A stretch of 64,000 nucleotides of DNA from a virus (IMGVR_UViG_3300024348_000007); one strand, 5' to 3'; shown: positions 1-64,000, counted from the first letter of the stretch. Numbers and translations are program-made. The notes: generated by a model from the sequence alone, not told the origin.

Positions 1-249
1 GTAATGATCGGAGGCGGTGGTCAAAACGGTACAGGTGGAAACTACGCGGGTGGAGACGGAAATCCTGGAGCAGTTTTATATAGAATTAATAGTGATGAGT
101 TGCCTCAATTTGTAGGAACAGGTAACAACGCTGACGGCGTAATCGCTCCAGAAGAAGCGACTGGAACTGAAGCGCTTAGAATAAAAAATCACGTTTTTGA
201 AATTGTATTAACAAATAGTGGTGATATCACTACTACAAAAGTATTTTGA
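1..249 (+). CDS. C-terminal end of a Gly-rich virion/tail protein (5' truncated)
   Basis: The frame is open from base 1 (gta atg atc gga). Gly-rich GGGGQNGTGGNYAGGDGNPG segment, typical of phage tail proteins. Confidence 0.5.
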   Translation, partial: VMIGGGGQNGTGGNYAGGDGNPGAVLYRINSDELPQFVGTGNNADGVIAPEEATGTEALRIKNHVFEIVLTNSGDITTTKVF

Positions 250-259
250 GGAATAAGAT

Positions 260-874
260 ATGGATATGAAAAAATTCAAAGGCTTTTATCCATCTTTAGA
301 TAGAGCTTTAGATATTGTTCCGAATAATATGATACATTCTCTTGTTTTTACAAGAAGAGAAAATTCATTTACTGCTGCTCTTATCATGCATTACAGAGGT
401 GATGAATATAGAGAAAAGTTTGAAGAACTAATTAATTATGATCTCGGAGCAGATTGGTATAAAGCAGCTTATAGAATTAACGTTGCATTTATGTGTGTAG
501 ACTTAGAAAGTATTGATACAGAATCATTAAGAGTTTATAAAAACCAACCACAAAATATCCCTACTGGAATAGAAGCTACAGATGATGTAGAAGATTGGCA
601 TGAAAATTTAGGTTATTATATTAACACTAAAACTAATGAAGTTTTAGGAACTAAACACTACATAAGAAGTTCGCGAGATCGCTGTTACAAAATTGATTAT
701 TATGACAAATCTGGCAATAAAATAAAAGAAGATCAAAGAGAAGTTATAGGCGAATATGAAGACTGGAACGGTCCTAAAGAAATCTATAATATTGCGGTAG
801 AAGCTGGTGTCTCAACTGGGTTTGCTAAGAAAGTAAACAAAGATCAAGGCTATTTTATTGTTCACCAGGACTAA
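260..874 (+). CDS. hypothetical protein (204 aa)
   Basis: ORF with a GAGGA Shine-Dalgarno-like site upstream; no recognisable motif. Confidence 0.6.
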   Translation: MDMKKFKGFYPSLDRALDIVPNNMIHSLVFTRRENSFTAALIMHYRGDEYREKFEELINYDLGADWYKAAYRINVAFMCVDLESIDTESLRVYKNQPQNIPTGIEATDDVEDWHENLGYYINTKTNEVLGTKHYIRSSRDRCYKIDYYDKSGNKIKEDQREVIGEYEDWNGPKEIYNIAVEAGVSTGFAKKVNKDQGYFIVHQD

Positions 875-892
875 CATCCTCAGCCAGATTTA

Positions 893-900
893 TATAAATA
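893..900 (+). promoter_or_regulatory. T4-type late promoter TATAAATA
   Basis: Exact gp55-dependent late consensus, intergenic, ~30 bp before the 4013-aa gene. Confidence 0.8.
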
Positions 901-931
901 AAAGAAATTAGATTTAAAAAGGTACTCGAGA

Positions 932-3900
932 ATGTCGTTGATTTCAGAACTAGGTCCGATAAAAGGCGCTAATACAAGATCCGAGGACTTGTTTGTCATT
1001 GTTAACTTGATCCAAGGTGATGACGGAACGAAAAACATCACACGAAAAGAGATGGTCCAAGCTCTTCAGTATGAAATATTCAATAGAATAACTATTACTG
1101 GCGGGACGATATCAAACGTTACGATGTCTTCTTCTACTCTTAACACAGTTATTATCAATGACTCAGCATATAATAACGGAACGATTACAGGTTCAGCACT
1201 AAGCTCTGTATCTATTATTAATTCTACAGCAAATAATCTTACTATTACGAGCTCAGATTTCTCTGATGGTACTGGTAACAATAACATCTTTACCAACACT
1301 ACTTTAATTGACTCAGACATCCTTGATAGTGATGCCAACAATATGTTAATTGATAACTCTGATTTCTCTAATGGAACAGGCAATAATAACGTATTTACAA
1401 ATTCACGTATCGATAACTCTGATTTTGCGAATGTTGCAATTGAAGGTGGTACTGCTAATAATCTAACTCTTACGAATGTTATCATCGACGAAATCGTTCT
1501 TGAAGACGCGTTGATGTCAAACTCAGTAATCATTACTACTGACTTTAGTAATGGTACAATTCGTGACACAGCAATTTCTGGTAATACAACTATCGTTGAC
1601 GCTAATTTCTCTAATGGCGACATTCGTGACACAGACTTAGATAATGTTGATATTACAAACTCTCGTTTTTCAAATGGTCAAATTTGGGATACAACTGTAA
1701 GCAACTCAACTATTATTGACACGACTGCAAATAACATTGTAATGACATCTTCAATCATATCAAGTTCTGCACTTAATGATAGTACTGCTAACAATGTTAA
1801 CATTACAAACTCAGACTTCTCTGATGGAACTGGTAACAATAACATCTTTACCAATACTACTATTCAAGATGGTACACTTGCTAATAACGTTATTACCAAC
1901 TCATCATTCCAAGGTACACTTGATAATGTAACTGCTCAGAATATGACAATCACAAGTTCATCAACTGAAGGACTTGGTCAACAAAAATCAGTTATTGAAA
2001 ATTCAGAATTTAAAGATGGTACTGTATCTAATTCATCAATCGAGGAAAGCACTCTTGTTGATTTTGATATGGATATTACCAGAACATTCGAGCCTATGCT
2101 TGATGAAGATAGTTACTTTGCTCTAAAGAACGTCAAAACTGGCGATACAGAGAAAATGACTTATCGTCAACTTTACAACGAATTCTCAAAGAAAACAGAA
2201 AAATCTCTTAAAGTACATGTTGCTTCGGACGGTAACGATGATTATCCTGGTACAATTCTACAACCAGTTCGTACATTAAAACGTGCTGAGAAAATTGCTT
2301 TAGAAAAAGCTGGCGGATCTTATGATCGTAACGCAATTAATGATGCAGTTCACATTTCAGTAGGTCCAGGTACTTATTATGTAGATGAGCCTGTCATGTT
2401 GCCAGATGATTGTTCTATGACATCAACTGCTGGTCAGTACGCTACTGTAATTCAGAAAAAGCCAGGTTGGGAAAGAACAAACGGTATCTTAGTTGGATCT
2501 GGTTGTTACGTCCAAGGTTTCTCTTATATGAACTTTGAGGTAGATAACTTTGACCAACCTGAAGGTGGTTTTGCTATCGCTTACAGACCGGGTGCTCTAC
2601 TAAGACGTTCTCCATATCTTCGTGACTCTACACAGCTTTCAAACTTTAATAGACTTGATGTTGAACCTCCGTTAAATCCGTTTAACTCAAAAGGTACCAT
2701 CCTTGATTTAGGTCAGGAATTCTATTTAGTTGCAGGTCACTCTGCTCAAACTCAATTTGAAGTTGATGATGAAGTAACATTCTCATCTGGTGCAACAGGT
2801 TATGTTTCATATATTGCTGATATTGATACTAACAGACAAATTTATGTTCGTAACCTTAAAGGTAATGTTGAAGTTGGAGATATTTTATACGCACAACGTG
2901 GTGGTACAGGTACTATCGAGTCAATCGGAATTGATGATTTCCCTAACAGACTAGTTGGTCGTGGCGGTGGTTGTCTACTCGCAGACAGAGCACAACTTGA
3001 TACAGACTCACTATATACATACGTACTTTGTTTTGGTTTCACACCTCGTACTCAAAACGGTACAGGTTACGTTGCTAAAAACGGTGCTGGTGTTAACGGT
3101 ATTGGTTCACTTTCAATCTTTACACGTCAGGCGTTCTTTGCTCTTGACGGTGGCCAAATGACATTGAACAACTCAGGTTCTCAGTTTGGTGACATATCAA
3201 TGAGAGCAAGAGGCAGTACGGTTATTATTAGACCTGCAGAAGCCACTGCAGCCAACTTAACAGCAAACTCTGCATTCGCTGACGTAATCGAAGAAAATAA
3301 ACAAGAAATAGTAGATGATATGGTTTATCATCTTACAACTCCTGTTGCAAGCGGCGGTTTGGGTTATCAAGGTTATAACGCTGATAAATGCTTTAGAGAT
3401 ACTGGTATTATTGTTGATAATACAGGTTATGACATTGCAACAAACGGAAACTATTGGGGAAGATTAAACGGTATATCTTACCGTTCACCGATTTCATATC
3501 TTGTTGTTGACGAACAATTAACAGAAACTACTGGTTCTATCGAACACCTTAAAGACTCAATGACTAGCTCAGATGGCGGCATCTTCGGATACGCAAGTTC
3601 TACAGTTAGAGCAAGAATTGATACTTCTTTAAATGAAACTCTTAATATTTTACAAAACGGAGAAGAAGCTGCTAATCCTATTATCTTCGCTGATACAGGA
3701 AAATCAGATCAAACAGCGGCTCGCGAAGTAGTACAAGTAAACAGAGATTTAATCATTAACGAATTCGTAGATTGGATCGACAACAACGACGAGTTTTATG
3801 CTTATGACAGTGTAAAATGCGAACGCGATGTTCAAGAGTATATCTTACCAGCAGTAAAATATGATATGATGCTTGATACTAACTATAATGCTGTAACATC

Positions 3901-6900
3901 AGGTTTAGCTTATTATGTTAATACTGCAAGAACAAGTTTAGAAAATCAAAGAAATGAAACAGTTGCTTCATTTAAAAGATTACGTAAAACTACTGATGAA
4001 TTAATTCAGGCCAATTCTGCTCCTGCTGCTCAAGATGCTTATGATGCATTCAGCGTAATCATTGACTCAATTTCTAATGTTGGTGATAAGTACACACCAA
4101 CTAAGGCAACATACGATCCGACAACTGGTGCGATGGTTATCACTATTGGTACTCACGACTTAACAGTTGGACGTTACGTTAACCTTGCTGAAGAATCATT
4201 TACGTTCACATGTTCAAGCGATAACTTTAAAACAAAAATTAGCCATCCACGTAAATCAGAAAAAGCTTACTTAGCTGCGCTTCCAATCGTTGCGGTATCA
4301 GCAAAAACTATTACGGTTAACCCTGGATTAACAGCTGCTAACTTCGAACACAGATTTGTTGAAGCATCTGATAACGCTGTATCAGTAATCGGCGAAGCTA
4401 TTACATTCAGTGATAACGCTGCAATCTCTGCAGATAAACGCAATGCTCGTAAACATCTTCAAGCTAATAAAGAATACGTACAAGATTATATGATGCAATG
4501 GGCTGACGATGAATTCTATTTCTATGATAGCAAAAAATGCCATAGAGATACAGAAGAATATATTTTACCAGCTGTTCAAAGAGATATGATCCTTGGTACA
4601 AACTATAACGCAATCCAAACTGGTGCTGCATATCGTACTAAATCAGGCGAAGTTAGTGTTACAGATCAATTGGTAGAAACAGTAGGATCTATTGATTATT
4701 TAAAATCAAGAGCTGCTATGTTTATTGGTGATAACTCAATTGCTGTTGATAGATCTAATGACTCATTCGATGAAATGAAAAGATTACTTAATAACAATGG
4801 TAAGAAATACACACCAACTAATGCATCTTACGATCCTGCAACAGGTTCTATAGACTTAACTATTGGTTTACACGATTTTGATATCGGTGATGAAATTTAT
4901 ATCGAACCACATAGTTTAGTGTTTACATGCGCACTCGATGGCAATGCAACTAAGCATGCTTATCCTGCTACTCAGTTCTTAAACTTTACACCAACTGATG
5001 CAACATACAATGTAGCTTCTGGAGAGTTTAGTGCAACTATTGGAACTCACACTCTTAAAGTTGGCGATAAAGTTGAATTTAAACCAAATTCTATTGTATT
5101 CACTTGCGAGCTTGACAACGACATAACAAACCACCCTGCACCTGAATCACATCACCCGTTCTATAAGAAACAAATTACTATCACAAAAGTAGATGCTACT
5201 AAAATTTACATGAATGTTGGTGGAATTGTTGACGGTGGTGGTGTTCATACATTTGTATCTGCGGCAGATAACGCGATACAGGCCGAGAAAATACATCCTA
5301 TATACAAAAAGCCTGTTACGATTTCAGCAAGGACCGGTACAACGATTACTGTTAATGTTGGTGAGTCAAGTGATACATCAGTTCATACATTTGTATCTGC
5401 AACAACTAATGCAATTCGTGAAGCAGGAATGTGGACAGGAACATTTACTCCACAAACAGCTACATATGATCCTATATCAGGTGATATGGAAATCACAATT
5501 GGTCAGCATGATTTACCAGTTGGTAAATGGATACAAATCGCACCTGAGTCAATGGTATTTAGTTGTGATGTTGGCGGTGTAACAGGAACAGATGCTGCTC
5601 CGTTATACGATCACCCAGCATATAAAGAACCAGTTAGAGTAAAAGATGTTACTACTAATACTATTACAGTAAATGTAGGTAATGCAAACGGACATGCAAA
5701 TAACCACACATTTGTAAGCGCAACTGCGGACTGTATCGATGCTAACGCATTATACTTCTCAGATCCTGCTAAAGTATTAAAAGCCTATACTCCAACAACT
5801 GCTACATACGATCCAGTAACTGGAGAATTTGTAGTTACTCTTCCAGCACACGATCTTACTACTGATGATCATATCGAGCTACAACCACAAAGCTTCGTAT
5901 TTAGTTGTGCTGCAAACGGTGGAGGTAATGATTATTCACCACGTATTGGAGACTTTGCATATAAGTTACCATTAAAAATTAGCGCAGTAACTACAAATAC
6001 AGTAACGGTTAATGTTGGAAACGCTGGAACAAATACAGACGTGCATACATTTGTAAGCGCTGACGAAGGAGCAGTTATTAAAGTTGCAGGTTCTCAGCAA
6101 GGTGTATACGCATCTAGAAAATTACAGAAAAACAAAGCGTATTTACAAGCAGAAGTTGCTGCTTACTTGGATACAAACTATTTCATCTACGATAAAGATA
6201 AATGTTCAAGAGATACAGGTTTAATTTTAGATGCAGTTGCTAGAGATATTCTAACAGACTCAACTGTTAACGCTTACTATGTAGGTAAAGGTTACACGAT
6301 TGGTACAGTAGGTGCCAACGCAGTAATTAACGAACAATTAACTCAAACAGTTGGTGCTATCACTTGGCTAAAAGGTAAAATTGCAACTGAAGTATTAACA
6401 GATGCGACAGCGATCACGAGATCGAATGCAGCGTTTGATACTGTTATTGATATTATGACAAACGGTATCGGTGGTGCTGCTTTACCAATATACGGTGACT
6501 TAACAATTTCACCAGAACATCGTCAAGCAGGTAAAGCAATAATTACTAACAAAGCGTTTATCCAAAAAGAAATCATCGCGTTTATCACAGCTAACTATCC
6601 AAACTTCGTATATAACACAGCTGCATGCGAAAGAGATATGGGTATCTTCGTTGACCTAACCGCATGGGATGTACAAAACGGTTCGAATGCTTTAAGTGCA
6701 ACTAACTCGAAACTATACTTTGAAAACGCTATCCCAGTATTAGACGATGAGGAAGTTGTTCCAACATCGGAAGCATTCTTCTTCGCATCAGATCTAGTTG
6801 GTCAAATTGTTAGAAACGAAGTTGTTACTCCACTTCAAGGTGTGGTAACTCAAACTATTGTTGAAACAACAACATATACTCCAACAACTGCAACATACGA

Positions 6901-9900
6901 TCCTGCTAATGGCGACTTCGTAATGACTATGCCTGGACATACTGTTTCTCTTAACGACAGAGTTACACTAGAACCAAATAGCTTTACATTCACATGTGCA
7001 ATGGACGGTGACGATGCTGCTAAAACTTATCCTCGTGCAGGACTTGATCCATACGCGTTAAAAACATATTTAGTTAAAGAAGTAACATCAAGCACAGTTA
7101 CATTAGATGCTGCGGCTTCTGGTCCTAACAAATACTTTACACCAACAGCCGCTGTTTATGACGCGGCATCAGGCATAATGGAAGTTACAGTTGGACAACA
7201 CGGCTTAAGAGTCGGTAACGGTGTTGTTCTAGAAAATAACTCTTTCACATTTACATGTGATCAAGATAGTAACGCAACACAACATACATATCCAAGAGTT
7301 GGTGATCCATTAACTGGTAAATCATTAACAATTACTGCGGTTGGTGAAACTCAACATACTCCAACAAATGCAGTTCATAGCCCATCAAGTGGTGATACAA
7401 CAATCACATTAGCTGGCCACGGATTTAGTAATGGTGATTATGTAATGATCGCAGATTACGGATTAGTATATACATGCGTACTTGACGGTTACACAGTTGA
7501 AAAAGGTTATCCAAGAGCTACTGATTTTGCATCTAACCGTTGGTTGGAAATTTCAGATGTTACAACTGATACATTCAAATTAAATGTTGGTCCATCTCCA
7601 TATAACGGTGCTCACACATTTGTATCAGCGACTTCCAACTCAATCAGACGCCAAACTGGTACAATGACATTTAATGTTGGTGACGCAGGATCAGCTTCTG
7701 GATCAGTACATACATTCGTAAGTGCAACAGCCAACGCAATTAAACATGAGCCACAAACTGTACATACATTCGTATCGGTTACTGCTGATGCAGTTAAAGT
7801 AGCAAATATGGCAGAAGCTTATACACCAACAGATGTTGCATACGATCACATATCAGGTGTCATGACAATGACGTTGGGTACACACTCATTTACTGAAAAA
7901 GACTACGTAATTTTTGCTGAAAACGCAATTACATTAAGTTGTGCAAGTAATGGTGGTGGTAACTTATCTCATCCACGTCCTTCAGATCCAATATTCAACA
8001 AACCAGTTAGAATTGACTCCACTACTCCAACAACAATCACGTTGCAAGTTGGACCAGCTAATGTTAATGCCGCTCATACATTTGTAAGTGCATTAACCGA
8101 CGGTGTAAGAAGATCAATTAAGCCTGAAGTTTCAGAATTAGCTGAGCAGTTATTCTATGATGTTGGCGCTGTTATTAGAGAGAACGATGGAACGATCCCT
8201 GCGATTGTTGAACCAGCATTTGATACTCATACCGCAAACTATACATTAGGTTCAGAGTTCGAGTCAATCAAAGGTCAATCAATCAAATATCAAACTGAAA
8301 TCAATGAATATATTACAGAAACATATAACGGTTTAGCATACAATATCGCAAAATGTCCAAGAGATGTTGGTTATATTGTTGACGCTATTTCAGAAGATTT
8401 AGAATATGGCGGAGACTCTGCTACAATATTTAATGCAAGATACTATTTTGAAGGCGCTATAAACGTACTTCCAATGTATCAAAGAAAACCTACAAGATTA
8501 GCGTTCACTCACATTGCAAATGTAATAGAAAAAGTTATAACTAATACTGTTAATGAGCCAGTGTTTGGAACAAGATTTACACCAACAACCGCTACATACG
8601 ATCCAGCTACTGGTATCATGGAAGCCACGGTTGGTGCACACACATTAACAACTAGCGATCACGTTTGGTTCAAGCCAAATGCAATTACATTCTCTTGTGA
8701 TACTGGTTCAGGTCCAACTAACCACGCAAGCCCAGAAGCACATCATAGGTTCTTCAATAAAGCATGTCCAATCATCGGAGTAACAGCTACGACTATCACA
8801 ATGTGGGTTGGAAACGCTGGATCATATAGCGGAGCTCATACTTTTGTAAGTGCTTTAACTGATGCTATCTCTCAAATAAACGGCAACATCGTATATCAAG
8901 AAGTTGCAATGCAAGCTGCCGATGCCGCAACAGGTACTGAAGCTAAGAGACTTGCAAACATTATTTCAAATATTGTTGATGATAGATTAGTTATTCCTGA
9001 TTATCAAGGTTCATTAGATATAACACAACAAACACCAGAATCTCTTCCTACAGAGAACTTGTTGACTAAACCTAAAATGGATCCTGCTAGAACATTCGCA
9101 CGCAAATCTCTACAATGGAACAGAACGTTTATTCAAGAAGAGATTATTCAATTCGTACGCGATAATAACTACACATTTGATGAAGCTAAATGCGCAAGAG
9201 ATGCAGGCTTTATCATTGATGCGGTTAGAAGAGATGTTCAAACAGGTTCAACTTATAATGGTAAGTACATTGGTAAATCTTACAGAATTGGTACTGTAGG
9301 AGCCGATAAGGTTATTCAAGACCAACTTGCCGAAACAATTGAAGGAATTCAATATGTACAAAAAGACATCGAAGCACAACTTTCCGGTGTAGCACTATCT
9401 AGAGCTCAGAATTCCTTCAGTAATATTATCAATGCGATGGTCAATGACTATACTCCAGACGGAACAAATTATAGTTACGGTGATGGTAAAGTTTCAGAAA
9501 ATCACGAGTTTGCTCGTACAGGTTTACAATTAAACAGAGCATTCTTACAAGCTGAAGCTACTGCTTGGGTTAATGTGAATTATCCTGGACTATCGTATGA
9601 TGTTGCTAAATGCCAAAGAGATACTGGTATCATGGTTGATGCAGTATCTTATGACGTACAACATGAGTCAAACTCAGCAATGTTAGATGTTGCTAAACTA
9701 TACTTTGAAAACGGATTATCAACACTTTCCGCAGATCAACGTACACCTACAGCAGCATTATATACACACTTAAGTTCTGTTGCTTCGCAAATCGTTCTTA
9801 AACAAACAGTTTCAAAATCTTCTGGAAACACCGAATTACAAAATACTTCTTTCGGAGTTGTAACTGCACCAGTAGCGCAACATATTACATCTCTATGGAA

Positions 9901-12900
9901 TATAGTTGGAGATTTAATTGCTGATGACTCATTAATCAATATGCCACAGCTTGTTGAAGCAAAAACAACAACTTCTGGTGCTGATGGTTACTTGTACGAA
10001 ACAGAAGCTGCGCTTGTAGGATCTCGTAAAGATAATCTGCAAGCTACAATCACAAACTACTTAAGAGAAAACTTCGGTTATCTCGAGTATGATGAAGATC
10101 GTTGTAGAAGAGATACTGGTTATATTGTTGATGCTATATCACACGATATCCAATACGGTGGTAACTCTGCAATGCATGGTACTGCTGAACTCTATTTCAA
10201 AAATGCGGTTAATATTTTACCTGCTGATCAAAGAGATTCAACAAGAGAAGCATTTGAACATCTTGGTAAAGTAGTTCGTTGGGTAACACGTAATGAAATG
10301 ATACCACGTAAAGAAGGACGTAAGTTTACACCTACTTCTGCAACCTATGATCCAGATACAGGTATCTTTACAGCTACTATGGCAAATCATAATCTTAAAG
10401 TTGGAGATTATGTAATGATTGCACCAAATAGTATTGTATTCACATGCGCATTAGACGGTGGTGTACATGAACATCCTGCTCCTGAAGCACATCATCCATA
10501 CTATAATGCACCAATGAAAATTACTGCAAGAACTGGAACAACTATTACTATGGATGTTGGTAAAGTTCCTTACGGTAAAGGTGGCGGTGCTCATACTTTT
10601 GTAAGAGCTACAATGAATGCGATTACTCACTTAACTGGTAATACTGTTAAGCAAGAAATGAGTAATATGACTGCAAGAAGATCTATCGCAAACGAAGCGA
10701 TGGAATTAGCTACGATGTTGGCGAAAGTTGCAGACGATAATAGTCCTGCAAATATTCCATCAAGAATTGATCCTGATACAAGTTGGATTGAAACTAACTT
10801 GATAACTGCTAAAGCTGCAATAGATAACAACTCTATTCAGATGGCTAAAGACTTGCAAGTTTATATTTCAGAAACATATAACGGTATTAGTTACTCTAAA
10901 GAAAAATGTCGCAGAGATGTTGGTGTGATGATAGACTCTATTTCACACGATGTTAACTATACAACTAACTATGCAATGTTGATGACAGCAGGCTTATACT
11001 TTGAAGGTGCTCACTCAATCTTACCTGCAGATCAAAGACAACAAACCGCTAAATTCTTTACTGAAATGGCAAGAGTTGTTGAAGCTATCGTACAAGGTCA
11101 GACAGCATATCAAACAGGATTTACTGCCACAAACGCAACATACGATGCTGATACGGGTTACTTCACAGCTACACTTCCTGCAGATCACGGATTTAAGATT
11201 GGTGATTACGTATCATTCGATCCTGCAAGCTTCACATTCGCTTGTGATACTGGTTCTGGTGTAACTAACCATGCTGTACCTGAAGCACATCATCCATATT
11301 ACGATGTACCATGCCCAATCTTATATGTTGAAGGTAGTGTCATTACAATGTGGGTTGGAGCTGCAGCCACATACTCAGGTGTACATACATTCGTAAGTGC
11401 AACTGAAGAAGGTCTTAAGAAAGCAGTAAGAACTTGGACTGCGCAAGATAAAACAAATACAAACGCTACCGCGGTTGAAGGTGAAGAAGTTGCAGATCTA
11501 GTAAGAATTGTTGAAGATGCAATTAGAAGAGATAATACTGATGGTCTACCTGATATTATCGAGCCTAACATAAGTTGGGTTAATGCTTCTAAAGTTGAAG
11601 CAGGTAAAATTATCGATGATAACCTCGATGAATTAGCTGATGATATTACTAAGTTCTTGAAAGATACATTTACAATTATCGATTATTCTAAAGCTAAGTG
11701 TCGTAGAGATGCTGGTTATATTGTAGATGCTATGAGTTGGGACCTTAACTATGGTGGTAACTTGGCAACAAGATGGAACGCTGATTTCTATTATTGGAAT
11801 AATGAATTACGTATTCCTGAAGACACAAGAGTGGCTACTGCTAAAGCTTATCGTCAACTTGGTAAAATAGTAAGTCAAGTAGTTATAGGAAAACTTGCTG
11901 GTCAAGCTGTTCGTTCAGAATTAGGTACAACTACACAAGAAGCTCAAGCAATTAAACTTGGTGATATATTACATAACGTAATGTTCTATGACACACCTCA
12001 AGCTCTTGGTCCTGTAACAGAACCTAACTTCGAATGGGAAACAAACAAAGAATACGGTTTCGCAAAACAAATTCTTGCTAATAATAAAGTTAAACTACAA
12101 AGAGAAGTACAAAGATTTATCACTTCAGAATATAAGTTTATTGACTTACCTAAAACTTATCGTGATGGTCTCAACTTCCTTAAAGTTCTACAAAACGACT
12201 TTAATGGCCGTGTAGCTGATCCAGATGTTGGTACAGTTGGTTCTGATAAAGCTGCAAGATCGTTTGTTGGCGCATTGTTTAATATCGATGCACAACACGT
12301 ATTCCCAGTGTTTAATCCACCTGCAGCATATACAAATTGGCGTAGATTGAGATTTAAAGGTACAGTCGATAATGTTCCTGCGTTAGCAACTTTGAACGCG
12401 ACTTCTAAGAAATGGGATGCTCGTATTGTTCCAACAGATCCAAATGCTAATCGTTATGTAGGTGCTATTTACGTATATAACGGTGCAGGTGCTTGGAACA
12501 TTGTATCTGAAGGTAATAACAATACAGATTTATTACTTGCCTTCACTGAGGCGTGGTCACGCATGAAAACTTATATAAATACAAATATCGCTCCTGATGT
12601 AACACACCAAACGACGGTAACAGAATTGATTGATAACGTAATTATAGACAGTGTTATTAGACCAGACTTCTTGACCTTTGGGTCGTTAGTTGAATCTATC
12701 GCGCACCAGTTTAACGGTGCTTCAGCTGGTGTTAACAGAAATGCGTTGCCGCTTAACTTCAGAAACGTTGGTGCTGCTATCGGTGCTAATGCTTCGGTAT
12801 TATCAGAAAATGGTGGTCGTATTAGATGGTCAGGATCAGACGAATTAAACAACCAGTACTTCGCAAGAGGTCTTAAGATTAATGGTAGAACAGGTCGAAT

Positions 12901-12973
12901 TGAAGGTAGACCATTTACCTCATCTGTTAGAAAACTTGCCCGAAGGGCATCAAATAGTAGGGCAACTCTATAA
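932..12973 (+). CDS. giant (4013 aa) repeat-rich virion structural protein (baseplate/tail appendage-like)
   Basis: N-terminal Asn/Ser/Thr/Ile beta-solenoid-like repeats. VHVASDGND..GT..QP.RTLKRA beta-helix-start motif. About 11 helical 'YDxxKCxRD.G.I.DA' repeats and 12 'YTPTxATYDP...FTC...HTFVSA' modules. Resembles giant structural proteins of marine T4-like phages; follows a late promoter. Confidence 0.7.
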   Translation: MSLISELGPIKGANTRSEDLFVIVNLIQGDDGTKNITRKEMVQALQYEIFNRITITGGTISNVTMSSSTLNTVIINDSAYNNGTITGSALSSVSIINSTANNLTITSSDFSDGTGNNNIFTNTTLIDSDILDSDANNMLIDNSDFSNGTGNNNVFTNSRIDNSDFANVAIEGGTANNLTLTNVIIDEIVLEDALMSNSVIITTDFSNGTIRDTAISGNTTIVDANFSNGDIRDTDLDNVDITNSRFSNGQIWDTTVSNSTIIDTTANNIVMTSSIISSSALNDSTANNVNITNSDFSDGTGNNNIFTNTTIQDGTLANNVITNSSFQGTLDNVTAQNMTITSSSTEGLGQQKSVIENSEFKDGTVSNSSIEESTLVDFDMDITRTFEPMLDEDSYFALKNVKTGDTEKMTYRQLYNEFSKKTEKSLKVHVASDGNDDYPGTILQPVRTLKRAEKIALEKAGGSYDRNAINDAVHISVGPGTYYVDEPVMLPDDCSMTSTAGQYATVIQKKPGWERTNGILVGSGCYVQGFSYMNFEVDNFDQPEGGFAIAYRPGALLRRSPYLRDSTQLSNFNRLDVEPPLNPFNSKGTILDLGQEFYLVAGHSAQTQFEVDDEVTFSSGATGYVSYIADIDTNRQIYVRNLKGNVEVGDILYAQRGGTGTIESIGIDDFPNRLVGRGGGCLLADRAQLDTDSLYTYVLCFGFTPRTQNGTGYVAKNGAGVNGIGSLSIFTRQAFFALDGGQMTLNNSGSQFGDISMRARGSTVIIRPAEATAANLTANSAFADVIEENKQEIVDDMVYHLTTPVASGGLGYQGYNADKCFRDTGIIVDNTGYDIATNGNYWGRLNGISYRSPISYLVVDEQLTETTGSIEHLKDSMTSSDGGIFGYASSTVRARIDTSLNETLNILQNGEEAANPIIFADTGKSDQTAAREVVQVNRDLIINEFVDWIDNNDEFYAYDSVKCERDVQEYILPAVKYDMMLDTNYNAVTSGLAYYVNTARTSLENQRNETVASFKRLRKTTDELIQANSAPAAQDAYDAFSVIIDSISNVGDKYTPTKATYDPTTGAMVITIGTHDLTVGRYVNLAEESFTFTCSSDNFKTKISHPRKSEKAYLAALPIVAVSAKTITVNPGLTAANFEHRFVEASDNAVSVIGEAITFSDNAAISADKRNARKHLQANKEYVQDYMMQWADDEFYFYDSKKCHRDTEEYILPAVQRDMILGTNYNAIQTGAAYRTKSGEVSVTDQLVETVGSIDYLKSRAAMFIGDNSIAVDRSNDSFDEMKRLLNNNGKKYTPTNASYDPATGSIDLTIGLHDFDIGDEIYIEPHSLVFTCALDGNATKHAYPATQFLNFTPTDATYNVASGEFSATIGTHTLKVGDKVEFKPNSIVFTCELDNDITNHPAPESHHPFYKKQITITKVDATKIYMNVGGIVDGGGVHTFVSAADNAIQAEKIHPIYKKPVTISARTGTTITVNVGESSDTSVHTFVSATTNAIREAGMWTGTFTPQTATYDPISGDMEITIGQHDLPVGKWIQIAPESMVFSCDVGGVTGTDAAPLYDHPAYKEPVRVKDVTTNTITVNVGNANGHANNHTFVSATADCIDANALYFSDPAKVLKAYTPTTATYDPVTGEFVVTLPAHDLTTDDHIELQPQSFVFSCAANGGGNDYSPRIGDFAYKLPLKISAVTTNTVTVNVGNAGTNTDVHTFVSADEGAVIKVAGSQQGVYASRKLQKNKAYLQAEVAAYLDTNYFIYDKDKCSRDTGLILDAVARDILTDSTVNAYYVGKGYTIGTVGANAVINEQLTQTVGAITWLKGKIATEVLTDATAITRSNAAFDTVIDIMTNGIGGAALPIYGDLTISPEHRQAGKAIITNKAFIQKEIIAFITANYPNFVYNTAACERDMGIFVDLTAWDVQNGSNALSATNSKLYFENAIPVLDDEEVVPTSEAFFFASDLVGQIVRNEVVTPLQGVVTQTIVETTTYTPTTATYDPANGDFVMTMPGHTVSLNDRVTLEPNSFTFTCAMDGDDAAKTYPRAGLDPYALKTYLVKEVTSSTVTLDAAASGPNKYFTPTAAVYDAASGIMEVTVGQHGLRVGNGVVLENNSFTFTCDQDSNATQHTYPRVGDPLTGKSLTITAVGETQHTPTNAVHSPSSGDTTITLAGHGFSNGDYVMIADYGLVYTCVLDGYTVEKGYPRATDFASNRWLEISDVTTDTFKLNVGPSPYNGAHTFVSATSNSIRRQTGTMTFNVGDAGSASGSVHTFVSATANAIKHEPQTVHTFVSVTADAVKVANMAEAYTPTDVAYDHISGVMTMTLGTHSFTEKDYVIFAENAITLSCASNGGGNLSHPRPSDPIFNKPVRIDSTTPTTITLQVGPANVNAAHTFVSALTDGVRRSIKPEVSELAEQLFYDVGAVIRENDGTIPAIVEPAFDTHTANYTLGSEFESIKGQSIKYQTEINEYITETYNGLAYNIAKCPRDVGYIVDAISEDLEYGGDSATIFNARYYFEGAINVLPMYQRKPTRLAFTHIANVIEKVITNTVNEPVFGTRFTPTTATYDPATGIMEATVGAHTLTTSDHVWFKPNAITFSCDTGSGPTNHASPEAHHRFFNKACPIIGVTATTITMWVGNAGSYSGAHTFVSALTDAISQINGNIVYQEVAMQAADAATGTEAKRLANIISNIVDDRLVIPDYQGSLDITQQTPESLPTENLLTKPKMDPARTFARKSLQWNRTFIQEEIIQFVRDNNYTFDEAKCARDAGFIIDAVRRDVQTGSTYNGKYIGKSYRIGTVGADKVIQDQLAETIEGIQYVQKDIEAQLSGVALSRAQNSFSNIINAMVNDYTPDGTNYSYGDGKVSENHEFARTGLQLNRAFLQAEATAWVNVNYPGLSYDVAKCQRDTGIMVDAVSYDVQHESNSAMLDVAKLYFENGLSTLSADQRTPTAALYTHLSSVASQIVLKQTVSKSSGNTELQNTSFGVVTAPVAQHITSLWNIVGDLIADDSLINMPQLVEAKTTTSGADGYLYETEAALVGSRKDNLQATITNYLRENFGYLEYDEDRCRRDTGYIVDAISHDIQYGGNSAMHGTAELYFKNAVNILPADQRDSTREAFEHLGKVVRWVTRNEMIPRKEGRKFTPTSATYDPDTGIFTATMANHNLKVGDYVMIAPNSIVFTCALDGGVHEHPAPEAHHPYYNAPMKITARTGTTITMDVGKVPYGKGGGAHTFVRATMNAITHLTGNTVKQEMSNMTARRSIANEAMELATMLAKVADDNSPANIPSRIDPDTSWIETNLITAKAAIDNNSIQMAKDLQVYISETYNGISYSKEKCRRDVGVMIDSISHDVNYTTNYAMLMTAGLYFEGAHSILPADQRQQTAKFFTEMARVVEAIVQGQTAYQTGFTATNATYDADTGYFTATLPADHGFKIGDYVSFDPASFTFACDTGSGVTNHAVPEAHHPYYDVPCPILYVEGSVITMWVGAAATYSGVHTFVSATEEGLKKAVRTWTAQDKTNTNATAVEGEEVADLVRIVEDAIRRDNTDGLPDIIEPNISWVNASKVEAGKIIDDNLDELADDITKFLKDTFTIIDYSKAKCRRDAGYIVDAMSWDLNYGGNLATRWNADFYYWNNELRIPEDTRVATAKAYRQLGKIVSQVVIGKLAGQAVRSELGTTTQEAQAIKLGDILHNVMFYDTPQALGPVTEPNFEWETNKEYGFAKQILANNKVKLQREVQRFITSEYKFIDLPKTYRDGLNFLKVLQNDFNGRVADPDVGTVGSDKAARSFVGALFNIDAQHVFPVFNPPAAYTNWRRLRFKGTVDNVPALATLNATSKKWDARIVPTDPNANRYVGAIYVYNGAGAWNIVSEGNNNTDLLLAFTEAWSRMKTYINTNIAPDVTHQTTVTELIDNVIIDSVIRPDFLTFGSLVESIAHQFNGASAGVNRNALPLNFRNVGAAIGANASVLSENGGRIRWSGSDELNNQYFARGLKINGRTGRIEGRPFTSSVRKLARRASNSRATL

Positions 12974-13395
12974 TGGCAATTTACACAATAGCAACATCAC
13001 AGGCGCCTGATGCAAAACCGGTCGCCAAATCCTTTACATTGACTACCAACTGGTTGCCAATGATAGAAGTACCAAATTATGAAGTCCCAGAGCTAGTCTT
13101 TGGGGGTTCAACTACAACAGAACCTGGCGTTGGTGAAGTTATTTCACCACTCATTTTATGTAACATTACCGCAAACACGGTAGCGGTTGATGTAGAAGTA
13201 CATAGAGAAGCTGAGAATGCAGAATTTTATCTAGTTAGAAATTTACAAATTCCAGGTTATGAAACTATTCCATTACCTCTTAACGGGCAATTTTTTAAAT
13301 CAGGTGATTTATTAAATCTGAAGGCTGATACAAACTTAGCAATTCATGCTACGTTATCGTTTACACTGGGCCAAGCCGAAGAGGATGACGTCTAA
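12973..13395 (+). CDS. small virion-associated protein (beta-rich, 140 aa)
   Basis: TAATG overlaps with both neighbours; lies in the structural operon. Confidence 0.6.
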   Translation: MAIYTIATSQAPDAKPVAKSFTLTTNWLPMIEVPNYEVPELVFGGSTTTEPGVGEVISPLILCNITANTVAVDVEVHREAENAEFYLVRNLQIPGYETIPLPLNGQFFKSGDLLNLKADTNLAIHATLSFTLGQAEEDDV

Positions 13396-16300
13396 TGGCA
13401 TTTAATTCAATAAGCGGAAGTAGAATAATTGGTAAGGGTACGCCACAAGCTGTACCCATCCAATTAGATCCTGCCCCGTATACTGGAGCCATTGCTTATG
13501 GTTCAGACGGTTTAATATATGTTTCTAACGGTACAGCTTGGAACGCAGTTGGTGCAGGAATTCAGGGTACAACTGGTCTTCAAGGTGATGATGGATTACA
13601 AGGTACACAGGGTACGTATGGTCCAGGATTTGATGTTATTGGTTCTGTTACAGATGTTGATACTGGCGGAGACCAACAGGCAACTCTTAATACTGCATTC
13701 CCATCGGCTACAACTGGTCAAGGTGTTATCGATAATGCAGATGATGAACTTTGGGTTTATGACGGAGCAGTCTGGGTAAATGTTGGATCGTTTAGGGGTG
13801 TTCAAGGTTTTCAGGGTACGTTAGGTAACCAAGGTACACAGGGTACAATTGGTGAAGAAGGTATTCAAGGTTCTCGCGGTTATAGAGGATTTCAAGGAAC
13901 GCAAGGTATACAAGGCGATACCGGTATTCAGGGTATGCAAGGTATTCAAGGAGACCAAGGGGTTCAAGGAATTCAAGGTGTCCAAGGAGATCAGGGTACG
14001 CAAGGTATTCAGGGCTTACTCGGTTTTCAGGGTATACAAGGACCGCAATCTATTCAGGGTACAACTGGTATACAGGGTGACCTAGGTTTCCAAGGTTTCT
14101 CAGGTGACGACTCAGGAATGGTTGTTCAATATAACGTAGGACACCAATTTGCAGAGCCAGGTCCAGCTACTTCTGGATTTATGATATTCAATTCGCCAGC
14201 AGCTGATACAGGTGCATTAACTGGCGCAACTAAACTTTGGATTGCTGATAGTGATACATTTAACATTGATTTAACAGCTTACTTCAATGCGTTAGGTACA
14301 TCTAGCTCTACCAATAAAGGTTATATAAAAATCACATTGCGTGATAATCCTAGTACGTATGCCATATTCTCAATCCAAGGATTGGTTGATGATGGTAGTT
14401 ACTTTGATTTAGATGTTACTTATCTAAGTGGTAATGGTAATAAAGAAGATTTTGTTGCTGAGGATTTACCTTCTAATCCAGGAACATATATTTCATTACC
14501 ATGTATTGTTGCTTTAGATATATCAGGTGATAGAGGTTTTCAGGGAGTTCAAGGTTTTCAAGGAACGCAGGGACATCAAGGCGTACAAGGTTTACTCGGT
14601 AATCAAGGTACTCAAGGTCCACAATCTATTCAGGGTATCCAAGGCCATCAAGGCATACAGGGTATTAAAGGTATTCAGGGAAATCAAGGAACGCAAGGAA
14701 TTCAAGGAATTCAAGGTGTTCAATCTGTTCAAGGTGTGCAGGGCATACAAGGTGGAACAGGTACACAAGGAATACAGGGTTTACAAGGAGACCAAGGGGT
14801 TCAAGGAATTCAAGGTTTTCAAGGCTATCAGGGAACAACGGGTATCCAAGGTGATACCGGATTTCAGGGTACACTAGGTAATCAGGGTATTCAAGGAATT
14901 GGCGGTAATCACGGCGGATTAACATTCGAATGGAATTTTAACTCTAACGTTACTCCAACAACAGATCCTGGTACAAGCAATTGGAAAATTAATAACGCTG
15001 ACATTACTTTAGCTACAAAATTAACTATTGACGATTTGCCGCTAGATAATTATTCTGCTGCAATAGATGATATTTTTGATTATTTAGACTCAAATCAATC
15101 AGCGGTTAAAGGTCAAATCTTTATCGAAAGTGAACACGACGATAATGGACCTCCAGGACATCACTTCGTTGTTTACGAATTTACTAATTGGACTTGGGAT
15201 TCTTCAGGCTCAAAACTATGGGGTGAATTTGACGTTACCCACGTAGAGTCTTCTTCTGTTGCAAGCAATGATTGGAATAACGTAGTAAATGATCACGGTT
15301 CTAAAGCTATTATCAACTTTATTCCAGCAGGTATACGAGGAACGCAGGGTGTTCAAGGACATCAAGGCGTTCAAGGAGTTCAGGGCGTTCAAGGAACACA
15401 AGGACCACAATCTATTCAAGGTACTACCGGTATTCAGGGCATGCAAGGTATGCAAGGTATCGAAGGTGCAAGAACATTTACCGTAACTAGCTCTGGAAGT
15501 ACAGACTATATAGTAGATACTGTTGCAGATCCAGTCTTACATTTAATTAGAGGATTTACCTACTTATTTGATGTAGATGCGCCTGGTCACCCATTTGATA
15601 TTAGAGTTTCAAACGGTGGAGCTCAGTATAATGACGGCGTTACAAATAACGGGGCAGCATCTGGAATTATTACATTCAGAGTTCCTTTTGACGCGCCAGC
15701 ATCTTTATATTATCAATGCCAATTACATGCTGGTATGGGTAATACTATTGTTACTTCAGATCTTGGTCCTCAGGGTACTCAGGGTGTTCAAGCTCTACAA
15801 GGTATTCAAGGATTTATAGGTTTACAAGGCGATACAGGTGCAGGTAATCAGGGTATTCAAGGCACAATTGGTATTCAAGGCGATACAGGCTTTCAAGGAG
15901 TTCAAGGTTTCCCTGGTCCGATCGGTCCACAAGGTACACAAGGAACATTTGGTTTACAAGGTGGACCGGGTCAGCAAGGTACAACTGGTTCGTTTGGTGG
16001 TGTTACTTTTGATTACACATTCAGCACAGATACTACTACATCAGACCCAGGTGTTGGTACACTTAAGTTTAGCAATACGAGCATTAACTCTGCAGGTAAT
16101 CTGTATATGGACGATAGAGATGATAACTTTACGGACATTCAACCGTTCCTTAGAACTATTGATGACTCAACAAGCCCTATCAAAGGTCACTTTAAAGTAT
16201 CTGAAAATGGTTCACCTGAGAATTTTGCAGTATTCACTATAACTAGTGTCCAAGAACTTTCAGGTTATTTTAACATAATCTCTTCATATGTAAACGGTTC

Positions 16301-18089
16301 AGTCACTAGTTTCACAGATGGTGAAGATGTTGTTATCACGTTTGCAAGAACCGGTGATATCGGTGCAACTGGTTCTCAAGGTACGACCGGTATTCAGGGT
16401 GATGTCGGTTCACAAGGTACAGCAGGATTTATCGGTGGCGTAGGCTCGCAAGGTGTGCAAGGTTTTCAGGGTACACAAGGTTTTCAGGGTTTTCAGGGAA
16501 ATGAAGGAATTGGTACGCAAGGTGCTACCGGTATTCAAGGTCCTGAAGGACAACAAGGTGACGAAGGTGAAGTCGGTGGAGACGGGCCACAGGGTGTACA
16601 AGGCTCGTTGGGTTTCCAAGGTGCAGATGGTTTCCAAGGCATGCAAGGTATGCAAGGTACGCAAGGCGTAGGAGCGCCTGGTGCTTCTGGTATTCAGGGT
16701 AATGATGGTTTCCAAGGTATACAAGGTATGCAAGCTGCCCAAGGTATTCAGGGTAATGTTGGACCAATTGGATTTGGTACGCAAGGTGTACAAGGCTTAC
16801 AAGGTTTCCAAGGAGAAAGCGGTTTCCAGGGTGCTGGAGGTTTCCAAGGTATATCTGGTTCGGGTAACCAAGGTGTTCAAGGTTTTAACGGCTTCCAAGG
16901 TTTCCAAGGTGATAACGGTTTCCAGGGACCATCTGGTGCTGGTAACCAAGGTGTTCAAGGTTTCCAGGGTGCAATTGGTATCGGTGATGTAGGTTTCCAA
17001 GGTACTCAGGGATTATTAGGCCCGCAAGGTATTAGTGGTGAAGAGGGAACTGGCGGTGTACAAGGTTTACAAGGTTACTTCGGTTTCCAGGGTATGCAAG
17101 GTATTAGTGGTGCTTTAGGTAATACTGGTTTACAAGGCTTCCAGGGTATATCCGGTACGGGAATTCAAGGTGTACAGGGTAGAACTGGACAAGGCGTACA
17201 AGGTATGCAAGGCTTCCAGGGTTTACAAGGTTTCCTCGGGTTTCAAGGTGCTATCGGTGGCGGTGTACAAGGTTTCCAAGGTACAGCAGGTTTCCAAGGG
17301 GATTACGGTTTCCAAGGTACTCAGGGTGTTCAGGGTCCAGGTAATGAAGGTGGTGTTGGTAACTTACAAAACGTTCACACATCTGGATTGCAAGAAACTC
17401 CACTCTTTATTCCAATGTTTGAAGCTGGTGCAGATCAAAGACAGTTACTTGCTACGACTGGTCCAAATCCAAACGGAGAAAGTAACTTCTTCTATACTTC
17501 TAATATTGACGAACTTAGTGTTGAAAACATCAACCTTGGCGGTAATATTGATATAGGCGGTTCATTAACAGCAGGAGCTTTAACTGGTCTTACTTCAGAT
17601 CTTAACTTACCAAATAACGTTTATATGGGCTTTGGTACTAACCAAGCTGCTAAACTAGGATTTGATAGTACTGGTTCTGGAACATTGAACATTGATGTCG
17701 ACACAACTAATGTAAATGCGGTATTAATTGAAAAAAGATCAGATGGATCTGCGTTGTTTACATTCGATACGGCAACTGGTTCGTTTACAGCATCTGGTGA
17801 TGTAGTAACAAACTCAGATGAAAGACTTAAAACGAATATTAAAACTATTTCTGAAGCATTACCTAAAGTAATGGAATTAAGAGGCGTATCGTTTAATATG
17901 AAAGATAATCTTGATTTGAATAAGATCGGACTTATCGCTCAAGAAGTTGAAAAGGTAATACCTGAAGTAGTTCTTACTGATAAATCATCACAACAAATTA
18001 AGTCAGTAGCTTACAGTTCGCTAGTTGGTCTCTTGGTTGAAGCCATTAAAGATTTAAAAACTGAGGTCGACGAAATAAAAGTGCAATAA
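13395..18089 (+). CDS. collagen-like (G-x-Q) tail fibre/whisker with C-terminal intramolecular chaperone (Peptidase S74-like)
   Basis: Long (QGx)n tracts interrupted by globular domains. The C-terminus SDERLKTNIKTI..AL.KV..LRGVSF...IGLIAQEVEKVIPEVV...LVEAIKDLK is the typical S74 chaperone signature. Confidence 0.85.
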   Translation: MAFNSISGSRIIGKGTPQAVPIQLDPAPYTGAIAYGSDGLIYVSNGTAWNAVGAGIQGTTGLQGDDGLQGTQGTYGPGFDVIGSVTDVDTGGDQQATLNTAFPSATTGQGVIDNADDELWVYDGAVWVNVGSFRGVQGFQGTLGNQGTQGTIGEEGIQGSRGYRGFQGTQGIQGDTGIQGMQGIQGDQGVQGIQGVQGDQGTQGIQGLLGFQGIQGPQSIQGTTGIQGDLGFQGFSGDDSGMVVQYNVGHQFAEPGPATSGFMIFNSPAADTGALTGATKLWIADSDTFNIDLTAYFNALGTSSSTNKGYIKITLRDNPSTYAIFSIQGLVDDGSYFDLDVTYLSGNGNKEDFVAEDLPSNPGTYISLPCIVALDISGDRGFQGVQGFQGTQGHQGVQGLLGNQGTQGPQSIQGIQGHQGIQGIKGIQGNQGTQGIQGIQGVQSVQGVQGIQGGTGTQGIQGLQGDQGVQGIQGFQGYQGTTGIQGDTGFQGTLGNQGIQGIGGNHGGLTFEWNFNSNVTPTTDPGTSNWKINNADITLATKLTIDDLPLDNYSAAIDDIFDYLDSNQSAVKGQIFIESEHDDNGPPGHHFVVYEFTNWTWDSSGSKLWGEFDVTHVESSSVASNDWNNVVNDHGSKAIINFIPAGIRGTQGVQGHQGVQGVQGVQGTQGPQSIQGTTGIQGMQGMQGIEGARTFTVTSSGSTDYIVDTVADPVLHLIRGFTYLFDVDAPGHPFDIRVSNGGAQYNDGVTNNGAASGIITFRVPFDAPASLYYQCQLHAGMGNTIVTSDLGPQGTQGVQALQGIQGFIGLQGDTGAGNQGIQGTIGIQGDTGFQGVQGFPGPIGPQGTQGTFGLQGGPGQQGTTGSFGGVTFDYTFSTDTTTSDPGVGTLKFSNTSINSAGNLYMDDRDDNFTDIQPFLRTIDDSTSPIKGHFKVSENGSPENFAVFTITSVQELSGYFNIISSYVNGSVTSFTDGEDVVITFARTGDIGATGSQGTTGIQGDVGSQGTAGFIGGVGSQGVQGFQGTQGFQGFQGNEGIGTQGATGIQGPEGQQGDEGEVGGDGPQGVQGSLGFQGADGFQGMQGMQGTQGVGAPGASGIQGNDGFQGIQGMQAAQGIQGNVGPIGFGTQGVQGLQGFQGESGFQGAGGFQGISGSGNQGVQGFNGFQGFQGDNGFQGPSGAGNQGVQGFQGAIGIGDVGFQGTQGLLGPQGISGEEGTGGVQGLQGYFGFQGMQGISGALGNTGLQGFQGISGTGIQGVQGRTGQGVQGMQGFQGLQGFLGFQGAIGGGVQGFQGTAGFQGDYGFQGTQGVQGPGNEGGVGNLQNVHTSGLQETPLFIPMFEAGADQRQLLATTGPNPNGESNFFYTSNIDELSVENINLGGNIDIGGSLTAGALTGLTSDLNLPNNVYMGFGTNQAAKLGFDSTGSGTLNIDVDTTNVNAVLIEKRSDGSALFTFDTATGSFTASGDVVTNSDERLKTNIKTISEALPKVMELRGVSFNMKDNLDLNKIGLIAQEVEKVIPEVVLTDKSSQQIKSVAYSSLVGLLVEAIKDLKTEVDEIKVQ

Positions 18090-18117
18090 GATTTTGTAGA
18101 CACTATGGTTTAAATCG

Positions 18118-18150
18118 AGGGGGTCTATTCGTAGTACCCCCTTATTTTTT
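18118..18150 (+). terminator. intrinsic terminator
   Basis: Stem AGGGGGT/ACCCCCT enclosing CTA-TTCG-TAG (UUCG-type loop), followed by a T-run, just after the collagen fibre gene. Confidence 0.75.
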
Positions 18151-18157
18151 ATAAATA
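18150..18157 (+). promoter_or_regulatory. T4-type late promoter TATAAATA
   Basis: Exact consensus, intergenic, upstream of the gene at 18184. Confidence 0.8.
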
Positions 18158-18183
18158 GAATAAACGAATAAAGAGATGAAGAC

Positions 18184-18510
18184 ATGGGATCCAAAGCAAA
18201 TATCTATATAGATCAAGGTACTGATTTTCGCATCACGTTGGAAATGTTCGACGGGGATGATGATGATTTGGTGATCGGCACTTTTAGTTTCTTCGCAGAT
18301 TTAAGAAAAATGTACTCTTCAAAAAGAGCTGCAGAGTTTGTTGTAGAAAAGAACGAAAACGACATAACACTAGTTTTAGAAGCCGATGTTACGGCCAATC
18401 TAAAACCTGGGAAATATGAATATGATGTTTTAATGAGAAAATCCAGCGGTGAGATGTCCAAGATAGTTGAAGGACTAGCTATTGTTATTCCTACTATCAC
18501 GGAGGTATAA
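18184..18510 (+). CDS. small Ig-like baseplate/fibre-attachment protein
   Basis: ANIYIDQGTDF...T..L..GKY.YDV...K.VEG pattern, common in small virion proteins of T4-like phages. Confidence 0.6.
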   Translation: MGSKANIYIDQGTDFRITLEMFDGDDDDLVIGTFSFFADLRKMYSSKRAAEFVVEKNENDITLVLEADVTANLKPGKYEYDVLMRKSSGEMSKIVEGLAIVIPTITEV

Positions 18511-18513
18511 CTG

Positions 18514-21500
18514 GTGAGCATTAAAGTTAAAGTAGGTCAATCCCAGAAGATAAGGATTGTCGCTTCTGCAGAAAAGAAACCGTTAATTACGCCTGATTCG
18601 ATAACTTTAGGAATCGATACGGTAGGTCAGTATGTAGCTAAAATTGACGCAGGTTCTGGTATTATAGTTACACCAGAACTTAACGTTGAAAACGCAAACC
18701 TAGTAATATCTCATGCCGCAACTTCTACAGAATTAAGTTCTAATAATGCTGGTTTAGAATTTGCTGGTAATATTGATATTGATCAATACGGTCACATTAC
18801 TCAATTTACTAATCGTTCTTTTTCTAATACAAATTTCTCATACGCAAACACCGTTATTAGTACTAATGATATAACTCTTGGTACTACGGCTTTAACATTA
18901 GGCGAAACATCGAATAACATAATCGGTCTTACAACTTTTGAAGCAGGTGGTGTTGAACTATTCGATAGAACATTTACAGCAAACGGTAATATTAGTTTTG
19001 AGCCTGGCAGTAACAATGTTATTGACATGGGTTTCTCAAGAATTACTGGTCTTGCAACTCCTATTGACGGATTTGATGCCGTTAATAAAACTTGGCTTGA
19101 ATTTGAATTAGATAGAGTTGAAACTTCTATTAAAGTTTTTGACGATCCTATTCTTCCTTCAGATGCTACTAATAAAAGATATGTTGATAACTTAGTTACT
19201 GGTTTTGTTGTTAGACCGCAAGCTTTAGCCGCAACAACAGCAGATCTTGGCGCTACTTTTGAAGAAGGTAATACAAGTGTAAGAGATACGCTTACTATTC
19301 CGCCAGTTAACTTTTTATATATCGATGATGTTACTACTTGGACATTAGGCGCGAACCTTCTTGTTAAAGACCAGACAGATGCTTCTGAAAACGGCTCGTA
19401 TAATGTTAAGCAAATTGGTAGTGCCAATACAGCTTGGATTTTTGAAAGAGCTGATTTCTCTACAAACACTGAACTTCCTGGTTCTTATGAATTTGTTACT
19501 GACGGTACAATTAACGGCGGCACAGGTTGGGTTGCAACAGTTCTAGACGCTTCTAACTTTAACCTTAATACTGATCCTATTGAATGGGCTCAGTTCCAAG
19601 GTGAAGGTACATTTACTGCAGGCTCAGGTTTAAATCTTAACGGAACTCAATTCAGTGTTTCTCAAACTCTGTCATTGGATCAAATCAATCCAGTTGGTGA
19701 CGATTTAATTGTTGGCGGAACTTCAGCACTTAGACTTCCTAAAGGTACAGTCGCTGAAAGGCCAAATGCACAAGCAGGTCAGATACGATTTAATTCGCAA
19801 GACAATCAATTCGAAGGTTATGATGGAGTAGCATGGGCAGGATTAGGTGGTACTGTTGATGTTGACCAAGATACAAAAGTTGTAGCAGAAAATTCACCTG
19901 GATCTGACGACGATCAATTACAATTCTTTACTGGCGGCACTTTAGCTGCTATGATGAATGCAAATAATGTTGCAACCTTTTATGGTGACGTAAATATTAA
20001 TGCTCTTGGTTCTACTCTTAGTCCTAAAACTCCAGGTGCAATAAACTTAGGTGCTTCTAACTTTAACTATGATAAAGTATTTACAAGTAAAATTGGTTCA
20101 GACGATCAATTAGTTAGAATTGATACTACTGGCGCATTGGTTATGCCAAAAGGTACGACTCTTGAAAGACCGGTTGGTATCGTTGGTGGATTACGTTATA
20201 ATATTGATGACGCAAGATTTGAAGGTTATGACGGTACAGCTTGGGCAGGTCTTGCTGGATCTGTTATGGATCTCGATAGAAATACGTATATTATTGCAGA
20301 AACTTCTGCAGGTGTAGATAACAATGATTTAGATTTCTATACTGCGAATACTCATAGAATGCAAATTGATCAAGACGGTAATTTAAACTTTGGTCAAAGT
20401 CTTAATAAGATTATACTTAACTATAGCACAGGCAATTTAATTGTCAATAGTGAAATTGGTTCTGCAAGTGATTTAGTTTTAAATCCTACAGGTAATATCG
20501 ATGCAGCGAATAATACAATCACTAATGTTGCTGACCCTGTTAATCTTAGTGATGTAGTTACACTCAACTATCTTGGCGGATCATTTTCATCTAAGCTAGA
20601 AATACAAGATAATGCTAATAATTATTTAACAGATATAGATTTACTTCAAGATCCTAAACTAAAAATAGGTAGAGGTCTTGAACTTCAAAGTATTGATAGT
20701 GCAAACAATGAATTTGAAATAGGTATTGATGTATCTGGTGTTCAACCTGGGATGTACGGTGTAGATAACTTTACTCCTAGAATTAGAATTAACGAAGAAG
20801 GTCGTATTGATTTTGCTACAGACATTCCGTTAGAATTACAAGCCAACGCGATTCCAAACTTTACTGAAACATCACGTGATATCATTGGTCTAATGTTTAC
20901 AGACGGTAATGCAAATAACGAAGGTATTATTGCAGTAAACGACGATGCTAACGATGTAATGAATTTAAAAGCTGCTAACTTTAACATATCTTTAGCAGGA
21001 GATTTATTTGGTCAAGCTCAAGTAACAAGGCTTTCAAATACACAAATTGATGCAACTATTACAGCAGATTACATTAGAGATATTGTTCCTTCTGGTCCAA
21101 ACTCTGGTATTACGGTTTCTGGAGCAAATGGCGCAAGCGCTAATGCTTCAATAGAAATTGATTATAATCATCTTGATACAGTATATGCTGAGTTAGATGG
21201 AGCTACATTTAGTGGTAACGTATTCGCACCAAGATATTACGATAGTGATAATAACAATTACTTCGGTGATTTTGGAGGAGAAACAAGATTAAACCAGTTA
21301 AGAGTTGGTTTTGGATTAACTACATCTCAAATTAGTTTTGCTGACGGTGTAGGAAGTCAATCGACATTATATGCTGGTAATGGTAGAATTGGTTTCTTAA
21401 ACAATACTTTTAACTTTGCTGCTTATTCTGAAAAAACGACAAGCAACTGGGTTGTAGAAAACGGTGATGTATTAGCTGAAAGATTTGTTGACGCAGACTC

Positions 21501-22365
21501 TACATCTTTCTTTATCCATCCAGGTGGTACAGATTCATACATTAAAGCTTTAGATGTTCAAGATAACTTTAGAGCAGGTGATGTCTTAGTTAATTCAAGA
21601 ACTATTTCAACTGCTGTTGGAACTGGCGACTTAATACTTAATGCAGATTCTAATGAGATTTCAGTAGCTTCAAATAAGATTACTAATCTAGCAGATCCTA
21701 CAAGTACACAAGATGCAGCTACTAAAGCGTATGTTGATAGTGTTGCACAAGGTTTAAGAGTTATTCCAGCAGCGAAAGCCTCGACAACAGCAGATCTTGG
21801 AGCTACTTACGCATTTAATGCTGGAGCAAGCACATTATCTATTAACGCTGGAGCAATACTAGATATTGACGGAGTATTAACTTGGTCTTTAGGTGATAGA
21901 GTTCTTGTAAAAGATCAAACAAATGCTGATGAAAATGGTTCTTATGAACTTACATCACTTGGCGATATATCTAATCCTTTTGTATTAACAAGAGGAGAAT
22001 ATTTTAATGAAACTTCAGAAATACCTGGCTCATTCCAATTTATAACTGATGGTAGTGTAAACGCAAGTTCAGGTTATGTAGCAACTGTATTAGATGCAGA
22101 AACATTTGTTCTTGGTACAGACGATATCGTATTTTACCAATTCTCAGGTGCTGGCACTTATACTGCTGGAAATCAATTAACATTAACTGGTAACGAATTT
22201 TCTGTTACTAATCCTCAAATCACTATTATTGGTGAAGTTGGAGCAAATCAAGATATATTATTAGGTGGAACACTTGAATTTGAAGGTACCGATGGCGTAA
22301 ATACGACCATCTCTGCTGGAAAAGTTTCCATTGCTGTTGATGAAATAGATGGCGGAAGTTTTTAA
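18514..22365 (+). CDS. tail fibre / virion structural protein (1283 aa, GTG start)
   Basis: GGAGG SD before GTG. Duplicated modules: PKGTxxERP...RFN...FEGYDGxAW (x2), DATNKRYVD/DAATKAYVD, LVKDQTxAxENGSY (x2). Ends with IDGGSF, typical of fibre proteins. Confidence 0.75.
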   Translation: MSIKVKVGQSQKIRIVASAEKKPLITPDSITLGIDTVGQYVAKIDAGSGIIVTPELNVENANLVISHAATSTELSSNNAGLEFAGNIDIDQYGHITQFTNRSFSNTNFSYANTVISTNDITLGTTALTLGETSNNIIGLTTFEAGGVELFDRTFTANGNISFEPGSNNVIDMGFSRITGLATPIDGFDAVNKTWLEFELDRVETSIKVFDDPILPSDATNKRYVDNLVTGFVVRPQALAATTADLGATFEEGNTSVRDTLTIPPVNFLYIDDVTTWTLGANLLVKDQTDASENGSYNVKQIGSANTAWIFERADFSTNTELPGSYEFVTDGTINGGTGWVATVLDASNFNLNTDPIEWAQFQGEGTFTAGSGLNLNGTQFSVSQTLSLDQINPVGDDLIVGGTSALRLPKGTVAERPNAQAGQIRFNSQDNQFEGYDGVAWAGLGGTVDVDQDTKVVAENSPGSDDDQLQFFTGGTLAAMMNANNVATFYGDVNINALGSTLSPKTPGAINLGASNFNYDKVFTSKIGSDDQLVRIDTTGALVMPKGTTLERPVGIVGGLRYNIDDARFEGYDGTAWAGLAGSVMDLDRNTYIIAETSAGVDNNDLDFYTANTHRMQIDQDGNLNFGQSLNKIILNYSTGNLIVNSEIGSASDLVLNPTGNIDAANNTITNVADPVNLSDVVTLNYLGGSFSSKLEIQDNANNYLTDIDLLQDPKLKIGRGLELQSIDSANNEFEIGIDVSGVQPGMYGVDNFTPRIRINEEGRIDFATDIPLELQANAIPNFTETSRDIIGLMFTDGNANNEGIIAVNDDANDVMNLKAANFNISLAGDLFGQAQVTRLSNTQIDATITADYIRDIVPSGPNSGITVSGANGASANASIEIDYNHLDTVYAELDGATFSGNVFAPRYYDSDNNNYFGDFGGETRLNQLRVGFGLTTSQISFADGVGSQSTLYAGNGRIGFLNNTFNFAAYSEKTTSNWVVENGDVLAERFVDADSTSFFIHPGGTDSYIKALDVQDNFRAGDVLVNSRTISTAVGTGDLILNADSNEISVASNKITNLADPTSTQDAATKAYVDSVAQGLRVIPAAKASTTADLGATYAFNAGASTLSINAGAILDIDGVLTWSLGDRVLVKDQTNADENGSYELTSLGDISNPFVLTRGEYFNETSEIPGSFQFITDGSVNASSGYVATVLDAETFVLGTDDIVFYQFSGAGTYTAGNQLTLTGNEFSVTNPQITIIGEVGANQDILLGGTLEFEGTDGVNTTISAGKVSIAVDEIDGGSF

Positions 22366-22422
22366 CTAAGCCATATTATTATCTTATAGGCTATATAGCT
22401 ATTATACAGAAGGGGCATAAAT

Positions 22423-24810
22423 ATGTCAACAATTAAATTACGCCGAAGTGCCGTAGCCGGTAGAATACCTACTATTGCACAATTAGATTTAGGCGAATTA
22501 GCCATCAACACGAATGATGGTAAACTTTATTTTAAAAGACTTGATGTTGCTGCAAATACAGAAACTATTGTTGATGTTTCTGCCGATTTAGATGCTAACG
22601 CTATTCTCACATTACTTAAAACAGTTGATGGCTCAGGCTCTGGCCTTGATGCTGACCTGTTAGATGGACAGTCTGGAGATTATTATCTAGACTATACTAA
22701 CTTTACAAACGTTCCGCCTGCAACTTTAGATTTAACTTTAAGCGGAAAAGTAACTGGTAACGCTTTTTCAAATACTGGCGTAATGACTCTTGTTACAGAG
22801 TTAGCCAATACCGCAGTTACAGCTGGTTCTTACGGTTCTGCCTCACAAATTCCGGTATTTACTGTTGATGAAGATGGTCGATTAACAGCAGCAAGTACAA
22901 CAGCAGTTGCGGGTGTTGATGATTTTGTTTGGAATACAGCCAATAATACTTTGCAAATTGATACGGGAGATGGCTCCTCATTCTTTGCAGATATATCAGA
23001 TTTTGGCGATCCAGTAAATATTAATACTACTTCTACCGTTTATTCAGATTCGTTTGATTTATTATCTAATAACCCTCTTACTTTTGGTTACAATTCTGGC
23101 GCTTTACCTCAATCTGTTTTAGGACCGACAAGAGATGACACTGCAGGTAACTCAGCTTTAGGAATTAGATTATATAATTATGGAACAGAATCTACCGGAG
23201 ATTTCGCAATTATCGGTAAATCAAACGCGTCTGGATCTGCAGAGCAATTATTTAGAGTTAATTGGGATGGATCTTCTGTAGACTTAGCTGCACCTAAATT
23301 AAAATTAGGTGATACATCAAACAACTCTGTATCTTCAACCATCGAAAGTTCTGGTGTGCTAGTATTAGATCCAGCACCGACCGGTGGAAATGTTGCTGGT
23401 GCTGTAAGAGTTAAAGGTGATCTACATGTTGATGGAAACTTTATACAAGATTTAACTGTTACCTTGACAGGAGACGTTACTGGTACTGTAACTTCTAACA
23501 ATACCATTATGTCTCTAGTCACTGATATATCTTCGAGTGGTGTTACTGCAGGACAATATGGTTCTGCTACGGCAATCCCGGTTATTACTGTTGCGGATGA
23601 TGGACGTATTACTCTTGCTTCTACAACTTCAGTTGCAGGCGTTGATGACTTTACTTATGATTCAGCAAATAATAGTTTAGTTCTTCAAACTGGAGACGGA
23701 TCATTCTATATAGCTCCTATTACAACGTTTGGATTAAATACAGATTTTAGCGCAGGTATAGATGTTACAGGTAATATCACTGTTACTGGAACTGTTGATG
23801 GTAGAGATGTTTCCACAGACGGGGCTAAACTCGATTTAATCGAAAATAATGCTACCGCAGATCAAACAGCTTCAGAAATATTAACCGCGATTAAAACAGT
23901 AGATGGATCAGGAACAGGACTTGATGCAGATTTATTAGATGGTTTACACGCTTCTGATATTCTTTCTCAAGCCGCTAATACAGCTTCGCAGTCAGTAGGT
24001 AACGGAGAAGTTGCTATTACTGCGAATACAGGATTAACCGGTTCAGGAACATTTAACCTTAATGATTCAACTGATCTTGCTATTAATATTCAGCACGCCG
24101 ACACATCAAGCGTTGTCGATGTTTCTTTAGCATCAGGCCGAGCACTTACTGGCTTAACATTTGATACATTCGGTCATGTACAAACACATTCAAATACAGA
24201 CTTTGACGATCGTTACTATACAGAAACAGAATTAGACGCAGGGCAATTAGATAATCGTTATTATACTGAAAGCGAAATAGATGGTGGTCTATTAGACAGC
24301 AGATATTATACTGAAACAGAATTAGACGCTGGTCAATTAGATAATCGTTATTATACAGAAACAGAATTAGACGCTGGTCAACTTGATAACAGATATTATA
24401 CTGAAACTGAAGCAGATGCAAGATTTGTTAATGTTACAGGCGATACAATTACTGGAAACTTAGATGTTCAAGGTAACTTAGGATTAAATTACTCTACATT
24501 TGTATCAGCTCAAGTAACTACGACGACTACGGCAGCTACAACTCTATACGCGTTTCCTACTGCAAACTTTGGGTCTGCTGAACTTGTAGTATCTGCCACA
24601 TCTGGCGGTAATAGACATACTACAAAATTATTGATAACTCATGATGGGTCAACTGCAATTGCTACAGAATACGCTACGATATTTACAAATGCAGAGATTG
24701 GAACTTACGATGTAACTGTAACAGGCGGAACTTTAGTTACGGTACAAGTAACTTCTGCAAATGCTAACTCTACGACATATACAGTAGCTGGACAGCTTTT
24801 GAAAGTCTAG
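22423..24810 (+). CDS. tail fibre protein (795 aa)
   Basis: N-terminal IKLRRS...P...L..GELAINT.DGKL fibre-attachment motif. GxGLDADLLDG repeats, VTAGxYGSA repeats and a tandem RYYTETELDAGQLDN repeat. Confidence 0.8.
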   Translation: MSTIKLRRSAVAGRIPTIAQLDLGELAINTNDGKLYFKRLDVAANTETIVDVSADLDANAILTLLKTVDGSGSGLDADLLDGQSGDYYLDYTNFTNVPPATLDLTLSGKVTGNAFSNTGVMTLVTELANTAVTAGSYGSASQIPVFTVDEDGRLTAASTTAVAGVDDFVWNTANNTLQIDTGDGSSFFADISDFGDPVNINTTSTVYSDSFDLLSNNPLTFGYNSGALPQSVLGPTRDDTAGNSALGIRLYNYGTESTGDFAIIGKSNASGSAEQLFRVNWDGSSVDLAAPKLKLGDTSNNSVSSTIESSGVLVLDPAPTGGNVAGAVRVKGDLHVDGNFIQDLTVTLTGDVTGTVTSNNTIMSLVTDISSSGVTAGQYGSATAIPVITVADDGRITLASTTSVAGVDDFTYDSANNSLVLQTGDGSFYIAPITTFGLNTDFSAGIDVTGNITVTGTVDGRDVSTDGAKLDLIENNATADQTASEILTAIKTVDGSGTGLDADLLDGLHASDILSQAANTASQSVGNGEVAITANTGLTGSGTFNLNDSTDLAINIQHADTSSVVDVSLASGRALTGLTFDTFGHVQTHSNTDFDDRYYTETELDAGQLDNRYYTESEIDGGLLDSRYYTETELDAGQLDNRYYTETELDAGQLDNRYYTETEADARFVNVTGDTITGNLDVQGNLGLNYSTFVSAQVTTTTTAATTLYAFPTANFGSAELVVSATSGGNRHTTKLLITHDGSTAIATEYATIFTNAEIGTYDVTVTGGTLVTVQVTSANANSTTYTVAGQLLKV
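24211..24420 (+). repeat. in-frame 45-bp tandem repeat (~4.7 copies) encoding RYYTETELDAGQLDN
   Basis: Units start at 24211, 24256, 24301, 24346 and 24391, with synonymous divergence between copies. Confidence 0.9.
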
Positions 24811-24816
24811 TTTCAT

Positions 24817-24824
24817 TATAAATA
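24817..24824 (+). promoter_or_regulatory. T4-type late promoter TATAAATA
   Basis: Exact consensus, intergenic, upstream of the long tail fibre gene. Confidence 0.8.
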
Positions 24825-24862
24825 AAAGAAAAATAGAAGCCTAACTGGGGAGAGTGAACCGA

Positions 24863-27800
24863 ATGGCAAATGATAAAAAATTCATAGTAAAGAACGGACT
24901 TCAATCTGAGAATAACGTTCTTGTCGGTACTACAACAGATGACGGCGTAAATAAATTACAAGTATCAGGTACAACTAAGCTTATAAACTCAGGCTCATCG
25001 GTTCCAATTACTATTGAGAACACGGGCGGTATTAATACTCCTTTAATAAATTTTGAAGGTGGTGTAGGCGCGCTACAAGTTAAAAACACGGGTAGCGGAG
25101 ACTATAGTATTCTCAATACCTCAGGCGCTAACGAAATAAAATTTAATGATAATACTGCAAATGGTTTGGTATTCATTGCTGGCAATACAGATCAGCTTAA
25201 AATCAATACTACTGTAGCAGATTTCACTAATGTTCCTTCTATTAATGGTGTACCAGTTTGGTATAGCGGTAACGATGGAGCAGGATCTGGTCTTGATGCC
25301 GACTTATTAGACGGTCTTAATTCAATACAATTCCTGCGTAGCGATGAAAACGATACTTTTGACGGTGACTTAGTTATAACTGGTGATCTTACTGTACAAG
25401 GTACTCGTACTGAAATAATTTCAGAAACAGTTTTAATTGCTGATAATATCATTACACTTAATAGTAATTTCACAGCATCTAATCCTACAGAAAATGCAGG
25501 TATAGAAGTAGAACGTGGTACTTTAACTAATTCAATTTTTCAATGGAACGAAACTATGGACTGGTGGGAACTTAATTCTGCTGGTACAAGTTTAGGACGT
25601 ATTATTACAACAGCCGATGAAGGTTCAGGCAACGGGTTTGATGCGGATACAGTTGATGGTTTACAAGCTTCACAATTTATTCGTTCTGATGTTAATGACG
25701 TCGCAACTGGTAATTTAGAATTTGAAGGCACAGTTGCTATTGGTAACGAGGCTGGTTCCGCATTACTCACAATGCGAGGTGCTGGTACTAACAGAGTTCT
25801 TTCTTCTGATAACGGAAAGATAGGTTTCTTAGATACAGGCTTTGCTTATAATACATATTCTGATGCTAACTACAATTGGCATGTAGGGAACGATGTTATT
25901 GCTAAAAGATTACTTGATGCAGATGATAACAGCTATCTAGTCGATCCTGCGGGAGAGTCTCAACTAAATGATGTCGTATTAGTAGGTGAACTTTACGGCC
26001 ATGACGGTACTGCAAAAGATGGTAGCACATATATCGATCTTCAAAACAACGGTACAACTGGATTAATTTATTTTAACGTTGATGGCGCTGGGTTACACAC
26101 CACTTTATCAAAAGATCAGATGTTTGTAAACAAAAAAGTTGTTGCACCAAGATTTGAAGATAGCAACGATAACGGATATTATGTAGTACCTAGTAGTGTA
26201 TCAAGACTTAGCCAAATTCAAATAGATGATTATATCATACACAAAGGTGATACAAATACTTACTTTGGTTTTGACACAGATGATAGTTATAAATTGTACA
26301 TTAACGGTGTTCAACAACTCGCAATGTCAGCAAGCTCTGCCGTATTTACTAATGATGTTGAAGCGGCTAGATTTGTAGATTCAGATAACAATAGCTATTT
26401 TCTTGATCCAGCTAGTGCCTCTACTTTAAATACAATTGGTATTGACTCAGATCTTTTCCATAACGGTGATACCGATACTAAACTTTCATTCGGTACAAAT
26501 CAAATTGATTTCAATACTGGCGGTACACAAAGACTTTCTATAGCAAACGCAGCATCAACCTTCAGTCACAGTGTAATTGCTCCCAACGTTTACATAGACG
26601 ATTACATATATCATACAGGAGACACGCCTGCAAATACAACTTATTTTGGTTTTTCTGCAGATGATAATTTTGGCGTAGTATTAGGAGGTAATGGTGCACT
26701 TTTACTTACGCCTACCGCTACAACTTCTATTGCTTACATATATGCGCCTCGCTTTGTTGACACAGATAATAGTGCTAGATATTTAGATCCTAGTGCTACT
26801 TCACCTTTGAATAACATTTCTTTAGATGGTGTTTTACAAAACTTAAACGATCCAGATACATATTTAACATTTGCTTCGGATGCGGTTCAGTTTTATACTG
26901 GTAATACATTAAGAGCTTTTATTAATAATTCTTATCTTGAAACTACGGTTTCTGTAAGATCTCCAGTATATTATGGCACAAGCCAAATAGTTGATTTCTT
27001 AGATCTCGATGCAGGAGCTGGTTCTGACGCTTTAAGAGTTAGAGGTAGACTTAACATCGGTGGCGGTACTGATGTTGAAAGATTTAACGATACTACAGGA
27101 AATGGTGGTATTACTATTTCTGGTTATGCAGGTATGGGTGGAACAACTAATCCATCAATTCAAGTATCTGGTGCAAACGGCGCAAGATCTCTTTTATCTC
27201 TTAACAAGATTGATATTGGTGGAAACCCCTATTCTTCTAAAAATAACTACTTTGCAGAATTCTTAACTGATGGTGCAGCAGCTTTCTCAATCAGAGGCGA
27301 CAATTCTAAAAACGCTTATTTTATTGCAGACGCAGATCAAAAAATGGTGTTTATGGATAGTGGAGCCAATACAAGATTGGCTATGGATGAGTTAGGCAAC
27401 ACTATTATCGGTAACGACTCTATAAGTTTTACTCAAGGATCACATACACCAGTACTTGCTTCTGGAGCAAAAACAGATGGTAAACTACACGTTGACGGTT
27501 CCATTCATATAAACGGTGCAGACGATGCGTTGGTTATTGGTGGTACTACATCTACTTTCTTAAGAGATGACGAACTAGGATTTGGTTCAGGCGGTGGTTT
27601 CTATATGAACGATACTACCAATCTTAGAGTTAGAAATAATAAGTTACTAACATCAACGGGTAATGCTTCATTCGCTCAATATCTAGATGCTAATGATGTT
27701 TTATTCTATGGTGACTTTGCTAGTACATCACGAATGAATAACATAAGCCTTGTCGGTGAAGTTATACACGACGGAGATACTAATACTAAAATTGGTTTTG

Positions 27801-30800
27801 GCACAGATCAAATTATTTTTACTGCCGGTGGAACTGCACAGCTTAATGTATATACAACATATGCGCAAGCTACTACAGATATGCGATCCCCAATATTCTC
27901 TGATGCTGGTGGAACTTTTAAATTTGAGCCTAACACGAGCTCAGCTCACAGATTTACAACTCCTACCGGTTGGTTAGAAATCGGTTCTAAAGTTGCAGGT
28001 TCAACCGCATTCGATACAGATAGAGCTTTATTCACTTTCAATAAACGAGTAAATTTTGACGGCGGAATTTCTGCGGCTGACACAAACGATGACGCGTATT
28101 TTAATCGCTATTACGATTATGGAGATAATAACTATTATATAGATGCGGCTGGAGATTCACAATTAAATACTATTGACATTGACGACTTTATCAGACATCG
28201 TGGAGATACAGGAACTTATATGGGTTTCTCTGCTGCAGCAACTTATAAAGTAGTCATAGTAGGTACTGAAAGATTAAATATTGACGGAAACTCTGCTGAT
28301 TTTAATGTTGATGTTTATGCTCCTCGTTATTATGATTCTAATAATACAAACTATTACGTAGATCCTGGATCTACATCTATTGTTAATAATCTTAGAACAA
28401 ATCAAATCCAAATGGATGGTTCTTCTCTAATTATCGACTCACCATCTGGTCCTAAAGGTACCATAATGGTTACGGGTGAAAGAGATAGTTACGCTGGTTA
28501 TATGATTGATAACGACTGGGGCTTTATATCTAGTGGTGCTACAGAAATGGGTCTGTATAACGAGACAGATAACGAATGGTCATTACTCGCCAATAGAAAT
28601 AACTTCACAAGATTATATTCTAACAACATCCATCAAATTGGTGCAGAAAATGGTTACGGTTACGCTCCTAACAGAATGAGAGCGCCAATATTTGAAGACT
28701 CAAACGACACGGCATTCTATGCCGATCTGGCTGGTCAATCACGATTAAAATCTGTTAAGGCTGGCGATAGTGCAATCTATAATAATACAACTTATCCATT
28801 AGAAGTTAAGTCTTCACAAGAACGCATGATCGTTATGCAAAATACATCTGCTGACACTAACTTTCCATCAATTTTACATAATACTAGAAACTCTCGCGCT
28901 ACTATGGCGTTATCATTTAACAACATTGGTGAGCGTTTTTGGTTTGAAGAAAATGGTAATATACAAGCATACGGCGCAGGTATCTTTGGATCTCTTGCAC
29001 TTAACGGCGGTAATGAAGATCTTGGTCTTCTGAAAACTTATGGATCAGGACTTGCCGATCTTAAAATGTTTGATGCTTCAGACTATTGGGATAAGCGAGT
29101 TATTCAGCCGATGCAAGGTTCTGAAAACAGTGCTACATCTAGTACAGGCGAATATGTTAAAAACGGAAATGGTCCATTTGCATCAAGTTATGCTCTAAGA
29201 ACTGCGGGTTACAGAGATTTCGACTCTGATTATATTCCAGTTCAACCTGGAGAAACAATCTACGTTGAACAAGCTGTAAGAAATATTAGTGGTTCTGGCG
29301 GTTTATTTTATCTTGGTGTTAGAAGATACGATAAAGACAAAAACCCGATTGCGTCTAACGATGGTATTGTATACTTCGGAGCAAGCGCTATTAATAATAC
29401 TTCTACTTCTTGGACGGAATACAAAGGTACTCATACTCTTCCAACATCTCATACACCGTATAACGGTTCTGACGGAGAAGGTGTTCGCTATGTAAGAGTT
29501 ATTTCTCTTATGAATTATAGCGCAGGTGGTGCTACACGCGAATTTGGTCCTCCAATTTTAAAACGTACTAACGTACAATCTGATTTAGTTACTCCAAATC
29601 TTACAGTTGAAGTCGATTTAACGGTAGGTGGAAACGCAACAATTACCGGTGATTTAACAGTTGATGATATTACAGCAGATGTTATTACCGCAAATAGATT
29701 TGCAGATCGTGGTAATACTGCTTATTATGTTGAGCCATTAACTGGCGCTAAAGTTGCTGGTTCTTGGGATTGGACAAACGGTTCTATCAACAATCTAAAC
29801 AACTTAACATTTAACGATCCAGGTCCTAATGAAGGTATTAAATGGAACGGTGGTAATCTATGGCAGATTTATGAGTCACCAAATGACTTAGCAACTAATA
29901 CAGGTGGTAATTTACAATTTACTTCTGGTGCAAATCAAGGCTCGATGAGACTTAGAGTTGATACTTCTGGTGATGTATACGCTGGACGTTATCATAGAGC
30001 ACAACGTTTTTATGATACTAACAATGCTGCTTACTACGCAGATCCTGCTTCAACATCTGTACTTAATCAAGTATATATTAATGAATATCTCCGCCACAGT
30101 GGTGATACAGATACTTATTTAAGATTTATAGGTGCAGACGATATGCAGCTTGTTGCTGGTGGTCGTCAAATGCTTCGTATGGGTGAAGGTACAGATCCTG
30201 ATAGATTACGATTTGTTACAGATAGTAACTGGACAGACTCTAACGGTGACTGGGCAATGTCTCGTAATGTTGTTGTACAAGGTACACATACCGCTGTAAA
30301 CAGTTCATACGCGCCAATATTCTACGATTATGATGATAATGCTTATTATGGTAATTTTGCTGGCACATCTTTAATGAATATTGTTAGGGCAAATCGGTTT
30401 GAAGTAGATGGTTCTACAAGATATATCGACGGCATATCAGGTCAATACGGTACTATTAGAGTAACGGGTAACACAAACGGTTATGCTGGTTACGCGATTA
30501 ACGATGACTGGGTGTTCATGTCAAGTGGCGCTGGAATGTCAGGCATTTATAACGATACGAATAACGAATGGTCTGCTCAATTCCTACAGAATAGTGATGT
30601 TAAACTTTATCATAACGGTGGAGAGAAATTCAGCACGAACTCTGGTGGCGCTACAATTTATGGCAGACTAATAGCTGATTACATGGCAGATAGAAATAAT
30701 ACAGCGTATACTGTTAACCCTGCTGGCACATCAAGGTTCTTAGATTTAGACGTTGATAACCCTATCGGTGGAAATATCGCTGGGTATTCTGAGAACTTAT

Positions 30801-33433
30801 TAAGAGTTGATAACAGAGATATTGAGCCAAATGATCATACTGCAGGCAGATTAACGTTTGGTTTCACATCTTGGAATAATAACAACACATCACCTTGGGC
30901 TGATTATTTACACTTAAGATCTTATACAGATGCATCAGGTGGATCAGATAACCTTCTTATGTTTAAGAAGTCTGGTCGTGGAATGCGTTTATGGCAACAA
31001 ACTTTTAACAGTGGTACAGCGTATTCCGCGTATTCTGATGTTGCGATATATAACGCAAACCCTGGTAATACGCCTTTCTATGCATCAAGATACTATGATT
31101 CAAATAATACTGCATACTACGGTGATTTTGCATCAACATCCATTGTTAATATAATTAGGTATGCGTCTGGTGGTTATGCAGAGTTCCAAACAGCAGCCGG
31201 TAATATTCGCGGATATATGCAAGCAACTGACGACAACGATGCGCACCTTAAAATTGCTACATCGGGCGGTGAAGATATTAGATTTACGGACGGCGGCCTA
31301 TCCGGTGATTGGAATGTGATTATCAGAGGTGATGGTCAAACATTAATTCGAAGCAGATTAGACACTCCTATCATGTACGATAGAGATGATACTGGTTATT
31401 ATAGTAATCCAGCAGGAGCCTCCAACTTTAATACAAGTATTCGCGCAAACGAGGTTTATGCACGTAACTGGTTCAGAAATGATAACTCTGGCGAGGGTAT
31501 GTATAACCAAGCAACGGGTATGCATTGGTATTCAACAAATAATACCACTTGGAGAGCATACGGCGGACAGACTACTGTAAAAATAGAAATGAACACAGCT
31601 AGTAATACTTTAAGAGGTTCATTCTACGCAAACAATAGTGATGAAGTAGGTATCTTATCTCAAGATAATGGTTGGGCTTTACAAGCTACTAACTCTAAAG
31701 TAGATGCGCACCATAATTTCTATGCTCCTATCTTTTATGATAGAGACGATTCAAATTATTATGTAAATCCAGCCGGCGATGCAAGAATTTCTGGTACTGT
31801 TCAAGCAAACCGTTTTACACATAGAGATGCAGTATCACAAAACGATACTTTTGGACTATATTTTGCTGATAACGCATCTACTGCATACGCGATTTATCGT
31901 GAAAGCGGTGGTTGGAGCAGCCCATATCCAGATTTAAGAATTGCTTTCCATACTGGTATTAAGTTTGGTGCAAACTCTGGTTACCAAGGTATGCGTTTCT
32001 ATAATGACTATAACATGGTTACTCAGGTTATGTCAATCAATAATGGTAGTGACCCATTAGGTGCTAACGATGTTTATGTAAATAACTCATTGCAATCAGG
32101 CAATTCATTAAGATCGCCTATTTTTTATGACTCGAACGATACAGCTCGTTACACGAACCCTGCAAGTACATCTGAAATGGGCACTATACGAGCCGATCGT
32201 TTTGATATGCGTGATCGTGGAGATTGGATTACTTTCTATGGTGATGATAGTACAAACCATGGTATTGCATCTCGTGGTTCTACAGGAACCGCAACTGACG
32301 ATATTCGTATTAACACCTATGGTTCTCTTTTTATTAACCTAGACTCAAACAACAATAATACATCTGGAGCTGACTTCTATATTGGTCGCCATGGTAGTGC
32401 TACTGGTACTATTGCTAATAGTGACTTGTTTAGAGTATACGGTGATGATAACTATGCTTACTCAGCATACAGTTTCAGAGCGCCTATCTTCTATGACTCA
32501 AACGACACTGGTTATTATTGTAATCCGAACAGTTCATCTAATTTTGCTACATCTGTTCGTGCAAATGAATTCTATGCTCGTAACTGGTTCCGTAATGATA
32601 ATGGCGCAGAAGGTTTATATAACCAAAATAACGGTTGTCACTTCTATGCGAGATCGTCTCAATACTGGCACGCGACTGGTAATAATAACGCCAGTGCTAT
32701 TAATATGCAATTAAGATCAACATATGACGGCAATATTAGGATGTGGTTACACGGTGACTCATCAAGTTGGTGTGGATACTTAAATGATGGCGGTCAATGG
32801 ATGATTAGAACTAGAATGACAGATGGTTCGTCTCCAAACCACTGGTATTATGAGGATTCAAACACAACTTGGACCGGTAACCCTGGGAATGATAAAGGTA
32901 AAATTGAATATCACTCAGATAGATTTTATATCGCTGCTGGTGGTAACTCAAATAGAATTTGTCAATTCCGTAGAGATGGTACTGATAAAGCTTATGTTAA
33001 TAACGATGGCGTTTATGTCGGTACAGCTACGTCAGCACAATGGGCTGACCTTGCAGAAAGATATAGCGCTGACGAAGTTTATGAGAATGGTACATTACTA
33101 GGTATGAACCTAGACGGTGAATCTGAAGGTACTCTTTATCAACCAGGAATGCCTATCTTAGGAGTTATTTCTACATCGCCTGGTGTTAAAATGAACGACA
33201 TGGAAATCGAAGATGATAACTCTCTTGAAGGTAAAATGAACCCTTATATTGCTCTTAAAGGACGTATACCGTGTAAAGTAAATGGAGACGTTAAAAAGGG
33301 TCAATGGTTAATACCTGATATTGACGGTAAATGTAAAGGAATAGATTATGGTACTTCTGGTATAAATAGTCATGAAATTATAGGAATTGCGCTTAGCGAC
33401 TCCGAAAATGGTGAAGTAGAGGTGAAAGTATAA
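24863..33433 (+). CDS. long tail fibre (~2856 aa) with C-terminal autoproteolytic intramolecular chaperone (Peptidase G2-like)
   Basis: ATG at 24863 follows a GGGGAGAG SD. GSGLDADLLDG motif and many 'P.FYDS..T.YY..PA..S' repeats. C-terminal WADLAERY...ILGVIST.PG..MN...IALKGRIPCKV.G.VKKG domain. Confidence 0.8.
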   Translation: MANDKKFIVKNGLQSENNVLVGTTTDDGVNKLQVSGTTKLINSGSSVPITIENTGGINTPLINFEGGVGALQVKNTGSGDYSILNTSGANEIKFNDNTANGLVFIAGNTDQLKINTTVADFTNVPSINGVPVWYSGNDGAGSGLDADLLDGLNSIQFLRSDENDTFDGDLVITGDLTVQGTRTEIISETVLIADNIITLNSNFTASNPTENAGIEVERGTLTNSIFQWNETMDWWELNSAGTSLGRIITTADEGSGNGFDADTVDGLQASQFIRSDVNDVATGNLEFEGTVAIGNEAGSALLTMRGAGTNRVLSSDNGKIGFLDTGFAYNTYSDANYNWHVGNDVIAKRLLDADDNSYLVDPAGESQLNDVVLVGELYGHDGTAKDGSTYIDLQNNGTTGLIYFNVDGAGLHTTLSKDQMFVNKKVVAPRFEDSNDNGYYVVPSSVSRLSQIQIDDYIIHKGDTNTYFGFDTDDSYKLYINGVQQLAMSASSAVFTNDVEAARFVDSDNNSYFLDPASASTLNTIGIDSDLFHNGDTDTKLSFGTNQIDFNTGGTQRLSIANAASTFSHSVIAPNVYIDDYIYHTGDTPANTTYFGFSADDNFGVVLGGNGALLLTPTATTSIAYIYAPRFVDTDNSARYLDPSATSPLNNISLDGVLQNLNDPDTYLTFASDAVQFYTGNTLRAFINNSYLETTVSVRSPVYYGTSQIVDFLDLDAGAGSDALRVRGRLNIGGGTDVERFNDTTGNGGITISGYAGMGGTTNPSIQVSGANGARSLLSLNKIDIGGNPYSSKNNYFAEFLTDGAAAFSIRGDNSKNAYFIADADQKMVFMDSGANTRLAMDELGNTIIGNDSISFTQGSHTPVLASGAKTDGKLHVDGSIHINGADDALVIGGTTSTFLRDDELGFGSGGGFYMNDTTNLRVRNNKLLTSTGNASFAQYLDANDVLFYGDFASTSRMNNISLVGEVIHDGDTNTKIGFGTDQIIFTAGGTAQLNVYTTYAQATTDMRSPIFSDAGGTFKFEPNTSSAHRFTTPTGWLEIGSKVAGSTAFDTDRALFTFNKRVNFDGGISAADTNDDAYFNRYYDYGDNNYYIDAAGDSQLNTIDIDDFIRHRGDTGTYMGFSAAATYKVVIVGTERLNIDGNSADFNVDVYAPRYYDSNNTNYYVDPGSTSIVNNLRTNQIQMDGSSLIIDSPSGPKGTIMVTGERDSYAGYMIDNDWGFISSGATEMGLYNETDNEWSLLANRNNFTRLYSNNIHQIGAENGYGYAPNRMRAPIFEDSNDTAFYADLAGQSRLKSVKAGDSAIYNNTTYPLEVKSSQERMIVMQNTSADTNFPSILHNTRNSRATMALSFNNIGERFWFEENGNIQAYGAGIFGSLALNGGNEDLGLLKTYGSGLADLKMFDASDYWDKRVIQPMQGSENSATSSTGEYVKNGNGPFASSYALRTAGYRDFDSDYIPVQPGETIYVEQAVRNISGSGGLFYLGVRRYDKDKNPIASNDGIVYFGASAINNTSTSWTEYKGTHTLPTSHTPYNGSDGEGVRYVRVISLMNYSAGGATREFGPPILKRTNVQSDLVTPNLTVEVDLTVGGNATITGDLTVDDITADVITANRFADRGNTAYYVEPLTGAKVAGSWDWTNGSINNLNNLTFNDPGPNEGIKWNGGNLWQIYESPNDLATNTGGNLQFTSGANQGSMRLRVDTSGDVYAGRYHRAQRFYDTNNAAYYADPASTSVLNQVYINEYLRHSGDTDTYLRFIGADDMQLVAGGRQMLRMGEGTDPDRLRFVTDSNWTDSNGDWAMSRNVVVQGTHTAVNSSYAPIFYDYDDNAYYGNFAGTSLMNIVRANRFEVDGSTRYIDGISGQYGTIRVTGNTNGYAGYAINDDWVFMSSGAGMSGIYNDTNNEWSAQFLQNSDVKLYHNGGEKFSTNSGGATIYGRLIADYMADRNNTAYTVNPAGTSRFLDLDVDNPIGGNIAGYSENLLRVDNRDIEPNDHTAGRLTFGFTSWNNNNTSPWADYLHLRSYTDASGGSDNLLMFKKSGRGMRLWQQTFNSGTAYSAYSDVAIYNANPGNTPFYASRYYDSNNTAYYGDFASTSIVNIIRYASGGYAEFQTAAGNIRGYMQATDDNDAHLKIATSGGEDIRFTDGGLSGDWNVIIRGDGQTLIRSRLDTPIMYDRDDTGYYSNPAGASNFNTSIRANEVYARNWFRNDNSGEGMYNQATGMHWYSTNNTTWRAYGGQTTVKIEMNTASNTLRGSFYANNSDEVGILSQDNGWALQATNSKVDAHHNFYAPIFYDRDDSNYYVNPAGDARISGTVQANRFTHRDAVSQNDTFGLYFADNASTAYAIYRESGGWSSPYPDLRIAFHTGIKFGANSGYQGMRFYNDYNMVTQVMSINNGSDPLGANDVYVNNSLQSGNSLRSPIFYDSNDTARYTNPASTSEMGTIRADRFDMRDRGDWITFYGDDSTNHGIASRGSTGTATDDIRINTYGSLFINLDSNNNNTSGADFYIGRHGSATGTIANSDLFRVYGDDNYAYSAYSFRAPIFYDSNDTGYYCNPNSSSNFATSVRANEFYARNWFRNDNGAEGLYNQNNGCHFYARSSQYWHATGNNNASAINMQLRSTYDGNIRMWLHGDSSSWCGYLNDGGQWMIRTRMTDGSSPNHWYYEDSNTTWTGNPGNDKGKIEYHSDRFYIAAGGNSNRICQFRRDGTDKAYVNNDGVYVGTATSAQWADLAERYSADEVYENGTLLGMNLDGESEGTLYQPGMPILGVISTSPGVKMNDMEIEDDNSLEGKMNPYIALKGRIPCKVNGDVKKGQWLIPDIDGKCKGIDYGTSGINSHEIIGIALSDSENGEVEVKV
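33361..33368 (+). promoter_or_regulatory. candidate late promoter TATAAATA inside the 3' end of the fibre gene
   Basis: Exact consensus 67 bp before the ATG of the first Cys/His-tailed gene. It is intragenic, so it could be chance. Confidence 0.5.
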
Positions 33434-33434
33434 T

Positions 33435-33848
33435 ATGCCATCATATGCAGATTTAAACACTAGCATGCAAGAAAAAGCTGGGGCACAGCTACGCACGTTT
33501 GATAAAGGAATTACTATTACAATACAATCGTGGGTTCGTATTTGGGGGTTTGATAGCTCTTACGGATCATGGATGATTGTTAACGGCTATGGTTGGTATG
33601 GTAATAGTGCTCATTACCACAGATTTGAATATGTTAACGCAAATAACACATTGTTTGAAAACTATCTTGATGGCGGAATATATACCGGTGGTATTATCCG
33701 TTCACAAGATGTTATTGATTCAATTACCGATGTTGTTCGAAGAGCTGTTGATTTGGTCGAAGGCAGACTAACTAACAGAAGTATGACTGCACGTCCTTGT
33801 CACCAAAGCTGTCATAGTAGTTGTCATACATCTAGAGGAAGAAGATAA
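33435..33848 (+). CDS. putative radical-SAM substrate / fibre-tip protein A with C-terminal CHQSCHSSCHTSRGRR
   Basis: Starts 1 nt after the fibre stop. Aromatic-rich core with a Cys/His/Ser repeat tail. Paralog of the next gene. Confidence 0.65.
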   Translation: MPSYADLNTSMQEKAGAQLRTFDKGITITIQSWVRIWGFDSSYGSWMIVNGYGWYGNSAHYHRFEYVNANNTLFENYLDGGIYTGGIIRSQDVIDSITDVVRRAVDLVEGRLTNRSMTARPCHQSCHSSCHTSRGRR

Positions 33849-34270
33849 TGGCTGCATCAGTATCTGACATTAACTCATATGTACAAACATATTCTGGCTC
33901 ACAACTAAGAACTTTTGATAAAACCGTCACATATACCGTAAATACGTATGTTCGGTATTATCGATTTGATAGCGCATATGGCGGTGCGTTGAGGCTTGAC
34001 GGTGCTCAATATACTACAAACTCAACCTTTACTAGAAGATATCTTCATTACTCCTGGACCGGGCGCGATGCACTCTTTGACGGCTATTATGACTCTGGAA
34101 TTACTGCAGGTGGACTTATGTATGCTCAAGATATTGTAGATACTGTAGAAGATGCTGTAAGAAGAGCTGTTGATCTAATGGAGGAAAGAATCGTAAATAC
34201 AGTCAAGACAATTAACGCGTGCCATGCTAGTTGCCATAGTAGTTGTCACACATCGAGAGGAAGACGCTAA
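33848..34270 (+). CDS. putative radical-SAM substrate / fibre-tip protein B with C-terminal CHASCHSSCHTSRGRR
   Basis: TAATG overlaps on both sides. Shares QLRTFDK, FDSxYG, LFxxYxDxGIxxGG, QD, D.VRRAVDL.E.R and the tail with protein A. Confidence 0.65.
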   Translation: MAASVSDINSYVQTYSGSQLRTFDKTVTYTVNTYVRYYRFDSAYGGALRLDGAQYTTNSTFTRRYLHYSWTGRDALFDGYYDSGITAGGLMYAQDIVDTVEDAVRRAVDLMEERIVNTVKTINACHASCHSSCHTSRGRR

Positions 34271-35445
34271 TGTCTATGCAAAAATCATATTGTAAACAAA
34301 TGAGATATTCTGGACCAGAAAGTCTAACACCATCTGATGCATCTAAATTCGATGTTCTTATTCAAATGGAAGTTTTAGCTGGGTGCGATCACGGTTGCTT
34401 AGGTTGTTTCGTAGATAAAAACATTAATCCTGATATGAACCAACAAATTATTGATAGAGCAAAGGAACTCGCTGATGGTGTAAAAAGAACTGGGCTTAAT
34501 CTTAGAGAATTTGTCATAGGTCCAACAGATTTCTTTTCTGCAACTAACACGGAGTCAGTTTTAAATAACTCAGTAGTCCAAGAGATTATGAGAGAACACG
34601 TTGGCGCTCGGATTGCAGCACCTGCAAAATTTGATATCGCTACAATGGAAAGAGTAAAAGAAATCTATGCAATTCTTGATGACGAAGATAAGTATCGCCG
34701 TGATATGATCATTGAGTTTATTATGCCAATCGGTAAAGTAGATCAGATGTTAAATGATGAAGAATACTTTAATAATGTTATGGAAAAAGTAGAATTCTTT
34801 AAAAATAATACACCAAAACAAATGGATTGGTCTTGGACACTACAGGCTTCTAACGTTGTTGGTAAGAAGATTGATAAAGAAACATATAACAAGATTGTTC
34901 AAAAATCAGTAAACGAATACAAGACTATTGTAGAAATGAACCCTGCTTTCTCAAGAGCGAGATCCCAATTGGTACAGCGTAGAAACCTGTTTGGATGGAA
35001 CGATTTCCTTGGTAGAGTTATTGATAAAGATAACGCACAAGAGACAGTTATGTCAATGGCTAATCTTTATTGTAACTCAATTAACTTTATTGGACTTACA
35101 ATCGTACCAGGAGAACACGGACCTACTACACATTTAAATGTAATGCTACACGAACAAGCATTCTTCCTTAATAATAAAAACTTAGACGTTACAGGTCTTA
35201 CCTTCGAAGAAATATTAGATCGTAAAAACGAGCTAGTAACCAAGGGCATAAATAGATCAAGCAAAGTATCTGATTGCAACGGATGCCAATTTGCCGTAGC
35301 TTGTGCAAGTAGACTAATTTTTGAAGCTCAAGAAACTTTAAACGTCGATGGATGTGTTTTAAACAAAGATGTCCTTGCAGAATATAACCCATACGATTGG
35401 ACTTGGAACGACGATGCGATGGAAAAACTAGGAGTAACATCATGA
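34270..35445 (+). CDS. radical SAM protein 1 (IGPTD family, C-terminal Cys cluster)
   Basis: EVLAGCDHGCLGCFV (CX3CX2C), VIGPTDF, and CNGCQFAVAC...GC. The ATG at 34270 overlaps the upstream stop. Confidence 0.85.
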   Translation: MSMQKSYCKQMRYSGPESLTPSDASKFDVLIQMEVLAGCDHGCLGCFVDKNINPDMNQQIIDRAKELADGVKRTGLNLREFVIGPTDFFSATNTESVLNNSVVQEIMREHVGARIAAPAKFDIATMERVKEIYAILDDEDKYRRDMIIEFIMPIGKVDQMLNDEEYFNNVMEKVEFFKNNTPKQMDWSWTLQASNVVGKKIDKETYNKIVQKSVNEYKTIVEMNPAFSRARSQLVQRRNLFGWNDFLGRVIDKDNAQETVMSMANLYCNSINFIGLTIVPGEHGPTTHLNVMLHEQAFFLNNKNLDVTGLTFEEILDRKNELVTKGINRSSKVSDCNGCQFAVACASRLIFEAQETLNVDGCVLNKDVLAEYNPYDWTWNDDAMEKLGVTS

Positions 35446-36524
35446 TAGGTCAACACCTTTATTTTTTAAATAACAAAAAATATATTACAAACTCGACTAA
35501 TCTCGAAACTGTATTTTTCGAGATGAACTCGTTTTATCACACGAAAACACCTAGAACAGTTTGTATGATTGAATCATCAATGCCAGACAGCCAAATCGTC
35601 CAGTATGATGTAAGAGTACGTGCTGATTCTATTCGCGCTAATGCCGGTGCTGATATTATTTTTAAACCTTGGGAAGAAGTTTGTACTAGTGAGTTTATCC
35701 AAAATAGCGAAAAATATATTCTTGTAGCTTGGGAAGAAGAAGATCAAATTCACATTCACGCAAGATATGCCGCTGGCTTATTAGCCGCTGCTGGTTTCTA
35801 TGCAGATACTGATCACGACGTAAACACTATTGTTGGTGAATTTATGGAAAAAATCTTTGATTGTGATAGTATGTTCACGTATATGTCAGCGGCTCCTGCC
35901 GTTCAAGATATATCAAACACAGTTGAAACTATTTTGAATAATCCAGAAACTCCACCTTTTGATGTTATATATCAAAACGGTAAAAACTTTAGCTATGACT
36001 TTTTATTCTTTTTAAACGAATTCTATCCCTGCGCAGAAGTACAAGCTCTGTTAATCGAGAAGTTTACAATTCATAGCGCTGATATGGCACAAGATGTTAT
36101 GGAACACTTTACGTCACGGCGCCACTACTTGGCATATATTCTTTCTGTAATTGATTGGATGAACAATAACGGTTTACCAGTAGATAAACAACAATTTGTA
36201 AACGATGTTTATATGAAAGCTGCTAATAAAGGTAATTATCAAATTGCGTTTTATCAATTGGAAGAGTTATGGAATAGGGTAAAAGATAACGAAGCTTTCA
36301 TTCTTGCACATACTGATAAAAGAGATAACACAAGAGATGGTTGGGAATTTTGGGATATGTATACCGAAATAAGCAACGTATTCCCTATCGTTAAAAAGGT
36401 GCTTGAGCGTAGTTTTGATATGGATAATCTAACAGAAGACTTGAGGTTGATTAACACTGATGTTCAGTTCTTCTCTAAAAGACAAAATAGAATTCCATAT
36501 TTGATACACAAATACACATTATAG
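35442..36524 (+). CDS. hypothetical protein (~360 aa) in the radical SAM operon
   Basis: ATGA overlap with rSAM1 and a GGAG SD; no motif recognised. Confidence 0.65.
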   Translation: MIGQHLYFLNNKKYITNSTNLETVFFEMNSFYHTKTPRTVCMIESSMPDSQIVQYDVRVRADSIRANAGADIIFKPWEEVCTSEFIQNSEKYILVAWEEEDQIHIHARYAAGLLAAAGFYADTDHDVNTIVGEFMEKIFDCDSMFTYMSAAPAVQDISNTVETILNNPETPPFDVIYQNGKNFSYDFLFFLNEFYPCAEVQALLIEKFTIHSADMAQDVMEHFTSRRHYLAYILSVIDWMNNNGLPVDKQQFVNDVYMKAANKGNYQIAFYQLEELWNRVKDNEAFILAHTDKRDNTRDGWEFWDMYTEISNVFPIVKKVLERSFDMDNLTEDLRLINTDVQFFSKRQNRIPYLIHKYTL

Positions 36525-36534
36525 GATGTAATAA

Positions 36535-37440
36535 ATGAATGATAATGATACAAACAACTTGAATCCAGACAGAGAATTCGAAGATCACAAACTTTCAGAG
36601 CGTGAGAAGAATTTTAAAGCTTATACTTTACCTCTTGCTCCTCAAGATTTAGTTGCGATATATAAACAAAAAGAAGAAGATAAAGACTTTATTCTCTATG
36701 TAGACTACTATCAAACTAAACAGAAATTAAGCCCTAAGCATATTATTATATATTTGGCAAACACCAACTTTAAGGCTGGCTTTACTTTCTTAGATGAAGA
36801 ATTAATTACAGAATATATTAAATCAGATTTTATGATTGATTGTCCAATTCTTGTGCGTATGGTTTCTATTATAGTCAGAATGAGATTGCATTATGATATC
36901 AATGGTGCTGAAAAGAAATTAACTATTTTATTCCCAGAAGAAAAAATACATCAATTTATTGAACAGAACATTGAATTAGTCGATGAACTAATCGAAACTA
37001 TTAGAGATTCTGTGCCGTGGGCTATGGTTAATTTGCATGAAAACTTGACTGACGAAGCCAAAAAAGAAGAGAAAGAACTTACAAACTTTATTAATAATAT
37101 TGATGTTTATGATAAACCATCGAATTGCGGACCTAACGTTGCACGATTTATTACAGAAGCTTGGGACGGGTTTTTATGTATTATTCATAATAAGGGTGTA
37201 AGCTCGACTTATAATAAAACAGTTTATAATGAACAACCAAAGTACTTTGGTAAAGATTTATACTACATTATGAACGAAACTAGGGTTATAGATCAGATTA
37301 TGGCATTGTTCCCATCATGGTTTTGGGCTAAAATCGAAACAGTAGATATAAACGCGCTATTAGAAGAAACTGAGGGCGAACATATCGATAAATTTGTCGA
37401 CGGTCTTGAAGATAAGTTCAATGATAGTCCATCTAAATAA
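36535..37440 (+). CDS. hypothetical protein (301 aa) in the radical SAM operon
   Basis: Acidic, helical-looking ORF with an AGGA SD; no motif recognised. Confidence 0.65.
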   Translation: MNDNDTNNLNPDREFEDHKLSEREKNFKAYTLPLAPQDLVAIYKQKEEDKDFILYVDYYQTKQKLSPKHIIIYLANTNFKAGFTFLDEELITEYIKSDFMIDCPILVRMVSIIVRMRLHYDINGAEKKLTILFPEEKIHQFIEQNIELVDELIETIRDSVPWAMVNLHENLTDEAKKEEKELTNFINNIDVYDKPSNCGPNVARFITEAWDGFLCIIHNKGVSSTYNKTVYNEQPKYFGKDLYYIMNETRVIDQIMALFPSWFWAKIETVDINALLEETEGEHIDKFVDGLEDKFNDSPSK

Positions 37441-38443
37441 TTCTTATGCTGGCTATTATACATATGATGAAGATAAAAGTCCAACAAATATTGATTTTCT
37501 CAGAACAGAAATAAATTTAGATATCTTACACGGATGTTCTCAACAATGTCCTGGATGCTTTATACCAAGAAAAAACTTAACAAAAGCAGATAACCTAGAA
37601 ACCTTATATAATCTTCTTATAGAAGGCGCGTATTATCCTGACGAAATAACAATCGGCCCAACTGATATATTCGATGCTGAAAATTTCAATGAAATCATGA
37701 ATCATCCTTATATGGAAAAAATATACGGAATATCTGCAGTAGGATTTACATCCACTTTAACTCAACCTTATCAATTAATAAGAGATAAACTTGATAAGAT
37801 ATGGAGTTTATATAACAATATAGCGAGAATACCGGATATTGATTTTAAAATTGTTTTAGATATAAACAAATATTTAGATGGAGAATTAGATGATTGGTAT
37901 CGTAAACTTGCGATGTTTAAACATGGTTCTGTGCAATTTAGAGTTAACTATCATAAAGATATATTCAAACGCATTTCATACAATGAATTAGCTCAAAAAG
38001 TATTCGATGACTTTAACGCGCCAGTTATAATCACGCCTTCTTTCTTAACTGATAGAAATGCAAGAGGTAAAGTAGAACAACACCTTGCAAACTTTAGACG
38101 TGAAATGGTTGAACAAAACATAGATAAAAAATGGCTAAACTTATATACATTTTTTGATGCGAAGTTTAACGGTTATGGTTGTCAAAATTATAGTTTTTAT
38201 AATAACAAACTCTATATTAATCCATTCTTATATGATGTGATTATTCAACGTACACCTCAGTTTGAAACAAATATGGATGCTAATACTTTATACGACAACA
38301 TAGAATATGCACAACAAGTTGATGACTGTAATGGATGTGAATATATGATGAGTTGTGCAGAACGCAACGTTCATTTGTATATGGAGTCGAGAGGATTAGA
38401 CACTTGCGTCGCATTGAAAGAATACATGTATGCCTCTAATTAA
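37421..38443 (+). CDS. radical SAM protein 2 (IGPTD family)
   Basis: DILHGCSQQCPGCFI, TIGPTDI, and CNGCEYMMSC...TC. Confidence 0.85.
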   Translation: MIVHLNNSYAGYYTYDEDKSPTNIDFLRTEINLDILHGCSQQCPGCFIPRKNLTKADNLETLYNLLIEGAYYPDEITIGPTDIFDAENFNEIMNHPYMEKIYGISAVGFTSTLTQPYQLIRDKLDKIWSLYNNIARIPDIDFKIVLDINKYLDGELDDWYRKLAMFKHGSVQFRVNYHKDIFKRISYNELAQKVFDDFNAPVIITPSFLTDRNARGKVEQHLANFRREMVEQNIDKKWLNLYTFFDAKFNGYGCQNYSFYNNKLYINPFLYDVIIQRTPQFETNMDANTLYDNIEYAQQVDDCNGCEYMMSCAERNVHLYMESRGLDTCVALKEYMYASN

Positions 38444-39587
38444 GAATAATCTATACTATGAGATGACCACAGAGACTCAGACAAAGCCTGTATCAGCGGT
38501 TAAGATACAGCTAGACGTTTTAGACGGATGCCACCATAAGTGTCCTGGATGCTTTGTACACAGACGTGGTAACTCAAGTGATAAAAATCAGTTAGAGAAT
38601 GCAAAGCAATTTATCAGAAGTATTACAGATCAAGGCATACTTGTTGATGAAATATTAATTGGTCCTACTGACTTTTTAGCATCAGAGAATTTCTTTGATG
38701 TCATGCCTGATTTATTAGATATTATAAATGAGAACTCTCCTATATTAGCGTTTGTTTCTACATTAATTGATGGAGACATAGAAGGATTTTGCGAGTTTAT
38801 TACAGACTATGTAAATTTAGATACTGAGATAGAAATAGGTATTGCGTCAAATCCTTATAAGTTTTTCGATAAAGACTATTTACAACACATCTCTGATATG
38901 TTATATTATATAGATCAAAATCTAGAACATGAAGTAACTTATACTTTTGTTGTTAATATAAGAGATTACGATCTAGATTATTCTGAACTTCACAGATACG
39001 CGGTAGAAAAGTTTGATACAATCCTAGATTTTATTCCAAGCGTATCGCGCTCTCATAAAGCAAAAATGATTTTAGAAACTCTTGATAAGTTTAATGATTA
39101 CTTTAATGTCTTAGCCAAAGATACTAATCTTAATAACATTATGGTTGATCATTCTCATGCTGGAATTAATTATACTGTTTTAAACTATAAAAGAGGAGAG
39201 TGGTATCTTAGTCCGTTTATGTATGAAAATATGGCAATATACCATGAAATGTTTAAGATAGATTCTTTTGAAGATGTCGTACCAATGGTAGAAGACCAGA
39301 TACGTAGAGCAAAAGGAACTGAATGTGAAAATTGCGAGTTGTTTTTTTCTTGTTATAATAGAAAAATTATCTTATTAAGAGATTATTTAGGAGTCGATAG
39401 ATGCATTGCTCCTAAAAAGAATATGTTGAACAATATACACAATTATAATGGCCCTGCACAAGAAATGTATAAATGGGAAGGATATTCTGTAGAGAATGAC
39501 AAAAAAGGTTATCGCAAAAAGTTTTTAGTCACCACAGATGATGATCCAGAATTAGAAAGAATTAAGGATATATCTTATGTTAAATAA
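38430..39587 (+). CDS. radical SAM protein 3 (IGPTD family)
   Basis: DVLDGCHHKCPGCFV, LIGPTDF, and CENCELFFSC...RC. Confidence 0.85.
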   Translation: MPLIKNNLYYEMTTETQTKPVSAVKIQLDVLDGCHHKCPGCFVHRRGNSSDKNQLENAKQFIRSITDQGILVDEILIGPTDFLASENFFDVMPDLLDIINENSPILAFVSTLIDGDIEGFCEFITDYVNLDTEIEIGIASNPYKFFDKDYLQHISDMLYYIDQNLEHEVTYTFVVNIRDYDLDYSELHRYAVEKFDTILDFIPSVSRSHKAKMILETLDKFNDYFNVLAKDTNLNNIMVDHSHAGINYTVLNYKRGEWYLSPFMYENMAIYHEMFKIDSFEDVVPMVEDQIRRAKGTECENCELFFSCYNRKIILLRDYLGVDRCIAPKKNMLNNIHNYNGPAQEMYKWEGYSVENDKKGYRKKFLVTTDDDPELERIKDISYVK

Positions 39588-40734
39588 TGATTGGAAAGAT
39601 ATAGTAAGTGGAGGCGGAATGGGTGAAGAGTTCGCTTCTATTGATAGTATGAAACAATATAAAATTCAAGTTAACCTAGAAATATTAGAAGGTTGCTCTT
39701 ATATGTGTCCTGGTTGTTTTGTGAAACGTCGCGGAAACTGGCATCCAAAATCAATAACAATGTTTCATTCTTTGGCTTACGAATTAAAAGATAGAACAGA
39801 CATCGTATTAGATGATATTGTGATAGGACCTACTGATTTCTACGGAGCTGAAAACTTAGATGAGATTATCAATAATTTAAAATTATCTGACGCCATTAAG
39901 ATGATGCCAAAAGATAATAGAAACATTCAACACAATTGTTCTATACTTGGTTCGTTATCTGAGAAAGATATTGAAGGAAAGATAAGAGATATTGAGAAAT
40001 CGCCTTTAGGAGAAGCAGTAGAAGCCTGGGATGTTCAGATCGCTTTGGATTTAAATCGATTAATGAATGACCAAGAATATATCGATGCGCTTGATGAAAG
40101 GATAGAGACATTTAAAAACAGCTCTTTAAACTTCGAAATATCAATGGCTACTAATATCGTTCAAGGTGTAGAAGAAATACTATACCCAGCTATTGATTTT
40201 GTTCGTTCGAAATACGAAACTGTTATCGAAGTATTACCTTCTGTAGTTAGATCATTTAACCATAGTGCAAAGCACGGTGATAAACTATTTGAATGGAATG
40301 ATATGTTAACTCGATTGGCATTAGATACGCATCGTTTTAAAAATAAGTTTCACTTCTTACAGGGAGATGTATCGCATAAAGCATTTAATTATTCAGTTAT
40401 AAGTATTCACAAAGGAAACATGTATTTGTCTCCTTTCATATACGAAAATGCTCAGATACACACAGAAGATTTTCTAGTATCTGATGGTTGGATGTGGTTA
40501 CCAGATGCTGATATATCTGATTTCATACTAGATAGAAAGAATGAAATTGTCAATAGTCAAATTGAAAATAGTCTTGAAAAAGAATGTGGAACATGCAAAT
40601 ATCTTAACATATGCGCGAACAGAATGGTGCCATTAATAATGGATACAGTATTTAATGGAAGAAAGGAATGCATTCTTAATAAAGATGTTATTGCTTTATT
40701 TGATGATGAGGTTTATCATGGGAATAGTTACTAA
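39577..40734 (+). CDS. radical SAM protein 4 (IGPTD family)
   Basis: EILEGCSYMCPGCFV, VIGPTDF, and CGTCKYLNIC...EC. Confidence 0.85.
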   Translation: MLNNDWKDIVSGGGMGEEFASIDSMKQYKIQVNLEILEGCSYMCPGCFVKRRGNWHPKSITMFHSLAYELKDRTDIVLDDIVIGPTDFYGAENLDEIINNLKLSDAIKMMPKDNRNIQHNCSILGSLSEKDIEGKIRDIEKSPLGEAVEAWDVQIALDLNRLMNDQEYIDALDERIETFKNSSLNFEISMATNIVQGVEEILYPAIDFVRSKYETVIEVLPSVVRSFNHSAKHGDKLFEWNDMLTRLALDTHRFKNKFHFLQGDVSHKAFNYSVISIHKGNMYLSPFIYENAQIHTEDFLVSDGWMWLPDADISDFILDRKNEIVNSQIENSLEKECGTCKYLNICANRMVPLIMDTVFNGRKECILNKDVIALFDDEVYHGNSY

Positions 40735-41737
40735 TAACCTAAGAGCTGCTAAAGCTGATAAAGATTTTGATCTATCATTCTCTGAAGGACATGAAATTAA
40801 AGTACAGTTTAATTGCGAAGTATTATCGGGGTGTGAGTTTAAATGTAAAGGTTGTTTTGTAAACAAACTTGGTTCCAACATGGGATCTTATGATAGACTT
40901 AATAACGCTATAGATTTATTTAATGCAAACGGTTACAGAGTGTCAACCATTAATATTGGGCCTACTGATTTATTTGGTAATAATAATGTTATCGAGTTAT
41001 TAAAAGACGAAACATTTCGAGAGTGTTTAAGCAAGGTTTCTACTATACAATTCGTAACAACCCTAACAAGCATTTCGCAAGAAGTTATTGAACTACTTAA
41101 CAGCATCCCTAAAATAGATGGATTTTTATATGATTGTAATATAGCTTTACAACCTCCTGTAAATTGGGATTGGGTAGAAGAGCGATTAGACCTTCTGAAT
41201 GGATTTACGGATGATCTAAATTATTATATGGTTTATAACATGGGTAATGATGACGAGTACAATTCTAAAGTGCTTGAAATGTCAGAACTTGTTGAGGATA
41301 GGTTTGACTCAATCCTTACATTAAACCCGTCATTCTTTAGAGCACCAAAATCTAAGGTTCAAAAACATCTTATTGAGAAATGGAAGAACTATGACTTCTC
41401 AGATAATCTTATGCCTAAAACATTTATTGACCAAGCGCAAGGTGGTTCTTTAGAGTTAAACTATACTTACTGCAACGAACGTTTCTTTTGGACGCCATTC
41501 GTATATGACATCGCTTTAATAGGTACTGATGAATTCCAAGTTAAAGATGAGAACGATATTGAATCATGGACTCAAGTAAAAGAAAATAAGTTTATGTCAC
41601 AGTTGTCTTATTCAAGTAAAACTGATAACTGCGCCTCTTGTAAAAACCTAATGACATGTATTGATAAAGGCGTATTAAGTTATATGGAACATCATTCACT
41701 TACGGGCTGTACGTTTCCTGGAGTAATAACGACCTAA
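40718..41737 (+). CDS. radical SAM protein 5 (IGPTD family)
   Basis: EVLSGCEFKCKGCFV, NIGPTDL, and CASCKNLMTC...GC. ATG at 40718 follows a GAGGT SD. Confidence 0.85.
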   Translation: MGIVTNNLRAAKADKDFDLSFSEGHEIKVQFNCEVLSGCEFKCKGCFVNKLGSNMGSYDRLNNAIDLFNANGYRVSTINIGPTDLFGNNNVIELLKDETFRECLSKVSTIQFVTTLTSISQEVIELLNSIPKIDGFLYDCNIALQPPVNWDWVEERLDLLNGFTDDLNYYMVYNMGNDDEYNSKVLEMSELVEDRFDSILTLNPSFFRAPKSKVQKHLIEKWKNYDFSDNLMPKTFIDQAQGGSLELNYTYCNERFFWTPFVYDIALIGTDEFQVKDENDIESWTQVKENKFMSQLSYSSKTDNCASCKNLMTCIDKGVLSYMEHHSLTGCTFPGVITT

Positions 41738-42409
41738 GAATGTTCTTGGAAACGAATCATTAATCTTACCCCATTGTTCCATGCTATCTACAAATATATT
41801 TTTAAAAGTAACATCGATATCTTCCATTGGATAAATCGCCATCAGATCGTTACCGTAATTTAATCTAACTTCGTATGTTTCGTCTTTTAAAGGAAACAAT
41901 AAGAATACATTAATCGCATGTTGATCATAGAAATTAAGAACGCCTGGTGCTACAAGTATCCCATGCTTGCGTAAATCTTCACTGTAATGAAATTCACAAT
42001 TCATAAAATCTACTGGCTTCTTAGCTTTTAAATACCAAGGAGCTTCTAATTTCACGACAGCATATCCCTTATAAAAATCATCGCCATACTGTCTTTGTTC
42101 ATGCACACCAGTACTGACTTGATGAGAATGCAACGGACTTGCAGACGAAACCTTTCCGTTTGGTTCAACTCTAAAAATCATATCGGACCACAATCTCATT
42201 ATAATAGCTTTTTGCATATATTGTGTAATTCCAGGACAAGCCTTTACAGTTGGGGTTGGAACCATAATGCCTGACTTTGAATTATAAACAGTGTACATTG
42301 TCGACAATTTTTTCCACCATGAAGGCTTTCTAATTTTAGATGTCCATTTAAAATTTTCGAAAACGCTTTTATCGTAAGTGTAAGCTTCAATCTCTAGTTT
42401 TTTTCTCAT
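41696..42409 (-). CDS. phage hypothetical protein (beta-rich; KPSWWK...TVKACPG...WSD type)
   Basis: Motif type I recall from marine T4-like phages, often near oxygenase genes. Last gene of the minus-strand operon; its 3' end overlaps rSAM5. Confidence 0.6.
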   Translation of the reverse strand: MRKKLEIEAYTYDKSVFENFKWTSKIRKPSWWKKLSTMYTVYNSKSGIMVPTPTVKACPGITQYMQKAIIMRLWSDMIFRVEPNGKVSSASPLHSHQVSTGVHEQRQYGDDFYKGYAVVKLEAPWYLKAKKPVDFMNCEFHYSEDLRKHGILVAPGVLNFYDQHAINVFLLFPLKDETYEVRLNYGNDLMAIYPMEDIDVTFKNIFVDSMEQWGKINDSFPRTFLGRYYSRKRTARK

Positions 42410-43466
42410 AATCAAATCCTGTAATTAAGTTCTGTCCAGTTTTTTCCATATAGTTAAACCACATTCTCATGATGCAGTCAGGTAAGTCTCGTTCTCTATT
42501 CTTCCAATCCCATTGGGTATAACATCTAAATCCACATTTGTTCCACCACTTACAAGATAAACAACCATTCTCGTCCATATATGCTTGCATCATACCAGCA
42601 TTATCTTTGGGTTTATATTCTGTATTAAAATCTCTCTGATCATATCTATCCCATCTACAGTTTGACGTAGAATTATCGGGGAATATCGTAACCTTATTTA
42701 AAGCCAAGCAATGCATATGGTTACTATCATTATATATAAGATCTTTTATAGGATTAATATCGGGATAGTTATGATATACAAATTTAAGAAATTCTAAGTA
42801 TTCACTATCAGATGGAATCATATAATCATAACCACGATCTGGAATGTAATCATCAAAGTAAAAGTTATCAAACTTTTCATATAGATAGTGAAAATACTCA
42901 TCATCGTCTGCCATAAACTTTTTTATTGATAAAGTAGTAGCAACCATATTAATTGATACGATATAGTCGGCAAAGTATTCTATATTTTTAGCATATGGAC
43001 CTTTTGTTGGTCGCCCATCAAAGTCATATGAACATATAATATGTGAAGGAATTGCTTCAGCGTTTAGGTCGTCGAGCAGTCGCTGAACTCTGTCTCGTTT
43101 ACTAAATTGAAACGATGTTACCCACACAACTTTAATTTTTTGTTTATGTTCGTCAAATATCTTTTTAATTGCTACAAGGAAATCAAAGTAAACAGGGTAA
43201 GCCCATTCTGATATTCTATCTTGGAATAACTCACCGCCAACCATATTGATTTGGATTATATCAACTCTGCCTTTCATCTTAATGACATGTTGTTCAACTA
43301 AATCCAATTTAGAGAATATCTCTTCCCTACTCAATCCTACGGTAGATTTTTTATCATGATGGCAGAACGAACAATTGAGGTGACAGTTTTCAAATAAAGT
43401 CAACTCAATCTCAGCGATATCAGGTCGTTTAGTTTCTAATAATGTTTTTGTTATTTCAAAGTCCAA
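42387..43466 (-). CDS. radical SAM/SPASM protein 6
   Basis: Probable TTG start after an AGAGGA SD. LFENCHLNCSFCHH, MVGGELF, and CLALN...NCRW...CLSCKWWNKCGFRC...C. Confidence 0.85.
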   Translation of the reverse strand: MDFEITKTLLETKRPDIAEIELTLFENCHLNCSFCHHDKKSTVGLSREEIFSKLDLVEQHVIKMKGRVDIIQINMVGGELFQDRISEWAYPVYFDFLVAIKKIFDEHKQKIKVVWVTSFQFSKRDRVQRLLDDLNAEAIPSHIICSYDFDGRPTKGPYAKNIEYFADYIVSINMVATTLSIKKFMADDDEYFHYLYEKFDNFYFDDYIPDRGYDYMIPSDSEYLEFLKFVYHNYPDINPIKDLIYNDSNHMHCLALNKVTIFPDNSTSNCRWDRYDQRDFNTEYKPKDNAGMMQAYMDENGCLSCKWWNKCGFRCYTQWDWKNRERDLPDCIMRMWFNYMEKTGQNLITGFDYEKKTRD

Positions 43467-43854
43467 ATAACATTTCCTCTTTATAGTATTCGTAGATATC
43501 GGGAACCATACCAAGTTTTTCATTAAACTCTAGTTGGAATAGTATCTCGTCGTAAGTTTCTTTGTCTTGCCAATATGGAACAAAGTGCGGATCATTATTA
43601 AATAGTAACTCAGGATCGTTAAGTGCATCGAAAAACGGTTCGTTAAAATCCCTGTTTAACCAATGAGCATAACATATAGCAACTACATATGATTTAGCTG
43701 GGTAAATCCATTCGTCTACATACTCTCTGAAGTGTGTTAGAGCAAACTCAACCGTAAGGTCAGGTTGCCAATTAATCTCCACGTCAGTCAGATCATCTTT
43801 GAATAAAGATGCTGTCAAATGATATGCGCTTTGTCTAGCTTTCCATTCTTTCAT
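43456..43854 (-). CDS. hypothetical protein (~132 aa) between radical SAM genes
   Basis: Overlaps both neighbours; aromatic and acidic; no motif recognised. Confidence 0.6.
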   Translation of the reverse strand: MKEWKARQSAYHLTASLFKDDLTDVEINWQPDLTVEFALTHFREYVDEWIYPAKSYVVAICYAHWLNRDFNEPFFDALNDPELLFNNDPHFVPYWQDKETYDEILFQLEFNEKLGMVPDIYEYYKEEMLFGL

Positions 43855-44743
43855 AATATTCCAACAATCCTTTATATCCATTACAACTATTAGTCAAATC
43901 TTTAACATATCGGTAATGTTCTGTTAAACAATTACCATAATATTTACACGTCTTACATATTTCGCTTAGATTGTTCTCAGGTTCTTCCCTTGCCCACTTC
44001 TTGTACTCATAATATGTTTTATATTCTTTGAAGTATTCCCTATCATATTTATCGAACTCCAATACCCCAAACTTACCAGATGGAGTAATATACACATGAT
44101 CATTACTAAAAGCATCATACTCTTTATCTATGCTTCTCCATATATTATCCATATTCTGAAAATTAAACTTTTTCTCTGTTTTTGCTTCGTCAAACTTAAT
44201 AACAAAATCTTCAAAGTCTTTGTGTGTAACAGGATGTGCATTTGCTTGGTTTATTGAGTAAGGTTTAATTTCTACAGACTTAATATTAGATACCATATTA
44301 AGAGTGAAGATCATAAACTCTACATCCATCTCTAATACTTTTGGAGAGGCCAATATTAATACAGATAAATCCTTATTGGCGTTCATCATATTATTTAAAA
44401 CATGCTGTTCTTTTTCTCTGGCATGGAAATCATATGATACAGATAATGTTACATCCTCATCTCGAAAGAAGTCTGGGAACGCAGACAAATTAGTATTGAT
44501 ATTGATAGGACCTTTGTAATAATTACGTATTACTTTCTTTAATGAATAATAATATTCTGGTGATAGTAAACCAATCTCACCGCCGTATAGATCTACGTGC
44601 CCTATTTGATCATCTACTTGACTTAAAGAATGATCTAACCATAAAGGCGTTATCTTATGTCTATCGTTTAATTGTGCTGGCGTTAAATAACAAAAATCAC
44701 AACTGAAGTTACAATAGTAGGTGGGATTAATTGATAGATTCAT
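43835..44743 (-). CDS. radical SAM protein 7 (short SPASM-like C-terminus)
   Basis: INPTYYCNFSCDFCY, LYGGEIG, and CKTCKYYGNC...SC. Confidence 0.88.
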   Translation of the reverse strand: MNLSINPTYYCNFSCDFCYLTPAQLNDRHKITPLWLDHSLSQVDDQIGHVDLYGGEIGLLSPEYYYSLKKVIRNYYKGPININTNLSAFPDFFRDEDVTLSVSYDFHAREKEQHVLNNMMNANKDLSVLILASPKVLEMDVEFMIFTLNMVSNIKSVEIKPYSINQANAHPVTHKDFEDFVIKFDEAKTEKKFNFQNMDNIWRSIDKEYDAFSNDHVYITPSGKFGVLEFDKYDREYFKEYKTYYEYKKWAREEPENNLSEICKTCKYYGNCLTEHYRYVKDLTNSCNGYKGLLEYYERMES

Positions 44744-45764
44744 CAACATAAGGCGTCACCATATCTGGGCTCATTCCATTCGTAGCAAGTATTCTTGGAG
44801 CGAGCGTTTTCATTTGTTTGCAATGTGCTTCATTTGTCCCTTCTCTTTTCATATCACGTACTGTCTTTTTACAACCATTACATATTTCGAACATTGGACA
44901 CGTATAGCAAGCCATCTTCATTGTTTGGATATGAGGATCGTTAGCCAATGGAGTCTGCATTTCGCCATTCATTTCTTCCTCAAAATCAATAGGATAATCC
45001 ATATCATCAGCAAACGAACCGCAAGAATAGTAATCACCGCCAGGGTTAAAAGCTCGAATGCCACTATCACATTGTCTATTTTGTGGACAAGATGTTGAAA
45101 AACCTTTGAGGCGTTTCATCATTTGCTTTGTATTATATTCGTATTCTGCTAATCCACGATCGTATATCTCAAGATATGTTTCGTAAATCTTACTTAACTG
45201 ATATGTACTGCCTTGAACACCAGAAGCCATAGCATAATTTAGTTTGCATTCTACACCCATTTCTTTAGCAAGTTCAACGTTCTTAATAGCAAGATGTTCG
45301 TTCTCATCTGTTATGACGGCAATAAAGTCTGGTCTTTCTCCAGTGTGTTTCAACATAGCGTTTGATACCATCCAAAAATCTTTCTCAGTAAATTCGGAAT
45401 AATCACCTTTTAATCTACCACCACCATATTGAAATGATGTTGCACAACCAAACCTATCATTCTTAAAGATAGGAAGCCACTTCTCGGGACGCATTAAAAA
45501 AGGCCACAGATTAGATGTAAAACTAATTGATGCGGGATAATCATGTTCATTAAGATGATCTATTAGTTCCTGATAATATTCTGGCTTTACCATAAGAGGG
45601 TCACCACCATTAACGATAATAGTATTAGTATCGGGATATCGCTTAAGAAATTTGTATATGTATTCCAAGTCTAATAAGCCAACTTCGTTAGGATCGATGT
45701 CGGTAGAAGAACAAAATGTACATTTAAAATTGCAAGCTTCAGTGGGTTTAATAATTAAATCCAT
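44727..45764 (-). CDS. radical SAM/SPASM protein 8
   Basis: IKPTEACNFKCTFCS, NGGDPL, and CPQNRQC...YSCGS...CYTCPMFEICNGC...HC. Confidence 0.9.
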   Translation of the reverse strand: MDLIIKPTEACNFKCTFCSSTDIDPNEVGLLDLEYIYKFLKRYPDTNTIIVNGGDPLMVKPEYYQELIDHLNEHDYPASISFTSNLWPFLMRPEKWLPIFKNDRFGCATSFQYGGGRLKGDYSEFTEKDFWMVSNAMLKHTGERPDFIAVITDENEHLAIKNVELAKEMGVECKLNYAMASGVQGSTYQLSKIYETYLEIYDRGLAEYEYNTKQMMKRLKGFSTSCPQNRQCDSGIRAFNPGGDYYSCGSFADDMDYPIDFEEEMNGEMQTPLANDPHIQTMKMACYTCPMFEICNGCKKTVRDMKREGTNEAHCKQMKTLAPRILATNGMSPDMVTPYVDESIN

Positions 45765-46783
45765 CCCTTATCTCCTGCTAGTTTTAGCATTAGAGTTTTA
45801 GGCGCTGGACAAACGTCTTCCATCCATTGAAGTTGGTGACAATCAGAATGGCAATAGATAAAGACTGGGCAATCATAACATCTTGGATCACGATCATGAG
45901 TTTCACACGAAATGATTTCCATTCGTTTCGGGCTTAATCTTACTTCTTTTGCTGGCATACTAATATCACCATACCATTGAGTAGGCGCAGTATTAGGACA
46001 ACCTGCTACAGTTCCATCAGCATTGATTGTGTGTATCTTTTGTTCACAATCCCTACAGAACGTACCATTAAAGAATTGACCTTTACTAAACTTATCATAA
46101 ACTGAGTTAAGAAAGTTGTTTTCAATAGGGTGATCTTTAGTTGTCTCATGCATTTTCATCCAAAAAGCATCGAGCTCAGAATTATGAGGGAAGATTTCTG
46201 TGTTTATCGTTGCGTTACCATCATGAGTAAGTCTTTCATAACTAATAGTACCAATACCTAATGAATACATATAATCAGCAATTTCAAGAGGATCCATTGC
46301 AACAACATCTTTAGACACTGAAATAAAGCATTGGATATAACATCCCTCAGCTACCAAAAGCTTTACATTATCTTCCCATAACTTTCTCTGCTTTTCATTT
46401 GCAAATCTAATATTTGGGTCCCAAGATGTACCGATAGAACCAGAGTCTAATATTTTAAGAAACTCGATACGTTCATCTGTAAGTTTATAAGTTAGATTTG
46501 TTGTAATACCATGTGTGCATTTATCACCCCAATGATCTTTCGTAACATTGTAGAAATGCCACAGATCTTTCATAGGCGCTAGCAAAGGTTCTCCACCATG
46601 ATATTCGAAGTGAATACGGTTTGAACCATCGTCTAGTTCGTTACACCACTTTGCAGTTTTATCTGCATCAAAATAAATTTTACGACCATTGATACCAGAG
46701 GTAAAACAATGTGCACAATTTAAATTACAAGTTTCTGTAGTCTTAACGTATACGATTAAGTGTTTCTGAGTCGTGAATGCCAT
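45755..46783 (-). CDS. radical SAM/SPASM protein 9
   Basis: VKTTETCNLNCAHCF, HGGEPL, and CRDC...AGCPN...CYDCPVFIYCHSDC...CP. Confidence 0.9.
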   Translation of the reverse strand: MAFTTQKHLIVYVKTTETCNLNCAHCFTSGINGRKIYFDADKTAKWCNELDDGSNRIHFEYHGGEPLLAPMKDLWHFYNVTKDHWGDKCTHGITTNLTYKLTDERIEFLKILDSGSIGTSWDPNIRFANEKQRKLWEDNVKLLVAEGCYIQCFISVSKDVVAMDPLEIADYMYSLGIGTISYERLTHDGNATINTEIFPHNSELDAFWMKMHETTKDHPIENNFLNSVYDKFSKGQFFNGTFCRDCEQKIHTINADGTVAGCPNTAPTQWYGDISMPAKEVRLSPKRMEIISCETHDRDPRCYDCPVFIYCHSDCHQLQWMEDVCPAPKTLMLKLAGDKGWI

Positions 46784-47198
46784 GTGATAACATTAGTGCC
46801 TTTTCATAATTTAACGCTCTGTGCGGTGTTCCTGCTTCTATGAACAGAGTTTCATTTTTAGATAAAGAAATCTCTTTACCTTCAACTTCCATGATCTTAG
46901 TTCCTTCGACGCATTCTATAATAACATCAATTGGATCAGTATGTACATCAAAAGATGCACCGTTTTCCTGATTATAAAAAACATGAACAGTTCCGTTATT
47001 AATGCCTAAAGGTTTTTCAAACTGTTCTACTTTAATGGTAGCTTTATTTGCTAATAAAACCGTAGTTTCTCCAAGATAAGCAATGTATTCTGATTGTTTT
47101 ATGTAATGCTGATTTCCATCTTCATCTATATGAGATACGTCGTGGTTATTAAAGCATTCTTCTGTTAATAAGAAATTTTCAAATTGGTCAAATGTCAC
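46743..47198 (-). CDS. cupin / JmjC-like putative Fe(II)-2OG hydroxylase
   Basis: GTG start after a GGAGA SD. FDVHTDPIDVII..GTK...LFIEAGTPHRA gives the HxD...H facial triad. Confidence 0.7.
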   Translation of the reverse strand: MTFDQFENFLLTEECFNNHDVSHIDEDGNQHYIKQSEYIAYLGETTVLLANKATIKVEQFEKPLGINNGTVHVFYNQENGASFDVHTDPIDVIIECVEGTKIMEVEGKEISLSKNETLFIEAGTPHRALNYEKALMLSHGIHDSETLNRIR

Positions 47199-47223
47199 TA
47201 CTATTCTCCATGTCGTATATATC

Positions 47224-47231
47224 TATTTATA
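47224..47231 (-). promoter_or_regulatory. T4-type late promoter (TATAAATA on minus strand)
   Basis: TATTTATA on + strand, ~25 bp upstream of the cupin gene that heads the minus-strand radical SAM operon. Confidence 0.75.
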
Positions 47232-47258
47232 CCATAATTTTAGAGCTTTGTAAACCGT

Positions 47259-47266
47259 TATAAATA
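47259..47266 (+). promoter_or_regulatory. T4-type late promoter TATAAATA
   Basis: Exact consensus upstream of the 2OG-Fe(II) oxygenase gene, divergent from the 47224 promoter. Confidence 0.75.
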
Positions 47267-47293
47267 ATTGTATATATTATGAGGAGATTGATT

Positions 47294-47863
47294 ATGGAAA
47301 TGACTCCAAGATGGCCTACTATGTTTGGTCAAGGGAAATTTGAAGTTGAAGGGTTATTTGAGTACCTATTTGCAAACTACGACCTAAACGATCCAGGCGG
47401 TGATGTAGATGGCGCAAATATTTTTACAGATAATTCTGAAATGATGAATAAGTTTAAGTCCGTTGTTCATGGTAAATTCAACGAATATCTTACAAACACA
47501 ATCAGTAAGACTATAGAAGACTTTGGCGATCACGAAATTAAAGCTTGGATTACAGGTCATGGTAAAGGTTATAGCATGACAACCCATAACCATTCTGGTG
47601 CACACATATCAGCTGTGTTTTACGTTTTAGCTGAAGATAAGTATTCTGGTGGGTCAATTGTATTCATTGATCCAAGAAGTAATGCAAATCGTGGATACGA
47701 TAGTTCGTTTGATGATTTATTTGCGCATCATGCATTCGTCCCAGAAACTGGTGATTATGTAATCTTTCCTTCTTTTAATTACCATCACGTAAAACCTTAC
47801 TACTCTGAATTTAGAATATGTATACCAGTTGATTTGTATTTGTATAGTAACAAAGATGTATAA
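47294..47863 (+). CDS. putative 2OG-Fe(II) oxygenase
   Basis: ATG after a GAGGAG SD. HNHSGAHISAVFYV...FIDPR...P.TGD.VIFPS..YHHV.P...RI matches the marine phage 2OG oxygenase pattern. Confidence 0.8.
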   Translation: MEMTPRWPTMFGQGKFEVEGLFEYLFANYDLNDPGGDVDGANIFTDNSEMMNKFKSVVHGKFNEYLTNTISKTIEDFGDHEIKAWITGHGKGYSMTTHNHSGAHISAVFYVLAEDKYSGGSIVFIDPRSNANRGYDSSFDDLFAHHAFVPETGDYVIFPSFNYHHVKPYYSEFRICIPVDLYLYSNKDV

Positions 47864-47866
47864 ATA
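47859..47866 (+). promoter_or_regulatory. T4-type late promoter TATAAATA
   Basis: Exact consensus overlapping the oxygenase stop, followed by the hairpin GTGTTC-acata-GAACAC (47882-47898). Confidence 0.7.
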
Positions 47867-47925
47867 GCTATATAATTTAACGTGTTCACATAGAACACTG
47901 AACGATAAACAAACGGAGATTTAAA

Positions 47926-48315
47926 ATGGCACTTTCATATACTTACAAAGTCCGCAATCTGAAGGTAAAAGATGAAGTTAACAGCGAAGGCGCTACATTG
48001 CAAAACGCTGTTGTTCAAACTTATTGGACTATCATCGGTACTGACGAGAACGGAAACTCTGGCGAATGGTCAGGGGCAACACCATTTACTGCAGCAAGTG
48101 TTCCTGCCGGTTCATTCACACCTTTCGAAACCTTAGAAGAAGCTGATGTTATTGGTTGGATTCAAAACGTTGTTAATAATGATGCCCAATATAAAGCACA
48201 TATTGATGAGCAACTTACAAAAGAAATCAGTAGAAATGTAGAAACAGAAGTTGCTGGAGAAGATTTGCCTTGGGGTGTAGCGGCAGCAGCGCCTGATGCA
48301 AGCGAAGGCGAATAA
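47926..48315 (+). CDS. small tail-fibre-associated protein (paralog 1)
   Basis: YTYKV..L...VQTYW..GTDENG...F.PFE.L.E.DVIGWI...LPW pattern, a type often found next to phage fibre genes. Confidence 0.6.
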   Translation: MALSYTYKVRNLKVKDEVNSEGATLQNAVVQTYWTIIGTDENGNSGEWSGATPFTAASVPAGSFTPFETLEEADVIGWIQNVVNNDAQYKAHIDEQLTKEISRNVETEVAGEDLPWGVAAAAPDASEGE

Positions 48316-48318
48316 AAA

Positions 48319-48648
48319 ATGACATATACTTGGGAAATTATAAAGCTTGGGCATGCAGATGTAACTAACGCTGGTGGTGAAAGTTTAACTAATGCAATTA
48401 TCCAAGTTCAATGGAGAAAGAAAGCCACAGACAGTGACGGCAATTCTTCAGTATATTTGGGAAAAACTAATCTTGATGTTTCAACTACTAGCGCGGCAGA
48501 TTTTGTAGCTTTAGATGATGTAACAAAAGAAAACGTTATCGCTTGGGTAGAAGAAAGCTTAAGTGCTTCCGAAGTAACGATGATAAATAATATTTTACAG
48601 AAAAAAGTTCAAGAAACTGCTATGACTGAGATCGCACCTTCTTGGTAA
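48319..48648 (+). CDS. small tail-fibre-associated protein (paralog 2)
   Basis: MTYTWEI...IIQVQW...TDSDGN...FVALDDVTKENVIAWV...PSW; aligns with the preceding gene. Confidence 0.6.
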   Translation: MTYTWEIIKLGHADVTNAGGESLTNAIIQVQWRKKATDSDGNSSVYLGKTNLDVSTTSAADFVALDDVTKENVIAWVEESLSASEVTMINNILQKKVQETAMTEIAPSW

Positions 48649-48690
48649 GATCGCCTATACTTTGTTATAGTTTTATATTATGGAGACAAA

Positions 48691-49725
48691 ATGCACGATT
48701 TGCACACAGGTGGATTAGCTAATTACGCCTTAAAAAGAGGCGGTTCACTGCACCCAATTTGTATACCAACAGAAGTGCTTGGTAACGAAACAGGGATTAT
48801 GAACCCCTCTATTTTTCTTCACAAAGGAAAAATACTCGTTAACGTAAGACACGTTAACTATATCTTATATCACTCAGAAGGTAAACAGTTTCCTCATCAG
48901 TGGGGTCCTTTGGTATACGTACATCCCGAAACAGATGTTACTTTGAGAACGCATAACGTAATATGCGAGCTTGATAAGAATATGAATCTGGCCAATGCTC
49001 AAAGAATTAATATGGTTTTAGATACAGAACCTACTTGGAATTTTATTGGATTAGAAGATGCGCGCTTGTTTAGTTGGGATGATAAACTATTCTTATGTGG
49101 TGTAAGAAGAGATTGTTATGATAATAAGGGTAAAGGGCGCATGGAAATGTGTCATATAGATTTCGTAGATGGTGAATGGAAAGAATTGTCGCGTCATCCA
49201 ATTCCTGCGCCTGGTGATGACGGGTCTTACTGTGAAAAAAATTGGATGCCTATTCTTGATATGCCTTATCACTTTGTAAAATGGACAAATCCTACTCAGG
49301 TGATTAAATTCGATATAGATGAAGGAACAACGGTAGATGCGGTATATGACGCGTCAAAATTTGTTAACGCGAATAAAGATTTTAGAGGTGGATCTCAAGT
49401 ACTTCGCATTAATGAAAATCAAAGAATGGCTTTTATTCACGAAACAAACCTATTAAGAGATCCTTTTGGCAGAAAAGATGGTAACTATGCGCATCGAGTA
49501 ATCGTATGGGATAACGATTGGAATATAGTTCATAAATCTAAAGAATTCCATTTTATGGGAACTTATTATGATCATGTTAAAGCACAAGATTATAATATAG
49601 AATTTGTAACAGGCGCTGCAATGTTGGGTAACGATATTCTTATTTCTTATGGATGGCAAGATAATGCCTCGTATGTGTTACGCATGCCTCAAAATGTGTT
49701 TGCAAATTTTCTTTATGGAGAGTAG
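48691..49725 (+). CDS. five-bladed beta-propeller glycosidase/phosphorylase-like protein (GH130/GH43-like)
   Basis: MNPSI, GLEDARLF, EKNWMP, RGGSQ, IEFVTG and ISYGWQDN motifs. Confidence 0.7.
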   Translation: MHDLHTGGLANYALKRGGSLHPICIPTEVLGNETGIMNPSIFLHKGKILVNVRHVNYILYHSEGKQFPHQWGPLVYVHPETDVTLRTHNVICELDKNMNLANAQRINMVLDTEPTWNFIGLEDARLFSWDDKLFLCGVRRDCYDNKGKGRMEMCHIDFVDGEWKELSRHPIPAPGDDGSYCEKNWMPILDMPYHFVKWTNPTQVIKFDIDEGTTVDAVYDASKFVNANKDFRGGSQVLRINENQRMAFIHETNLLRDPFGRKDGNYAHRVIVWDNDWNIVHKSKEFHFMGTYYDHVKAQDYNIEFVTGAAMLGNDILISYGWQDNASYVLRMPQNVFANFLYGE

Positions 49726-49728
49726 ATT

Positions 49729-50967
49729 ATGAAATTTAAAAATATGCAAGTTTTAAACGATGTTGTGTTAGATTATTCTAATCCGTTTAAGATGTATAAG
49801 TTAGCTTTAGAATACGATTCTCTTAAACAAGGAGCTGCAGCATTCGGTTGGTATCTTAGAGCTGCTGATTTTGTGACTGGAAATTCAGACGAAGAACTAG
49901 AATTACAATATAAGTGTTTAATAAAAGGTGCAATGATTTTTGCAAGATCTGAAGCACGTAATGAAACTTCAAAAGGTCTAATTAAATTAGCGATGTCTAT
50001 TTTGCCGAATAGGCCAGAAGCGTATTATTTTGCTTCTAGATGGGCTATAGACCAAAGCAAATTCAGAAATGCTTTAATGTATGCGAAAATAGCTTTATCA
50101 CAAAATGAAGAGCATGAACCCATTGAAGATTTAAAAGATTACCCAGGAAAAGTCGGATTAAAATATTGTTATGCAGTTTCTAAATGGAAATCTGACGGAA
50201 GAGATGACTCTAGAAACTTGCTCTTTGATTTGAAATACAAAGAAAAACTAAATATGACTAAAGAGATAAGTGATAGTGTTAATGGATGGTTAGGATCTGT
50301 CGGTTATCCAAGTACAATACCTTATACTAAAGAAGAAAAATCTAAATACAGATTTCCCTTTGAAGGCATGGATAAAATCGATAAAAATTATTCCCGCCAT
50401 TTCCAAGATATGTTTGTGTTGTCATTATTAGATGGTAAAACAGACGGTTCCTTTATAGAAATAGGATCAGGCCATCCTACACTATTCAATAATACATTTC
50501 TATTAGAAGATAAATTTAATTGGAAAGGTATATCTTTAGATTACTCAGAAAGAATGTGTTCTAAGTTTAGTAGAGAAAGAAAGACAAATATAATTTTTGC
50601 TGACGCTTCAAACATAGATTACTCACAACTTTTTAAGCAAAACTGTATAGAGCAACGTGTAGATTATCTAAGAATAAACGCAGACTCAGCTTCTTATAAA
50701 GTACTAGAATCTATACCATATCATAAGCATGAATTTTCTACAATTCAGTTTCAACATAATGCTTGTTGGTGGGGAGAGGAAATGAGAGACGCTAGCAGAG
50801 AATTCCTTAAGAATGTAGGCTATATTTTATGCGTTTCAGATGTAGCTATTGATGAAGAGCATGCTTATGAAGATTGGTGGATTCATCCAGCCTTAATAAA
50901 TAATCGTATGCAATCCAATAAAAGTATTAATTTCGCTTGGCAATATATGATGAAGGAAAGAAAATGA
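49729..50967 (+). CDS. TPR-like domain fused to an FkbM-like SAM-dependent methyltransferase
   Basis: N-terminal helical repeats (PNRPEAYY). C-terminal QDMFV...G.FIEIGSGHP...NNT.LLE..FNWKG...VDYLRI...EDWW. Confidence 0.7.
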   Translation: MKFKNMQVLNDVVLDYSNPFKMYKLALEYDSLKQGAAAFGWYLRAADFVTGNSDEELELQYKCLIKGAMIFARSEARNETSKGLIKLAMSILPNRPEAYYFASRWAIDQSKFRNALMYAKIALSQNEEHEPIEDLKDYPGKVGLKYCYAVSKWKSDGRDDSRNLLFDLKYKEKLNMTKEISDSVNGWLGSVGYPSTIPYTKEEKSKYRFPFEGMDKIDKNYSRHFQDMFVLSLLDGKTDGSFIEIGSGHPTLFNNTFLLEDKFNWKGISLDYSERMCSKFSRERKTNIIFADASNIDYSQLFKQNCIEQRVDYLRINADSASYKVLESIPYHKHEFSTIQFQHNACWWGEEMRDASREFLKNVGYILCVSDVAIDEEHAYEDWWIHPALINNRMQSNKSINFAWQYMMKERK

Positions 50968-51716
50968 AACCAGTAATCGTAACAGGAGGGTTTGACCCTT
51001 TACATTCAGGACATATCGCGTATTTTAAAGCTGCTAAGGAATTAGGTTCTATTCTATTTGTTGGTGTTAATAGTGATGAGTGGTTAACACGAAAAAAGGG
51101 AAGACCTTTTATGCCAGTTGAAGAACGTATTGCAATCATTAAAGAAATAGGTTGTGTAGGACATGTATTCGCATTTAATGATGACGATGATACAGCAATT
51201 AACGCTATTGAATATGTAAAGAAACAAGCACCAGGAAATTCTAGCATAGTCTTCGCGAATGGTGGAGATCGTACTAAAGATAATATCCCAGAAATGGTAT
51301 TCGATGATGTAGAATTTTTATTTGGTGTTGGTGGAGAAGATAAGAAAAATAGTTCATCTTGGATTTTAAAAGAATGGGATAAACCTACAACAAAAAGATT
51401 GTGGGGTAAATACAGAGAATTAGATCAAAATGGTCATTGGAAAGTTAAAGAACTGTCTATAGATGTTGGTAAATCATTATCTGATCAAAGACATTTTATA
51501 CGTTCTGAGCATTGGCATGTTGTTGATGGAGATCTTAAAATGAATCTAGACTTCCAAAATGGATATAGTACATCTAAAATCTATAAAACCGGAGACAGCA
51601 TTGACATTCCAAGACGGACATGGCATCACGCAACGAATGTCGGTGATAAACCAGTAAAGGTAATTGAGGTTTGGATGGGAGATACTCTCTCAGAAGAAGA
51701 TATAGAAAGAAGATAA
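50964..51716 (+). CDS. cytidylyltransferase-like nucleotidyltransferase fused to a mannose-6-phosphate isomerase type II-like cupin
   Basis: TGGFDPLHSGH (HxGH), GVNSDEWLTRKKG and FANGGDR. C-terminal WG.Y..L...KVKEL...SLSDQRH..RSEHW...IEVW.G..LSE.DI.R. Confidence 0.85.
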   Translation: MKPVIVTGGFDPLHSGHIAYFKAAKELGSILFVGVNSDEWLTRKKGRPFMPVEERIAIIKEIGCVGHVFAFNDDDDTAINAIEYVKKQAPGNSSIVFANGGDRTKDNIPEMVFDDVEFLFGVGGEDKKNSSSWILKEWDKPTTKRLWGKYRELDQNGHWKVKELSIDVGKSLSDQRHFIRSEHWHVVDGDLKMNLDFQNGYSTSKIYKTGDSIDIPRRTWHHATNVGDKPVKVIEVWMGDTLSEEDIERR

Positions 51717-51779
51717 CTTTATTTTGTAGTAGATAATACTATTCTACCGTGTCTCCTAAAAAGTGTCAACCTATATTTT

Positions 51780-51787
51780 TATAAATA
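51780..51787 (+). promoter_or_regulatory. T4-type late promoter TATAAATA
   Basis: Exact consensus, intergenic. Confidence 0.8.
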
Positions 51788-51819
51788 GTAGAAATAAGTT
51801 TGAAACAAAGGAGAAAGAC

Positions 51820-52227
51820 ATGGCCTTTCAGTTATCGCCTGGCGCCAGAAATGGTACGCTCCAGTCACTAGAGACTACAATCGGTGCAAATCCGATCTTA
51901 ACAATAGCAACAGGTGCATCACCCACAGAGTGTGCGAGTGCAAATACTGGTAATATTGTTGCTACTATGGTATTACCTTCAGATTGGCTTGCAACTCCTT
52001 CTGGCGGAGTAATTCAATTATCAGGTAGTTGGCAAGATTTATCAGCAGATGCATCAGGCACGGCAGGGTATTTTAGAATTCACCAAAACGATGGAACAGT
52101 TTGTCATATGCAAGGTACTATTTCTGCATCTGGCGCAGGTGGAGATATGCAGTTAGACAATACTAACATCGCTATTGGTCAACAAATTACAATCACTACA
52201 TTTACAATTACTGCTGGTGGCGCATAA
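51820..52227 (+). CDS. small virion structural protein
   Basis: ATG after an AAGGAG SD. Ala/Gly/Thr-rich ADASGTAGYFRI...QG...GGDMQL pattern. Confidence 0.65.
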   Translation: MAFQLSPGARNGTLQSLETTIGANPILTIATGASPTECASANTGNIVATMVLPSDWLATPSGGVIQLSGSWQDLSADASGTAGYFRIHQNDGTVCHMQGTISASGAGGDMQLDNTNIAIGQQITITTFTITAGGA

Positions 52228-52239
52228 AGGACTGTCTAA

Positions 52240-52821
52240 ATGTCCGCAAATGGCGTATTTACATCAACATTAGATATTAGTTTCTTCGGTGGCGGTTTTT
52301 CAACCATCGAAGGACAAGCTTCTGGTGTCTTCGATCTAAGTTTTACATCCGATGTTTTTAATCCAGTTCTTGCTGAATTAAATCAAACATTGACATTTGA
52401 TGTTGAAGCTGGTATTGTGACACCTACTATCTATGGTGAATTTTCAGGAGCAATAGATTTTACGCTTGACCAATCTGGTCGTATAGAATTCGGTATTCAA
52501 AGCTACTTAACTTCAGCAAATAACGAACTAGACTTTACTGCGATATCATACGGTAAAGTTCCAGTAGCTGCTACCGCAAATCCAACCTTTGAAATATTGT
52601 TCTCAGGAACCATGGCTCAATTCTCTGAGATAGAAGGTGCTACTGCATTCGATTTCTCTTTGTATGGATACGGCGAAAACTATACTCTTCTTAGTAAAAC
52701 AAGATTTGGTAAAAACGATGCAGAGTTAACAAGACTTGCATCAAATGAAGCAGTAATTAAACAAGAGCCTAACGACGTTAAGATAAGAAATTCTGGCATA
52801 ACATACGCAGAAGTACGATGA
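52240..52821 (+). CDS. putative virion protein (Phe/Ser/Gly-rich beta repeats)
   Basis: ORF in the late operon; no family recognised. Confidence 0.55.
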   Translation: MSANGVFTSTLDISFFGGGFSTIEGQASGVFDLSFTSDVFNPVLAELNQTLTFDVEAGIVTPTIYGEFSGAIDFTLDQSGRIEFGIQSYLTSANNELDFTAISYGKVPVAATANPTFEILFSGTMAQFSEIEGATAFDFSLYGYGENYTLLSKTRFGKNDAELTRLASNEAVIKQEPNDVKIRNSGITYAEVR

Positions 52822-52860
52822 CAGTTTTAATAAATAAGAGTAAATACTTGGAGAAAACAA

Positions 52861-53193
52861 ATGGCAGCTAACTTTTATATAAAACAAAATGATACTGCGC
52901 CAGCAATTGAAGCGGTTCTTACTGATTCTTCAGGACGAGCAAAATCATTAGCCGCGGCTTCATTAATAAGATTTAATATGTCTACAGATTCTGGCACTAA
53001 TGTTATCAATCTGGGAACAGGCGCAATCGTAAATCCGGCAAAAGGTATAGTATCATATACTTGGCAAGCTGGTGATACATCTAACACCGGTATTCATAAC
53101 GCAGAATTCCAGGTTACATACAATAACGGTCAGATCGAGAGTTTTCCAAACTCAGGTTACATTAAAGTAATCATCAAAGAAGAACTGGCGTAA
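52861..53193 (+). CDS. BppU-like Ig-fold virion protein
   Basis: FYIKQNDT.P.I...L...G.V.YTWQAGDT...G...AEFQVTY...E.FPN pattern. Variant promoter AATAAATA upstream at 52829. Confidence 0.65.
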   Translation: MAANFYIKQNDTAPAIEAVLTDSSGRAKSLAAASLIRFNMSTDSGTNVINLGTGAIVNPAKGIVSYTWQAGDTSNTGIHNAEFQVTYNNGQIESFPNSGYIKVIIKEELA

Positions 53194-53203
53194 GGAGAAA
53201 ACA

Positions 53204-53947
53204 ATGGCGCAACCACAGTCAAGAGAAGAATTTCAAGATTACGTCTTAAGAAAAATCGGTGCACCTGTTATTCAAATTAACGTGTCAGAAGAACAGATTG
53301 AAGACCGAGTAGACGAAGCAGTTTCTTTTTGGAGAGATTACCATTATAACGGATCACAAATGGTATATCTTAAACACCAGATAACTGAAGAAGATAAAGA
53401 AAGAGGTTGGGTTCCTTTACCTCCTAAACTTTTAGGTATATCAAAAATATTCTCTTTCGATACATCTATCTCAACAGGTACTGGTATGTTTAACGTAACA
53501 TATCAATTTGTTTTAAATAATATTCAGGATATGACAAGCTATAGTATGCAGAACTATTATATGACTATGCAACATATCGAGTTCCTTCAAGAAATTCTTG
53601 TCGGTAAACCGATGGTTCGTTATAATAGACATGTTAATAAATTGCATGTTGATACAGATAGAAAGGGTTGGGTAGTAGGTAACTATATTATTATAGAAGC
53701 TTATGATATTATTGACCCTGACGAATATGCTGATGTTTGGACAGATCGTTGGTTACAGAACTATGCTGCTGTTTTGGTAAGAGAACAATGGGGACTAAAC
53801 TTAACTAAATTTACCAATATGCAATTAGTAGGTGGTGTATCTTTTAACGGTGAACAAATCTTATCAGAAGCAAGAGCTGAGCGGCAACAAATAGAAGAAG
53901 ACGCAATACGTTCATTGCAACCACTTACATATAACTTCATTGGATAA
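53204..53947 (+). CDS. gp13: neck protein gp13
   Basis: LRKIGAPVIQINV..EQI.D.VDEA...W..YH...QWG.NL.KF...L.GGV.FNG; T4 synteny. Confidence 0.92.
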   Translation: MAQPQSREEFQDYVLRKIGAPVIQINVSEEQIEDRVDEAVSFWRDYHYNGSQMVYLKHQITEEDKERGWVPLPPKLLGISKIFSFDTSISTGTGMFNVTYQFVLNNIQDMTSYSMQNYYMTMQHIEFLQEILVGKPMVRYNRHVNKLHVDTDRKGWVVGNYIIIEAYDIIDPDEYADVWTDRWLQNYAAVLVREQWGLNLTKFTNMQLVGGVSFNGEQILSEARAERQQIEEDAIRSLQPLTYNFIG

Positions 53948-53950
53948 ATC

Positions 53951-54631
53951 ATGGCAACTAATGCATTCTTTAGAAACATTGATAACACAAACGAACAGAA
54001 CTTAATTGATGACTTAGTAATTGAATCAATTCAGATCTATGGTCTCGACGTTAAGTTCGTTACGAGATTGCATTCTAATGTCGATAAGATTTTAAATGAG
54101 GATGATTTACCTACATTTGATAACTATTACGATTTTGAAGTTTATATTAAAAACGTTGACGGTTTTGAAGGTGAAGGAGATTTCTTAAGTAAGTTTGGTC
54201 TTCAAATCAGAGACTCAATTACATTTACTGTAGCAATAAGAACATTCGAACGGTTTGTAACAAGAGAAAAAGACACTAGAAAAAGACCGTTGGAAGGAGA
54301 AATGATATTCCTCCCTCTTAACGGTAAAATGTACAAAATTCAGCATGTTGAGCACGAAAGTATATTCTATCAATCTGGTTCTCTTCAAGTGTATGATATG
54401 CGTTGTGAACTCGCAGAATATTCTGGTGAAACATTCGATACTGGTTATTATGAGATTGATAATTATTTTGAAGATATTGATACTTCTGCTAATACCGTTA
54501 CTACACTTACGAATTTAGCAAACACAGATCCTATTTCCCAAAACGTATTCTTCGAGTCGCAGGCTGATGATATCATAGATTTCTCTGAGATGGATCCATT
54601 CAGCGAAAATATTTCAATACAGGACTCATAA
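53951..54631 (+). CDS. gp14: neck protein gp14
   Basis: EQNLI.DLV.ESIQ.YG...GF.GEGD..SKFGL...RP.EG..I..PL...DFSE.DPF. Confidence 0.92.
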   Translation: MATNAFFRNIDNTNEQNLIDDLVIESIQIYGLDVKFVTRLHSNVDKILNEDDLPTFDNYYDFEVYIKNVDGFEGEGDFLSKFGLQIRDSITFTVAIRTFERFVTREKDTRKRPLEGEMIFLPLNGKMYKIQHVEHESIFYQSGSLQVYDMRCELAEYSGETFDTGYYEIDNYFEDIDTSANTVTTLTNLANTDPISQNVFFESQADDIIDFSEMDPFSENISIQDS

Positions 54632-54632
54632 T

Positions 54633-56741
54633 ATGGCAATTGCAAATTACTTTTATAACTCAACGACAAGAAAATATGTTGCACTGTTTGGGACTCTGTT
54701 TAATCAATTAAAAATTCAGAGACAAGATAACGCAGGCGTTACTAAAAAAGATATGATTGTGCCGTTATCTTACGCACCATTTCAAAAAATATTAGCACGA
54801 GCAACTCAAGATCCTGATCTTATTAACAGCCGTCGTCCCGCTATGACTCTGCCTAGAATGTCTTTTGAGATGACTAGTCTTGCTTATGATGCTACGCGAA
54901 AAATTGGTTCTACTCAAAAACTTATAAAAAGAAATAAAGATGAAACTGATGATGGACGAGATTTTATCTATTCTCCAGTTCCTTATAACTTAGAGTTTTC
55001 TCTTTACATTATGACTAAGTACGCAGAAGATGCTACAAAAATTATGGAACAAATACTTCCGTTCTTTACACCAGATTTTACTGTGTCTGCTCAAATGATA
55101 CCTGATATAGACCCAATAGATATTCCAATTATTATGACAAGTGTTACAACTGAAGACCTTTATGAAGGTACTTTCGAAGAAAGAAGAGCTATATTATATA
55201 CTCTTACATTTACTTTAAAGGGTTGGTTCTTTGGACCAGAAAAGAGAAAACAAGTAATTAAATTTGTAGACGTTGATATGTTTAACGGAACAGCAACAGA
55301 TTCTCCATTCATAGAAGGTTTAGATATTAGACCTGGACTTAGCGCAAACGGTGAACCTATTACTATAGATGGAGAACAGGCACAAGCTATTGCTAGTTTG
55401 GTTAACGGTACAGTGAGCTCTATTACTGTTACTAATTCTGGTGAACAGTATAATGCGAATACGACTGTAACAATATCTGCACCAGATGTAGCTAACGCGA
55501 GTTTAATCCCTACTTTAACTAGTGGATCAATCACTAATATATCAGTAGCTGAACCTGGAGGATACTTTAGTACAACTCCGACTATTTCTATATCATTACC
55601 AGACGCGACTCCTACCACTGCTACAGCTACTGCAAGTACCGCAAATGGAGTAATCGATGCAATCACAGTTACAAATGGTGGTAATTTCTATAGTAATCCT
55701 ACTTTTACAATAAGTCCTCCACCTTCTAAATCACCAGAATTTAAATTTGGAGATGATGCTTTGCATCACGACCATGAAGATGATGTTACTGAATTACATA
55801 CTTCTGCTGGATTTTTTAATACGGCAACTGGTTATAAAATACAATTGTGGGTTTATCCAACATCATTTCCTGGAGGTAATCCATTCTCTTTAATATTTTC
55901 TAACTTCTGGAAATTGCTTTATAACTCAGATGATGGTCAAGTAAAATTCCAATACGGAGGTGGAGCAAGTGTAAACTCTGATAGTAATTTGATTTTAAAT
56001 CAATGGAACCACGTTGAAGTCGAACAAGAAGGCACAGATATAAGAGTTAACTTAAACGGAACAAAGGGTACTTCCGTTGCTAAAGGTAGCGGTAATATAT
56101 TATTCCCTGGCCACATAATTAGAGCTGGTGATGCCCAAGGTAACGAGTCTGTGTTTGATGGAGCAAACAGAAGTTTTATCGGATACGTTGATAATATTAC
56201 ATGGGATGCTCAAGCTTCTATGTCTGGAGCAGATGGTTCATCTTATACAGTACCAACAACAGCACAAAACGGCAGCGTGTTTGAAAGTAACTTTGATAAA
56301 TCATTGCCTTCTGCTAATTTAGTTGTAACTGACGGTGTAGTTTCTGCTATAAATGTAGTTGAAGGTGGTGCTGAATATGGTAATACAGTTCCTATAGTTA
56401 CTATTCAAGATCCAGATGATACGGCAGCTTCGTTTGCGGCAACAGCTACGCCTAATCTTGTTAACGGTGGCATAGATAGTGTAGCGATTACAAATAACGG
56501 AAAATTTTACGCAAATACACCAACTGTAAATGTTTCTGCGCCTACTGCTACCACGGCTACAGCAATTCCTAATATTCTTCCAAGCGGAGATGTATCTTCA
56601 ATTACTGTAACGAATGCTGGTCTTGGTTATAGAACAGTTCCTACAATCTTTATTACTTCGCCTGATTTCGGTTCAGTACCATATACTGATATAGAATTCG
56701 ACGATAATTGGGGTATAATTAAAACAATAGTGAGTGAATAA
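54633..56741 (+). CDS. gp15: tail sheath stabilizer/terminator gp15 with a large inserted extension (repeats + LamG-like domain)
   Basis: YFYN...RKYV.LFG.LFN...VPL.Y.P..K...LPRMSFE...PVPYNL...EQILP.F.P core. 702 aa versus the usual ~270. Confidence 0.88.
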   Translation: MAIANYFYNSTTRKYVALFGTLFNQLKIQRQDNAGVTKKDMIVPLSYAPFQKILARATQDPDLINSRRPAMTLPRMSFEMTSLAYDATRKIGSTQKLIKRNKDETDDGRDFIYSPVPYNLEFSLYIMTKYAEDATKIMEQILPFFTPDFTVSAQMIPDIDPIDIPIIMTSVTTEDLYEGTFEERRAILYTLTFTLKGWFFGPEKRKQVIKFVDVDMFNGTATDSPFIEGLDIRPGLSANGEPITIDGEQAQAIASLVNGTVSSITVTNSGEQYNANTTVTISAPDVANASLIPTLTSGSITNISVAEPGGYFSTTPTISISLPDATPTTATATASTANGVIDAITVTNGGNFYSNPTFTISPPPSKSPEFKFGDDALHHDHEDDVTELHTSAGFFNTATGYKIQLWVYPTSFPGGNPFSLIFSNFWKLLYNSDDGQVKFQYGGGASVNSDSNLILNQWNHVEVEQEGTDIRVNLNGTKGTSVAKGSGNILFPGHIIRAGDAQGNESVFDGANRSFIGYVDNITWDAQASMSGADGSSYTVPTTAQNGSVFESNFDKSLPSANLVVTDGVVSAINVVEGGAEYGNTVPIVTIQDPDDTAASFAATATPNLVNGGIDSVAITNNGKFYANTPTVNVSAPTATTATAIPNILPSGDVSSITVTNAGLGYRTVPTIFITSPDFGSVPYTDIEFDDNWGIIKTIVSE

Positions 56742-57188
56742 ATGAATAATGATAAAATAGCTGAAAATCTGGGCATGCGGCCTCTTTCAGAAGTGAGAGA
56801 AGAAGCCACAGAAGATTTACCCATTGAAGTTGTAGAAGAAAATCTGCCTGCTGAAATCGTAGAATTTGATGATGAAAATCTAAATGATTTAGAAAAAGTA
56901 AGATCAAACATTCAGGATGTAATGAATACTGGACAAGAAGCAGTAAGAGAAATGCTCGAGATTGCAAAGCAGTCTGAACAACCTAGAGCATTTGAAGTTG
57001 TATCTACTCTTATGAAAACATTGTTAGACGCAAATAAAGATTTTGCTGAGGTATCTACTAAGAAAAAGTTTGCAAAAGAAGAGCTCAACGGGCCAAAAGA
57101 AGCTGCACAAAGTAATGTTACAAACAATAATCTTATTGTATCAACTGCTGATTTGTTAAAAATGTTAAAAGAGAATACAAATGAGTGA
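56742..57188 (+). CDS. gp16: terminase small subunit gp16
   Basis: A..SE.PRAFEV...L...NVTNNNL.VST.DL.K.L; directly precedes gp17. Confidence 0.88.
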   Translation: MNNDKIAENLGMRPLSEVREEATEDLPIEVVEENLPAEIVEFDDENLNDLEKVRSNIQDVMNTGQEAVREMLEIAKQSEQPRAFEVVSTLMKTLLDANKDFAEVSTKKKFAKEELNGPKEAAQSNVTNNNLIVSTADLLKMLKENTNE

Positions 57189-58770
57189 AGGTTATTTAGG
57201 CAATGTTAATCTTAAAAATAGCGGACAAGAAATTGAATGGACTCCTGAACTATTAAAAGAATATATGAAATGCGCAAAGGATCCGATATATTTTGCTAAG
57301 ACATATATTAAGATTGTTCATGTTGACAAAGGTCTTGTACCTTTTGAAATGTATCCATATCAAGAAAATATTACAAGAAAGATTACAGATAACCGTAGAG
57401 TTGCAGTATTAACTGCACGTCAGTCCGGTAAAACAACTACTGCTATGGCGATTATTTTACACTATGTTTTATTTAACGAATTTAAAACCGTTGCTATATT
57501 AGCTAACAAAGGTGATGCCGCTCGAGAAGTTATGGCGAGAGTTAAGCTTGCATTTGAAGCATTACCTAAATGGTTGCAACAAGGGGTTGAAGAATGGAAC
57601 AAAGGAAACATTGCACTTGAGAATGGTTGTCAAGTTTTGGCAGGTACTACCTCTTCAAGCGCAATTCGTGGTAAATCAGTTAATTTTCTATATCTTGATG
57701 AGGTTGCATTCATCGAAGGATATGACGAATTTTTCGCATCTGTTTATCCTACTATCTCGTCTGGCGAGTCAACAAAACTTTTAATGACTTCTACACCAAA
57801 CGGTTTAAACCATTTTTGGAAAACCTGTAAAGGTGCAAAAGAACAGACTAACGGTTATGAATACGAAGAAGTAATGTGGAATGATGTTCCTGGCAGAGAC
57901 GAAAAGTGGCGCCAAGAAACAATCGAAGCATTAGACCATGACTCTGAAAAATTTGCCCAAGAATATGAATGCCAATTTTTAGGTAGTTCTGGTACTCTGA
58001 TATCAGGAGCTAAACTAAAAACGTTAGCTGCTTCTATACCAATTCACAAAGGTGAAGGTTTTACTCAGTACGAAGCACCTATTAAGGACAGACAATACGC
58101 AATGACAGTTGATGTCGCACGTGGTAAAGGTTTAGACTATTCTTGTTTTTCAGTACTAGATATTTCTGAAATGCCATATAAACAAGTTGGTGTTTACAGA
58201 GATAATTTAATTGGTCCCATAGATTTTGCTTCAGTTGTATTTAGAATAGGTAAATTATATAACGAAGCAGGCGTATTAATAGAAATTAATGACATAGGAG
58301 AACAAGTAAGTGACGTTCTTTTGATGGATTATGGTTATGATAATCTTCTTTATACATCTAATAATGGAAGAAGCGGTAAGATATTAACTGGCGGTTTTGG
58401 TAAAAGAGTTGATAATGGTATAAGAACAACAAAACTTGTTAAAGGTACTGGGTGTTCTATGCTTAAAATGCTTATAGAACAAGATCAGCTAATAATTCAA
58501 GATCAAGACACAATAGAAGAATTAAGTAGATTTTCTAAGAAAAAGAATTCATTTGAAGCAGAACAAGGATTTCATGACGATTTAGTTATGAACTTAGTAC
58601 TATTTGCTTGGATGACCGAACAACCTTATTTCAAAGATATGACAGACATAAATACATTAGTTAAGCTCAGAGAAAAGACAGAGGAGCAAATTGAGGAAGA
58701 GCTATTACCATTCGGTTTTGTCGACGTGGGTGACGAATTTTATTATGAAGACGACGGACTAAGGCTGTGA
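57181..58770 (+). CDS. gp17: terminase large subunit gp17
   Basis: YLGN.NLK, Walker A RQSGKTT, Walker B YLDEVAF, TSTPNG, and nuclease motifs DVARG.G.DYS and HDDLVM. Confidence 0.96.
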   Translation: MSEGYLGNVNLKNSGQEIEWTPELLKEYMKCAKDPIYFAKTYIKIVHVDKGLVPFEMYPYQENITRKITDNRRVAVLTARQSGKTTTAMAIILHYVLFNEFKTVAILANKGDAAREVMARVKLAFEALPKWLQQGVEEWNKGNIALENGCQVLAGTTSSSAIRGKSVNFLYLDEVAFIEGYDEFFASVYPTISSGESTKLLMTSTPNGLNHFWKTCKGAKEQTNGYEYEEVMWNDVPGRDEKWRQETIEALDHDSEKFAQEYECQFLGSSGTLISGAKLKTLAASIPIHKGEGFTQYEAPIKDRQYAMTVDVARGKGLDYSCFSVLDISEMPYKQVGVYRDNLIGPIDFASVVFRIGKLYNEAGVLIEINDIGEQVSDVLLMDYGYDNLLYTSNNGRSGKILTGGFGKRVDNGIRTTKLVKGTGCSMLKMLIEQDQLIIQDQDTIEELSRFSKKKNSFEAEQGFHDDLVMNLVLFAWMTEQPYFKDMTDINTLVKLREKTEEQIEEELLPFGFVDVGDEFYYEDDGLRL

Positions 58771-58790
58771 TATAATAGAATTGAAAAATT

Positions 58791-58798
58791 TATAAATA
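58791..58798 (+). promoter_or_regulatory. T4-type late promoter TATAAATA
   Basis: Exact consensus upstream of gp18. Confidence 0.85.
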
Positions 58799-58858
58799 GA
58801 AACAGTAAGAATAGATAAAACAAGATTAACGCGTTTTCAATACACAAAGGAGAAAAAT

Positions 58859-60793
58859 ATGGCTTTTTCCGTAAGTCCTTCTGTTATCGTTCGAGAAGTG
58901 GACGCCTCACAGGCAGTGCCAGCCATTGCGAATCCACCTGCTGCTATAGCAGGTGTATTTAGATGGGGTCCAACAAACGAACCGATACTTATATCATCGG
59001 AAAACCAACTCGTAGATCGATTTGGTGCACCAAATAATAACAATTACGAAACATTTTTTGTAGCTTCAGATTTTCTGTCATACTCGAACGCGTTATACGT
59101 TGTTCGTGCTGATGATGGATCAGTAACTGCTAACTCAACAACAATAGTAAGAGATGGTAATAACGACATTATTCCTGAATCTTCTACATTCGGAGCTTTT
59201 GAAGCTAAATATCCTGGAGAATTAGGTAACTCGTTAGAAGTTACTTGGGTATCTTCTACTGGTTTTGAAAATGACTGGAGAGAAGTAGGGGAAATTCAGC
59301 AAAACAAAGTTTCAAACTCAGCAATCGCGCAAACAATTTCATTTAACAGCAATGCCATGACTTTAGAAACAGGCAACACTGATCAATTGACTGCACTTAC
59401 AGCGGGCGATGTCTTAGTCGTAGGTAACGATTCAATCGGTTATCAAGAATTAAGAGTGGCAAGTTTCACAGAAACTGCGGTTTCTGCTGAATCAGTACCT
59501 GGAGATGCTAACACAGCATTCATAGCGCTATATCAATACGACGTTTCGTTTTCAAACAAATACACTTTAGCTGAAACTAGTTTAAATAAGCTTGAGCTTA
59601 CTAGAAAATGGCAACATGGTTCTAATTTCTCTAGAAAGCCAGACGCTAATCACATTCACGTAGCGGTTATTGACGCAGGTGGAGCAATTTCTGGTACTAA
59701 AGGATTTATGCTAGAGAAATTTGAAAATATTTCAACAACCGTAGGTGCAGTTTCACCGCAAGGTTTAACTAACTACTACAATACAGTAATTGACAACTTC
59801 TCTGAATGGGTAAAACTTGCAAACACTAGTGTTATCGGTACTGCTGCTACTGCTCTTTCAAAATATGAAGTAATGGCCGATGGTACAGATGCAACAACCG
59901 AAACTACTGCAACTCTTGCACATCTTGGTTTAGCATTAGATACTCTTAAAAGCGCTAACGAAATTGATATCTCGTTTGTTCTTCAAGGTAAAGGCGATGA
60001 TGCAGCAACAAGAGCAAATTATATTGTTTCTAACATTTGCGAAACAAGAAAAGATTGCGTAGCTTTCATCTCACCATCTAAAGAAGCAGTTGTTGACGAG
60101 TTAAAAACAAATGCTAAGCTAACAAAGGCAATTGCATATCGTAACAAAGTTCAAAATTCATCTTATATGTTCGTTGATAGCGGTTACAAATATCGTTACG
60201 ACAAATATAATGACATGTATCGTTGGACGCCGTTAAACGGTGATATGGCTGGTCTTGCTGCTAGAGTAGAAGCATGGGAATCACCTGCTGGATTTAGAAA
60301 AGGCGTAATTAAGAACGTAGTTAAACTAGCATTTAACCCAAATAAAACAATGAGAGATGCGCTATACGGTGCAGATATTAACCCCGTAATGTCGCAAGTA
60401 GGTCAAGGAATTGTACTATTTGGAGATAAAACTGGTTTAGGTCTAGCATCTGCTTTCGATCGTTTAAATGTTCGCAGATTGTTTATTGCAGTAGAAAAAT
60501 CTATCGCAACAGCAGCTCAAAGCTTCTTGTTTGAACTGAATGATGAATTCACTCAAACACAGTTTAAAAACATTGTTGATCCGTTCTTACGTGATATCCA
60601 GGGAAGAAGGGGTATTATTGATTACCGAGTAATCAGTGACTCAACTGTTAACACTCCTGAGGTAATTGACCAAAATAAATTCCGCGCAAGCATATTCATC
60701 AAACCAGCTCGTTCTATTAACGTTATCGAATTAACATTCGTTGCAACTAGAACCGGTATTGAATTTGATGAAATTGTTGGTCAGTTAACGTAA
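58859..60793 (+). CDS. gp18: tail sheath protein gp18
   Basis: SPSV.VREVD, F.WGP, RKDC.AFISP, FGDKT, FDRLNVRRLF and IKPARSIN.IEL.FVA. Confidence 0.96.
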   Translation: MAFSVSPSVIVREVDASQAVPAIANPPAAIAGVFRWGPTNEPILISSENQLVDRFGAPNNNNYETFFVASDFLSYSNALYVVRADDGSVTANSTTIVRDGNNDIIPESSTFGAFEAKYPGELGNSLEVTWVSSTGFENDWREVGEIQQNKVSNSAIAQTISFNSNAMTLETGNTDQLTALTAGDVLVVGNDSIGYQELRVASFTETAVSAESVPGDANTAFIALYQYDVSFSNKYTLAETSLNKLELTRKWQHGSNFSRKPDANHIHVAVIDAGGAISGTKGFMLEKFENISTTVGAVSPQGLTNYYNTVIDNFSEWVKLANTSVIGTAATALSKYEVMADGTDATTETTATLAHLGLALDTLKSANEIDISFVLQGKGDDAATRANYIVSNICETRKDCVAFISPSKEAVVDELKTNAKLTKAIAYRNKVQNSSYMFVDSGYKYRYDKYNDMYRWTPLNGDMAGLAARVEAWESPAGFRKGVIKNVVKLAFNPNKTMRDALYGADINPVMSQVGQGIVLFGDKTGLGLASAFDRLNVRRLFIAVEKSIATAAQSFLFELNDEFTQTQFKNIVDPFLRDIQGRRGIIDYRVISDSTVNTPEVIDQNKFRASIFIKPARSINVIELTFVATRTGIEFDEIVGQLT

Positions 60794-60822
60794 TAAATAG
60801 AATAAGATAAAGGAGAAACAAC

Positions 60823-61356
60823 ATGGCATTCAATATCAACCAGTTCAAGTCAGAACTCGTCGGTGGCGGTGCACGTCCAACGCTCTTCCAATGTCAAATC
60901 ACAAACCCAATTGCTCCAGAAGCCGATATTAAAGTACCATTTATGATACGAGCGGCAGGAATTCCAGAATCAGTTCTGGGGCAATTTACGGTTCCATACT
61001 TTGGCCGTCAGGTCAAATATGCAGGTGATAGGGTGTTCGCAGATTGGAACGTGACTGTTATCAATGACGAAGACTTTGCTATTCGTAACGCGATGGAAGC
61101 ATGGTCTAACGCAATAAACTCGCATGACTCTAATACTAGAGCCTTGCCACAAACTTATAAGTCAACTGGACAAATTACTCAGTTCAGTAAAGATGGTTCA
61201 ATTCTTAGAACGTACATTTTCGAAGGCATGTATCCAATCAATATCGATGGTATTGCAATGGATTGGTCACAAAGTGATACAATCGAAGAATTTGGAATGA
61301 CCTTCCAATACGACTTATGGCGCGTTGAGGGTAACACCGGCGTTCCAACTACATAA
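60823..61356 (+). CDS. gp19: tail tube protein gp19
   Basis: GGARP.LF, V.Y.GR.VK.AGDR.F..W.VTV.NDEDF.IR..E.W and IEEF..TF.Y. Confidence 0.95.
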   Translation: MAFNINQFKSELVGGGARPTLFQCQITNPIAPEADIKVPFMIRAAGIPESVLGQFTVPYFGRQVKYAGDRVFADWNVTVINDEDFAIRNAMEAWSNAINSHDSNTRALPQTYKSTGQITQFSKDGSILRTYIFEGMYPINIDGIAMDWSQSDTIEEFGMTFQYDLWRVEGNTGVPTT

Positions 61357-61379
61357 TTATATAATTAGAAAGTGATAAA

Positions 61380-62903
61380 ATGAAAATTTTTGGTTTTGAT
61401 ATCAAGAGAGACGGCGAAGAGAAGGAGCAATTTGTTCCTTCTTCTTTCGCTGAACCTCAAAACGACGATGGAGCTATCACTGTTGGTAATGCAATGGGTG
61501 GCTTCTATAGTACGTTGTTGGACATGGAAGGTTCGGCTAAGACTGAATCTGAATTAGTGACTAAATACAGAGGATTAGCACACCAACCAGAAATTGCACA
61601 AGCTGTTGATGAAATCGTCAATGAAGCGATTAGTGTTGATACAGATGAAAAAGTAGTAGAGATTATTCTCGACGATACCGATCTTCCAGATAAAATTAAA
61701 AAACGAATTAGCGAAGTGTTTGATGAGGTTCTTTCTCTATTAGACTTTAGTAACACAGCTTATGATACGTTTTCAAAATTTTATGTAGACGGCAGAATCA
61801 ATTATCACATTATTATTGACAACGAAAAAATCGAAGAAGGTATTAAAGAATTACGTTACGTAGATCCTCGTAAATTAAAACTTATTCGTGAAGTCGATAA
61901 GAGAGAAAAAGATCCGCACTCTGGTATTCCAGTCAAAAAAGTTAAAAGCGAATACTATATGTATTCAGAAAACGGATTTGGTTCTGATAAGAGTGGAGCA
62001 CAAGGCGGAACACAAGGATATAGAATTTCAAAAGATTCTGTAGCAAGAATTACTTCAGGTCAAATGAATGAAAACAATTCTTTAGTCTTATCATACTTAC
62101 ATCCTTCAATTAAACCACTTAATCAGTTAAGGATGTTAGAAGATGCAACAGTCATTTATACTCTTACTAGAGCTCCTGAGAGAAGAATCTTCTATATTGA
62201 TGTCGGTAACTTACCTAAGTCGAAAGCTGAACAATATCTAAGAGATATGATGGTTCGTCATAAAAACAAGCTACAATATAATTCATCTACAGGTGAAATT
62301 ACAGACGCTCGTAAAATGATGACAATGACTGAAGATTTTTGGTTCCCACGTCGTGGTGGTGAACGTTCAACTGAAGTTGATACATTAGCAGGTGGTACAT
62401 CTCAAGCTTTAAGTTCTGATGAGAATATGCAGTACTTTCAACGTAAACTATATAAATCGTTAAAAGTTCCTATCTCAAGACTTGAACCTGAGTCAATGGC
62501 TACATTCGGCAGATCTTCTGAAATTACAAGAGATGAGTTAAAATTTAGTAAATTTGTACAAAGATTGAGAGCAAGATTTTCTCAACTGTTTACGAATATA
62601 TTAGAAAAGCAATTAATTCTTACAGGCATGCTAACTCCTGAAGAATTTGCTGAAATTAAAAATCTAATTCGTTACGACTTCGTTGTAGATAACTATTTTA
62701 CTGAGCTAAAAGAAGCTGAGATAACTAGAGAAAGACTTACAACACTGCGTGAAGTTGAAGAACATGTAGGCACATACTACTCAAGAGAGTGGGTGCTTAA
62801 AAATGTACTCCGCATGTCAGAAGAAGAAATGGATGATATGAAAGAACAAATAGAAGCTGAACTCAAGGAAAATCCTCCTGAGGAAGCTCCTGAAGAAGAA
62901 TAA
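61380..62903 (+). CDS. gp20: portal vertex protein gp20
   Basis: YVDGR, ELRYVDPRK, NQLRMLED..VIY...RAPERRIFYIDVGNLPK.KAEQY, EDFW.PRR and EITRDELKF. Confidence 0.96.
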   Translation: MKIFGFDIKRDGEEKEQFVPSSFAEPQNDDGAITVGNAMGGFYSTLLDMEGSAKTESELVTKYRGLAHQPEIAQAVDEIVNEAISVDTDEKVVEIILDDTDLPDKIKKRISEVFDEVLSLLDFSNTAYDTFSKFYVDGRINYHIIIDNEKIEEGIKELRYVDPRKLKLIREVDKREKDPHSGIPVKKVKSEYYMYSENGFGSDKSGAQGGTQGYRISKDSVARITSGQMNENNSLVLSYLHPSIKPLNQLRMLEDATVIYTLTRAPERRIFYIDVGNLPKSKAEQYLRDMMVRHKNKLQYNSSTGEITDARKMMTMTEDFWFPRRGGERSTEVDTLAGGTSQALSSDENMQYFQRKLYKSLKVPISRLEPESMATFGRSSEITRDELKFSKFVQRLRARFSQLFTNILEKQLILTGMLTPEEFAEIKNLIRYDFVVDNYFTELKEAEITRERLTTLREVEEHVGTYYSREWVLKNVLRMSEEEMDDMKEQIEAELKENPPEEAPEEE

Positions 62904-62925
62904 ACAAGAACAAACTATAATATTG

Positions 62926-62933
62926 TATAAATA
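62926..62933 (+). promoter_or_regulatory. T4-type late promoter TATAAATA
   Basis: Exact consensus between gp20 and the next ORF. Confidence 0.8.
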
Positions 62934-62957
62934 TAGAAAAGATTAACCGGGAGAAAA

Positions 62958-64000
62958 ATGATGAAATCATTTAGAGCTATAGTGTCAGAGGTTGCGCAAC
63001 CTCGAGGACCAGAAGAAAAGAAGTTTAAGGATATGCATTCTTATGAAACTAAGTCTCATCCTGTTGCGCCCGACGCTGTATTTACCGGTGCCATTGGCGC
63101 TGATGATTTACCTAAAGTAAAAGCAAAACGCAAAGCTGACCAAGAAGGTGATGTAAACTACGACAAGCAATTCAAAGAATCATATGGATCAACTATGGTT
63201 TGTAAAGATTGCGGCGATGAATTTGGTAAACCAACACCAGGCAATGGCTGTACTAATGATTGTAACGATAAAAATGAAAATTGTTGGATGCCAAAAGAAC
63301 AATATCTTGCTGCTCAGACGACTAAAGAAGAAGCTGAAGTTAACGAATTGTCTAAAAAAGCTCTAGGTAACTATATTAAAACAGCATCTAATGACGCCGC
63401 TGACCACGCTCAAGATACAGGCAAACATTATGGCAACAAAGCGAACTATAAAGCCTTTTTGAGTTCTTGGGAGAGAGAAAAACGCCGTAAGGGTGTGAAT
63501 ATGGCCGTCAACAAATTGGCTAAAGAAGAATTAGAGTTAGAAATTAACGAAGATTTAACAATGGTTTCTCGTCAACCACACCCAAAAGGTGGTCACATTG
63601 TAACTTTAATCGATAAGAACGGTAAGAAAGTTGTTCGTCACCTTAACAACGGTAAAGTTAAAGACATAAAAAATGTTAAAGATATGAAATCAGAAGAAAC
63701 TCAACTTGACGAACTTGATAAAAAGACTCTTGGTTCTTATATCAAAAAAGCTGGTCCTGATGCAGTAAAGCAAACAGCACAAGCAAAACGTCATGCAGAT
63801 GCTGGTGATATGTCTGATAAAGATGCAGATATGTATAAAAACTATGCTAAATCTCAACGAGCTATGGATAAAGCTAAAAACCGTCAAAAAGGTATTAGTA
63901 AAGCAGTAGATAAGCTTACAAAGGAAGCTACTGCAGATCCAGATACGGTACGTATGATGAAAGACAATCCACATATGATAGGTCAAAAAGGACCAGGTGG
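62958..64000 (+). CDS. Lys/Glu-rich putative prohead core/internal protein (3' truncated, absent from the ORF track)
   Basis: Manual translation MMKSFRAIVSEVAQPRG... is open to the window end, with a GGGAG SD. Two copies of the module ELxKKxLGxYIKxA...RxKG...AVxKLxKE. Sits at the T4 gp67/68 position. Confidence 0.7.
   Translation, partial: MMKSFRAIVSEVAQPRGPEEKKFKDMHSYETKSHPVAPDAVFTGAIGADDLPKVKAKRKADQEGDVNYDKQFKESYGSTMVCKDCGDEFGKPTPGNGCTNDCNDKNENCWMPKEQYLAAQTTKEEAEVNELSKKALGNYIKTASNDAADHAQDTGKHYGNKANYKAFLSSWEREKRRKGVNMAVNKLAKEELELEINEDLTMVSRQPHPKGGHIVTLIDKNGKKVVRHLNNGKVKDIKNVKDMKSEETQLDELDKKTLGSYIKKAGPDAVKQTAQAKRHADAGDMSDKDADMYKNYAKSQRAMDKAKNRQKGISKAVDKLTKEATADPDTVRMMKDNPHMIGQKGPG

Follow-up and report, generated by a model that had tools for sequence, protein, structure and literature searches.

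Background

The radical SAM maturases described so far belong to bacterial pathways that make RiPPs or cofactors. Anaerobic sulfatase maturases (anSMEs) act on a folded protein, have no RRE, and target the motif Cys/Ser-x-Pro/Ala-x-Arg; cyclophane synthases use an aromatic-x-x pattern (triceptides). The RiPP maturases ChlB, CteB, TigE, SuiB, and PqqE modify a ribosomal peptide or protein by H-atom abstraction; ChlB is a three-residue cyclophane synthase (PMC12912966) and CteB forms a thioether. The SPASM seven-Cys motif (CX9-15GX4C-gap-CX2CX5CX3C-gap-C) binds both Aux I and Aux II (PMC6231123), and in anSME the Aux II-type cluster lies 26.7 Å from the SAM cluster (PMC5715301). Twitch domains carry a single auxiliary cluster, at Aux I, and have no CX2CX5CX3C block (PMC5715301). 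In the HXS antiphage system, HxsA is matured by the radical SAM proteins HxsB and HxsC together with HxsD (PMC13128918).

Here we compare these systems with a row of five paralogous genes, R1 to R5, found in a 64,000-nucleotide stretch of viral DNA (hereafter the window). Their source is an uncultured marine T4-like phage, in which they belong to a late, fibre-adjacent gene block. The family to which they belong, named after its IGPTD motif, is a divergent, uncharacterised radical SAM branch that is essentially virus-only, and our literature search found no paper describing it.

Organization of the locus

The five paralogous ORFs all lie on the plus strand between positions 34270 and 41737. 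R1 (34270-35445, 391 aa) has a Cys motif spanning nt 34384-34407, with PTD at 34522-34530 and the C-terminal four-Cys set at 35275-35355. Two plus-strand genes that are not radical SAM genes follow: unkA (35442-36524, approximately 360 aa, within an ORF opening at a TTG at 35397 and with its conserved Met as residue 16) and unkB (36535-37440, 301 aa, PHROG 20767). R2 (37394-38443) encodes 349 aa from a TTG, with an alternative ATG at 37421, and has its Cys motif at 37535-37558, PTD at 37658-37666, and the four-Cys set at 38327-38407. R3 (38430-39587, 385 aa) is the paralog that was modelled. In R4 (39577-40734, 385 aa) the same elements lie at 39694-39717, 39829-39837, and 40585-40671, and in R5 (40655-41737; 360 aa from the first ATG, with further in-frame ATGs downstream) at 40832-40855, 40961-40969, and 41630-41710. 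All of these genes are encoded in the plus orientation, and R5 shares the 42 nt at its 3' end with a minus-strand operon that converges on it.

Immediately preceding R1 in this gene string, and outside the part covered by the preliminary description of this DNA, are plus-strand genes (33435-33848 and 33848-34270) for two small proteins of 137 and 140 aa that end in (CHxS)3-RGRR and are the presumed substrates. The ATG of R1 shares 1 nt with the TAA of the upstream tail-protein gene, and genes abut or overlap throughout from 33435 to 41737. Giant fibre proteins are encoded just upstream (932-33433). The remainder of the cassette (41696-47863) encodes four canonical radical SAM enzymes, C1 (42387-43523), C2 (43835-44749), C3 (44727-45764), and C4 (45755-46783), followed by a cupin (46743-47198) and a 2OG-Fe(II) oxygenase (47279-47863).

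The sequence TATAAATA is absent from the 33435-41737 gene stretch and occurs once 67 nt upstream of it. Since its 11 occurrences are close to the 10.6 expected by chance, the count is meaningless, and no more than its placement shortly ahead of gene starts is suggestive. Scans for sigma-70 promoters and terminators returned matches at chance level only, and megablast matched the region to none of 50,697 phage records.

Conserved motifs and cysteine content

Pairwise identity among R1-R5 is only 19-23% in a five-way alignment, in which three elements are invariant: (i) the L, G, C, C, G, C, and F of an (E/D)(V/I)LxGCxxxCxGCF block, (ii) the I-G-P-T-D columns, and (iii) four C-terminal cysteines, arranged as CX2CX5C and a further Cys after 16-18 residues. 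The C-x3-C-x-G-C core is at least 90% conserved across 135 family members, among which 13 residues are near-invariant (C34, C38, G40, C41, P79, T80, D81, N87, R207, C299, C302, C308, and C325 in R3 numbering). The residue after the third Cys is usually aromatic or His in the family.

The ORFs and their alignment bear out the preliminary description, which had reported five paralogs sharing CxxxCxGCF, IGPTD, and a C-terminal CX2CX5C...C, with Gly replacing the aromatic ahead of the third Cys, and a PFxY(E/D) motif in four of them; the last is found in R2-R5 and is absent from R1. Its assignment of IGPTD to the GGE position likewise stands. PTD follows the third Cys by 34-39 residues, a spacing that is 35-42 for GG(E/D) in the canonical enzymes encoded nearby, and lies directly after strand beta2 in the R3 model, where GGE lies. 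In hhalign, P-T-D was paired with G-G-E of the cassette enzyme C1, at a probability of just 65%, with the Asp of PTD aligned to the Glu of GGE.

The preliminary description was also right that most paralogs lack AuxI-type cysteines. No conserved Cys set occurs between the barrel and CX2C in R1-R5, and at most one conserved Cys or His precedes the beta-hairpin (C268 in R1, C263 in R2, H241/H243 in R3, and H267 in R4). In anSMEcpe, Aux II is ligated by C317/C320/C326/C348 (PMC5715301), a pattern that the four C-terminal cysteines match. Of the SPASM set, only these four Aux II-type residues are left, the Aux I cysteines being absent. Like the IGPTD family, the Twitch enzymes BtrN, MoaA, and SkfB have a SPASM domain cut down to one auxiliary cluster (predicted in the IGPTD family), but the reduction is opposite: Twitch keeps Aux I, whereas the IGPTD family keeps CX2CX5C...C and has no Aux I cysteines around the beta-hairpin.

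Family membership and extent

Every R1-R5 score against Pfam and NCBIfam falls below cut-off. The best PF04055 score, that of R3, is 20.6 bits against a gathering cut-off of 29.5, and R1, R2, R4, and R5 have no match at E <= 1; for TIGR04085 only R4 scores, at 14.1 bits against a cut-off of 27. With respect to the seven-Cys motif of SPASM (TIGR04085 / PF13186), only CX2CX5C and one later Cys are conserved. Neither the anaerobic sulfatase maturase model TIGR03942 nor the HxsB and HxsC models TIGR03978 and TIGR03977 were matched by R1-R5. All five match PHROG 31457 (E 1.5e-8 to 1.9e-5, three over partial length), which carries no annotation. Against PDB sequences, a five-sequence profile found no match and a 135-sequence profile only a 17-bit match to the Cys loop of GDGT-MAS. 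The earlier view of R1-R5 as an atypical radical SAM family is thus upheld, and since the residues at the GGE position are known to vary, the PTD and Gly substitutions are no bar to membership of the superfamily.

With a profile built from 135 family members, R1-R5 score E values of 1e-72 to 1e-80. Behind them, within the set of ORFs searched, come canonical radical SAM ORFs from the loci of Ralstonia phage RSL2 (approximately 1e-5) and Pseudomonas phage pPa_SNUABM_DT01 (approximately 1e-3), and no window ORF besides R1-R5 was matched; given this gap, the resemblance among the five is not due to chance. The phylogeny that the preliminary description had proposed as a check places R1-R5 in one clade (SH-aLRT 97).

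The family comprises 218 clusters among 1.84 billion representative proteins, with one or two copies per genome in jumbo phages and two to six in marine T4-like phages, which agrees with its earlier portrayal as a phage-expanded subfamily. Its non-marine half is represented by 81 clusters. A search with R1 alone yielded three contigs and no others, all assigned to the MAG 'Rhodobacteraceae bacterium Water_Bin34'; at 6x, 66x, and 90x, the coverages differ so much that these contigs are probably mis-binned, and we therefore assign no host. Searches of IMG/VR with the single proteins P0159 and P0144 found no related loci.

Predicted structure and comparison with described enzymes

The AlphaFold2 model of R3 (pLDDT 91.7, pTM 0.92) consists of a (beta/alpha)6 barrel with six beta-alpha units and a SPASM-like domain, and the predicted fold is the partial (beta/alpha)6 TIM barrel of the radical SAM superfamily. 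The barrel begins at residue 23, with no N-terminal RRE, and the CX2CX5C block follows helix alpha2'. When the model was compared with 48,161 PDB representatives, the 19 best matches were all radical SAM enzymes, led by anSMEcpe (Z 15.6, 303 residues), ChlB (14.5), TigE (13.4), and CteB (13.1), followed by SuiB and PqqE. These top matches modify peptides or proteins; the small-molecule enzymes MoaA, viperin, and BlsE also match, at Z 10-11.

The closest described structure is therefore that of anSMEcpe (PDB 4K36-4K39), which matches over barrel and C-terminal domain (295-303 residues, rmsd 4.3-4.6). It also resembles R1-R5 in having no RRE, in the position of its CX2CX5C...C set past helix alpha2', and, if the role proposed below is correct, in acting on a protein. 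Identity, however, is 12%, and R1-R5 are without the Aux I cysteines (C255, C261, C276, and C330 in anSMEcpe), carry PTD where anSMEcpe has GGE, and have Gly in place of the aromatic ahead of the third Cys. The RiPP maturases ChlB, CteB, TigE, SuiB, and PqqE share the fold of the R3 model (Z 11-15), but they have a full seven- or eight-Cys SPASM and mostly an N-terminal RRE, neither of which occurs in the IGPTD family, and no family-level sequence match to it was found among them.

A further point of comparison for the C-terminal domain is encoded in the cassette itself. C2 (304 aa, with homologs including RSL2 ORF077) is the only other family seen with just four C-terminal cysteines (C265, C268, C274, and C289), and gives the best profile-profile match to the IGPTD-family C-terminal domain (hhalign probability 89%, E 2e-6). 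In contrast to R1-R5, it keeps canonical CxxxCxFC and GGE, the N-terminal halves align weakly, and it is approximately 60-80 residues shorter. We considered the family as a replacement for C2 and rejected this, as both co-occur in the window, RSL2, pPa_SNUABM_DT01, and loci L029, L059, and L081.

The HXS system offers a parallel in that several radical SAM enzymes and a small helper mature a His-x-Ser-repeat protein (PMC13128918). It is, as described there, a bacterial defence system and not a phage late operon, and whereas R1-R5 do not match the HxsB/HxsC models at all, the canonical neighbours match them weakly (15-33 bits versus cut-offs of 268-370).

Conservation of the array and its partners

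The ordered array R1-unkA-unkB-R2-R3-R4-R5 recurs in dozens of marine IMG/VR contigs at 62-95% identity. Some arrays have unkA and unkB between the tail genes and R1, and three loci have the order R2-R3-R1. Across 216 orthologs, CxxxCxGC is retained in 216, PTD in 214, and the four-Cys set in 212. On this sequence evidence R1-R5 are old, separately conserved duplicates.

At all 47 loci that were located by the IGPTD peptide pattern and have upstream sequence, one or two (CHxS)3-RGRR proteins are encoded; most of these loci are closely related, however, and do not count as independent events. The linkage holds also in RSL2 and pPa_SNUABM_DT01. Conversely, of 21 IMG/VR loci that encode three or all four of the canonical enzymes, only 5 have the family; most complete tail cassettes thus lack it, indicating that it is dispensable for the basic product, and the tail sequence is alike in loci with and without it. 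IGPTD-rich loci encode tail proteins of one short body type (125-143 aa), usually paired.

Of the two interposed genes, unkB accompanies nearly all (CHxS)3-RGRR cassettes as a core partner, with or without IGPTD genes, and unkA is present in every marine array fetched. The latter has no invariant Cys and no BLASTP similarity to the same-position proteins of RSL2 or pPa_SNUABM_DT01, and a PDB comparison of its AlphaFold2 model (pLDDT 81) gave nothing significant (best E 0.037, to phosphatase-like folds).

Proposed role and alternatives

We propose, with modest confidence, that R1-R5 are anciently duplicated, individually active radical SAM enzymes that tailor the (CHxS)3-RGRR proteins. Because they always lie beside these proteins, they most likely help to modify them, and gene neighbourhood makes the co-transcribed small proteins the most likely candidate substrates. 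Each paralog would bind a SAM-cleaving [4Fe-4S] cluster on CxxxCxGC, would hold SAM through a modified motif, in which PTD takes the place of GGE and Gly that of the aromatic ahead of the third Cys, and would probably carry one further [4Fe-4S] cluster on the four cysteines equivalent to SPASM Aux II. An H atom would then be abstracted from a residue of the protein substrate. Candidate reactions include Cys/Ser oxidation as in anSME, thioether formation, and a His-x-Ser cyclophane-type crosslink. For the first, the last tail repeat, C-H-T-S-R, has the Arg of the anSME substrate motif at +4 but no Pro/Ala at +2; for the last, the His-x-Ser triplets of the tail may, by analogy, fit the aromatic-x-x pattern of the cyclophane synthases. 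The family would thereby form an optional, expandable tailoring layer over a core maturation kit of four canonical radical SAM enzymes, cupin, oxygenases, and unkB.

R1-R5 may instead be active on substrates other than the Cys-His tails, such as the upstream giant fibre proteins, a small molecule, or the small proteins themselves at their variable bodies, a reading that we judge unlikely. The same invariant tail is accompanied by zero, one, two, three, four, five, or six family copies across related cassettes, so that copy number does not track the tail; this spread also argues against the suggestion in the preliminary description of one paralog per site. The cassette is always beside fibre genes (in the window and at RSL2 ORF064/065), and both the tie of IGPTD-rich loci to the paired short body type and the small-molecule enzymes among the structural neighbours would suit such substrates. 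Against this, the second tail gene ends in a stop codon that overlaps R1, R1 abuts tail genes in most related arrays, and peptide- or protein-modifying enzymes lead the structural matches by 2-4 Z units.

One point against the proposed tailoring role is that, with Aux I gone and an arrangement as in anSME, the predicted Aux II-type cluster would be remote from the active site. In what might be termed a 'reverse Twitch', the vacant Aux I site would be completed by the substrate: the three tail cysteines and the single pre-hairpin Cys/His of R1-R4 would together ligate an Fe-S cluster or metal at the active site, and the paralogs would install different crosslinks (e.g. His-to-Ser cyclophanes or thioethers), giving a covalently stapled, metal-binding tip on a virion host-recognition protein. 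We regard this scheme as speculative and improbable.

It is similarly doubtful that the PTD and Gly substitutions alter the cluster's job and lead to non-radical or otherwise unusual SAM chemistry. Two SAM-contact positions, whose roles have been described for SkfB (PMC6231123), have changed together and then become near-invariant (G40 for the aromatic of CX3CX(phi)C, and PTD for GGE), and TsrM provides a precedent (PMC9204698). However, the identity of the GGE residues varies among active enzymes, the usual contact being a backbone hydrogen bond, and TokK works as a normal radical enzyme with D-A-N (PMC9204698). Moreover, PTD keeps an acidic residue (Asp), the family has no cobalamin domain, and the aromatic or His after the third Cys could stand in for the lost adenine contact.

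Finally, a hetero-oligomer with some copies as non-catalytic scaffolds, the alternative raised in the preliminary description, would accord with the roughly equal dosage implied by five adjacent overlapping genes, but is very improbable because all five paralog classes retain the SAM-cluster cysteines, PTD, and the auxiliary Cys set (212-216 of 216 orthologs), and related phages manage with R1 and R3 only, with three or four copies, with one (RSL2), or with none.

Significance

An essentially virus-only radical SAM branch has been duplicated up to six times in a fibre-adjacent late block of abundant marine T4-like phages, and is present also in jumbo phages of Ralstonia, Burkholderia, and Pseudomonas that can be cultivated. 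If R1-R5 tailor a virion- or fibre-associated protein, they would constitute a level of virion chemistry, perhaps also of variation in host range, that is absent from the papers we found. The family also offers a natural test of SAM-motif drift and of the role of an Aux II-type cluster in enzymes that have no Aux I.

The single family member of RSL2 is the gene annotated as ORF071, whose annotated start falls past the Cys motif; as Pfam and NCBIfam cut-offs also miss the family, its genes appear as 'hypothetical' in phage genomes.

Conserved motifs and predicted fold

A five-way alignment of R1 to R5, the paralogous radical SAM proteins encoded at 34270-41737 (+), in which the proteins are 19-23% identical to one another, reproduced every motif listed in the preliminary description, which is thus correct as a description. 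LxGCxxxCxGCF, IGPTD, and four C-terminal cysteines (CX2CX5C, then a further Cys 16-18 residues on) are invariant, and PFxY(E/D) is found in four of the five (R2-R5 only). Across 135 full-length members of this IGPTD family, 13 residues are conserved at 90% or more (R3 numbering: C34, C38, G40, C41, P79, T80, D81, N87, R207, C299, C302, C308, and C325), a pattern that makes the family signature x-P-T-D; the preceding residue is Gly in most members, and Ralstonia phage RSL2 has Q-P-T-D.

The AlphaFold2 model of R3, generated on the 135-sequence alignment, is confident (pLDDT 91.7, pTM 0.92). It starts with β1 (23-29), the Cys loop, α1, and β2 (71-78), leading directly into P79-T80-D81, followed by four more β-α units, a β-hairpin (248-260), a helix (280-294), and the four cysteines. 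The top structural match (Foldseek, VIA-align) was anSMEcpe (Z 15.6 over 295-303 residues, rmsd 4.3-4.6, 12% identity), followed by ChlB (14.5-14.8), a multiple cyclophane synthase (PMC12912966), CteB (13.1-14.1), TigE (13.4), and then SuiB, SkfB, MoaA, and PqqE. When 48,161 representatives were scanned independently, the order was the same and the best 19 matches were all radical SAM enzymes. Judged by the fold of this model and its structural matches, R1-R5 are radical SAM enzymes of SPASM-type architecture; as in anSME, an N-terminal RRE domain is absent.

Substitutions at SAM-contact positions

The placement of IGPTD where GGEP normally lies is borne out by topology, spacing, and profile alignment. 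In the R3 model PTD sits at the C-terminal end of β2. The distance from the third Cys to the Pro of PTD is 34-39 residues in R1-R5 and 40 in RSL2, while that to the first Gly of GG(E/D) is 35-42 residues in C1-C4, the canonical radical SAM genes of the same cassette (42387-43523, 43835-44749, 44727-45764, and 45755-46783), and 36 in SkfB (PMC6231123). Profile alignment of the family against the C1 family is gap-free from the Cys motif on and pairs P-T-D with G-G-E (65% probability), an acidic residue being retained as the D of PTD. In addition, a Gly before the third Cys stands for the aromatic residue of CX3CX(phi)C that contacts adenine in SkfB (PMC6231123), and an aromatic residue or His usually follows directly after the third Cys. 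PTD and this Gly are two coupled changes at SAM-contact positions, both frozen across the family. According to a review of cobalamin-dependent radical SAM enzymes, GGE-motif residues vary and the usual contact is a backbone hydrogen bond; variants at this place include A-D-E in OxsB, D-S-E in TsrM, and D-A-N in TokK, with chemistry altered only in TsrM (PMC9204698). Given this variability, PTD is a good family marker rather than evidence of new chemistry.

Auxiliary cluster ligands and relationship to C2

In anSMEcpe, Aux II is ligated by C317, C320, C326, and C348, and Aux I by C255, C261, C276, and C330 (PMC5715301). The family keeps the exact Aux II Cys pattern, likewise after helix α2', but has neither the CX3C cysteine nor the two hairpin cysteines. 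A Twitch domain shows the reverse situation and keeps Aux I, whereas here the Aux II-type cysteines are kept. One conserved Cys or His lies just before the hairpin in R1 (C268), R2 (C263), R3 (H241/H243), and R4 (H267), at roughly the position of the first Aux I ligand of anSME; such a residue is absent from R5.

C1, C3, and C4 carry full SPASM Cys sets. C2 (304 aa; 43835-44749, minus strand) has only four C-terminal cysteines (CX2CX5C-X14-C), in the same arrangement as the family and with no Aux I set, but differs from it in retaining GGE and CxxxCxFC. Of the profile matches to the C-terminal domain of the family, the best was likewise to C2 (89% probability, E 2e-6). On these similarities C2 looks like the nearest relative of the family within the cassette, and we infer that the family either is sister to a C2-like gene of that cassette or descends from one.

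Distribution and novelty of the family

None of R1-R5 reaches a Pfam or NCBIfam cut-off (best PF04055 score 20.6 bits vs. a cut-off of 29.5), and R2 has no match at all; PHROG 31457, which carries no annotation, is matched by all five. Among PDB sequences, profiles built from 5 or 135 members detected no relative, the one match being to a Cys loop at 17 bits. When 1.84 billion representative proteins were searched with a profile at E ≤ 0.001, only 218 clusters came back, with no spill-over into the huge radical SAM superfamily, and ESM Atlas neighbours were 97-100% viral in the first six rows.

Searching 50,697 cultured-phage records with three very different queries gave the same ten phages, namely the Ralstonia/Burkholderia jumbo group RSL2/RSF1/FLC/S13/RsoM3USA and Pseudomonas phage pPa_SNUABM_DT01. 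In the RSL2 group the family gene carries the label 'hypothetical', probably owing to truncated annotation: RSL2 (AP014693.1) ORF071 has its annotated start at nt 12076, after the CxxxCxGC motif (nt 12028), which an in-frame ATG at 11971 restores (11971-13035 of the RSL2 locus). The cultivable phage pPa_SNUABM_DT01 carries the same kit, all in one direction (1526-12416 of its locus). The order there is cupin, C4-like radical SAM gene, tail protein, a pair of unknown genes, a block of three canonical radical SAM genes that includes a small hypothetical ORF, a pair of IGPTD-family genes, and finally two 2OG-Fe(II) oxygenases separated by a hypothetical ORF.

Our literature search found no paper on the IGPTD family or its motifs. 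Earlier work has described as many as 12 radical SAM genes in environmental T4-like genomes of marine origin (PMC5332604) and radical SAM cassettes in the host-recognition cluster of pelagimyophages (PMC7029224); the publications on pPa_SNUABM_DT01, FLC6, and S13 do no more than list the genes. A functional analogue is the bacterial HXS defence system, in which a His-x-Ser-repeat protein is matured by two radical SAM enzymes together with a small helper (PMC13128918). R1-R5 have no match to HxsB or HxsC. Among SPASM-type radical SAM maturases, R1-R5 represent a new and uncharacterised variant.

Expansion and linkage to Cys-His tail proteins

The five paralogs, proposed to be a phage-expanded subfamily, group together by two methods. 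FastTree (143 members) placed all five in one clade of 59 rows, each with its own orthologs, and in IQ-TREE (73 rows) a branch of SH-aLRT 97 separated a 33-row group containing all five from the side that holds RSL2 and pPa_SNUABM_DT01; as the 33-row group was defined from FastTree, this is second-method confirmation and not independent discovery.

Scanning IMG/VR with an IGPTD-based peptide pattern yielded 58 loci, most of which have the array R1-unkA-unkB-R2-R3-R4-R5 at 62-95% identity (unkA and unkB being non-radical-SAM genes); variants comprise R1+R3 only, R2-R3-R1, four copies, and six copies. Full-length orthologs retain CxxxCxGC in 216/216, PTD in 214/216, and the four-Cys set in 212/216, so every copy is under selection as an enzyme. 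The preliminary description was upheld in its observations and in part of its interpretation (the family is atypical, and IGPTD occupies the GGE position), but two further proposals fared worse. Non-catalytic subunits find no support, each motif being kept in 212-216 of 216 orthologs, and R1-R5 are probably enzymatically active. Copy numbers of 0-6, which do not track the three tail repeats, argue against one paralog per site.

These repeats belong to small proteins ending in (CHxS)3-RGRR (CHxS, Cys-His-x-Ser), the putative substrates on which R1-R5 probably act. Of the 58 IGPTD-pattern loci, the 47 whose sequence reaches upstream of the array all encode one or two such proteins; the other 11 begin inside it or <1.7 kb before it. 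The same tail occurs beside the one or two family members of RSL2 (ORF068) and of pPa_SNUABM_DT01 (3071-3607). The converse linkage fails: a tail DNA pattern gave at least 118 stretches in IMG/VR, and a family member was present in 27 of 80 fetched loci and in 5 of 21 having at least three of C1-C4. Near-constant partners of tail cassettes are C4, cupin, and unkB, and tail sequences with and without the family show no difference. Since tail cassettes often lack it, the family is an optional, expandable layer of the cassette and not its core. One locus (IMGVR_UViG_3300013099_000077) has just one tail gene, with another body type, yet four IGPTD-family copies; the family has therefore probably expanded more than once.

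Source phage and gene layout

The window comes from a marine T4-like myophage that is uncultured. Neck, sheath-stabiliser, terminase, sheath, and portal protein homologs are encoded downstream of the cassette; among cultured phages no portal exceeds 53% identity to the one encoded here, the nearest being those of Stenotrophomonas phage DLP6, Sinorhizobium phiM12-like phages, cyanophages, and a Pelagibacter phage. Three different relatives of the region occur in FZLS01 contigs (MAG Rhodobacteraceae bacterium Water_Bin34) at coverages of 6x, 66x, and 90x; these are most likely mis-binned phage contigs rather than prophages and so give no reliable host.

Five giant fibre-like ORFs (4013, 1564, 1283, 795, and 2859 aa; 932-33433, +) lie 5' of the cassette, the last with a short Y-x-D-P-type motif repeated many times. 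Directly after it, two small (CHxS)3-RGRR proteins (33435-34270, +) begin a plus-strand string of abutting or overlapping genes that continues without interruption through R1, unkA, unkB (36535-37440; PHROG 20767), and R2 to R5. It is followed by a convergent minus-strand operon of C1-C4 and a cupin, beyond which is a plus-strand 2OG-Fe(II) oxygenase gene. Every marine array contains unkA (35442-36524, +); the model of its product (pLDDT 81) has an N-terminal α/β domain and a helical C-terminal half, with no significant match in the PDB, and the protein has no detectable similarity to those at the same position in RSL2 and pPa_SNUABM_DT01.

The sequence TATAAATA, the T4 late-promoter core, occurs 67 nt 5' of the first tail gene (33361-33368) and just 5' of the minus-strand operon (47224-47231, -) and of the oxygenase gene (47259-47266), with none within 33435-41737. 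The window holds 11 such sites vs. 10.6 expected by chance, which is no excess; at least 8 of the 11 lie within ~70 nt 5' of a gene start.
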